Source: a bacterium
GTDB lineage: Bacteria > Patescibacteriota > Patescibacteriia > UBA1558 > S5-K13
NCBI GenBank assembly: GCA_029555085.1
Contig: JAKPTO010000001.1
Span: 1 to 39,220, forward strand
Reading direction: 5' to 3'
Length of the DNA stretch: 39,220 bases
The notes beneath the pieces were generated by a model, which was not told where the DNA came from, searched no databases, and saw only the letters and a program-made list of their open reading frames with translations. Positions 1 through 39,220 of this stretch are shown one piece after another. Made by a program: the position numbers and the translations under genes. Numbering within the stretch: position 1 is the stretch's first letter; each line of letters opens with the position of its first letter.

Positions 1-81
1 ACTGATATAAATACGAGAATCGATAATACTGGAAGAAATTTTTATAAATCAACACATCGTTATCCAGATTTTGAATTTTAA
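1..81 (+). CDS. 3' end of an upstream hypothetical protein (partial)
   Basis: Frame 1 is open from base 1 (TDINTRIDNTGRNFYKSTHRYPDFEF*). Its TAA at 79-81 overlaps the ATG of the next gene. Confidence 0.6.
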   Translation, partial: TDINTRIDNTGRNFYKSTHRYPDFEF

Positions 82-944
82 TGAGAATATTACACGACAT
101 AGCAACACAGTTACTATTGGAACAAAATAGTAAAATTGATATTATAAAAAAAGCCATCGAAGAACGGATACCATTATCAATATACTATCGTGGACCTGCT
201 CATGAAGTTAGAGAAGGTCAGAGAATTGACATAGAACCTGTTGTTATGGGACGACATATTAGAAGTGGTAACTTAGTTATTTGGGCATATGTTTTTAAAG
301 GTGTTTCCAAAAGAGGAATACCAGGTTGGAAAATGTTTAGAGTTGATAGAATTGTATCGGCGAAACTTAATTATAATGTAAAAAATTTTGATCTCGATAT
401 AATACCTGGTTATGAAAAAGGAAAAGCCCCAGCATCGATGAAATCTCTTAGTAGTGTTGATGTGTTTTCTCCGTATTGGTTTAAAGCTGGTGAGAAATAT
501 GTTGCTCCGCCAGAACCAGAAATTAAAAAAGTTGAAAGACCAGAGCCGCCACAAGAGCCAGAAGAACCAGATATTCCACAACCTATTATTGAACCGATTC
601 AAAAACCAGAAATTTCAAGTAAGGAATTTGCACGTAAAATTTATGCTGATTTAAAATCAAAATCAAGAAATATTAATGGACAAAACTATATTTCGTTCAA
701 TGATTATCAAAATGCTTTAAACCAGTTATATCACGCAAAAGAAGATGAATTTAAAATATATCAACGAGCTATTGGTGGTAATGAAAGACCTGGAGAAGGA
801 ACAAGAAAAAGATTTACTGATACATCAAAAAAAGAAATTGATACTTTCTTACATAGAGATAATATAGAAATAACAGATAATATAAATCAATTAGCGGAAG
901 CTTATCGAATGATTACTAGGTTTGAAAGATTGATTAATTGGTAA
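81..944 (+). CDS. WYL-domain protein (no HTH) with Pro/Glu linker and C-terminal helical domain
   Basis: WYL-like pattern: AIEERIPLSIYY...RIDIEPVVMG...LVIWAY...WKMFRVDRI. Followed by a PEPE-rich linker. Confidence 0.75.
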   Translation: MRILHDIATQLLLEQNSKIDIIKKAIEERIPLSIYYRGPAHEVREGQRIDIEPVVMGRHIRSGNLVIWAYVFKGVSKRGIPGWKMFRVDRIVSAKLNYNVKNFDLDIIPGYEKGKAPASMKSLSSVDVFSPYWFKAGEKYVAPPEPEIKKVERPEPPQEPEEPDIPQPIIEPIQKPEISSKEFARKIYADLKSKSRNINGQNYISFNDYQNALNQLYHAKEDEFKIYQRAIGGNERPGEGTRKRFTDTSKKEIDTFLHRDNIEITDNINQLAEAYRMITRFERLINW

Positions 945-954
945 CTTAATATTA

Positions 955-962
955 TATTTATA
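955..962 (+). promoter_or_regulatory. TATTTATA upstream motif (candidate phage late promoter)
   Basis: 12 nt upstream of ATG 975. The same octamer precedes many structural genes. Confidence 0.5.
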
Positions 963-974
963 AAAAAAAACAAA

Positions 975-1586
975 ATGGCACTTGTACAGAGAAGAATAAC
1001 ACCCGATGAATTGGCCGAGAGATTAGCCAAATCAAAAAAAGTTTATGAGAAAGTTTCTAGTGGTGATTATGAGCGTGGTAATATTGTTGCATCAGATATT
1101 GTAAGTGACGTTAATATTCCGACAATGAATGAACAAGTCATTCAAACAGAGCCAATACCACAACATATAAAAGAACAGCCTCAACCAATCACAGTTGAAA
1201 AAATTCAACAATCAAAATTACCCGATGCTATCAAAAAGGCCATGATAGAACATCCGATTCCACAAATATCTATAAATGATGGGTTAGATATTAATCTTAT
1301 GGCTAAGGCAAAGAAATTAATGGAACAAGACGAAACATTATTAACCAAAACAAGAAATAAGTCATCAACAACAGTTCAGAGACAAATAAAAGACGTAGAA
1401 TTATCACAAATTAATGAAGATAAACTGGAAAAAATAATTGAAAATGTAGTTCGTAAAGTTCTTGATGAAAAATTAACACAAATTTTATCTGCGAATCAAT
1501 TACAAACAATTAATGAAAATTTAGTTTTAAAAGTGGGCGATTCTATTTTTAGTGGAAAAATTACCAAAGTAAAAACTTCAAAATAA
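975..1586 (+). CDS. hypothetical protein (possibly virion-associated)
   Basis: 203-aa ORF with TATTTATA upstream. Contains the helix INEDKLEKIIENVVRKVLDE. Confidence 0.7.
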   Translation: MALVQRRITPDELAERLAKSKKVYEKVSSGDYERGNIVASDIVSDVNIPTMNEQVIQTEPIPQHIKEQPQPITVEKIQQSKLPDAIKKAMIEHPIPQISINDGLDINLMAKAKKLMEQDETLLTKTRNKSSTTVQRQIKDVELSQINEDKLEKIIENVVRKVLDEKLTQILSANQLQTINENLVLKVGDSIFSGKITKVKTSK

Positions 1587-1637
1587 TTTTGTTTTTTAAA
1601 AAATTTTTTGTATTATTTGATATAATTAAGCCAAATT

Positions 1638-2870
1638 ATGTCAAAAATAAGAATTTTAGCAATACCACCCGATTCACATGGTGTGGGAAAATTTAGAATT
1701 ATAAATCCTTACATTTATATTCAAGAAAATTATCCAGATGATTTCCATATTGATATTAAATCAGATGTGGAAAATAAGAATGAAGTTTTTGATGACTATG
1801 ATATTATTGTCATGCATTCATTTGTTCATGGTAAGTTATCACCTAATGATAATTTAAACAGAATTAAATGGTTAAAAGATAAAGGAAAAATTGTTATTGC
1901 TGATTTTGATGATTATTGGGATCCAGGTATGAGACATCCCCAGTATATTCAAGCAAAATTAGGTGGTATCATAAAAAATAAAATTCAACTTTTAAATACC
2001 GCAACATATATAACTGTTACCACATCAGTTTATAGAGACACATTACGTAAAAAATTTGGTTTAAAAAATGTTTTTGTTTTCCCCAATGCTATTGATGAAA
2101 CAGAATCACAATTTATACCAAAACCCATACTATCAGATAAAATAAGATATGGTTGGTTAGGTGGTTCATCACATTTGGCTGATATTGAACTTTTACGAAA
2201 CGGTATTTCATCTATGCATGATACTTTTGGTGATAAAATACAATTTGTTCTTTGTGGTTTTGATTTACGTGGTACAATAACTGAAATTGATCAAGTAACC
2301 AAGAAAAAGAATGTTCGACAAATCAAACCAGAAGAAACTGTGTGGTATAAATATGAAAAAATATTTACTAAAAATTATTCTGTCTTAGATAAAGAATATT
2401 TGAATTTTTTACACACATTTAAAGAGAGTGAATATAACGATAAAGATAAACCATATGTCAGGCGATGGACGAAAGAAATAACTAAATATGCTACAAATTA
2501 TAATTATTTAGATGTGTCATTAGCCCCGCTTGTTTTGTGTGATTTTAATGAACATAAATCACAACTAAAAGCAATTGAAGCCGGATTTTTTAAAAAAGCA
2601 CTTATTGCTAGTGCAATACATCCATATACAATTGATCTTGTTTCAGCAATTGATTTTGGTGGAAAATATAATCCGAAGGGAAATGCTTTATTAGTCGATC
2701 CAAATAAAAATCACAAACAATGGTTTCAACACATGAAAAGATTAGCAGAAAATCCTAATATGATTGAAGATCTGGGAAATAAATTATTTGAAACAGTTAA
2801 AGACAAATATTCGTTAAAACAAGTATGTAAGGAAAGAGTTGATTTTTTAAAAAAAATAAGTAACAAATAA
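1638..2870 (+). CDS. GT-B fold glycosyltransferase
   Basis: GVGKFRI, DFDDYW, GWLGGSSH..D and DVSLAPL...FN..KS.LK.IEAG...LIAS, typical of phage GT4-like enzymes. Confidence 0.8.
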   Translation: MSKIRILAIPPDSHGVGKFRIINPYIYIQENYPDDFHIDIKSDVENKNEVFDDYDIIVMHSFVHGKLSPNDNLNRIKWLKDKGKIVIADFDDYWDPGMRHPQYIQAKLGGIIKNKIQLLNTATYITVTTSVYRDTLRKKFGLKNVFVFPNAIDETESQFIPKPILSDKIRYGWLGGSSHLADIELLRNGISSMHDTFGDKIQFVLCGFDLRGTITEIDQVTKKKNVRQIKPEETVWYKYEKIFTKNYSVLDKEYLNFLHTFKESEYNDKDKPYVRRWTKEITKYATNYNYLDVSLAPLVLCDFNEHKSQLKAIEAGFFKKALIASAIHPYTIDLVSAIDFGGKYNPKGNALLVDPNKNHKQWFQHMKRLAENPNMIEDLGNKLFETVKDKYSLKQVCKERVDFLKKISNK

Positions 2871-2883
2871 AAAAAAATAAATT

Positions 2884-3120
2884 ATGTATTATCTAGTAAC
2901 AGTAGGTTATGAAACAGAACAACTAGACAGGAATGGCGATCCTCGTCTTCAAAAAGTTAAATATATTGTTGAAGCTGAAAGCGTTGAAGAAACAACAATT
3001 ATAATGGGGCAATATCGAGATGGTGATGCAAGAGGTAGTGATGTACTTTCAATAACTCAAATGCCTATAGAGTGTATTATAGATCCAAAAAATCGGCCAG
3101 AATTTTACAAGAAAAAGTAA
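2884..3120 (+). CDS. small protein, DUF4494-like
   Basis: YE...NG....KVKYIVEAESVEE resembles the Bacteroidota DUF4494 pattern (recalled, not searched). Confidence 0.5.
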   Translation: MYYLVTVGYETEQLDRNGDPRLQKVKYIVEAESVEETTIIMGQYRDGDARGSDVLSITQMPIECIIDPKNRPEFYKKK

Positions 3121-3130
3121 TAATAAAACT

Positions 3131-3694
3131 ATGTTAACAACAAAAAAAATAGAACAAAATAAAACCACATTCATTGAAACCAATGAAAAGTACGGCATTA
3201 TGACTAAAGAACTATTAGATTTTTTGGGTGAAGATCTATTCATAGCACCGTCTACTAGTAGTTTGAATATGACCGGGAGTTATCCTGGTGGTCTTTTACA
3301 AATTACAATAAGAGCGTGTAAATATGCTATTATGACAAATGAGATTCTTCCTACTAATTTAAAACATCCGATTGAATCAATAGTCAAAACAGTATTTTTA
3401 AGTCAAATAGGAAAGGTTTTTATGTTTCGTTTAACTGAAAATGAATCATTAAAGAAAAAAGGTCAATTGTATGAATTTAGCGATGATCTTATAAGACTTC
3501 GTGTAGGTGAAAGATCGGTATATTATGCATTACAACATGGAGTTACATTAACAGAAGAAGAATTTCAAGCTATTATAAATTATGATAAAGACGATGATGA
3601 TAAGATGGCTAAATATTATTCATCATCTTTATCATCAATAATAAGGTGGGGTTTTGAAATTGCTGTAATGGAAGAAAAGAATGAAAAAAAGTGA
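3131..3694 (+). CDS. HD-fold (YhaM-like) protein with degenerate metal ligands
   Basis: APSTS....SYPGGLL and E.QAI match HD hydrolases. The expected EH and HDxGK read QI and SQIGK. Confidence 0.6.
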   Translation: MLTTKKIEQNKTTFIETNEKYGIMTKELLDFLGEDLFIAPSTSSLNMTGSYPGGLLQITIRACKYAIMTNEILPTNLKHPIESIVKTVFLSQIGKVFMFRLTENESLKKKGQLYEFSDDLIRLRVGERSVYYALQHGVTLTEEEFQAIINYDKDDDDKMAKYYSSSLSSIIRWGFEIAVMEEKNEKK

Positions 3695-4280
3695 AATTGA
3701 AAGTTATTTAAGAGAATTAGAAAAAATTGATAAACAGCTAGATGGGTGTGATAATGGTGATAATGAAGATTTATTAAAAGAATTAAATCATATTCTTGCT
3801 GATCTTTCAAAAGATATAGAATTAGAATTATCAAAACCCACATTAAAATTTGTAAATAGATCAGATAATCCAGATCCGGTATTTGCACATGAAGGTGATA
3901 GCGGTTTTGATTTACGTGCCAATATACAAAATAATGTTGTTATAAATTCCGGACAAACTAAATTAATACCAACGGGACTTTATTTTGAGGTAGGTAAAGG
4001 ACTAGAAGTTCAAATTAGATCTAGAAGTGGTTTGGCAATGCATTATAATGTATTGGTGTTAAATTCACCAGGAACAATAGATTCACAATATCGTGGTGAA
4101 ATACAAATTATTCTTACAAATTTAGGTGATACACCATTTGTTATTCAACATGGCGACAGAATTGCACAGGCGGTTGTTTGTCCAGTATATGGTGAAGGGT
4201 TACTTAATTTAGAGAAAGTAGATGATTTAACTGAAACCAAAAGAAATAGTGATGGTTTTGGTTCTACCGGAAAATCATAA
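3681..4280 (+). CDS. dut: trimeric dUTPase with N-terminal helical extension
   Basis: Motifs SGFDL, RSRSG, GTIDSQYRGE, GDRIAQ and R...GFGSTG. Confidence 0.95.
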   Translation: MKKSEIESYLRELEKIDKQLDGCDNGDNEDLLKELNHILADLSKDIELELSKPTLKFVNRSDNPDPVFAHEGDSGFDLRANIQNNVVINSGQTKLIPTGLYFEVGKGLEVQIRSRSGLAMHYNVLVLNSPGTIDSQYRGEIQIILTNLGDTPFVIQHGDRIAQAVVCPVYGEGLLNLEKVDDLTETKRNSDGFGSTGKS

Positions 4281-4401
4281 AAACCTAATTTAAAATCATA
4301 CAATTTTTTAATTTTTACGAGAGTTTATAATGTAATGTTAAAGAAAATTATTTAGTATTTTCTTTACTTATAATAAAAAAACTATTATATTTCTCGTAAT
4401 T

Positions 4402-5013
4402 ATGGTTGTATATATAAGTATTAATGGGGTACTGCGTAATATTATACAAAAATTCGAGTATCACTATAAAGATTATTTTTTAGAAACTGAAACAACAGAA
4501 GACGACTATTTTGAATATGATATAAAATATCCAATATTAAACGACGATCTTCATAATAGTTTTAATTTTCAGTCAGAAGAGGAATTTAATAATTTTTGTT
4601 ATATTGAATTTCCTTTAGAATTATTTGGTCATGCCGGATTAAGTTATCAAACTGCGGTAAGTGATCTAAATAAGGTTATATATGAAAATAAAAATGTGAG
4701 TTTCACATTAATCGGTGTTGATGAATTTGGTAAAGCAAAACCATCAACTTTTTTCTTTTTATCAAAAAATGGTTTTTTAGGAAATAATGTAAAATTTATA
4801 ACTTTTGATAACATTGAAAAGGAATGGGAACAATGTGATATGTGGATAACAGATAACAAATTTATTCTAGATAAATGTCCGGAAAATAAGATACCAGTAA
4901 AATTTAATACTAAATATAATGAACATTTTACGATTGAAAATGAAATAAATGATCTAAAAAAAATAAATGAATTATGCTTGAAATTTTCGGAAAAGAATAC
5001 TACATCGATGTAG
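4402..5013 (+). CDS. HAD-fold 5'(3')-deoxyribonucleotidase-like protein, degenerate
   Basis: N-terminal YISINGVLRN (canonical DxDGVL) and C-terminal DMWITDN...KFNTKYN. Confidence 0.55.
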   Translation: MVVYISINGVLRNIIQKFEYHYKDYFLETETTEDDYFEYDIKYPILNDDLHNSFNFQSEEEFNNFCYIEFPLELFGHAGLSYQTAVSDLNKVIYENKNVSFTLIGVDEFGKAKPSTFFFLSKNGFLGNNVKFITFDNIEKEWEQCDMWITDNKFILDKCPENKIPVKFNTKYNEHFTIENEINDLKKINELCLKFSEKNTTSM

Positions 5014-5321
5014 ATGCAATAATTAATGTTTGTCTTCTGGAAAATAAAAAAAATAACATTTTTTCTGATAAAAATGAACAAATGTTATTGAATGAAGATG
5101 AAAATGACGTTCTATCTTTAAATACAGAAAATATATTAGAATTAAATGTATTTAAATATGAAATATTTAAAGGTTGTGTTGAAAGACTTTTAAATGAACT
5201 ATCTGAACCAGATCCTGAATTAGAAATATTTGGTGGGCAAAAATTTGGTATTTCATTTAAAATAGCATATAACACATTATTAAAGTATAATATATTAGTT
5301 GAAAACAATCATGATGAATAA
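4974..5321 (+). CDS. hypothetical protein
   Basis: 115-aa ORF overlapping both neighbours within the operon. Confidence 0.7.
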   Translation: MLEIFGKEYYIDVDAIINVCLLENKKNNIFSDKNEQMLLNEDENDVLSLNTENILELNVFKYEIFKGCVERLLNELSEPDPELEIFGGQKFGISFKIAYNTLLKYNILVENNHDE

Positions 5322-6378
5322 ACAAACAAATATTGAAATTTTTCAAGAAGCGTTAAATAGAATAGAAAAAAATGAAAATTCTATCTATTTTCTAACATAT
5401 GACACTAAAAATAATGCACGAGCAGCCATTAAACATATCTATGACATGGCACTGGCATTGAAAGAATTTGGATATAATGCTAAAATTCTTGTTGAAGAAA
5501 AAACATATGGTGGTGTGAATGGTTGGTTGGGTGATGAATACGACATATTGCCAATAGCAGCAATAAAAGAAGATAACGTTCAAATTAGCGTTGATGATAT
5601 CATTGTTGTTCCTGAAGTTTATTCTAATATTTTACAACAATTATCAAATATTAGGTGTGTTAAAATCATGTTATTACAACAAAAAGAATACATGTTTGAA
5701 GCATTGCCTATTGGTAGTAGATGGAGTAGTTTTGGGTTTGATAAGTGTATAACCACCACTAAAGCGGCTAAAAAATATATTTTAGAATATTTTCCAGAAG
5801 CTTTAGTTTATTTAATACCACCATATATTGGAGATAATTTTAAGCCCACAGAAAAACCAACAAAACCATATATCGCAATTAGTTGTAGAGATCGGGTACA
5901 GCATAGAAAAATTATTTCCGAATTTTATTTAAAATTCCCACAACTTCGATGGATTACTTTTAGAGATATGGTACAAATGTCATATAATGAGTTTAGTGAT
6001 GCATTATGTGAGTGTATGGTGTCGGTGTGGATTGATGATGAATCAACATTTGGGACCTTTCCTTTGGAATCAATGAAATGTGGGGTTCCTGTTGTTGGTA
6101 AAATACCATTTACTGAGCCAGATTGGTTATCTGAAAACGGATTTTGGACGTATGATGGTAATAAAATTTCAGAACTTCTAGGAACATATGTATTAGCTTG
6201 GCTTGATGGTGTTGAATTAACAGAAGATGTTAAAGAAAAAATGAACATGTCACATTTACCATATACAAAGAAAATACATAATGAGTCAACACTATCTATT
6301 TTTACAACAATTATAACACAAAGAAGTGAATTAATAAAAAATACGATAGAAAAAAATAAAACAGAAATAACAGAATGA
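5311..6378 (+). CDS. GT4-like (GT-B) glycosyltransferase
   Basis: DIIVVPE and STFGTFPLESMKCGVPVV (GT4 C-terminal motif). ATG 5311 preferred over TTG 5299. Confidence 0.8.
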   Translation: MMNKQTNIEIFQEALNRIEKNENSIYFLTYDTKNNARAAIKHIYDMALALKEFGYNAKILVEEKTYGGVNGWLGDEYDILPIAAIKEDNVQISVDDIIVVPEVYSNILQQLSNIRCVKIMLLQQKEYMFEALPIGSRWSSFGFDKCITTTKAAKKYILEYFPEALVYLIPPYIGDNFKPTEKPTKPYIAISCRDRVQHRKIISEFYLKFPQLRWITFRDMVQMSYNEFSDALCECMVSVWIDDESTFGTFPLESMKCGVPVVGKIPFTEPDWLSENGFWTYDGNKISELLGTYVLAWLDGVELTEDVKEKMNMSHLPYTKKIHNESTLSIFTTIITQRSELIKNTIEKNKTEITE

Positions 6379-7163
6379 AAAATATAACAATAATATTACC
6401 AGTATATAAATTAGATAGTGATGACATTGAAATGTTACACAAAGCATTACTATCAGTTGAAGATTTTCACAACGATGTGAAAATCATAGTAGTTTGTCCT
6501 AGTTATTTAAAGTCAATAATTAGCGGTATTGATTTTGGTCAAAAATTAGAAGTAAAAATCATCTATAATTCAACATCAAAAACAGATTTTTGTACTCAAA
6601 TAAACATAGGTATCGATGAGTGTAACACAGAATGGTTTTCGATTCTTGAAATTGATGACGAATATAATAAAATATGGTTGTCCTCGATGAATGAATATAT
6701 AAAATCATTTAATGATGTTGATGTTTTTCTTCCAGTAGTTAAAGACGTAAATGTTGAAGGAAAATTTTTAGGTTTTTCAAATGAATCTGTCTGGGCTTAT
6801 GGTTTTTCTGATCGACAAGGTTATTTAGATAATTCATTACTGTTAGAATACCAAAATTTTCAAACAAGTGGTGGATTATATCGAACTAAAGTAATTATAG
6901 ACAATGGAAAATTCAAAGACAATATTAAATTAACATTTTCATATGAATTTTTGTTAAGATTAACATATAATGGTGTAAATATTATGTCGGTACCAAGAAT
7001 TGGTTACTTACACGTTAATCTACGTGAAAATTCGTTATTTTGGAAGTATAAATATGATGAAAACGAGTCGTTATCTGAAAATGAGGCCGAATTTTGGTTA
7101 GAAACCGCAAAAAAAGAATATTTTTTTAAAAATAAAAGAGATATTGTGTTTAAAAAACCTTAA
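6375..7163 (+). CDS. GT2 (GT-A) glycosyltransferase
   Basis: ITIILPVY, N.GID.CNTEWFSILEIDD, and YEFLLRL. Confidence 0.8.
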   Translation: MKNITIILPVYKLDSDDIEMLHKALLSVEDFHNDVKIIVVCPSYLKSIISGIDFGQKLEVKIIYNSTSKTDFCTQINIGIDECNTEWFSILEIDDEYNKIWLSSMNEYIKSFNDVDVFLPVVKDVNVEGKFLGFSNESVWAYGFSDRQGYLDNSLLLEYQNFQTSGGLYRTKVIIDNGKFKDNIKLTFSYEFLLRLTYNGVNIMSVPRIGYLHVNLRENSLFWKYKYDENESLSENEAEFWLETAKKEYFFKNKRDIVFKKP

Positions 7164-7865
7164 ATGCCACGCAAGAGAACCCAAAAATTTTATTTTGGGG
7201 AGGAACAAGAACAAGCAGTAATAAGATTTATCAAAGCTGAAACCGAAGAAGAAAAGAACAAGATATTCAATGAATATTTAGAAGAACCTCTCACAATTAT
7301 GATTGAAAGTATTATCCGGCGATATAAATTATATCGTAGAGGATTTACTTTTCGTGATCAACACGCGGATACTATGTCTTTTTTGATGACAAAAGCGCCT
7401 AAATTTGATCCTACTGCAAATAAGAAGGCATATTCATATTTTGGTACTATTTGTAAGAATTATTTAATGGGTTCCATACAAAAAGATGTAAAAGATTTCA
7501 ATAGAACTGTTTCTTATGAAGATATTTCAACATCAATTAATGAAAATCCGGACTTTTCTTACGTTATTGACACATCACCAATTGATTATAAAGAAATTAT
7601 CACAAAATTATCAATAAAACTTGAAGAATTTGTTGAAAATGAAAAATTAAATGAAAACGAAATAAAATTAGGGTATGCATTAATCCAAATTTTCAATGAT
7701 TTTGATAAAATATTTCAAATTGGTGAGGGTAATAAGTTCAATAAAAACTTAATTTTACTCGCAATACGTGAAATGACCTCATTATCAACTAAAGAGATAC
7801 GAGTATCACTCAAAAAATATAGAAAACTGTACGACGGGATTATTTCTGACTTTTTAAATTATTAA
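7164..7865 (+). CDS. phage sigma factor, T4 gp55-like (late transcription)
   Basis: KFDPTANKKAYSYFGTICKNYL matches the sigma region-2 pattern FDP....A.SYF..I of gp55-like proteins. Confidence 0.65.
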   Translation: MPRKRTQKFYFGEEQEQAVIRFIKAETEEEKNKIFNEYLEEPLTIMIESIIRRYKLYRRGFTFRDQHADTMSFLMTKAPKFDPTANKKAYSYFGTICKNYLMGSIQKDVKDFNRTVSYEDISTSINENPDFSYVIDTSPIDYKEIITKLSIKLEEFVENEKLNENEIKLGYALIQIFNDFDKIFQIGEGNKFNKNLILLAIREMTSLSTKEIRVSLKKYRKLYDGIISDFLNY

Positions 7866-7898
7866 AAACAACACTATTTATTGCATATATTATTTAAA

Positions 7899-8288
7899 AT
7901 GAGAAAAAAAAGAAAAATAATTGAACTGAGTGTCGATTCTGCATTAGCTTTAATGCAAGAAATTTACAACGACATTGTTGAGCAGAAAAATAATGCCTCA
8001 ATAATCATGAAAAAGATGTTGGCCTTTATGAAAGAAGCTGATGATATGAGTATGATTGGACCTGTTATTAAAGAACAACAAAAAATTCTTAATGATTGTA
8101 CTGAAAAGAAAATTTCATTAGTGAAATTACAAAATGCAATGCTAAAACAAAACGGACCAAATGATAAAAATAGAGGATTTAGTGAAACACCATTAACTGA
8201 TGAAGAACGAAAAATTCTTGATGAACTTATAGGTGGTGATGATAAAGAATCTGAAAATAAAGATGATGGTGGAAAATATACTTTTTAA
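7899..8288 (+). CDS. hypothetical coiled-coil protein
   Basis: ATG 7899 preferred over TTG 7881. TATTTATT at 7875-7882. Confidence 0.7.
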   Translation: MRKKRKIIELSVDSALALMQEIYNDIVEQKNNASIIMKKMLAFMKEADDMSMIGPVIKEQQKILNDCTEKKISLVKLQNAMLKQNGPNDKNRGFSETPLTDEERKILDELIGGDDKESENKDDGGKYTF

Positions 8289-10186
8289 TGGGATTAAATG
8301 ATGATTTAGTAAACAAGATTACGAAAGAACTTTCGATTATTAAAACCATCAATCAAGATCCAAATTCTTTAATTGATGGTATGTACGAAAATCATGCCTC
8401 ACAATTAGAGAACTTAAATGGTATTGTTAAAAAAACTGTAACTGATTTCACATCAAAATTAACAGGAGGCTCACAAAATAAAAAAGATATTTTTGAACAA
8501 ATTGTAAGAATTGCAGAAAGTTTTGTTGGTGATGAAAAAGAAGATCAAATTAATGCAAAAACAAAGCCTTTAGTAACAACAAAATTAAAAAAATACGCAA
8601 AAGAAGCTGGATATAAAACACTACAACAAAGCAAAGAAATCATCTTAACCGAAACAAAAAAATCATTTTTTGGTGGTGTGGGTACATGTAATCCAACAAC
8701 ACCACTGGATACGACTGGTTTAGATATTTCTCCAAAAGAATTTGATTTTATGGGTATGTTAAAAACAGACCCGATGTCAATTACCGGAAAACTCATATAT
8801 GAAAGTGTTGTTCCAAATGAAACAAATGATATTAAATTTAACCAGATTCTTTATAATACATTTACAACATATCCATATGATTTTTTTACAAAAAGTAATG
8901 AACATTTGTTTTCAATAACATGGAATCCAAACAATCAAAATTATACAATATATGGATTGACACCCACGACACCAATTGGTGATTTTATTGATAACTATTA
9001 TAACTCGATAGAGTTTCCGGATATTGAACATGTTTTAAAAACAACAACACATATGGTTTTGGGTGGTGACGCAGTTAATGTTGAGCCAAAAGCATTTCAA
9101 ATTGGAATGAAAAAAGGTAATAGACTACTTAAAAAAATATTTTCATTATGTAACAAAGAAACAACCAATCAACCATTAATGAAAAATACTTTTACAGAAT
9201 TAAATGAAGATGAGTATGATATAATTAATTATTTTGATTTTGATGATGTAGAGGGTATTGATTTAGACGATGAAGACGCAAAATATAGGGGTGTGTTGAA
9301 ATTTAGAGATTGTGATAATTTCGAAATACCACTTAACACCAACTATCCTGAAGATTTTGTTTATTTTCTAGATAGTAGTGACAAAACTATTGATGAAAAT
9401 GTTGATGACACATTAAATAATGCGGCAATTGATGCTTATGAAGAATCTGGTGGTTCAATACCACTTGAAGGGTTTCAGATATCAATAATAAAAGACTTTA
9501 TTTTACAATTTCCCAAAGCATTAGTGATGACTTTTTTATCACCAAAAATGTTTTTTCCGATCATATTAATACATAAACATGTAAAAGAAAGTTTTGCTTC
9601 AGCTGAAGAGTATATGAGATCTCTACATAATTTATTTTATAACATTATCAGTGCATTATTTTGGAAATTTAATAAAGAATTTTGGTTACTTATTAAACAA
9701 GATTTATTAAAATTTATAAGAAAAATTGCAATCGCAATTCAAATGAATAAAATAAAAAGACTAAAAATTATTGTTAAAATATTGATTAACATATTAAGAA
9801 AAGCATTAACTGTTGAAATAAAAAGTTGTAAAGAATTGTTTTCTGCTATTTTGGGTACTATAAACACATCTCTTAATTCTAGTACTAAATTACCAATGCC
9901 CAATTTATTATTAAGTCTTTCTGAATTTTTACCTGGATTTAGTAATGATAGGGCATATATGAATATTATACGAAAACTAGAAAATGCTGGTGTTAATGTC
10001 GGTCCAATATATGGGACGACAAATAAATTACTTCCAATAGTTAAATGTATTGTTGATGGGTATACGGAAGAAATTGACACCAATTCTTATGTTAAAGTAT
10101 CAGTGAAAAGCATTAAAATTCCAACTCCTGTTGGACCTATAACAATACCACCAGGTATACTTGAAGGATATGGAAAAATGTTATAA
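8288..10186 (+). CDS. large hypothetical protein, probably virion/baseplate-associated
   Basis: 632-aa ORF coupled to its neighbours, upstream of a baseplate-spike-like gene. Confidence 0.6.
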   Translation: MGLNDDLVNKITKELSIIKTINQDPNSLIDGMYENHASQLENLNGIVKKTVTDFTSKLTGGSQNKKDIFEQIVRIAESFVGDEKEDQINAKTKPLVTTKLKKYAKEAGYKTLQQSKEIILTETKKSFFGGVGTCNPTTPLDTTGLDISPKEFDFMGMLKTDPMSITGKLIYESVVPNETNDIKFNQILYNTFTTYPYDFFTKSNEHLFSITWNPNNQNYTIYGLTPTTPIGDFIDNYYNSIEFPDIEHVLKTTTHMVLGGDAVNVEPKAFQIGMKKGNRLLKKIFSLCNKETTNQPLMKNTFTELNEDEYDIINYFDFDDVEGIDLDDEDAKYRGVLKFRDCDNFEIPLNTNYPEDFVYFLDSSDKTIDENVDDTLNNAAIDAYEESGGSIPLEGFQISIIKDFILQFPKALVMTFLSPKMFFPIILIHKHVKESFASAEEYMRSLHNLFYNIISALFWKFNKEFWLLIKQDLLKFIRKIAIAIQMNKIKRLKIIVKILINILRKALTVEIKSCKELFSAILGTINTSLNSSTKLPMPNLLLSLSEFLPGFSNDRAYMNIIRKLENAGVNVGPIYGTTNKLLPIVKCIVDGYTEEIDTNSYVKVSVKSIKIPTPVGPITIPPGILEGYGKML

Positions 10187-10187
10187 T

Positions 10188-10385
10188 ATGGAAAAAGAAA
10201 AAATAAAAGAAATTGTTGAAAATGTAACAAATAAACCTAATAAAGTTTTGATTGAATGTAGAGATTCTTTATTAGATGAGTTTGAAAAAACAAAAGAGTT
10301 GATTGTTAATTTGACAAGACATTTGGAAGCTATCGAAGAATATTATAATGTAATAAATAACGAAATTGGTAAAAGATTAAAATAA
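10188..10385 (+). CDS. small coiled-coil hypothetical protein
   Basis: ATG 10188 directly follows the previous stop, and the ORF abuts the next gene. Confidence 0.65.
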   Translation: MEKEKIKEIVENVTNKPNKVLIECRDSLLDEFEKTKELIVNLTRHLEAIEEYYNVINNEIGKRLK

Positions 10386-11876
10386 ATGAAATTTATTGAT
10401 ATTGGTATATGTGTAAATAATAAAGATCCAAAGGGTATTGGTAGAATAAGATATCGCCCCTATGGTGTTTTTACAAGTGAAATTGAAAATGGTGTAAAAT
10501 ATGATGAATGGGACGAAAAAGATCCTTTTTTGGCAATTCCATTTCTACCTCTTCATATAAATATTATACCACAAATACAACAATCTGTTAAATTATTAAA
10601 ATATGACACTGAAAAAGACACACAAAACGTGGAATATGTTGCAGGACCATACACATCACCACATGACTTACAAAATCAAACATTTTTAGTTCAACACCAA
10701 GATACAACATATGGCGGTACGATAGTAAAGGGTACAAAAGAAATTAGAAACAAAAGTGGAAAATTTAACAGTCCAGTTACAAAGGGCTCTATGGTTGATG
10801 ACAAAGATACTGGTGTTCGTGGAAATTATGGTTCTGATGTTTTTTTTACAGAAAACGGTATACAATTACGAGGTGGTTCACTAATAAGTAAAAATAGTGG
10901 TAAAAAAGATGTGTTAGACTATCCTCAAGTTGCAAAAAAAATGGCAAGATTTAATTTAAAAAAATTCCCAAAAACATATAAAACAACCAGGCAAACAGTT
11001 GATACATCTAAAATTGCTGTTAGTAAATTGAGATATATTATAGAATACGAAATTGATGATTTTGATATTCCAACACTTGCTAGTTTTTACATTTATAAAG
11101 TTATTGGTGGTGACACAGATCAATTCAATACTGATGTGTTTGATGAAAGCTCAATATTACCAATTGACGACACTAAAGCATTATCTCTAATCAATATTAA
11201 TGATAATTTTACTGGTGTTACATTTCAAAAAACTCTTAAAGAAAATACAATTCAATCTGCATATATTGAAATTCGAAATATTCTTCAATTATTGGACGGG
11301 AAAGGGTTAAGTGTGTTTGGAAACAAATATTTAAACGATGAAATTCATCCATTTTATTTCCGGCCGACAAATAATTTAAGATTGGTAAAACACATAAATA
11401 AAACTACATTTATTAATAAAATTCAAGTTCGTAACATATCTGGCGGCTCGGGACTAATATATTCTAGACAAAATGCGACACCACCATTAATTTCAAACAA
11501 AAAAATAGATAATGTTGCCAAAGAAGTAAAAAATGCTGGAGAACAATCATTTTCATCATTAAGTGCTGATAAAATTTTTCTAACAAGTACGAGCCCAAAT
11601 GTCGGACCAAATGTTAAAGCTATCAATTTTAACGAATTGGATGAATATGAATTAACTCAAGAAGATTATGTAAATAAAATAGAACCGAATACATATGCAC
11701 TAGTTCGTGGTGAAAATTTATATAATGTACTAATGGCAATGGTTAAATTGATGGAAAGTCATATTCATAACATAAACGAGCCATTGGTTCAATCCGATCC
11801 AAGATGGATTGAATTGTCTAAGTTAATTAGTACACTACGTGATGATTTATTAAATGAATCACTCCGAATAAACTAA
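10386..11876 (+). CDS. baseplate hub/spike protein (gp5/VgrG-like OB-fold N-terminus)
   Basis: N-terminal NNKDPKGIGRIR and C-terminal LVRGENL...SHIH (HxH spike-type motif). Confidence 0.55.
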   Translation: MKFIDIGICVNNKDPKGIGRIRYRPYGVFTSEIENGVKYDEWDEKDPFLAIPFLPLHINIIPQIQQSVKLLKYDTEKDTQNVEYVAGPYTSPHDLQNQTFLVQHQDTTYGGTIVKGTKEIRNKSGKFNSPVTKGSMVDDKDTGVRGNYGSDVFFTENGIQLRGGSLISKNSGKKDVLDYPQVAKKMARFNLKKFPKTYKTTRQTVDTSKIAVSKLRYIIEYEIDDFDIPTLASFYIYKVIGGDTDQFNTDVFDESSILPIDDTKALSLININDNFTGVTFQKTLKENTIQSAYIEIRNILQLLDGKGLSVFGNKYLNDEIHPFYFRPTNNLRLVKHINKTTFINKIQVRNISGGSGLIYSRQNATPPLISNKKIDNVAKEVKNAGEQSFSSLSADKIFLTSTSPNVGPNVKAINFNELDEYELTQEDYVNKIEPNTYALVRGENLYNVLMAMVKLMESHIHNINEPLVQSDPRWIELSKLISTLRDDLLNESLRIN

Positions 11877-11881
11877 TCACA

Positions 11882-11889
11882 TATTTATA
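11882..11889 (+). promoter_or_regulatory. TATTTATA upstream motif
   Basis: 10 nt upstream of ATG 11900. Confidence 0.5.
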
Positions 11890-11899
11890 GTAAAAACTC

Positions 11900-13279
11900 A
11901 TGTCATACTATAGATCATATTTCAAAAAGAACAATACGATACTCAAAAATTCGTATATTAATACCGCCAAAAACCCAAATACCGAGATATTTTATGGTAA
12001 TGGTTTTTCGAAATTTATTTTTCAAGTCGATTTTTCTCAATTACAAGAAAAAATTAATAACGGTGATTTTATATTAAATGAGAATACCACACACCGACTT
12101 CACCTGACTAATACAATTTTTGGTGACGAAACATTACTGGGTGAAGAAAGAGGTACTGGTAGAGAAAGAGCGGTTTCGTTTGACTTAATACTGTTTGAAA
12201 TTCCGGAGTTTTGGGATGAAGGTGTTGGTTTTGATTATGATAAAGTAGTGGATTTTACAACTGGTAATTTAACGTATGATTTACGTCCGTCTAACTGGTT
12301 TAATCGTAGCTCAATTTCCGGATGGACTGAAGAAGGTATATATAGCACAACACCAACAATACTACAAAGAATTCATTTTGATAATGGTAATGAAAATATT
12401 GATGTTGATATTACAGATTATGTGAATAATATATTATCTGGCCTAACTGAAAATTACGGTCTGGGTTTGGCTTTTGACCTTCCATATGAACTTATAACAA
12501 CATTAGCACCAGAACAATCAGTTTCTTTTTTTACAAAATACACACAAACATTCTGGGAGCCATTTGTAGAAACAATTTTTGATGATGTTATTGATGACAA
12601 CAGAGAAAGTTTTTATGTTGGTATTTCAAATAGGAATTTATATCTGTATGTTAATTATATGGGTAATCCTTATAATCTTGATGAATTACCAATCGTTGAC
12701 ATTCTAGATCCTACGGGGTCAGTAATACCAACACTATCTGGTCTGACACCAGAACATGTCAGGAAAGGTGTTTATAAAATATCTTTTGGTGTTGATGGTA
12801 TTCTTTGTGAGGGAAAACGTTTTTTCTATGATAGATGGTGTAATATTATCATAAATGGTCGAGATTTAGATTGTGTAACACAAAAATTTATACCAAAACA
12901 ATTCAATGATTTTTTCCAAATCGGACCAAATCAAACCAGTGTTGATAAGTTTGCTGTACAATTTTATGGTGTATCATTGAACGAAAAAATTAAAAGAGGT
13001 TCTACAAGAAAAATTGTTGTAACATTCAGATCAATAGACAATCCACCCAAATCCGTATTAATGGATGATGTTTATTATAGAGTCTACGTCAAAGAAGGAC
13101 GAACACAGGTCAATGTGTGGGAATGGACTAAATTGGATAAAACAAATGAAAATTCATTTATGTTAGATACGTCTTATATGATTCCTCGTGAATATTGGGT
13201 TGAATTGCGAACTATGATTAATGGTGAAGATGTATTTTACAAAGATGAGATAAAATTTGAAATTGTTTCAGAAAAGTAA
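11900..13279 (+). CDS. hypothetical beta-rich protein, probably virion structural
   Basis: 459-aa ORF (WDEGVGFDY, SNWF) with TATTTATA upstream, next to the baseplate-like gene. Confidence 0.55.
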   Translation: MSYYRSYFKKNNTILKNSYINTAKNPNTEIFYGNGFSKFIFQVDFSQLQEKINNGDFILNENTTHRLHLTNTIFGDETLLGEERGTGRERAVSFDLILFEIPEFWDEGVGFDYDKVVDFTTGNLTYDLRPSNWFNRSSISGWTEEGIYSTTPTILQRIHFDNGNENIDVDITDYVNNILSGLTENYGLGLAFDLPYELITTLAPEQSVSFFTKYTQTFWEPFVETIFDDVIDDNRESFYVGISNRNLYLYVNYMGNPYNLDELPIVDILDPTGSVIPTLSGLTPEHVRKGVYKISFGVDGILCEGKRFFYDRWCNIIINGRDLDCVTQKFIPKQFNDFFQIGPNQTSVDKFAVQFYGVSLNEKIKRGSTRKIVVTFRSIDNPPKSVLMDDVYYRVYVKEGRTQVNVWEWTKLDKTNENSFMLDTSYMIPREYWVELRTMINGEDVFYKDEIKFEIVSEK

Positions 13280-13317
13280 ACATTTACATAATTAGAAAAA
13301 TTCACTATCTTATGTAA

Positions 13318-13623
13318 GTGAAATCGGTTTACTTAATACGAGGCAATGATGGTAAATATAAAATTGGTATTGCCAAAAATCCTAAAAAAAGAATAAAACA
13401 ACTTCAAACCGGAAATTCTGATGAATTAACATTAATTGAAACATATCCATCAGAAAATGCATCAAAAATTGAATCGGCATTACATCGTCAATTTTCACAT
13501 GTGAAATTAAATGGTGAGTGGTTTGATTTGTCAATAAAAGAAGAATCCCAGTTTATAAAAAATTGTGAAAATATTGACAAAACAATTATAACATTGCGTA
13601 AAATGGGGAATACCTTCATTTAA
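13318..13623 (+). CDS. GIY-YIG superfamily protein (T5orf172/MUG113-like)
   Basis: VYLI....YKIG..KNP.KR..QLQTGN...E..LH..F....GEWF; GTG start. Confidence 0.85.
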   Translation: MKSVYLIRGNDGKYKIGIAKNPKKRIKQLQTGNSDELTLIETYPSENASKIESALHRQFSHVKLNGEWFDLSIKEESQFIKNCENIDKTIITLRKMGNTFI

Positions 13624-13753
13624 AAATTGAAAATCTACCTTGTTTTAATGACTGTGGAGAACGAATTACATTTTAGTCATCAACCTCTATAACAAATGAA
13701 CGATCATCGTGGAAAACGAACCAGAACAAGTCCTGAATGAAAAAAACATAATC

Positions 13754-14290
13754 TTAGAAGATCAAAAAATGTAAAATAAAAAAAGTATTAATTTTTTTGA
13801 TCAATTCAATAGTTCGTTTAAATTGTGTATTTTCTTTTATTGTTTTCTTTTGTTCTGTTAAATCGATAATATCGTCCGGTGATGGTTCATTCACAATAGG
13901 GACAGTATAACCATATCTTTTCTGAATATATTTATCTATTTCTTCTTTATAATATCCTAGTAATTCACCAATTTCACGAGCCTCTTCCGATGTTTTATCA
14001 GCTAAATATCCATTATTTTTTCGTGCGATTTCATATAACCTCAATGCTTTTTCTTTGTTACGATATACAATAGATTTCATTTCATTTATACCTATCATTC
14101 GTATAGGTATAATACCAAATTTATACTTTTCCAAAATTTTCCTGAATCTTTTGGATATTGTCATATACGCAACATCACGTTTTCCCTTAATAAGTGTTAA
14201 TAATGACCCTTCATCTGTACTAGCTTCACTGGGGTGAATTTCTTCGTTTAATAATGTATTGTATCTTTCAAGAAGGGATAAACGACTCAT
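13754..14290 (-). CDS. hypothetical protein carrying a scaffold-like C-terminal helix (candidate internal head protein)
   Basis: ENTQFKRTIELIKKIN matches the scaffold end ENPQFKRMKELMKKIN. Also LLNEE near the N-terminus and TATTTATA upstream (14306-14313). Confidence 0.65.
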   Translation of the reverse strand: MSRLSLLERYNTLLNEEIHPSEASTDEGSLLTLIKGKRDVAYMTISKRFRKILEKYKFGIIPIRMIGINEMKSIVYRNKEKALRLYEIARKNNGYLADKTSEEAREIGELLGYYKEEIDKYIQKRYGYTVPIVNEPSPDDIIDLTEQKKTIKENTQFKRTIELIKKINTFFILHFLIF

Positions 14291-14317
14291 TTAAATTATT
14301 TTATTTATAAATAGTTT

Positions 14318-14776
14318 TCAATCATAAAAAATAACATCAACTTTACATTCTTTTAACATTTGTAACGCTTTTTCCTGAGATTCATTCCATTTTTCTTTAT
14401 TTTTTGTAGTACAAATTGATTTACAATAAACGGCTTTTATTCCAGAATTGATAATTGCCCGAGCACAATCCGCACATGGTATTCCTGATGTTACAATAAT
14501 TACAGATTCATCAAGTGGTATTCCAACTCGTGCTGCGTTATAAATTGCATTGCGCTCAGAATGTTCAAAAAAATAATACTTTTCAGGTCGTTCCTGACGT
14601 TCTGGTACTTCGTCATCTAATCCTCTAGGAAATGAATTATATCCAGTAGAACGAATTTCTTTATCTTTTCCAACAATAACAGCACCAATTTGCGTTGACC
14701 GGTCTTTTGATTTAAGTTTAACCTGTTCGGCAATATTAATAAAATACCGAAGCCATTCTTCATTTAACTTTACCAT
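14318..14776 (-). CDS. dCMP deaminase
   Basis: KD.STQIGAVIV, STGYN, HSERNAI and PCADC zinc motifs. Confidence 0.92.
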   Translation of the reverse strand: MVKLNEEWLRYFINIAEQVKLKSKDRSTQIGAVIVGKDKEIRSTGYNSFPRGLDDEVPERQERPEKYYFFEHSERNAIYNAARVGIPLDESVIIVTSGIPCADCARAIINSGIKAVYCKSICTTKNKEKWNESQEKALQMLKECKVDVIFYD

Positions 14777-15243
14777 ATTGTAAGCTTATTAATTATTTCT
14801 TGTTTTTTTCCCGTTTGTTTTATTCCTTCCATCCACAATGGTGTATGAACAAAATGATTATTATTAATCCAATATTTGAGGTCAAGATCATCTATAGCAA
14901 CCCAGAATGTGGGTTTGTGCACATCAACATGTTCCAATATTTCCATTGCACGTTGTTCTTCAAGTAAATTTATTGTTTTATTTGGTAAAGATTTTGTAAT
15001 GTCAATTGGATGTTTAATAACTTTTTGCCATTCAAATATACCCTTAAAATCTTCTAGAGTATAATGGTCTTTCCAATCACTTGATATTATAATTTCAGCT
15101 TCTGTTTTTTCAAGAATTTCATTAAATACCTTAACAGCTTTTGCATTGAAACGATGAACGTAACCCCATTGTGTTAATTTTGGGTGGATTTCACTTCCCA
15201 GACATAGAACACCATCAAGATCGAGATATATGTATTTTTTCAT
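14770..15243 (-). CDS. HAD-superfamily protein (Swiss-Army-knife RNA-repair-like HAD)
   Basis: YLDLDGVL, IIISSDW and WVAIDD. Confidence 0.8.
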   Translation of the reverse strand: MKKYIYLDLDGVLCLGSEIHPKLTQWGYVHRFNAKAVKVFNEILEKTEAEIIISSDWKDHYTLEDFKGIFEWQKVIKHPIDITKSLPNKTINLLEEQRAMEILEHVDVHKPTFWVAIDDLDLKYWINNNHFVHTPLWMEGIKQTGKKQEIINKLTIW

Positions 15244-15262
15244 GGTACAAATATAAATAATG

Positions 15263-16978
15263 TTAAGGAATTAATTCGTATTTAATCAAGCCACAATCCC
15301 AAATACGTTCAAAACCGAGTTCTGTTGTTAATTCTTTTTCTGATTTTGTAAAATCCAAGTCAGGATATTTTTTTCGAAGACCGGTTTTACCGAACCCAAA
15401 TTTATGGAATCGTTTATAACGATCAATTTTTGAATTATAATAAAAATATCTGGGTTTGATTATATCAGATATTTTAAATCCAATATGTGTATAAAGATTA
15501 TTTGTACTGTCTGGTGTCCATCGTCTATCAGCAAAACTTATAATTTTTGGTGGTTTATATTCATTAATAAAATGTTTAAGCATTTTTGATGCCAAACCAG
15601 GTATAATATAATTCTGATGGACAGCATATCTTGATAATTCATATTCACCTTCGACAGATTTCGTCATGTTTCTTTGTTCATTAAAAGTCATCACGCCAAC
15701 CATTGTATTATTATAAAAAGCACCGTAATGTATTGTTGAACTATCATTACCTTGAATGTGGTTGTCGTTTAAAAAAATTGATTTTTGTTCTGGTGTAATT
15801 TTATTTATTACGACTTTTCTAGCACCTATTTTAATACCGTCATTTACATTCAATATATGTTTTAATTTGTTTTTTATTATATCTTTCTTTAACACCCACT
15901 CATCTTCAAAAATGTGAAATAATTTATATCCTAATTCAAGACATTCTATTGTTTTATTTAAATGATATGTTGGTGTTTTTCCCATTTTTTCTGTATGAAA
16001 ATACAAACCATTATATTCAATTGCAATTTTTAATTCAGGAATAATTATATCAATTTCTTTTCCGTTTAGTAATTTGCGATTTTTACTTTTTTCAGTAATG
16101 AAACCCAATTCTTTAATAAATTCTTTTATTTCGATTTCACCATTCGATTCCCATGTTGGTGTTTGATTTATATTTGTTAATTCAGCAGTCTCGCTAAGTT
16201 TTTTTGATGTTTTATTTGAAACAGATTTTTCATTCGGAAACATTAATTTATATTCGGTTTTACTAATTTGATGAACATTTTTAAGATGAGTATTTGTAAT
16301 CATCCTCATTTTTTTTCCACAGAGTTTACATACAACAAAGTTTTCATTATTTTTTAAAAATTGTTTTTCTTTTTCTTTTTTGATAAATGTTGGATGTAAA
16401 TAAAGATCTTCTGGAAATTGTTCAAGATACTCTTTGATGGTGATTTTATGTTTCTCTTTAACATGTATTTCAAAACATCCTGTTTGATTTGAAATGTCAG
16501 TTGTTGTCCAATCACAAAGTTTACATTTTCTTACTTTTTTCTTTTCAATTTCAATAATATCAAAATATTCTTCAAACCATTTTTTCCCAAACTCTTTTTC
16601 GTATTTTTTTCTTTGATAGTTGTTTTTAGGGATTTTAATATCACCATATAAACCTAGAATATGTTCTGTCAAAGCACCAGATAAATTATTAATATCACTA
16701 AATTCTTTTTGTGTTTGCTTGCATCGGGCAACCATGATTTTATTTCCGGACGATGATTGGTATTTCAAAGTTTTTGTTTTTTCAATTTCTTTACTTTGTA
16801 TATTTTTATTTTGGCCACCTCTTTTGTTTATTTCAACGCCATGACTTTTTAAAATTTGACTAACCTTCTTGTGATCTATTTTATATATTTCACCAAGCTT
16901 GTGTGTACTACTAACACTAGATTTATAGAGATTTATCATCTCCAAAATGTCCTCGTTGGTTAATTTTTTTGTTTTCAT
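15263..16978 (-). CDS. zinc-finger / PD-(D/E)xK endonuclease / GNAT-like fusion (Hef-like homing endonuclease type)
   Basis: CKLC...H...H twice; EIDI.IPELKIAIEYNG.YFH...IFEDEW; C-terminal YELSRY...SFADRRW...LY...GF...IWDCG. Start moved to ATG 16978 because the ORF-track start lies in the capsid terminator. Confidence 0.7.
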   Translation of the reverse strand: MKTKKLTNEDILEMINLYKSSVSSTHKLGEIYKIDHKKVSQILKSHGVEINKRGGQNKNIQSKEIEKTKTLKYQSSSGNKIMVARCKQTQKEFSDINNLSGALTEHILGLYGDIKIPKNNYQRKKYEKEFGKKWFEEYFDIIEIEKKKVRKCKLCDWTTTDISNQTGCFEIHVKEKHKITIKEYLEQFPEDLYLHPTFIKKEKEKQFLKNNENFVVCKLCGKKMRMITNTHLKNVHQISKTEYKLMFPNEKSVSNKTSKKLSETAELTNINQTPTWESNGEIEIKEFIKELGFITEKSKNRKLLNGKEIDIIIPELKIAIEYNGLYFHTEKMGKTPTYHLNKTIECLELGYKLFHIFEDEWVLKKDIIKNKLKHILNVNDGIKIGARKVVINKITPEQKSIFLNDNHIQGNDSSTIHYGAFYNNTMVGVMTFNEQRNMTKSVEGEYELSRYAVHQNYIIPGLASKMLKHFINEYKPPKIISFADRRWTPDSTNNLYTHIGFKISDIIKPRYFYYNSKIDRYKRFHKFGFGKTGLRKKYPDLDFTKSEKELTTELGFERIWDCGLIKYELIP

Positions 16979-16994
16979 GTTTAAATATTTCATA

Positions 16995-17026
16995 CAAATG
17001 TATGTATAAAAAATGAAAAAACCAAA
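16995..17026 (-). promoter_or_regulatory. Bacteroidota-type sigma70 promoter (TTTG-N20-TACATTTG)
   Basis: Minus strand: TTTG at 17026-17023, 20-nt spacer, TACATTTG at 17002-16995. Confidence 0.6.
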
Positions 17027-17097
17027 TATTTCCCCTTTAATTTTACACCAAACAAATAAAAAAAAATAAGAAAATTTTATGACACTTAAAGAGTATA

Positions 17098-17130
17098 TAA
17101 AAAAATAAAGGGGTGATAACACCCCTTTAT
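17098..17130 (-). terminator. intrinsic terminator of the major capsid gene
   Basis: ATAAAGGGGTG-TTAT-CACCCCTTTAT followed by a T-run on the minus strand. Confidence 0.85.
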
Positions 17131-17152
17131 CATATTGATATACAATAGATGA

Positions 17153-18886
17153 TTACCGTAAAGTATGAAGGTTAAATACCTGAATACCTTTCACATCAAT
17201 AACACCAAAGTACCTGTTATTAACCATTTTTTTCGCGTACCTTGTCATGATACCTTTTATTGGTGTGAAGTTAAACGGATTGTACATCGTTGGAGTAAGC
17301 TGTAGAGGCACATACGGTGCATATACATAACCAGCATCCAGTAATGATTTACCCTTATGTCCGATGAGGATTTTGTTAGGTGGGAAATACGGGTCACGAT
17401 AAACCTGATAACGACCACCAAGTGTACCGATTCTTTCGATACCCATGTTATACTGATCCTGCTCAGGCTGAGCGTTGGATACGTGGAAGTACTCAAGGTC
17501 ATCGAATACTGCAGAAACTTCTGAAGATACGACGATCCAGTTAGCACCACCCCTAAGAGTTGTTTTATGTATCTGTGCAGATAACTGGTTGATCTTGGTT
17601 ATCAAGGTCTGGTTCCAGTCTTTCTGTGTATATCCAGCGAAGGATGATCCGGCATTACCATATCTCCATTCGTTATAGTCCCAACGAGCTTTCCATGCAG
17701 CACCCTTTCTTAAGTCACGAAGGATTTCACGGTCTACCTCAGCAGCGATTTGTTCTGAAAGAAGAGCTGTTAACTCAGCTTCAGCATCGATGTTGTGGAA
17801 TGCGCTAACGTCCTGTGCTAGTTCAGGTGACCAAGCAGCCCTTAATTTTCTTTCTGTTACAGAAACTGTTACTGATTGAAGATCGAATGATACTTCACCA
17901 ATTTCAGATTCGAACTCAAGGGTATCGTAAGTTCTATAAGTTAGTAAGAATTCAGTTGCGGCCGGTGTTCCGCTAAACTGTGAGAAGCCAGATAATGGGT
18001 TGTAACTTTCAACATCAACACTTATGTAGATACTACCAGTTTCATCACAAATATCCTGATATCTACCAAGTGGGAAGGATGTTGAAGAAGCTTTATTACC
18101 ATATTCGATAATACCTTTTCCGTACTTCTGAGTTACGATATGGAAATTTCTAGATGCACCACCAAAGAAAACTTCTGCAGATGCCAAGAAATCTTCAGTA
18201 TCCATAATGTTACCATATGCACCAATCAATTTACCCTGTCCGTCCATTGAGAAGCCAGTAAACTTAACAATGATTTGTGAGTGTAAATCATTAGTTGCAC
18301 CTGTAGCTGTTGCTGATTCGTTTGCTTTACCGTTTTCAAAAGTAACAATAGTACTACCAGTTAAACCTGATACAACATACTGTCCTTTTGAATAATCGAA
18401 AAGACCAGTTTCTGGCGAGTTACCAGTACCATCATCGTTTTCATAAAAACGATCATAGAGGTTAACTGCATTATCATCATACCCAGCACCTAATGCATCA
18501 GTATTACTCGGCATTTTGTATGGATCATAATGACTACCATCAGCCTTTCTATCCTGAATCTTCGGAACGAAGAAGAACAGTTTACCGATAGGTAAGTTCA
18601 TAGCCTGAACACTAACGATGTCGTTAGCTAACAGCTTAGAGAAAACACGGCGGATAATCGGGAATACAACAGTTTCAAACGAACCTGATGAGTCAGATAC
18701 AGCCGCCTCATTAATCAGATAACTAGCCTGGTTTTCATATAACTGAGCGATGTTATCTTTCATGTGACCATTGAGTCCTTCTAGGAAACCAAGGTCATCC
18801 CATTTTTTTATGGTATCTTCTTTAATAACACGGAGGTGTTTTAGTCCAATGTTACCAACAATACCTGATTCTAATAATGCTCCCAT
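17153..18886 (-). CDS. major capsid protein, T4 gp23-like
   Basis: IVSVQAMNLP.G, RKLRAAWSPELAQD..AFH.IDAEAEL, EVDREI, DAG.VYAPYVPL and F.P..GIMTRY. Confidence 0.97.
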   Translation of the reverse strand: MGALLESGIVGNIGLKHLRVIKEDTIKKWDDLGFLEGLNGHMKDNIAQLYENQASYLINEAAVSDSSGSFETVVFPIIRRVFSKLLANDIVSVQAMNLPIGKLFFFVPKIQDRKADGSHYDPYKMPSNTDALGAGYDDNAVNLYDRFYENDDGTGNSPETGLFDYSKGQYVVSGLTGSTIVTFENGKANESATATGATNDLHSQIIVKFTGFSMDGQGKLIGAYGNIMDTEDFLASAEVFFGGASRNFHIVTQKYGKGIIEYGNKASSTSFPLGRYQDICDETGSIYISVDVESYNPLSGFSQFSGTPAATEFLLTYRTYDTLEFESEIGEVSFDLQSVTVSVTERKLRAAWSPELAQDVSAFHNIDAEAELTALLSEQIAAEVDREILRDLRKGAAWKARWDYNEWRYGNAGSSFAGYTQKDWNQTLITKINQLSAQIHKTTLRGGANWIVVSSEVSAVFDDLEYFHVSNAQPEQDQYNMGIERIGTLGGRYQVYRDPYFPPNKILIGHKGKSLLDAGYVYAPYVPLQLTPTMYNPFNFTPIKGIMTRYAKKMVNNRYFGVIDVKGIQVFNLHTLR

Positions 18887-18920
18887 TTAATTTATAGGTT
18901 TTAAATTTTTTTATTGTTTA

Positions 18921-20492
18921 TTATTGGTTTATTTTTTTCATTAACTCTTTCATTCTCTTAAACTGAGGATTTTCGTAAGCTTTTGACTCCGATAACATTT
19001 CAACCGATGAAGATGATGGTGTTGAAGTGATTTTCTCCACAGCAGTTTCACTAATTGGTTTTTTGTTATCTAACTCAGCTTTAATAGTAGAATAAAGTTG
19101 TTTAGATTCTGATAATACCGAAATTGTGTCAAATCTTTTTAGAATGTCCAGTTTTTCTTGTCTAGTTGTCGAATGTTCGGTAAACAGACGTGTAGCATAC
19201 GCTAGATTTGCGTTAAATACAGCAACTTCATTAAGTTTATCTTTGAAGAGAACCAAAGCCTTTTTATATTCATCATTCTGCTTTTTAAGTGTTTTAACTT
19301 GTTCATATAAATCGGCAGCGTTGTGAATTGTCTGAGCACCAGCGTGGTGAACGTGTTTGCTAGGTAAACCAGTTCTTGGTTCTGCAGCACGTAAACCATG
19401 TTTGTTACCCTTTGTCCTTGCAGCTTCAGTAGCTTCAATTTCTTTAACGTCTTTATCTCCACACTCATCACATTCTTTCTGTTCTTTAGGTTCTTTTGTT
19501 ATAGGCTTACTAACACCCTTTAGGGCTGTACCCTGACGAGTCGGATCATTTGTTTGTGATTTACCAGCACCAAGATTGTCATACTTTTTAGGCGTGTCCA
19601 TATCTTTAACACCAGTACCTGGACGACCATCTGAGGTTTTTACCTGACCTCTTCCCGGTTCTTTTGTTTGAGGATTACTTGATCCAGGAACACCAGTACC
19701 GGGTCTTTTGGCATCATTAACGAATGATTCTTCGTTTGCCTGTAATTTTTTAACACCCTTTTGTGGAGATGTTTTGTCGAAAGGTTTACCATCTTGTAAT
19801 GTGTGTGTTTTATGAACGGTCACACTTTCTTTGGTCTCCCTCTTTTTTGCTTTTTGATCAAAAGGTTTACCGTCACTAAGACTAACCTCTTCTTTTACAT
19901 CAAAATCAAATGACTCGTCATCATCGAGTTCAATTTCGTAAACGATTTCGTCATCACCAGTTTCATCAATTTGTTCAGCTAGTTCATCTGGCATTTCACC
20001 AGTGTCATCACCACCCAAATCTTCATCATCAAGTTTAATGATATAATCATTTCCTTCATCTGAGAATTCGACAGTATTTCCTTCTTTTTTGACAATAATA
20101 CCATCTTCAGGTTTCATAGCTTTGAATACTTTCAAAACTTCTTCTTCAGATGCATCAGTCATATCAAGAACTTCATCGTCCTCTTCATCTTCAGCAGGAA
20201 GATCTAGACCTGAATCTTCTTCAGTGTCATTTTCATCGTCTACTGGAAGCGGTAAATCTTCATTACCGTTATCCACAGGTTCATTATCGGAAGTTTCTTC
20301 ATCATCTGGTGTTATACCATCAACATCTTTTTCTACTTCTTCAGGATCTTTTTCATCCTCTTGTTCTTTTAGCAAATCATTTAGTTCTTGTTTCATTGTT
20401 GAAGCAAGTATACCTTTTGCGTTTGCTTTTACCGCCTCTTCAAGTGTTTGCACTTGAAGTAATGCTTGTTCTAAAATAGATTTCTGAGCCAT
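18921..20492 (-). CDS. prohead core scaffolding protein (gp22 position)
   Basis: Lies between protease and capsid genes. Highly acidic N-half, many (L/I)xE sites, C-terminal coiled coil (LNEVAVFNANLAYATRLF). Confidence 0.8.
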   Translation of the reverse strand: MAQKSILEQALLQVQTLEEAVKANAKGILASTMKQELNDLLKEQEDEKDPEEVEKDVDGITPDDEETSDNEPVDNGNEDLPLPVDDENDTEEDSGLDLPAEDEEDDEVLDMTDASEEEVLKVFKAMKPEDGIIVKKEGNTVEFSDEGNDYIIKLDDEDLGGDDTGEMPDELAEQIDETGDDEIVYEIELDDDESFDFDVKEEVSLSDGKPFDQKAKKRETKESVTVHKTHTLQDGKPFDKTSPQKGVKKLQANEESFVNDAKRPGTGVPGSSNPQTKEPGRGQVKTSDGRPGTGVKDMDTPKKYDNLGAGKSQTNDPTRQGTALKGVSKPITKEPKEQKECDECGDKDVKEIEATEAARTKGNKHGLRAAEPRTGLPSKHVHHAGAQTIHNAADLYEQVKTLKKQNDEYKKALVLFKDKLNEVAVFNANLAYATRLFTEHSTTRQEKLDILKRFDTISVLSESKQLYSTIKAELDNKKPISETAVEKITSTPSSSSVEMLSESKAYENPQFKRMKELMKKINQ

Positions 20493-20512
20493 TTTTATCT
20501 TTTATTTATTTT

Positions 20513-20520
20513 TATAAATA
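20513..20520 (-). promoter_or_regulatory. TATTTATA upstream motif
   Basis: 20 nt upstream of the scaffold start, on the coding strand. Confidence 0.5.
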
Positions 20521-20573
20521 TTATGATTTTATTAAAAGTTTATCTTTATGCACTTTAAATCAAAAAAAAACCA

Positions 20574-21266
20574 TTATTTTGAAAGAAAATTATCTAATCT
20601 TCCCATTAATGATTTAATTTTATTTTCTTCTGGGGTATTTTGTGGTATGGTTTCTTCAAATTTCGCCTTATCATTTAAATCACTAAATACATAAGCGCCG
20701 GGGGTTGAAGGTGACGAAACTAAATCGAAACAAACTAATTCAAAATCATCTTGAACAACGTTTTGTCCTCTTTCACTTTTTAATGAACCAACACCACGAG
20801 AGGATATACCTAACGTCGCACCATTCATTAATAACATTGCAGCTTGATCACCTTTACAACTAATGATACCACTTTTTTTCCAGCCAGGTGATGTGTATAA
20901 TTTAATTTTACCAAGTAAAGTATTACCCTCCCACCAAGTTTCGAGAATTGAATGTGAAACTCTATCTAAGTCAATAAGTGATGATGTGGGATGATTAAGT
21001 TCACTGAGAGCACCACCGTTTTTTATTACAGTTTGATATTTTTCATTTTCTCGTTTTAAAATTGCTTCGGGATATATTCTACCGTTTTTATTTGGCACAC
21101 CAAATTTTTGTAACACAGCATAAAGAATGAGGTCTTGGTGGAAATCGACCTCTTTCATTTCAGAAATTATTTGCTTGTTATGTTCGTCGTTTGGAGAAAT
21201 ATGACCGGCGTCATATTCTATCAAATATCCAAAAACACCAATATCGTTTGGTCCTAATATCTTCAT
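20574..21266 (-). CDS. prohead protease, T4 gp21-like
   Basis: NKNGRIYP, ELNHP, RVSH, GISSRGVGS and DLVSSPSTPGA. Confidence 0.95.
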   Translation of the reverse strand: MKILGPNDIGVFGYLIEYDAGHISPNDEHNKQIISEMKEVDFHQDLILYAVLQKFGVPNKNGRIYPEAILKRENEKYQTVIKNGGALSELNHPTSSLIDLDRVSHSILETWWEGNTLLGKIKLYTSPGWKKSGIISCKGDQAAMLLMNGATLGISSRGVGSLKSERGQNVVQDDFELVCFDLVSSPSTPGAYVFSDLNDKAKFEETIPQNTPEENKIKSLMGRLDNFLSK

Positions 21267-21279
21267 CTATAGTTTTTAC

Positions 21280-21287
21280 TATAAATA
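21280..21287 (-). promoter_or_regulatory. TATTTATA upstream motif
   Basis: 13 nt upstream of the protease start. Confidence 0.5.
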
Positions 21288-21301
21288 CATCAATATTTGA
21301 A

Positions 21302-21727
21302 CTATTTTTTGTTTTTGTAAAAATTAAATAAATTTTTTATTTCTAAATCATTATTGATAATTTCTTTTATCAAATTAATCAAAAAGAATTTGATTTGTTT
21401 AGATTTTATATCAAAATGTTTTTCAGTAAAAAGTGTGATTTCAATACTTAAGAAAGATTTTTTTCCCATTTTCACACCATTTGTTCGGAGATCAATATCA
21501 ACAATTGATTCCTTTTTAAAGTATTCACTTTTTAAATGATAAATGTGTAATTTAATTTTTCGTTGTGTTTTTAACAGTAGAGAATCTAAATTGATTTCAT
21601 CATCATTTGGAGTGATCCAAGAATTTAGTTTTATATATATACTTTTTAAATTTTTATGATCTACTGTACCATATCCAATTTTAAAATTGCCATAATAACC
21701 CAAATTTATATATTTTCCGTTTTTCAT
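21302..21727 (-). CDS. hypothetical basic protein
   Basis: 141-aa ORF inside the head module. Confidence 0.7.
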   Translation of the reverse strand: MKNGKYINLGYYGNFKIGYGTVDHKNLKSIYIKLNSWITPNDDEINLDSLLLKTQRKIKLHIYHLKSEYFKKESIVDIDLRTNGVKMGKKSFLSIEITLFTEKHFDIKSKQIKFFLINLIKEIINNDLEIKNLFNFYKNKK

Positions 21728-21811
21728 TAAAATTTTCCATATTTTCTTTTTTATTGATGAATATTGAATAAAATATAAGGAAAATTTTTTGATATTCCAA
21801 ATTGAAATAAT

Positions 21812-21836
21812 AAAAAAAACGGACTTAAAGTCCGTT
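21812..21836 (-). terminator. intrinsic terminator overlapping the stop of 21825-22559
   Basis: AACGGACT-TTA-AGTCCGTT followed by a T-run on the minus strand. Confidence 0.7.
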
Positions 21837-22559
21837 CTTTAATTGTTGAAGTTTATAATAATTATATTTAGTTGGTTTCATTTGTTTTGCTTCAGCATTT
21901 GCTTCTATTAGTTTTGTTTTTAAATTTTCATTTTTTTCATTTACGATCATATCTGTCATTTTAGAAACAACATCTTCTTGTAATGTTTTGAAATTTTCTT
22001 CCAATTCTTTTGGTGTGATATCGATAATTTGTTTTAACTGTGTTTGTTCATCTTCTGATAATGTTGAACCATATAAAACATTAAAATTATTAACTAATAT
22101 ACTATTAAGTAATTTTTCGTTCTCAACTATTTGTATTAAATCATTAGTTTTTTGTTCTTTCTTAGACATTAAATGATTAATTAATTCATTATTCGATTTA
22201 ATTTTTTCAAAAGCATTTAATACATTATCTTCTTCAGTTATTTTATCTAAGTGTGTATAAACTTCATTTTCAGTAATTAAAATATCACCAATTTCTTCGT
22301 CCAATTTCTTACTGATTTTTTTTATTTTTGATTTGTGTTCTTTAAGAATTGGTATGATTTTATTAAGAAACAATTCAGCATCCTTTTTATCTTCAATATA
22401 TTTGTCCTCAAAATCTTCATAGAACAAATAAAGAGTTCTAAAATCCTTATTTTCAGTTATCATTTTAAGAATTTTTTTCACCTCATTTTTATTACCACTA
22501 GCATATGCGTTAGTAAATTTTTGTAAAATTTTGGTTTTTAATTTTCCAAAGTCGTTCAT
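21825..22559 (-). CDS. hypothetical helical protein downstream of the portal (possible prohead core component)
   Basis: 244 aa, coupled to the portal gene, with several (L/I)xE sites. Confidence 0.65.
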   Translation of the reverse strand: MNDFGKLKTKILQKFTNAYASGNKNEVKKILKMITENKDFRTLYLFYEDFEDKYIEDKKDAELFLNKIIPILKEHKSKIKKISKKLDEEIGDILITENEVYTHLDKITEEDNVLNAFEKIKSNNELINHLMSKKEQKTNDLIQIVENEKLLNSILVNNFNVLYGSTLSEDEQTQLKQIIDITPKELEENFKTLQEDVVSKMTDMIVNEKNENLKTKLIEANAEAKQMKPTKYNYYKLQQLKNGL

Positions 22560-22561
22560 CT

Positions 22562-24430
22562 CTATTGATTTAAAATATCTTTTATTTTATTTTCTATTTC
22601 ATAAATATTCTTTTGCGCTTTTTCCATATCAAATAAATCATTTAACGAAGTATCTTCATTTAACATTGATAAAATTTTTTCTTTTTTTGTTTCGTTTTCT
22701 GATAACGGAGCAGCGGGTTCGTTTCCTGTTGGTGCTGGGCCCGCATTAGTTAAAGGTCCGGCCGCAGCTTCTTCAGGACTCATCATTGTACCACCACCAA
22801 ATCCCGGTTTACCATCAGGCATTTGTCCTTGACCACCCATAGCAGCCTCAATTTTCTTTCTCTCTTCTTCTGGTATACCATATTTCTTGTCCACATCGTC
22901 AAATATACCAGAACGTCTAATAATTTGTGGTGTGTTTGTTAATTCCATTCCAATTGCTCTTTCCAATCTTTGTTGTTGTAAATCAAGAATTATTTCGTTG
23001 TCACTCATACCCAAAATATTTTTCTTAGCCCATGTGTGAGAAACTGGAAGAATACCCATTTGTGATTGATCAGATGTGGCATCTTTATACATTGTGATTT
23101 TTTCTTTCCAAGATTCAATTCGTAAAAGATCCGACTGTCCAGATGGATTAGTTAATGATAATGTGAAATTATTTAGTTCGTCTTCAAGACCTAATAGAAA
23201 TAAATGTATTAAGGCAATTTTATTTAATTCTTGAATTAATGACATTTGAATACGATTAATCGTTCTGGCAAAACGAATATCTAATAATGCCAAGCCCTTA
23301 CCATTACCAACAACATCTTCAAACCCTAGAAAAGCTTTTGGTATTCGAAGAGCAGCCAACATTTTCTTTTGGATATATTCAATGTCAGCGATTTCCGCTA
23401 AGTTTTGTGCACCGGGTAATGTTTCAATTGGACTTGCTTGTGATGGATCTCGAACTGGAATAAAATAATCTTGATCTACAGCCATTTGATTATATCTCAT
23501 ATCAACTTGTCCTGTTCTTTGATCAACCACTTGGTCTCTTTTAAATTTATTTGCTATTCTTTGTACATATGCTTCTATGTCCTTGTCGTCCATATTACCA
23601 ACGAATATTTTGAAAACTCTTCTTTCGGGTGCTCTTGAAGTTCGATAAATTAACATAGCATCTTCAGCTAAAAGTAATTGTTTCCAAATTCTTCGGATTT
23701 TATCTAACATTGAACACCCATATGGTAATTTTCTATCATCACCAAGGATTCGAAAGTGGGCGATTTCCCACGCCTGGAACTCCATATCTTTATTTTTCCA
23801 AGTAAACCTCAATTCTCGTGTTGGAAATCTACTACCAACACGGTCACTTTGATTTGGGACTGACTGTCTTGCGCCTTCTAATCTTTCTATTTCAATATTT
23901 GGTAATTGTTGACAACCAATAACACCCTTATCCGGACTAACTTTTAGATAAACAAAGTTATCGCCATATTTACACATTCCTCTAGCCCACATTACCAAGT
24001 TGGTGTTAATGTCCAGGGCGTTATAGAAAAGGTCATCTAGTATATGTTTTATTCTTTTCGAATCAGAATGTATCGTAAGAATTTGACCCTTTTCGGATTT
24101 GGTTGTTGATTCTTCAGCATAAATATCAAGTGCGGCAGATATTTCTGGAGTGAATTCCATTGATTCATAATCATAATATGCTGATAATCTATTGGGTTCA
24201 TAATATACCGACTGATTATAAAGTGACATATCAAGTTTTGACCACTTATCTGCGATATATTGTGATTGTTGGGCTTGTAGTTTTGCCTTTTCGTAATCCT
24301 CTCGACTATCAGTTTTTAATAATTCTTTTTTATCAAATTCAAATTGTGAGGGTGGATTTCTCAATTGCCCAGCAAATCCAAAGGCTTTGGTTAACCTTTG
24401 ATATATTGTTAATTTCTGTTGTTTTGCCAT
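22562..24430 (-). CDS. portal protein, T4 gp20-like
   Basis: EDAMLIYR.SRAPERRVF.I.VGNM, IETLPGAQNL..I.DIEY and ALRIPK. Confidence 0.96.
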   Translation of the reverse strand: MAKQQKLTIYQRLTKAFGFAGQLRNPPSQFEFDKKELLKTDSREDYEKAKLQAQQSQYIADKWSKLDMSLYNQSVYYEPNRLSAYYDYESMEFTPEISAALDIYAEESTTKSEKGQILTIHSDSKRIKHILDDLFYNALDINTNLVMWARGMCKYGDNFVYLKVSPDKGVIGCQQLPNIEIERLEGARQSVPNQSDRVGSRFPTRELRFTWKNKDMEFQAWEIAHFRILGDDRKLPYGCSMLDKIRRIWKQLLLAEDAMLIYRTSRAPERRVFKIFVGNMDDKDIEAYVQRIANKFKRDQVVDQRTGQVDMRYNQMAVDQDYFIPVRDPSQASPIETLPGAQNLAEIADIEYIQKKMLAALRIPKAFLGFEDVVGNGKGLALLDIRFARTINRIQMSLIQELNKIALIHLFLLGLEDELNNFTLSLTNPSGQSDLLRIESWKEKITMYKDATSDQSQMGILPVSHTWAKKNILGMSDNEIILDLQQQRLERAIGMELTNTPQIIRRSGIFDDVDKKYGIPEEERKKIEAAMGGQGQMPDGKPGFGGGTMMSPEEAAAGPLTNAGPAPTGNEPAAPLSENETKKEKILSMLNEDTSLNDLFDMEKAQKNIYEIENKIKDILNQ

Positions 24431-24479
24431 GCATATAAATATTAACTAAATATAAATAAAAAATGTATAAATTGAAAGG

Positions 24480-27400
24480 TTATTTTTTCTTTGGACCAAA
24501 TAACCATGAATATTCTTGATACATTTGTTTCGTATATATCATTCTATCATTTTGAAATAATGGATTTTCAATTGGTCTACCTGTATTTGCATCTATAACG
24601 CCAAAAGGATCAAAAGCTTTACCATAAGAATAAAAAGATTTTTCCGGTTCATATGTTCTTTCAGATAACATCCAAGAATCTATTATTGCTTTATTTTGTA
24701 AATCATTTCTAACTAATTGTGTAAAACAGATATCACCAACAAACATTGCCATGGCTATTGACATAATAGAATCGTCGTGAGTTCCTTTCATATGGTCTGG
24801 CTTTCCATTAATAAAAACAAATGTATTCATTTCATTAGCTAGTCTCACTGAATTGACTTTAAATCCGTTACGTATTTGTTCTTCAAACGCCGCAACTATT
24901 TGTGTTCTTTTGTTATTGAAACTTATTCCAGGTATTTTTTCCATCAATTTTGCATCATATTCCCACACATTTTGTGTATTAATACCATCAATATATAGGT
25001 TTTTGTATTGCATTTCTTGAAGTTTCCTTGCTGTGGCAATTCCCATACCGCCCGTAATATCAACAACAATATAAGCTTGATAAATTATACCCCATTTATA
25101 TGCTACTGATGCAAGATCATCAGGCGGAATTTTTCCAATATATTCAAGAACTTGTTCACGTTCATCAAAGTCAATAATATTAATTGAAGAATAGTCTTCA
25201 CTATCTCCCCTTGATACGTCAACTCCCATAATATAACGATGTCCTAGTATTGGTTCTTTCCATTGCCACATTTGTCCCATCATATACTTTTCTTTAGGAT
25301 CACAGACATCTTCTTTTAATATTTTTTCTATTAATTCTGCTGAGACTACGTTATCACCAGAGCCAAGAAACGCGGCTTCAATTTCTTGATTGATTTTTCG
25401 TTTATCATACTTGAATTTTTTGGCCATATTTTCAAACCACGTGGAATATGGTTTATAACCATCATGTATTAGTTGTTCAAATTTATCTTTATCGGTTTCA
25501 ATTAGTGTAATTTCTTCATCATTATATTCATCACGATTGAGCATATAATGAACAATATCTTTACATTTTATCCATTTTAAATCTTTAGTATAGCGCGGGT
25601 CATTATACCACTTCAATTCGGTTATTTTAAAGTTATTAGCACCACGAGCGGCTTGTTCATATATGCCATAATATATGGGATCAAAACCATTTGGTGTTTG
25701 ATGCCCCAATAAACCATTATAAAATATTGAATGACACCATATATCATTATTGTCATTATATAATGAAAAATCAAAAGTTTCGTTTTCCGATTCTTCGATT
25801 TTTTTTATTTTAATCCATTTAGAATTTTCAAAGAAAATTTTGTCAAAGATATATTCATCTATTTCAATATTTTTATTTTTTAAAAAATCAATAAATAACG
25901 AAAAAGATTTTCTACTTATAGATTCAACTTTATTAAATTGATCATAAATTCTTTTTAATTTTATATCAAGATCTTTTCGTTTAATATTATTTTTAAGAAG
26001 AATATTTTTTATTATTTCAGAACTATTTGGTATAATATCCAATGAATCATTATAATCATCTGTATATTTTTTTAATATATTAAAGTTGACTTCTTTTCTT
26101 TTGAACCTAAATCCAATTTTTTCATTAAAAATTTTAGTGTAATTTGAATTACATGTTAATCTAAAATTGCCTGAATATTCGGTTAAAATTCCGAAATTTA
26201 ACAATAATATTCTTATTTGTTCTATAAGTTTTTTTGATGATAAACTTATTCCTATTCCAGATTTTTCAAACTGAATATTACTATCAAATATACCTTGAAG
26301 AAGAGCGATTATGTTTTCTCTACTCATTTCAAGTAGTCTATTGGGTATTATTTTTTCGGTAGCTTTTAATTTTAAATCAAAACCCAAAAATTCTAGAAAA
26401 GAATATAAACTTTTTGATGATATTGTATAATATAAATCATCGTGATAAGAATAAGATAACCCCACATTTTTTATTGTTTTATGAAGTTCATTATCACATG
26501 TTAATGTAATATTACAGTCTATTATTTTGTTTTCATTATTAAATTTTCGATAGACAGAACCCATAGAAATATATAAACCAATTAAATATGCAATATCGGG
26601 TGTTATTTTTTGTGGAGAAAAAATATTAGATTCATTTGTTGATGGAATATACTGGAAATTAATGTCATCATTTTTTCCCCATTTTTCAAATCCATAATTT
26701 ATATTAACATAATCACCAACATTTAGATCTTTTAATTGATACCAGTCATATTTTTGTGATTTATTTGAGTATCCCCATAATTTATGTGTTTTAGTACCTT
26801 CAAGTATCGAATTGTCGGTATAAATTTTTAATGTTTTTTGAATACCATTATTAACAACAATATTAGATGATCTAAATTTATTTTTACCAAGAACAGAATA
26901 ATCATTTGTGATATATCCAGTATGTGTGGGCATTTTTTCATTAATAAATGTAGATAATTGACATGGACCATTTGGTGTGAAAACATATGTGTCTTTTGTT
27001 ACACACGAAATTAATATAACTTTACCACCAGTAGAAAGTGAAGCCATTGATGCCGCCCAGAAATCTTCACCTGCTTCAATATATGCTGCTTCGTCAAATA
27101 TTAAAATTGTTGGTGTATAACCACGAAGTGCGTCTTTAGATGTTGCGACAGCTTTAACCTCACAACCATTATTCATTTTGAATCTTTGCTCCGAGTTTTT
27201 ACTTTGAGAAAACCCAACATTAATCCATAGTGGCCATTGATCAAGAAAAGCCCTAATTTTATTGGCCATTTCAACCGCAGTATCTCTTTTGTTTGCAACA
27301 ATAAGAACTTTTTCAGGTTTTTCTGGTTTTGCTGTTTGTATTACTTTTGAAACCCAAGCTGCGGTAACTGTAGTAACCCCAGCCTGACGATATTTTCTTG

Positions 27401-27578
27401 TTATGTTTTCGTTATATTGTTCATAATCATTTATTAATTGTATCTGGTCGGGGAATAAGTCAAACGGAACATATTTACTTTGCGTATTATCATAAGTTTG
27501 TAAATACGTTTTTATCGCATATGGTGTATCTTTAATAATGCGAGCATATTCTTTAAGTTGTTCAATTCTTGGACTCAT
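24480..27578 (-). CDS. terminase large subunit (gp17-like) interrupted by an intein
   Basis: RQAGVTT (Walker A), LIFDEAA (Walker B), ILIS|TPNG split by the intein, GVDVSRG and HDD nuclease motifs. Start MSPRIEQ at 27578. Confidence 0.93.
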   Translation of the reverse strand: MSPRIEQLKEYARIIKDTPYAIKTYLQTYDNTQSKYVPFDLFPDQIQLINDYEQYNENITRKYRQAGVTTVTAAWVSKVIQTAKPEKPEKVLIVANKRDTAVEMANKIRAFLDQWPLWINVGFSQSKNSEQRFKMNNGCEVKAVATSKDALRGYTPTILIFDEAAYIEAGEDFWAASMASLSTGGKVILISCVTKDTYVFTPNGPCQLSTFINEKMPTHTGYITNDYSVLGKNKFRSSNIVVNNGIQKTLKIYTDNSILEGTKTHKLWGYSNKSQKYDWYQLKDLNVGDYVNINYGFEKWGKNDDINFQYIPSTNESNIFSPQKITPDIAYLIGLYISMGSVYRKFNNENKIIDCNITLTCDNELHKTIKNVGLSYSYHDDLYYTISSKSLYSFLEFLGFDLKLKATEKIIPNRLLEMSRENIIALLQGIFDSNIQFEKSGIGISLSSKKLIEQIRILLLNFGILTEYSGNFRLTCNSNYTKIFNEKIGFRFKRKEVNFNILKKYTDDYNDSLDIIPNSSEIIKNILLKNNIKRKDLDIKLKRIYDQFNKVESISRKSFSLFIDFLKNKNIEIDEYIFDKIFFENSKWIKIKKIEESENETFDFSLYNDNNDIWCHSIFYNGLLGHQTPNGFDPIYYGIYEQAARGANNFKITELKWYNDPRYTKDLKWIKCKDIVHYMLNRDEYNDEEITLIETDKDKFEQLIHDGYKPYSTWFENMAKKFKYDKRKINQEIEAAFLGSGDNVVSAELIEKILKEDVCDPKEKYMMGQMWQWKEPILGHRYIMGVDVSRGDSEDYSSINIIDFDEREQVLEYIGKIPPDDLASVAYKWGIIYQAYIVVDITGGMGIATARKLQEMQYKNLYIDGINTQNVWEYDAKLMEKIPGISFNNKRTQIVAAFEEQIRNGFKVNSVRLANEMNTFVFINGKPDHMKGTHDDSIMSIAMAMFVGDICFTQLVRNDLQNKAIIDSWMLSERTYEPEKSFYSYGKAFDPFGVIDANTGRPIENPLFQNDRMIYTKQMYQEYSWLFGPKKK
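25698..27005 (-). mobile_element. intein (436 aa) with degenerate LAGLIDADG domain, C-terminal His-Gln, +1 Thr
   Basis: Starts CVTKDTYV, block B T..H (TKTHKLW), ends NGLLGHQ/T. Removing it restores KVILISTPNG. Confidence 0.9.
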
Positions 27579-27593
27579 TACATATATAAATAT

Positions 27594-27617
27594 AAAAAAA
27601 GTGGATATTTCCACTTT
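27594..27617 (-). terminator. probable intrinsic terminator upstream of the terminase
   Basis: AAAGTGGA-AATA-TCCACTTT plus T-run on the minus strand, followed by TATTTATA at 27585-27592. Confidence 0.6.
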
Positions 27618-27644
27618 CTTTATTTAACTTATTCGGTATTACGA

Positions 27645-29156
27645 TTATCTTTGTTTTCGTTCAATCATTCGTTGGATTCTTTGAGCCAATTCCCAATCTT
27701 CATTATCAATGGCGTTGTTTAATTCATTATTTAATGAACCAAGACTCATTGATGCTAGTTTTTTATCATCTAAATTAGCTGCTTTTGGTGGTTCAACCAC
27801 TGGTTGCTGTGGTATTGATTGTGGTTTGGTTTCGGCTCTACCAATACCAAACTTACTCAAACTATTAAGATATGCTTCAATATCATCTTCTGATGATTCT
27901 TCAGCCCTTTTACCGGTTTTTTTCTCATATCTATCTTTTGACGATTTTGCTTGTTGGAAAATTTCTTTAAATTTATCTGATGCTTTGCGATTATCATTGG
28001 CATCCTGTGATATTACATCTCCAATTATTTCAAGAAATGATCTGGCTGGAATTTGATACAGAAACATATAGAAAAATGGTTTTATTCCGTAGTTTTCTTC
28101 ATTGAACATTTCATTAGGTAATAAATGTCTAATACGGTCAACAAGTTCGGGACCAATTCTCAGTGACATCGCTTCATTGGGTAATGTATCAACACTTTGA
28201 ATAACAGCTTGTCTTATATCAGGATCTTGCGAATAACCAAACTTCCCAAGAGCTTCTTCAATACCTTTTATAATTTCATGACATAAAATTGGAAATATTA
28301 ATCCACGGGCAATGATTTGGTGTTCAGGACCCTGATCATTTCTTCCCTCATCGTCATCATCATTTGACCCGGCTTTTTTCTTTTTGGTTTTTAAATTTTC
28401 TCTACCTTCAATACCATGTCCATGTTGTGACATGCTTTGAATCATATCTTCCAATTTAAAATAAAAATAATCATTTATGGCCATTATTTTTAGATAGTAG
28501 CCATAAAGAGATGGATCAATTTCGTCTAATTTTTCACGTATTTCGGGTTTTTGAAAAATATAATGACCTTTTTTAGACATCCCTTGAATAATACCATTTA
28601 TGATATTTCTTTTATGCTTTTCAAGTTCAAATTGTTCACCTTTTGTTAAATTTTCAGCTTCAAATTGTCCTTCATCTGGCAATTCAAAATCCTCATCTTC
28701 TTCAGGTGGATTGTCTTTGGGTTTAAATTGAAAACCCTCGGAACTAATTTCACCAGGTCCACCAGTTAATTTTGCATCAATTTCATATTTTCCTTCTGGT
28801 GTTTCAGTAAGTTCAAGACAAGATTTTATTGCCAATTCTTCCAATTCAGCTTCGTGATAATTTTCAATTTCTTTAGCTCTAAGTACAGATGACATAAATT
28901 CTCTTTGTATTGATTGTATCACATTTGCACTATTTAAATTGGGGGCGTTCATAACATCCCTTAATTTATCAACAATTTTTTTAAATCTATCAGAACCCAA
29001 TCTTTCAACATCAAGCGAACCACGACGCATCGCTGGATTAGTACCATAAAGATTTTTTTCCGGATCACCTAACGCTCTTTCTGTTTTTGGATCCATTCTT
29101 TCAGGATAATCACCATAATCGATTTGTTCTCTAATTTTTTGTTTTAATTTTTTCAT
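27645..29156 (-). CDS. hypothetical protein with C-terminal UVR (UvrB/UvrC)-like motif
   Basis: Ends ELNNAIDNEDWELAQRIQRMI; N-terminus KIREQ; internal LCHEIIKG. Confidence 0.7.
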   Translation of the reverse strand: MKKLKQKIREQIDYGDYPERMDPKTERALGDPEKNLYGTNPAMRRGSLDVERLGSDRFKKIVDKLRDVMNAPNLNSANVIQSIQREFMSSVLRAKEIENYHEAELEELAIKSCLELTETPEGKYEIDAKLTGGPGEISSEGFQFKPKDNPPEEDEDFELPDEGQFEAENLTKGEQFELEKHKRNIINGIIQGMSKKGHYIFQKPEIREKLDEIDPSLYGYYLKIMAINDYFYFKLEDMIQSMSQHGHGIEGRENLKTKKKKAGSNDDDDEGRNDQGPEHQIIARGLIFPILCHEIIKGIEEALGKFGYSQDPDIRQAVIQSVDTLPNEAMSLRIGPELVDRIRHLLPNEMFNEENYGIKPFFYMFLYQIPARSFLEIIGDVISQDANDNRKASDKFKEIFQQAKSSKDRYEKKTGKRAEESSEDDIEAYLNSLSKFGIGRAETKPQSIPQQPVVEPPKAANLDDKKLASMSLGSLNNELNNAIDNEDWELAQRIQRMIERKQR

Positions 29157-30145
29157 AAATAAGATTTCATTAATGTGATTATTTTATTTTTTGCATCCTC
29201 AGCTGATATTATATTTTTATTTCCTGCTTTTGGATTTGGATCCACATCAGGAAAAGGATCTTTAAACGGATCATCTATATTTGGGTCTGGTGTTGGATTT
29301 TCTGGATCATAACCGGGATAATCTGGCACCGGATAGTCGGGAACAATTTCCGGATCACCTTTTTCAACGCCAACCCTTGTTCTTGCTTTTGGATTTGGAT
29401 CAACATCAGGAAATGGATCTCTAAAAGGGTCGTCAGGATCAATATCGGGCCTAGTTTTAGTATCTGGTTCAGTTTCAATTTCTGGTTCTGCTGGTTTTGG
29501 TTTAACCAATACTTCTTGTTCTGTTAATTTTTTTTGTATTAAATCAATTATTTCATTTTTTGATGTAACAAATTTATTTTCAACAATTTTATTAACCCAA
29601 GTTTTGATTTTTTTATTATTTCCATCGACAACAGGTATATTTGTCATTGGTTTAGTCGTTTGTTCAACAGGTTCACCTACCATTTCTTTCTTTTTACTCA
29701 TTTTCTTATCATAATATTTCTGAGCTTTTTCAGGGATGGGCTCACCAATATTTTTAAGTAAATCTATTTCAGATTTAATACATTCATTTTTCTTTATTTT
29801 ACTATCAATTTTAAAATTAATTCTTTTTAAAACTTTTTCTCGTTCACTATCTATTTTTTTCTTAGGAGCACCTTTTAATTCGTTTTCCTTCACTTCACCT
29901 TCATATGTTGCAAATGTTTTTTTCTGTGCTTTTGCTTTGTTAATTGTTGCGGTGTCTGTTTTTGGGATATTAAGAACCGGTGTGTCACCACTTGTAGTAC
30001 CATAAGCCGTTGTGGAAATAGTACCAATTTGTTCAGACAGAATTCTATCAGATAAAGCCTTTAATTGTTTATCGGTTAAATTAACCAATGTTTTTTGTGA
30101 AAACCCTTCATTTATTAGTTTTGTTATTATATCTTGTCTTTTCAT
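29153..30145 (-). CDS. hypothetical Pro/Asp-rich protein with a 17-aa duplicated motif
   Basis: DDPF(R/K)DPFPDVDPNPKA occurs twice. Sites ILSEQ and LTEQ. Confidence 0.75.
   Translation of the reverse strand: MKRQDIITKLINEGFSQKTLVNLTDKQLKALSDRILSEQIGTISTTAYGTTSGDTPVLNIPKTDTATINKAKAQKKTFATYEGEVKENELKGAPKKKIDSEREKVLKRINFKIDSKIKKNECIKSEIDLLKNIGEPIPEKAQKYYDKKMSKKKEMVGEPVEQTTKPMTNIPVVDGNNKKIKTWVNKIVENKFVTSKNEIIDLIQKKLTEQEVLVKPKPAEPEIETEPDTKTRPDIDPDDPFRDPFPDVDPNPKARTRVGVEKGDPEIVPDYPVPDYPGYDPENPTPDPNIDDPFKDPFPDVDPNPKAGNKNIISAEDAKNKIITLMKSYL
29225..29434 (-). repeat. two 51-nt in-frame direct repeats (29225-29275, 29384-29434)
   Basis: They encode DDPFKDPFPDVDPNPKA and DDPFRDPFPDVDPNPKA (16/17 aa identical). 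Confidence 0.85.
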
Positions 30146-30543
30146 GTGAGTTTGTATTTAATTTCATCATTTATTAGTCTAAGTCCTTCAGATTTTAGTT
30201 TTTCAGTTACACTTTCTACTGTTTCACCAAAATGAAATGACAAACGTGGTTTTAGTGTTTCAGATTCAAAATCAAATTTTTCCCAACCTAACGCAATAAT
30301 ACCCTCAACAGCATCAATAACACCAAAATAATCAGAATTCTGAACCAAATCAAGATCTAGATCAGAATTTTTCAATAAACCAACCAAGTCAATATGTTCA
30401 ATTTCTGGCGGTTTTGATCTTCCCGATGATGGTATTACTAACCAATCTTCTTCAATCACATCTTTGTCTTTACCAAAAATAAATTCATATTGTCTCTGAC
30501 CTTTATAATCTTTTCCTAGTTCGTTAATGTATATTAAGTACAT
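30142..30543 (-). CDS. hypothetical protein
   Basis: 133-aa ORF with start and stop overlapping its neighbours. Confidence 0.75.
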   Translation of the reverse strand: MYLIYINELGKDYKGQRQYEFIFGKDKDVIEEDWLVIPSSGRSKPPEIEHIDLVGLLKNSDLDLDLVQNSDYFGVIDAVEGIIALGWEKFDFESETLKPRLSFHFGETVESVTEKLKSEGLRLINDEIKYKLT

Positions 30544-31706
30544 TATTCAAAATATTTTCCAAGAGTTTCTTTAACGCCAGTGGCTATCATGTTATTTAAT
30601 TCATCAAGATCAATCTCTCTAATTTCATCTTCTTCATCTGGCATAGTTTCCATATATTCACTAATATCTTCTTGGTCATCAAATTCTTCTGCATTAGGAT
30701 TTTCAGTGTTACTTGTCAAACCATATTCTTCATCATTAAACTCATCAAAACTTTCATCCTCATCATTAAAATCCTCAGCATCAAAATCACGTTTTGCATA
30801 TGCTTCAGCTTTTTTATCTAAGAAATCTAATTCACCAAAATCATCATCCTCATCATCAAAATAGGTTGTAGTATCAGTATCATAATAATCATCAAATGGA
30901 TTTGAACTAATCAATTCTTCTAATGCTGCCATACCATCACTTTCACCAAGATCATCTTCCGGTGGTGCGACCTCACCCGGTAATTCATCACCAGGTAATG
31001 AATCATTATTTACTTCATCATCAGGATCAATTTTATCAAGAATCTCTTCTTTATCAGCTTCTTCAAGTTTTTTAAGATCTACAGCCGATAATATCATATT
31101 GATAACATATTTAATGTCTTCACTTTTTATTTTATCCTCATAATCTCTTAATCTTTCACCAAGTTTACCTGTTAATTTTTGGATTATTTTTAAATATTCT
31201 TCTTCGGCTTCAGGCGATGGTGACATATCATTATCAACATCATCTTTAGGCATACCTGGAACTTCTTCCCCAGCTGGGGGCATTGTTGTATCATCTGGCG
31301 TCGCCATTGGTGGTGGCGTTTCGCCGGTTGGCATTGGTGCTGGGGCTTCTTCCTGTGGTACAGGTTTAGGTCGTTTTAACACATACTTTGTTGCTTCTTC
31401 AAGTTTTTCTTGTTCGATAAGAAATTCGAGTTTCTTATAGGCCTGGGCATAAGATGAAAATTTATTTTTATTTTTCATAAACAATCCACCAATATAATCT
31501 AAAGATTGTTCATTTAATCCTTTTTTTACATAGTATCCGTCTTTTTCTTTAACAATACCATATACAGCACCATTTTTCGATTCTTTTATTGTCTCAGCAG
31601 GAATACCAGTATTGACTTCCGTTTGATAATATGTGAGTTCAAGAATGCGTTTTAATTTATCGTCACCCGATAATTTCTCACTTCCAAGTGGTTTTAATTC
31701 TCCCAT
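30543..31706 (-). CDS. acidic, Pro-rich hypothetical protein (candidate internal head protein)
   Basis: 387 aa with long D/E tracts and (L/I)xE sites. Confidence 0.75.
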   Translation of the reverse strand: MGELKPLGSEKLSGDDKLKRILELTYYQTEVNTGIPAETIKESKNGAVYGIVKEKDGYYVKKGLNEQSLDYIGGLFMKNKNKFSSYAQAYKKLEFLIEQEKLEEATKYVLKRPKPVPQEEAPAPMPTGETPPPMATPDDTTMPPAGEEVPGMPKDDVDNDMSPSPEAEEEYLKIIQKLTGKLGERLRDYEDKIKSEDIKYVINMILSAVDLKKLEEADKEEILDKIDPDDEVNNDSLPGDELPGEVAPPEDDLGESDGMAALEELISSNPFDDYYDTDTTTYFDDEDDDFGELDFLDKKAEAYAKRDFDAEDFNDEDESFDEFNDEEYGLTSNTENPNAEEFDDQEDISEYMETMPDEEDEIREIDLDELNNMIATGVKETLGKYFE

Positions 31707-31783
31707 TTTAATAAATTTAATTATTTATTATTCATTTAGCAATAAATACAACAATAAGTTGAAAAATATTATATGTAAATCAA

Positions 31784-33067
31784 TTAAATAAAATCTTCAT
31801 CTTCTTCTTCGTATGACTTTGGTAATTTTCCATCATTGTAATAGGATTTAATTCCATTAATTATGAAACTTTCAGGTGTTCCAAAATCATATTCTACATA
31901 AGCATCTTCGTTCATTTCAACATTTATCTTACCATTTTTCTTTCTAATTAACAAACGAATTTTTTCAAACTGCTCTTGTGTTGGTATATGATACATATCA
32001 ATAGTATTTGCTTCTGGTAAAAATCGAATAAATCCCATATCCATAACAACCATCTTGCCATATGAAAACAAATTTCTTTGCCGATCATTTTTATATTTTC
32101 CAATATCGATACCGGATTGATCTACGATATATGATATGTCACGATGATCTATAGTACGAGAACCACCACCTTCAGAAAAATCTAATAAATAACCACTAGG
32201 TGTAATGTATCCAGCGGCATTAAATGAACTAGTTTCACCATAAAAATTTCGTGCTAGTTCTTCTATTTTTAATGTGTCTCGATAAGTAAAACTTTGTGGT
32301 TGATGTGATTCAGTTATAGAAAATTTTTTATCTGTAATTTCTTTTCTAAGATCAATTAATTTTTTGATATATCCGTTTCTTCTGAGTAATTTAAATGTTA
32401 AGTTTTCATACGAATATTCACCACCACCATCAAGTCCACTCTGTCTGAAACGTTTTATTTTTTTTCTAACTTCTTCAATATCACTTCTTATATCTATTCC
32501 CTCTTTACCTTTTTCTATTAAATCATCAATGATTTTTGCATATTCTTCACCTTTTTCTAGTATTTTGCGATCATCAATTGATTTCTTTTCTTTTTGTGGT
32601 TCAATAATCCAATTATAATTTAAAATGGAATAAACACCACTAGCTATGTGTTTTTCTGTAACATCTTGCACATAAACCTCAACTTCGTAATTCTTGATTT
32701 TAATATCATGTAAAGCATTCCACACACCTTTTTTTGCATTGAAGAATTCTTTTAATAAATCGATGTTATGATTTGTATCTTCATAATCAATAATGATATG
32801 TAAATCAACATCAGAAAATTCCGACCAGTTGTAATTGGCTAATGAGCCGGTTAAGACCACATCATGAATAAAAAATTCAACACCAAGAAAATCGATGAAA
32901 TTATCAGATATTTCTAACAATCTTTCTCTAACAGCAGGAATCATTTCATATCTGTTACCTACTTTTTGAAAAATATCTTTTGATAAAGTTTTTTTAGAAT
33001 AAAAAGTTTTTACTATTTTTTCGTTTTTTTCTTTATCTTCTGATAATTCATCAACTAGTGATTTCAT
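31784..33067 (-). CDS. Pol-beta superfamily nucleotidyltransferase fused to an uncharacterised C-terminal domain
   Basis: LTGSLANYNWSEFSDVDLHI (GS...DxD) plus a third acidic strand EVEVYV. Second domain after ITES: GYITPSG...DH...GFIR. Confidence 0.75.
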   Translation of the reverse strand: MKSLVDELSEDKEKNEKIVKTFYSKKTLSKDIFQKVGNRYEMIPAVRERLLEISDNFIDFLGVEFFIHDVVLTGSLANYNWSEFSDVDLHIIIDYEDTNHNIDLLKEFFNAKKGVWNALHDIKIKNYEVEVYVQDVTEKHIASGVYSILNYNWIIEPQKEKKSIDDRKILEKGEEYAKIIDDLIEKGKEGIDIRSDIEEVRKKIKRFRQSGLDGGGEYSYENLTFKLLRRNGYIKKLIDLRKEITDKKFSITESHQPQSFTYRDTLKIEELARNFYGETSSFNAAGYITPSGYLLDFSEGGGSRTIDHRDISYIVDQSGIDIGKYKNDRQRNLFSYGKMVVMDMGFIRFLPEANTIDMYHIPTQEQFEKIRLLIRKKNGKINVEMNEDAYVEYDFGTPESFIINGIKSYYNDGKLPKSYEEEDEDFI

Positions 33068-33309
33068 GTAATTCGTTTGTATTTAAAATTTCTACTTATT
33101 TCTTTACTAAAAAATTTACCATGGGATTTTGCCATTCTAAATTTAGTGAATAAAGCCCAAGGTATCTCATAATATTCATAAATACTTCCATTCTTGAAAG
33201 TAATCGTTAATACCTTAGTAGATGTGTCGTAAGACGCAAATTTTAAATTTGATGATTGAACTTCAACATTAATTGTTGTTCCCGAAATTTGTTCTGAAAT
33301 AATCGGCAT
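33064..33309 (-). CDS. KTSC-domain protein
   Basis: VQSSNL....YD....L.I.FKNGSIYEY..IP.........SHGKFF...I. Start set at MPIISEQ because the longer ORF begins in a terminator. Confidence 0.85.
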   Translation of the reverse strand: MPIISEQISGTTINVEVQSSNLKFASYDTSTKVLTITFKNGSIYEYYEIPWALFTKFRMAKSHGKFFSKEISRNFKYKRIT

Positions 33310-33349
33310 ATCTTTAATTTTTATCATAATATACATAAAATACTTGAAA

Positions 33350-33380
33350 TAAAAAACCCTGACGATAAACATCAGGGTTT
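33350..33380 (-). terminator. intrinsic terminator
   Basis: AAACCCTGA-loop-TCAGGGTTTTTT on the minus strand, after 33400-34179. Confidence 0.75.
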
Positions 33381-33399
33381 AAAAAATTAAATAAAATTC

Positions 33400-34179
33400 T
33401 TACAACATTTTTTTAAAGATATAGCACATTTCTGCAACCATATTGTTAGCCGAATCTGTCTCTGGCATGATTTCATCAAGATATTCAATTAAAAATTCAA
33501 GATCTTTTGATAATTTCATAATGTCATTTTTATCTTCTACAGTATTAAGACGACCCATAATATCTCTAATAAATTTTTTAATTTGGTCCTTTTCACTTAT
33601 TTGTTCGGGTTCAGTTATAACCTCATCATCACCTGGAGTATTTAATGGCTCTGATTTTATGACTGACCATCTTTCAGGATTTGTGATACCTTTAGCACGC
33701 AGGGCAGTTTCTCGTGATTTGGCGATTTCATCTCTTTTTGAGCCAATTTCATTTCCCAAGTCTTTTTTTATCGCAGCTTCTTCTGGATTTGCAATTCTTT
33801 TATGTATGATTTCCAAACATAGTTTTTTAAACTCATTTTTTGGAGTGTTTTTATATTTTTCATATACTTGAGTCTGCATTTCATTGGGTCTATTTAAACC
33901 ACCTCTTCCATCCAAATAATCAAAATTAGACGTTTGTTGATTGAATGAGGCTACGCTACTACCAATAATCTTATGTGCAATGTATAACTTACCTCCCATG
34001 CCAAGATCATCAATACCATATAATGAATTATACATAGCTAGCATTTGGTCGCCTTCATTCCATTCAGACTTCCATTGACCCTTACGGCCATATTCATTTA
34101 TATCAACGTCATCTTCTTTAATTACATTTTTAATAATGCGTTTTAACTCCGATTCCGTAAGTCGTATAAATCTTTTCAT
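33400..34179 (-). CDS. hypothetical protein with leader IRLTESELKRIIKNVIKE
   Basis: 259-aa ORF sharing its leader helix with the next gene. Confidence 0.75.
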   Translation of the reverse strand: MKRFIRLTESELKRIIKNVIKEDDVDINEYGRKGQWKSEWNEGDQMLAMYNSLYGIDDLGMGGKLYIAHKIIGSSVASFNQQTSNFDYLDGRGGLNRPNEMQTQVYEKYKNTPKNEFKKLCLEIIHKRIANPEEAAIKKDLGNEIGSKRDEIAKSRETALRAKGITNPERWSVIKSEPLNTPGDDEVITEPEQISEKDQIKKFIRDIMGRLNTVEDKNDIMKLSKDLEFLIEYLDEIMPETDSANNMVAEMCYIFKKML

Positions 34180-34193
34180 ATGATCAAATTAAT

Positions 34194-34511
34194 TTACTGA
34201 TTATCCGATGGAATTCCTTGATCTTGTTCGGGTTCTGTGGGTTCAACTTCAGGCTCAGGTTCTTCTCCGCCTTCTTCCGACCCAAGAATTTTATCGATTA
34301 ATGTTCCAATTGAAATACCTTGTCCCATTAATTCCTGAGCGGCAGCAACAAATGCGTCAAAATTAGGCTCGCCACCTTCATCTTCAGGCGATCCACTTAT
34401 TTCTTCAGGTGCTGGACCAGTTGTTCCTAATTGTTCTTCCTCCTGCTCTTTTAATACTTTCTTTATAATACTATTGAGCTTCGAATCTGTTAATTTTATC
34501 ACTTTTCTCAT
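34194..34511 (-). CDS. small acidic protein with leader IKLTDSKLNSIIKKVLKEQ
   Basis: 105 aa, Glu/Pro/Gly-rich after the leader. Confidence 0.75.
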   Translation of the reverse strand: MRKVIKLTDSKLNSIIKKVLKEQEEEQLGTTGPAPEEISGSPEDEGGEPNFDAFVAAAQELMGQGISIGTLIDKILGSEEGGEEPEPEVEPTEPEQDQGIPSDNQ

Positions 34512-34523
34512 GTTGTAATTATT

Positions 34524-34691
34524 TTAATTATTATTATTAATTTCTGTATTTGTAATCTTTTTTAAATTTTCAATCAGTTCTTCAATAGTATATCCGCTTT
34601 TCAATAATATAGGAATTGATTTCTCAAATTTTTTTTTCCAATGTTCCGTAACTAATGCAGGAACTTTTGAATCGGTTTCTTTTACATACAT
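34524..34691 (-). CDS. 55-aa hypothetical protein (not in the ORF track)
   Basis: MYVKETDSKVPALVTEHWKKKFEKSIPILLKSGYTIEELIENLKKITNTEINNNN*. TATTTATA lies 7 nt upstream (34699-34706). Confidence 0.6.
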   Translation of the reverse strand: MYVKETDSKVPALVTEHWKKKFEKSIPILLKSGYTIEELIENLKKITNTEINNNN

Positions 34692-34716
34692 AACATAATA
34701 TAAATATATGTATTGT

Positions 34717-34746
34717 AAAAAAAAAACTCCCGATGATCGGGAGTTT
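34717..34746 (-). terminator. intrinsic terminator of the Hsp20 gene
   Basis: AAACTCCCGA-TCA-TCGGGAGTTT plus a long T-run on the minus strand. Confidence 0.85.
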
Positions 34747-34749
34747 AAA

Positions 34750-35163
34750 TTATTCTATTTCTATGTATCTTTCTTTGATTTTTTTCTTATCTTTTGGTAT
34801 CACAATTTCAAGAATACCATTTTCCAGTTTACTTGTAATTTCATTTTCATTACAATCGCTTGGTAATGAATATTCTTTTTTAAAGGAATTTGTAAAATAG
34901 AAAGTTTGATTATCGGTTTCTTTTTTCTCATGTGTGATCGACATAACCGAATCAGTAATAGAAATTTTAACATCATCTTTAGATAGACCTGGAACAGCTA
35001 ACTGTACACGATAGTCGTCATCATTTGTCACAATATTCGACTTTCTGTACGCTCTTTCGATATAACTGGGTCTTTCAAAAAAAACATCCAACCAGTCTGA
35101 TAATGGATCATTCCATAGTTTTTCATCAATTGGGTTCTTCCATAATTTTAATCCGTTTTTCAT
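34750..35163 (-). CDS. Hsp20/alpha-crystallin small heat-shock protein
   Basis: YRVQLAVPGLSKDDVKI...F...YSLP......ITSKLENGILEIVIPK. Confidence 0.92.
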   Translation of the reverse strand: MKNGLKLWKNPIDEKLWNDPLSDWLDVFFERPSYIERAYRKSNIVTNDDDYRVQLAVPGLSKDDVKISITDSVMSITHEKKETDNQTFYFTNSFKKEYSLPSDCNENEITSKLENGILEIVIPKDKKKIKERYIEIE

Positions 35164-35241
35164 TGTTTTATCCTCCTATAATTTTATTTTTAATTTATTT
35201 TTTACCCAAATTATACAAAATATTTACCAAAAGATTAAAAA

Positions 35242-35285
35242 TAACATTTTGTCATTATTTATACATATGAAATGACATTTTGGCA
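35242..35285. promoter_or_regulatory. pair of 13-bp pseudo-palindromic operator-like boxes (TGACAnnnTGTCA type)
   Basis: TAACATTTTGTCA (35242-35254) and TGACATTTTGGCA (35273-35285), 31 bp apart, in the divergent region. Confidence 0.5.
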
Positions 35286-35288
35286 ACA

Positions 35289-35320
35289 TTTGTAAATCTC
35301 AAAAATTTGTATTATATTTG
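35289..35320 (+). promoter_or_regulatory. Bacteroidota-type sigma70 promoter (TTTG-N20-TATATTTG)
   Basis: TTTG at 35289-35292, TATATTTG at 35313-35320, 25 nt before ATG 35346. Confidence 0.65.
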
Positions 35321-35345
35321 TATCATAAACTAAAAACTTAAAACG

Positions 35346-35591
35346 ATGGATAAATTTCTTACTGGTCTGTTAGTCTCTCTTGGAGTAATGAGTATTGTTG
35401 GTATTATTGCAGTGTTGGGAGGAACAATCGTATGGCTTATATGGCCTGTTGCGGTTCCAGCGGCATTTCCTGGATTAGTCGCATCAGGAGTTATTGCCGC
35501 TAAATTAACATGGGGTCAATCCGTATGTTTAACTTGGCTCTTCGGATTACTCATTAAATCAACTCAAACAAATAACAATAAATCAAATTAA
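35346..35591 (+). CDS. small membrane protein
   Basis: 81 aa with 2-3 hydrophobic segments. Confidence 0.7.
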   Translation: MDKFLTGLLVSLGVMSIVGIIAVLGGTIVWLIWPVAVPAAFPGLVASGVIAAKLTWGQSVCLTWLFGLLIKSTQTNNNKSN

Positions 35592-35602
35592 AAATTTTTA
35601 TC

Positions 35603-35868
35603 ATGTTACTTATTGAAATAATTCTAACCATATTCGCTTGGCGTAAAGGTTGGAGATGGCAGCACTGCTTCCAACGGCAATTGCTTTATTAGTTGGATTA
35701 TTTATGGGTTTTGGTATCGGGGCATCTGGCGGTGATATTAATGGCGCTATGGGTATGGGTATAATTTTGGACATACTTGCTGTTATAGCATTAATCATTA
35801 TGATTGTTGTGGGACCAAAATCGAACAATAAAATTGAAGAAACAAAAATTGATAACGAACAAAAATAA
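35603..35868 (+). pseudogene. small membrane protein split by a 1-nt frameshift (or a sequencing error)
   Basis: ATG 35603 reads MLLIEIILTIFAWRKGWRW and stops at 35692. The -1 frame continues AALLPTAIALLVGLFMG... to 35868. Confidence 0.55.
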
Positions 35869-35871
35869 GAT

Positions 35872-37875
35872 ATGCCTGTAGATTTTTATGAAGATCCGAT
35901 AAAAGATAGTCAGAAGAAAAAAACTGGCTCATCAACGCCCATACTTGATAATTTTTCGCGAGATTTAACAAAACTAGCTGAAGAAGGGAAAATTGATCCG
36001 ATAATTGGACGTGAGAAAGAAATTAAAAGAATTTCACAAATTCTATCACGAAAAAAGAAAAACAATGTTGTTATTGTTGGTGATCCCGGTGTGGGTAAAA
36101 CTGCATTAATTGAGAAATTAGCTTTATTAATACATGAGGGTAAATGTTCGTCTAATCTTTTAGATAAAAGAGTTGTTTCCCTAGATTTGACATCACTTGT
36201 TGCAGGAACCAAATATCGTGGACAATTTGAAGAAAGAATCAAAGGAATTCTCAATGAATTACAAAATAATAGAGATGTTATTGTTTTTATTGACGAATTA
36301 CACACATTGGTTGGTGCGGGTAACGCTAGCGGTTCGATGGATGCATCTAACATTTTTAAACCAGCATTGGCTCGTGGTGAATTACAATGTATTGGTTCAA
36401 CCACATTTGATGATTTTAAGAAATATATTGAAAAAGATGGTGCCTTAGTTAGACGATTCCAGAAAATAATATTAAAAGAGCCATCATTAAGTGAAACCAT
36501 AGAAATTCTTAACACACTGAAAACTTCGTATGAAGATTATCACAATGTGGAATACAAAACAAATGTAATTGAAACGATTGTTTCATTATCAGCCAAATAT
36601 ATAACCGATCGCCAATTCCCGGATAAAGCAATAGATATTATGGATGAATTAGGTTCAGAAAAGAGAATATCGGTTAAAATTCCAGAATCTATTGAAAAAT
36701 TAAAAATAGAAATTGATGAAATCAAAGAACAAAAACTTGAAGTTGTTAGAAATCAGAATTATGAAATGGCTGTTAAATTAAGGGATGAGGAACGTATACT
36801 TATTAAAGAATTAGATACAGAAAAAGATAAATGGGTTAAAAATAAACGAAAATATAAAGATCCTATATCGGTTGAAGATGTGTACGACATTGTTAGTAAT
36901 ATGACCGGTGTCCCTATAGCAAAATTGGATGAATCTGAAACGAAAAATCTTTTAACACTTGAAGAACAACTATCGAGTAAAGTTATTGGCCAAGAAGAAG
37001 CTATTTCAACAATTGCAAAAGCAATAAGACGAAATCGTGTCGGTATAAAAGGTGGAAATAAACCAATCGGATCATTTATGTTTTTGGGGTCAACCGGAGT
37101 TGGTAAGACGTATCTTGCAAAAAGTATTGCCGAAATCTTATTTGGTTCACCAGATAAAGTAATACGAATTGATATGAGTGAATATATGGAAAAACATAAT
37201 GTTTCTAGGCTGATAGGTTCACCACCGGGATATGTTGGATATGATGAAGGTGGACAATTAACAGAGAAAGTTAAAAATAATCCATTTTCTGTCATATTAT
37301 TTGATGAAATTGAAAAGGCACACAATGACGTATATAATATATTTCTTCAAATTCTGGATGAGGGTCATTTAACAGACGCTTTCGGTAGGAAAGTAAATTT
37401 CACCAATACATTAATTATTATGACATCCAATATAGGAGCGAGGAAAGTATCGGAATTTGGTAAAGGTTTAGGTTTTGTACAACCAACTGGTGATAAATTA
37501 AATGAACATAAAAGTTCTATTGTTATGAAAGAATTAAAAAAACACTTTAATCCTGAGTTTTTAAATCGTATTGATGGTGCGATTATGTTCAATCCATTAG
37601 GGGAAACTGAAATAAAAAAAATAATTTCTATTGAAATAGATGATTTAATAAAAAGATTAAAAGAAAAACAATATAATATTAAATTTGACGATAGTGTCTT
37701 GACTAGAATTTATGATTTGAATTCTGAAGAAGAATACGGTGCAAGACCGATTAAAAGAATCATTCAAAATCTTTGTGAAGATTTCTTAAGTGATGAAATA
37801 TTGAGAAATAAAATAAAGCCGAATAAATTGGCAACTATTACATGTAATGAGAATGGAGAATTAGTTTTACGTTAA
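35872..37875 (+). CDS. clpC: ClpC-type AAA+ unfoldase lacking the N-terminal Clp-repeat domain
   Basis: TPILDNFSRDLT, GDPGVGKT, FIDELH, UVR-type M-domain (QNYEMAVKLRDEE), GSTGVGKT, LIGSPPGYVGYDEGG, LGF loop and GARP. Confidence 0.9.
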   Translation: MPVDFYEDPIKDSQKKKTGSSTPILDNFSRDLTKLAEEGKIDPIIGREKEIKRISQILSRKKKNNVVIVGDPGVGKTALIEKLALLIHEGKCSSNLLDKRVVSLDLTSLVAGTKYRGQFEERIKGILNELQNNRDVIVFIDELHTLVGAGNASGSMDASNIFKPALARGELQCIGSTTFDDFKKYIEKDGALVRRFQKIILKEPSLSETIEILNTLKTSYEDYHNVEYKTNVIETIVSLSAKYITDRQFPDKAIDIMDELGSEKRISVKIPESIEKLKIEIDEIKEQKLEVVRNQNYEMAVKLRDEERILIKELDTEKDKWVKNKRKYKDPISVEDVYDIVSNMTGVPIAKLDESETKNLLTLEEQLSSKVIGQEEAISTIAKAIRRNRVGIKGGNKPIGSFMFLGSTGVGKTYLAKSIAEILFGSPDKVIRIDMSEYMEKHNVSRLIGSPPGYVGYDEGGQLTEKVKNNPFSVILFDEIEKAHNDVYNIFLQILDEGHLTDAFGRKVNFTNTLIIMTSNIGARKVSEFGKGLGFVQPTGDKLNEHKSSIVMKELKKHFNPEFLNRIDGAIMFNPLGETEIKKIISIEIDDLIKRLKEKQYNIKFDDSVLTRIYDLNSEEEYGARPIKRIIQNLCEDFLSDEILRNKIKPNKLATITCNENGELVLR

Positions 37876-37891
37876 ATAATAATTATATTAT

Positions 37892-38218
37892 ATGTCAGAG
37901 TCAAAAGTATACGAAGCAAAAGAGTTCACAAAAGAAGTAACATTATTAATTGATATTGATTATCCCGATTTCAGGAGTTTTTATAAAAATTCAAAGGATA
38001 TTATTTATCGAAAAATTACTGATCTTTTTTTGGAATTAAAATCACCAGATGATGAAATTTTATTAACCGTATCTGCACGCGTGGATGGTTGTGATTTCAA
38101 TTCCGATTTTCTCATTAGTAAAACCAAAGAAGAGTGGTTAAAAAGCGGTGTGAAGAAATATTTTGAAGAAATCGAAGATTATGAAACTTGTAATAAAATC
38201 ATGAAGGTTTGTTTTTAG
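37892..38218 (+). CDS. hypothetical protein with C-terminal UVR-like motif
   Basis: Ends KYFEEIEDYETCNKI; lies directly after clpC. Confidence 0.65.
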   Translation: MSESKVYEAKEFTKEVTLLIDIDYPDFRSFYKNSKDIIYRKITDLFLELKSPDDEILLTVSARVDGCDFNSDFLISKTKEEWLKSGVKKYFEEIEDYETCNKIMKVCF

Positions 38219-38465
38219 TCGACCTTATTGGTGGTGGCGGAGTACCGAATTTTCGTCCCAACGTCATTTCTTTTCCACGTTCATAAGTACGTAATCCAAG
38301 CAAAACCGCAGCAAATCCCAATGCTTCTATTGCACTTTTATCGGTCCATATTATAAGATATATTGCAACGCCGATGAAAATGATTGCTAAGATTTTTTTT
38401 ACAGAATACTGACAATCCTCTTTAAAAAGGAGACATAAAATAAAATCAATAATTCTTTTAAACAT
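38199..38465 (-). CDS. holin-like membrane protein
   Basis: Two hydrophobic segments, LLGLRTYER motif and a basic C-terminus. Confidence 0.5.
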   Translation of the reverse strand: MFKRIIDFILCLLFKEDCQYSVKKILAIIFIGVAIYLIIWTDKSAIEALGFAAVLLGLRTYERGKEMTLGRKFGTPPPPIRSTKNKPS

Positions 38466-38466
38466 G

Positions 38467-38934
38467 TTATTTTTCGATTTTTCTGACTATTATTTTCGCG
38501 TTTCTTGTTGTGGTAGATGATATTGTATCTATTTCGTTATCATCAATAAAACTTTTTTTTTCCTCTAACGTTAGACCTTCCATATATTGAAGAAAATCTT
38601 GTTTGGTTAATGCATCGTCATTACTAATATATCTAACATATGATTTTTGAAGTGATTGAAGTTGTTTTTCAAATCTGTCAATATTTTTAGTATGATCTTC
38701 AAATTCTTTTCTTAAATTATTTTGACTTTGTAGTAATAAAGAATCTATTTTTTTCTGTGATTCTTGATTTTTCATCACTATCTCAACTTTTTCTTGCACT
38801 AGTTTAATACTATCATTCCATTTATCATATACTTTATATCCACCCAGAATAATACCGGCAAATGTCACGATAGTAAGATATTGACTACTAAAGAGCTTTA
38901 TGTGCTCCAATCCTTTTGTGAATTTTTTAAACAT
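38467..38934 (-). CDS. membrane-anchored coiled-coil protein
   Basis: One N-terminal TM segment (YLTIVTFAGIILGGY) then a coiled coil. TATTTATA at 38952-38959. Confidence 0.65.
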   Translation of the reverse strand: MFKKFTKGLEHIKLFSSQYLTIVTFAGIILGGYKVYDKWNDSIKLVQEKVEIVMKNQESQKKIDSLLLQSQNNLRKEFEDHTKNIDRFEKQLQSLQKSYVRYISNDDALTKQDFLQYMEGLTLEEKKSFIDDNEIDTISSTTTRNAKIIVRKIEK

Positions 38935-38961
38935 ATATAATCCCTCTTATCTATAAATATT

Positions 38962-39219
38962 CTATAATTTTATTCCTACCACTAAAATGTCGTCGGTTTG
39001 TTCATTATCACCACGCCATTTCAGAAGTTTTTGTTCAAGTAATTGTGCTTGATAAACTAAATTTAAATGGTGAACTTCAATTAACATTTCTTTAAAATTA
39101 TCACGCATTAATTTTCTATTTCGTGGGCCACCAAATTGATCAGTAATGCCATCGGTTAACATATAAATAATATCATTTTCCTGATATGGTATTTCTATTG
39201 TTTTAAATGTTTTTGTAAT
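38962..39219 (-). CDS. PP2C/SpoIIE-family Ser/Thr phosphatase, C-terminal part (partial)
   Basis: DIIYMLTDGITDQFGG....K and EQTDDILVVGIKL. The frame stays open to the window end. Confidence 0.85.
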   Translation of the reverse strand: MTKTFKTIEIPYQENDIIYMLTDGITDQFGGPRNRKLMRDNFKEMLIEVHHLNLVYQAQLLEQKLLKWRGDNEQTDDILVVGIKL

Positions 39220-39220
39220 A

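What the first reader, a model, noticed from the sequence alone, without database searches (positions are those of the whole stretch)
27645..34511. Orphans share a leader helix ending in a gp21-type (L/I)xE site: possible injected-protein payload locus
Seen: MKRFIRLTESELKRIIKNVIKED (33400-34179), MRKVIKLTDSKLNSIIKKVLKEQ (34194-34511), LTDKQLKALSDRILSEQ (29153-30145), MKKLKQKIREQ (27645-29156) and MKSLVDELSED (NTase). Outside this block: IATQLLLEQ (WYL), YNTLLNEE (13754-14290) and INEDKLEKIIENVVRKVLDE (975-1586). The capsid (LLES, VIKED, LINEA) and scaffold (ILEQ, LLKEQ) carry the same sites. Many of these proteins are acidic and Pro-rich. Established: T4 internal proteins use an N-terminal capsid-targeting sequence removed by gp21. 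Inference: about 7 kb upstream of the terminase encodes a set of packaged, protease-matured proteins that may be ejected as early effectors.
Basis: partly seen in the sequence, partly recalled or inferred. Interest (0 to 1): 0.8.

Follow-up and report, generated by a model that had tools for sequence, protein, structure and literature searches.

The report
Capsid-loading leader on phage proteins
Two, perhaps three, otherwise unrelated small proteins of this T4-like phage start with the same 22-residue peptide, which ends in the cutting motif of the phage's head protease. It most likely loads them into the virus head, as phage T4 does with its internal proteins, but nobody has measured this.

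Summary
The window is a T4-type phage contig (portal, S77 protease, gp23 capsid, in T4 gene order) binned with a small CPR genome.

The shared leader is real, but narrower than claimed. It is strong in 33400-34179 and 34194-34511 and weak in 29153-30145. The other five listed peptides do not match it. Generic (L/I)xE at N-termini is not enriched (22 of 44 proteins against 37% expected, p=0.06).

The leader (MKKxIRLTESxLxxIIKKxIxE|Q) occurs in about 1,947 protein clusters. It sits almost always at residue 1, on unrelated cargos, and conservation stops right after [ILV]-x-E. Cargos are depleted in [LI]xE (0.86 against 1.25-1.34 in controls). The capsid protein's I-N-E|A aligns with T4's cleavage site. 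Relatives of the 259-aa cargo end in a copy of the scaffold protein's C-terminal tail.

Best reading: a T4-CTS-like, protease-removed head-loading tag (about 0.55). Packaging, cutting and ejection are untested. The rest of the 7-kb block is not shown to be cargo.

I found no paper on this leader. This scan met the same LTESDL-type leader before on other DNA (e1-5851735, e1-5755981).

The parts
34446..34511 (-). Leader (residues 1-22, ending L20-K21-E22|Q23) of the 105-aa acidic protein
   Evidence: 47.2 bits to profile A2 (seed); logo and boundary
34194..34445 (-). Cargo part of the 105-aa protein: acidic (whole-protein pI 4.05), Pro-rich, with no [LI]xE in residues 31-105
   Evidence: homologues in L001-L005 and L337, and fused behind another domain in P0161
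34114..34179 (-). Leader (residues 1-22, ending I20-K21-E22|D23) of the 259-aa protein
   Evidence: 46.5 bits (seed). Conserved at the N-terminus of the 29 aligned homologues (two lack its first residues). A second near-invariant [LIV]-x-E29 follows. AF2 gives helix 9-19 and then a low-confidence linker.
33400..34113 (-). Cargo part of the 259-aa protein: an all-alpha domain of unknown fold
   Evidence: AF2 core residues 40-165 have pLDDT above 80, mostly above 90. No fold, Atlas or Pfam match. Many relatives end in a scaffold-like C-terminal tail.
30032..30145 (-). N-terminal 38 residues of the 330-aa protein, with a weak leader-like stretch (residues 22-38, ending L36-S37-E38|Q39)
   Evidence: 8.9 bits, i-E 0.0028. 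This region is conserved and followed by variable sequence in all 5 homologues; [LF]-x-E-Q ends it in the window protein and those 5.
29127..29156 (-). Short basic N-terminus of the 503-aa protein, ending I8-R9-E10|Q11
   Evidence: Not a leader copy. A [LIV]xE boundary before the conserved body is kept in 11 of 11 homologues, although the residues before it differ.
34524..34691 (-). 55-aa protein without a leader; first gene of the small operon (55-aa, 105-aa, 259-aa)
   Evidence: The same domain occurs with the leader in L001 9476-9682, L002 9435-9668 and L337 987-1187, and without it in L001, L002 and L337
34699..34706 (-). TATTTATA promoter-like motif 8-15 nt upstream of the small operon
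   Evidence: 18 copies against 9.8 expected, and 0 of 100 shuffles reach 18. The same motif lies within 30 nt upstream of the protease, scaffold, portal and TerL genes.
34717..34743 (-). Hairpin plus T-run (terminator-like) before the small operon
   Evidence: Read directly
33351..33377 (-). Hairpin plus T-run (terminator-like) after the 259-aa gene (approximate coordinates)
   Evidence: Read in the upstream strings
20574..21266 (-). Prohead protease, Pfam Peptidase_S77 (T4 gp21 type); its C-terminal tail is ...KIKSLMGRLDNFLSK
   Evidence: PF03420 at 75.6 bits (cut-off 27) and phrog_207; tail
18921..20492 (-). Acidic 523-aa protein in the T4 gp22 (scaffold) position, with conserved [LIVM]xE sites and a C-terminal tail ...QFKRMKELMKKINQ (18924-18962)
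   Evidence: Gene order. Nine sites are kept in at least 90% of 51 homologues, three of them followed by Q. The tail is the best window hit of the cargo-tail HMM.
18707..18886 (-). Predicted 60-residue propeptide of the major capsid protein (cut after I58-N59-E60)
   Evidence: E60 and A61 align with T4 gp23 E65 and A66. T4's 65-residue propeptide is stated in PMC5694885.

Best explanation
The roughly 22-residue N-terminal peptide M-(K/R)-(K/R)-x-I-(K/R)-L-T-(E/D)-S-x-L-x-x-I-I-K-x-V-(I/L)-K-E is a portable head-loading leader, analogous to the T4 capsid targeting sequence.

Inferred steps:
1. The 105-aa and 259-aa proteins, and perhaps the 330-aa protein, are made together with the head genes.
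2. Their leader docks them to the scaffold/core inside the assembling prohead.
3. The S77 (gp21-type) protease at 20574-21266 cuts after the terminal [IL]-x-E, and possibly also after the internal L-T-E. This frees the cargo inside the head.
4. The cargo may later leave with the DNA.

Shown: the leader exists, is portable, is N-terminal, and ends in the motif shared with the capsid and scaffold sites. Also shown: cargos avoid that motif, and relatives of one cargo family carry the scaffold's C-terminal tail.

Inferred only: docking, cutting, packaging and ejection.
For: 1. Portability.
- The leader heads 2-4 adjacent, mutually unrelated small genes in five syntenic IMG/VR loci and 4 genes on assembly contig C15.
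- The 55-aa family occurs both with and without it.
- A profile search of 1.84 billion representatives gave 1,947 clusters at E<=0.001.

2. Position. In an IMG/VR DNA-pattern scan that specified neither ATG nor anything after residue +10, 79 of 82 distinct matches have a Met within 6 codons upstream (62 of them at -5/-6). The other 3 have one 7 codons upstream.

3. Boundary.
- In that scan, position +13 is I/L/V/M in 81 of 81 matches and +15 is E in 69 of 81.
- In the set picked by the profile, +15 is E in 159 of 177 and +16 is Q in 100 of 177. Conservation is then lost.

4. Protease specificity.
- The protease scores over the S77 cut-off.
- MCP I-N-E60|A61 aligns with T4 L-T-E65|A66.
- The scaffold keeps nine [LIVM]xE sites, including L-K-E|Q.

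5. Motif avoidance.
- Cargo [LI]xE observed/expected is 0.86 in 148 representatives (148 against 172.8).
- It is also 0.86 in 116 leader ORFs of the 80 IMG/VR loci (160 against 186.6).
- It is 1.25 in 406 neighbouring ORFs (1209 against 970) and 1.34 in 41 window proteins. Poisson P is 3e-7 and 3e-9.
- [LI]xD rises to 1.28 in cargos. Passages of PMC9026906 say that Asp at P1 blocks T4 processing.

6. Scaffold-like tail. An HMM built only from the C-terminal tails of 18 relatives of the 259-aa cargo finds residues 511-521 of the 523-aa scaffold as the best hit among 44 window proteins (12.9 bits, i-E 1.8e-4).

7. Shared promoter-like motif with the head genes.

8. Gene fusions. 11 of 36 internal or C-terminal copies keep a Met where the start codon would be (p=8.6e-4). 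This fits fusions that stay harmless if each leader is cut off.

9. Cargo type. 10 of 148 leader proteins carry PG_binding_1 domains.
Against: - No proteomic or biochemical data exist. I found no cultured relative carrying the leader: tblastn against 50,697 phage records gave nothing, and Flavobacterium phage immuto (S77-positive) has none.
- Co-occurrence with S77 is confounded by clade. S77 was seen in 9 of 17 long leader contigs (about 8.0 expected from their completeness if universal) and in 3 of 9 neutral controls. The same leader-bearing contigs also share a ClpC-like ATPase 11-18 kb from the protease (8 of the 17 plus one control contig that also carries the leader).
- Of 187 copies in the profile's best hits, 36 are internal and 6 C-terminal, and some C-terminal copies lack the final Glu.
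- The protease tail is linked to the cargo tail only by a regex written after seeing the sequences, not by the HMM.
- The window's own 259-aa protein lacks the scaffold-like tail.
- The depletion is moderate, and cargos may differ in structure from the controls.
- The AF2 leader helix has pLDDT of only about 65.
Confidence: 0.55

Rival explanations
1. The leader is a general docking or oligomerisation helix. It binds some common partner unrelated to the capsid and is not cut.
For: Copies occur internally, at C-termini and in tandem: 36 internal and 6 C-terminal of 187 copies, and P0069 has two in a row. Some C-terminal copies lack the terminal Glu.
Against: It does not explain the near-exclusive N-terminal position in the unbiased scan, the loss of conservation right after [ILV]-x-E, the avoidance of [LI]xE in cargos, or the scaffold-like tail on relatives of one cargo.
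Confidence: 0.15
2. The leader is a recognition tag for the phage's own ClpC-like two-ring AAA+ unfoldase (35872-37875), working with the neighbouring Hsp20. The tagged proteins would be unfolded, remodelled or degraded, not packaged.
For: The ATPase (AAA, AAA_lid_9, AAA_2, ClpB_D2-small) and Hsp20 flank the leader genes in the window and in L001-L004; L005 has the ATPase but no Hsp20-like ORF was listed there. The ATPase occurs in 8 of 17 long leader contigs plus the leader-positive control G023, which is as good a co-occurrence as S77 shows. AAA+ tags are typically terminal peptides (recalled).
Against: It predicts neither the terminal [IL]-x-E-Q shared with the scaffold and MCP sites nor the depletion of that motif in cargos. 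Internal copies are hard to fit. The ATPase and protease lie in one conserved core, so co-occurrence does not discriminate.
Confidence: 0.1
3. The resemblances are ordinary: a small paralogous family sharing an N-terminal domain, plus chance (L/I)xE in a Glu/Lys/Ile/Leu-rich proteome.
For: Generic (L/I)xE is at background (22 of 44 N-termini against 37%; p=0.059). Five of the eight listed peptides score 5.4 bits or less. This part is very probably true for those five.
Against: For the leader itself, the cargos are unrelated: the 105-aa acidic protein, the 259-aa helical domain, the 55-aa domain, PG-binding proteins and about 1,947 clusters. The two window leaders differ at synonymous sites, so selection acts on the peptide. 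The motif occurs nowhere else in 1 Mb except contig C15.
Confidence: 0.1
4. The leader is a sorting signal for another compartment of a jumbo-phage infection, such as a phage nucleus or a membrane.
For: Leader-bearing contigs are fragments of genomes of about 300 kb: CheckV completeness is 29-71% for contigs of 85-214 kb, and one complete genome has 296 kb.
Against: Not tested directly. The peptide is charged and amphipathic, not hydrophobic. PG-binding cargos and the protease-motif ending fit head loading better.
Confidence: 0.05

Closest known systems
Capsid targeting sequence (CTS) of phage T4 internal proteins IPI, IPII, IPIII and Alt, removed by the gp21 prohead protease
   Same: - A short N-terminal propeptide on otherwise unrelated proteins, and a phage with a gp21-type S77 protease and T4 head-gene order.
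- The peptide ends in hydrophobic-x-Glu.
- Cargo genes are variable between relatives.
- T4 facts are from passages of PMC9026906, PMC5694885 and PMC3012670.
   Different: - It is 22-26 residues long, against 10-19 in T4.
- I made no sequence comparison with the T4 CTS.
- It is used by a dozen or more genes per genome: 18 matches at E<=1 (15 below 0.001) in a complete 296-kb genome. T4 uses its CTS on a handful of proteins.
- It also occurs internally and at C-termini.
- Many cargos are acidic (43% with pI below 6).
- Packaging and cutting are unmeasured.
Propeptides of head and ejection proteins of giant phages phiKZ, 201phi2-1 and SPN3US, cut by gp21-like proteases after S/A-x-E
   Same: Many head proteins are processed after Glu by a diverged T4-type protease. 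Propeptides hold several cleavage motifs, and here L-T-E and I-K-E lie in one leader. Based on passages of PMC9026906 and PMC5694885.
   Different: Those propeptides are often longer than 100 residues and are not one shared portable sequence. Here P3 is I/L/V, not S/A.
Shared C-terminal capsid-binding tails of scaffold proteins and maturation proteases (P22 scaffold, herpesvirus assemblin and assembly protein); encapsulin cargo-loading peptides
   Same: A short terminal peptide brings a protein to the inner capsid surface. Here relatives of the 259-aa cargo end in a tail like the scaffold's.
   Different: Binding of this tail to the capsid protein is inferred only, and the window's own cargo lacks the tail.

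Membership tests
T4-type CTS / gp21-removed propeptide system | The phage encodes a gp21-type (MEROPS/Pfam S77) prohead protease within a T4-like head module | tested here: met
   PF03420 at 75.6 bits against a cut-off of 27, Portal_T4 at 263.6 bits and Gp23 at 244.4 bits. The order portal, 244-aa, 141-aa, protease, 523-aa, MCP equals T4 genes 20-67-68-21-22-23.
T4-type CTS / gp21-removed propeptide system | One short N-terminal peptide shared by otherwise unrelated proteins | tested here: met
   Two strong copies and one weak copy in the window. Unrelated cargos in relatives, and one family both with and without the leader. 79 of 82 unbiased matches have a Met within 6 codons upstream.
T4-type CTS / gp21-removed propeptide system | The peptide ends in the protease's cleavage motif (hydrophobic-x-Glu) | tested here: met
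   E at +15 in 69 of 81 matches and I/L/V/M at +13 in 81 of 81. The same motif lies at the MCP site aligned with T4's cut and in the scaffold.
T4-type CTS / gp21-removed propeptide system | Sequence similarity to the T4 CTS itself | not tested
   No alignment with T4 IP genes was made. Membership by homology is not claimed, only the working principle.
T4-type CTS / gp21-removed propeptide system | The proteins are incorporated into proheads and the peptide is removed by the protease | not testable with these tools
T4-type CTS / gp21-removed propeptide system | The cargo is ejected into the host with the DNA | not testable with these tools
   The only hint is indirect: PG_binding_1 in 10 of 148 leader proteins.
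AAA+ (Clp-type) terminal recognition tags | The tag is recognised by a cognate unfoldase encoded with it | tested here: inconclusive
   The ClpC-like ATPase co-occurs with the leader (8 of 17 long leader contigs plus G023) but always lies in the same conserved core as S77. Binding is not testable here.
Pfam or PHROG family covering the leader | The leader region matches a curated model | tested here: not met
   No Pfam family lies on the leader in 148 proteins. No PHROG lies on it in the 60 of those 148 that I scanned.

The most novel reading that the evidence does not exclude
A large clade of uncultured T4-like jumbo phages runs a two-tag cargo system. One tag is a cleavable N-terminal LTES-type leader. 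The other is a C-terminal tail copied from the scaffold protein. Together they load dozens of swappable proteins per genome into the head for delivery into the host. The cargos would include peptidoglycan-binding proteins and possibly enzymes such as the NleE-like methyltransferase at 13754-14290. The leader would then be a sequence handle that lists injected proteins directly from metagenomes, here in a phage binned with a CPR/Patescibacteria genome.
Probability: 0.35. Interest if true: 0.8.

Novelty: new variant of a known kind. Interest (0 to 1): 0.6.

Why it matters
If the leader really loads proteins into heads, about 2,000 protein clusters from uncultured phages become candidate packaged, and possibly injected, proteins that can be recognised from sequence alone. 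It would also show that the T4 'internal protein' strategy has been scaled up to a dozen or more cargos per genome in jumbo phages. A short natural tag of this kind could be tested for loading foreign proteins into capsids, as the T4 CTS has been. For this window it gives a concrete, cheap experiment: the protease at 20574-21266 against two small substrates.

Tried and rejected
- Generic (L/I)xE enrichment at N-termini: not significant.
- Leader copies in the WYL, NTase, 503-aa, 975-1586 and 13754-14290 proteins: rejected by the profile.
- A DNA-level element (recombination or translation signal): rejected, because the two window leaders differ at synonymous codons and copies occur inside proteins.
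- Cultured phages carrying the leader or the cargo: none found. The tblastn queries were the 259-aa protein, a 30-aa leader stretch and P0075. Flavobacterium phage immuto has no match, although the same search finds 8-18 matches in leader contigs.
- Function of the 259-aa cargo:
  - Foldseek against PDB: no match at E<=0.001.
  - VIA wide search: best Z 5.8, on a generic helical hairpin only.
  - Atlas: best score 0.85, unnamed clusters.
  - Pfam: none. PHROG: only phrog_21120, of unknown function.
- Scaffold-tail HMM (22 residues) against 1,211 proteins: it found only the scaffold itself. The reverse test, with the cargo-tail HMM, worked.
- NleE-like protein tail against the scaffold tail: 12 of 16 residues are identical by eye, but the HMM score was 2.6 bits (E 5.4) and the protein did not appear. 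Left as an observation.
- S77 co-occurrence as proof of function: weakened by the controls (3 of 9 neutral long contigs have S77) and by the equally good co-occurrence of the ClpC-like ATPase.
- Literature: searches for the leader strings, and for capsid targeting sequence with jumbo phage, propeptide and metagenome terms, gave no paper describing this leader. Supplements were not consulted.

Full report
**What the window is.** The 39,220-bp window is the whole of contig C35 in a 53-contig, 1.02-Mb assembly with about 29% G+C. Earlier notes of this scan place that assembly in CPR/Patescibacteria (I did not check this). The contig is phage DNA. On the minus strand lie these genes:
- a large terminase interrupted by a LAGLIDADG-type insert (24480-27614);
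- a T4-type portal (22562-24430; PF07230, 263.6 bits);
- a 244-aa and a 141-aa protein;
- a Peptidase_S77 prohead protease (20574-21266; PF03420, 75.6 bits, cut-off 27);
- an acidic 523-aa protein;
- a gp23-type major capsid protein (17153-18886; PF07068, 244.4 bits).

This is the T4 order 20-67-68-21-22-23. The nearest cultured phages are distant: the best are Flavobacterium phage immuto, Microcystis phage Mel-JY01 and Rhodothermus phage RM378, all below 45% capsid identity. IMG/VR, in contrast, holds 145 stretches encoding a relative of the protease, and the 80 kept are 72-100% identical to it. A protein identical to the 259-aa one sits on a 207,818-bp contig.

**Checking the observation.** They fall into two classes.

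The first class is a specific shared leader. A regex for it, run over six frames of the whole assembly, hits four times. Three hits lie in ORFs of 60 aa or more, and they are the N-termini of 33400-34179, 34194-34511 and 29153-30145. A profile of 20 leaders (A2) scores the first two at 46.5 and 47.2 bits; they are seeds of the profile. It scores the third at 8.9 bits (residues 22-45, i-E 0.0028). No other window protein scores above 5.4 bits.

The second class is the generic (L/I)xE argument, which is at background. The motif occurs once per 50 residues. 37% of internal 25-residue windows hold one (163 of 436), and 22 of 44 N-termini do (p=0.059).

**The leader in relatives.** The 259-aa protein has 32 metagenomic homologues, none with a Pfam domain. 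I aligned 29 of them and left out the partial P0008, P0026 and P0032. All 29 begin with the leader, though two lack its first residues. A helix-breaking linker follows, and then a near-invariant [LIV]-x-E29.

Five syntenic IMG/VR loci share the gene order, in whole or in part: ClpC-like ATPase, small membrane proteins, Hsp20, 55-aa gene, leader genes, KTSC, NTase, 387-aa, 133-aa, 330-aa, 503-aa, TerL. They carry 2-4 adjacent leader genes each. The 15 best hits of a Met-less core profile are all in the window or these loci, 1-5 residues after a start codon. Four further genes, on assembly contig C15, carry a variant of the leader.

The leader is modular in three ways:
- The 55-aa family, which has no leader in the window (34524-34691), has leader-bearing paralogues in L001, L002 and L337.
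- The 105-aa family occurs fused behind another domain in P0161.
- A leaderless paralogue of the 259-aa core exists in L001.

The two window leaders use different synonymous codons, so selection acts on the peptide.

**How widespread it is.** Profile A2 against 1.84 billion representative proteins gave 1,947 clusters at E<=0.001. In 148 of the best 150 hits I counted 187 copies: 145 N-terminal, 36 internal and 6 C-terminal. That profile contains the start Met, so I repeated the count without that bias. The 80 loci fetched held 82 distinct matches. Of these, 62 have Met at -5/-6, 17 have it within six codons, and 3 have it seven codons upstream. Only L061 is a clear C-terminal copy.

The positions the pattern did not specify still show I/L/V/M at +13 in 81 of 81 matches and Glu at +15 in 69 of 81. 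Many of the rest are a longer variant (…VKESVxRILNE…) that ends in L-x-E one helical turn later. In the profile-selected set, Q follows the Glu in 100 of 177 copies, and after that no position is conserved. The leader also contains an invariant internal L-T-E.

No Pfam model covers the leader in the 148 proteins, and no PHROG model covers it in the 60 of them that I scanned. Three literature searches found no description of it. This scan has met the same LTESDL-type leader before on other DNA (e1-5851735 and e1-5755981).

**Does the ending fit this phage's protease?** The capsid protein's I58-N59-E60|A61 aligns with T4 gp23 L63-T64-E65|A66. Glu and Ala are invariant in that three-way alignment, and I-N-E is kept in 32 of 32 close homologues. 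Passages of PMC5694885 give T4 gp23 a 65-residue propeptide and say that these proteases cut after Glu.

The 523-aa protein in the gp22 position keeps nine [LIVM]xE sites in at least 90% of 51 distinct homologues. Three of them are followed by Gln (I-L-E|Q, L-K-E|Q, L-Y-E|Q), which is the same extended motif as the leader's end. The T4 (L/I)-x-E consensus as such is recalled. The passages I read (PMC9026906) say the following:
- T4 internal proteins carry 10-19-residue N-terminal propeptides that target them to the core.
- Residues 8 and 10 of the 10-residue CTS govern processing.
- Asp at position 10 blocks cutting but not targeting.
- Alt also has a C-terminal propeptide.
- Giant-phage propeptides hold several cleavage sites.

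**Tests that separate head loading from its rivals.**

(a) Motif avoidance. After masking the leaders, [LI]xE in the cargo of the 148 representatives is 148 observed against 172.8 expected from shuffles (ratio 0.86). In the same sequences [LI]xK is 1.30, [LI]xD 1.10 and E-x-[LI] 1.21. In 41 leaderless window proteins, [LI]xE is 231 against 172.7 (ratio 1.34).

I then used a matched control from the 80 IMG/VR loci. The 116 leader ORFs give 160 against 186.6 (0.86). Their 406 neighbouring ORFs give 1209 against 970 (1.25). [LI]xD is raised in the cargo (1.28 against 1.11). At the control ratios, the Poisson probabilities of the observed counts are 3e-7 and 3e-9.

(b) A second tag. Many relatives of the 259-aa cargo carry a C-terminal extension (…EFKRITEIMKKI or …ITRIKQVMGL). 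An HMM built only from 18 such tails, searched against the 44 window proteins, finds as its best hit the extreme C-terminus of the scaffold (residues 511-521 of 523; 12.9 bits, i-E 1.8e-4). A regex written after seeing the sequences also picks up the protease's conserved C-terminal tail (…KIKSLMGRL…). It gives 43 hits against 0.15 in shuffles, 41 of them C-terminal. Because it was written afterwards, and because the HMM does not hit the protease, I count only the link between scaffold and cargo. The window's own 259-aa protein lacks this tail.

(c) Expression signal. TATTTATA occurs 18 times against 9.8 expected, and 0 of 100 shuffles reach 18. It lies within 30 nt upstream of the protease, scaffold, portal and TerL genes, and upstream of the 55-aa gene. 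That gene opens a small operon (55-aa, 105-aa, 259-aa) bracketed by two hairpin-plus-T-run sites.

(d) Fusions. 11 of 36 internal or C-terminal copies keep a Met at the old start position (10.5% expected; p=8.6e-4). Fusions of tandem leader genes would be harmless if each leader is cut off.

(e) Cargo types. 10 of 148 leader proteins have PG_binding_1, and one of them also has a YkuD/Tlde1-like domain. The rest have no significant Pfam family apart from a few isolated matches below Pfam's cut-offs.

**What does not discriminate.** S77 was found in 9 of 17 long (85-296 kb) leader-bearing contigs. The sum of their CheckV completeness is 8.0, so this fits one protease per genome. Nine long contigs chosen by a neutral 16-mer had S77 in 3 (6.2 genome equivalents). 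The only one of them with leaders, G023, is S77-positive, and two complete S77-positive genomes lack leaders. The leader is therefore a trait of one S77-bearing jumbo-phage clade.

The same contigs, however, also carry a ClpC-like two-ring ATPase 11-18 kb from the protease (8 of the 17 plus G023), as the window does (35872-37875). Co-occurrence therefore cannot tell a protease-linked tag from an unfoldase-linked one. One complete 296-kb genome has 18 leader matches at E<=1, of which 15 are below 0.001.

**The rest of the 7-kb block.**
- The 503-aa protein is not a leader carrier. All 11 homologues (about 7 independent) nevertheless have a short basic N-terminus ending in [LIV]-x-E just before the conserved body, even where the preceding residues differ. 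This looks like a short propeptide but is not proof of one.
- The first 40 residues of the 330-aa protein are conserved and end in [LF]-x-E-Q in the window protein and all 5 homologues. Variable sequence follows.
- The 387-aa protein's R-I-L-E is R-I-L-D in two relatives.
- The NTase, KTSC and 133-aa proteins give no signal beyond ordinary conservation.
- I see no evidence that the block as a whole is cargo.

**Verdict.** The most likely mechanism is a T4-CTS-like, protease-removed head-loading leader on the 105-aa and 259-aa proteins, and perhaps the 330-aa protein (about 0.55). Ejection into the host is less certain. The main rivals are a general docking helix (0.15), a tag for the phage ClpC-like ATPase (0.10), ordinary paralogy or chance (0.10, though very likely true for the five non-leader examples), and another sorting signal (0.05). 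The planned complex prediction could not be run. The cargo domains have no recognisable fold or family.

Noticed in passing
window 18924-18962 and 20577-20621; L003 10001-10783, L004 9917-10789; P0004-P0032: A second portable terminal motif, roughly [KR]-[IM]-[KT]-x-[LIV]-M-[GK]. It ends the scaffold and the protease, and it ends about half of the relatives of the 259-aa cargo. It also opens small proteins in relatives (MKKTLIEQRKRILEIMG...: L001 606-875, L003 1654-2343, L004 995-1783).
   Followed up: partly
window 13754-14290 (-): A 178-aa protein over the Pfam cut-off for NleE, a cysteine methyltransferase effector family (31.2 bits against 27). Its conserved C-terminus resembles the scaffold tail (12 of 16 identical in the window pair; not significant by HMM) and is followed by a short hydrophobic end. 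Longer relatives carry an inserted domain of about 130 aa.
   Followed up: partly
window 35872-37875 (+) and 34750-35163 (-): A phage-encoded ClpC-like two-ring AAA+ ATPase without an N-domain, containing a G-L-G-F stretch that resembles a ClpP-docking loop (recalled), next to an Hsp20. The ATPase is conserved 11-18 kb from the S77 protease across the leader-bearing jumbo-phage clade.
   Followed up: partly
window 24480-27614 (-): The large terminase is about 1,040 aa and is interrupted by a LAGLIDADG_3 domain (residues 435-501). It looks like an intein or a homing-endonuclease insert.
   Followed up: no
window, 18 sites (for example 20513, 21280, 24434, 27585, 34699): TATTTATA lies within 30 nt upstream of many genes, including all head genes. 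It is a candidate late-promoter element (18 copies against 9.8 expected).
   Followed up: partly
assembly contig C15 (= L006) 6654-7802, 9560-10036, 11758-12075, 12088-12366: A second phage-like contig in the same assembly carries four genes with a one-residue-shorter leader variant (MKKxILTE.Q...). It is unclear whether this is the same phage or another one.
   Followed up: no
window 29153-30145 (-): The 330-aa protein holds two copies of a Pro/Asp-rich unit (DDPF[RK]DPFPDVDPNPKA) about 55 residues apart.
   Followed up: no
window 27645-29156 (-), C-terminus: The 503-aa protein just upstream of TerL ends in a UVR-like helix (…EDWELAQRIQRMIERK…). Its function is unknown.
   Followed up: no
whole window: A T4-like phage contig, probably a fragment of a genome of 200 kb or more, is binned in a 1-Mb CPR/Patescibacteria assembly. 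Whether this reflects the host or a binning artefact was not examined.
   Followed up: no
window 15263-17122 (-): A large homing-endonuclease-like ORF (phrog_3339, E 5e-93) sits directly downstream of the major capsid gene.
   Followed up: no
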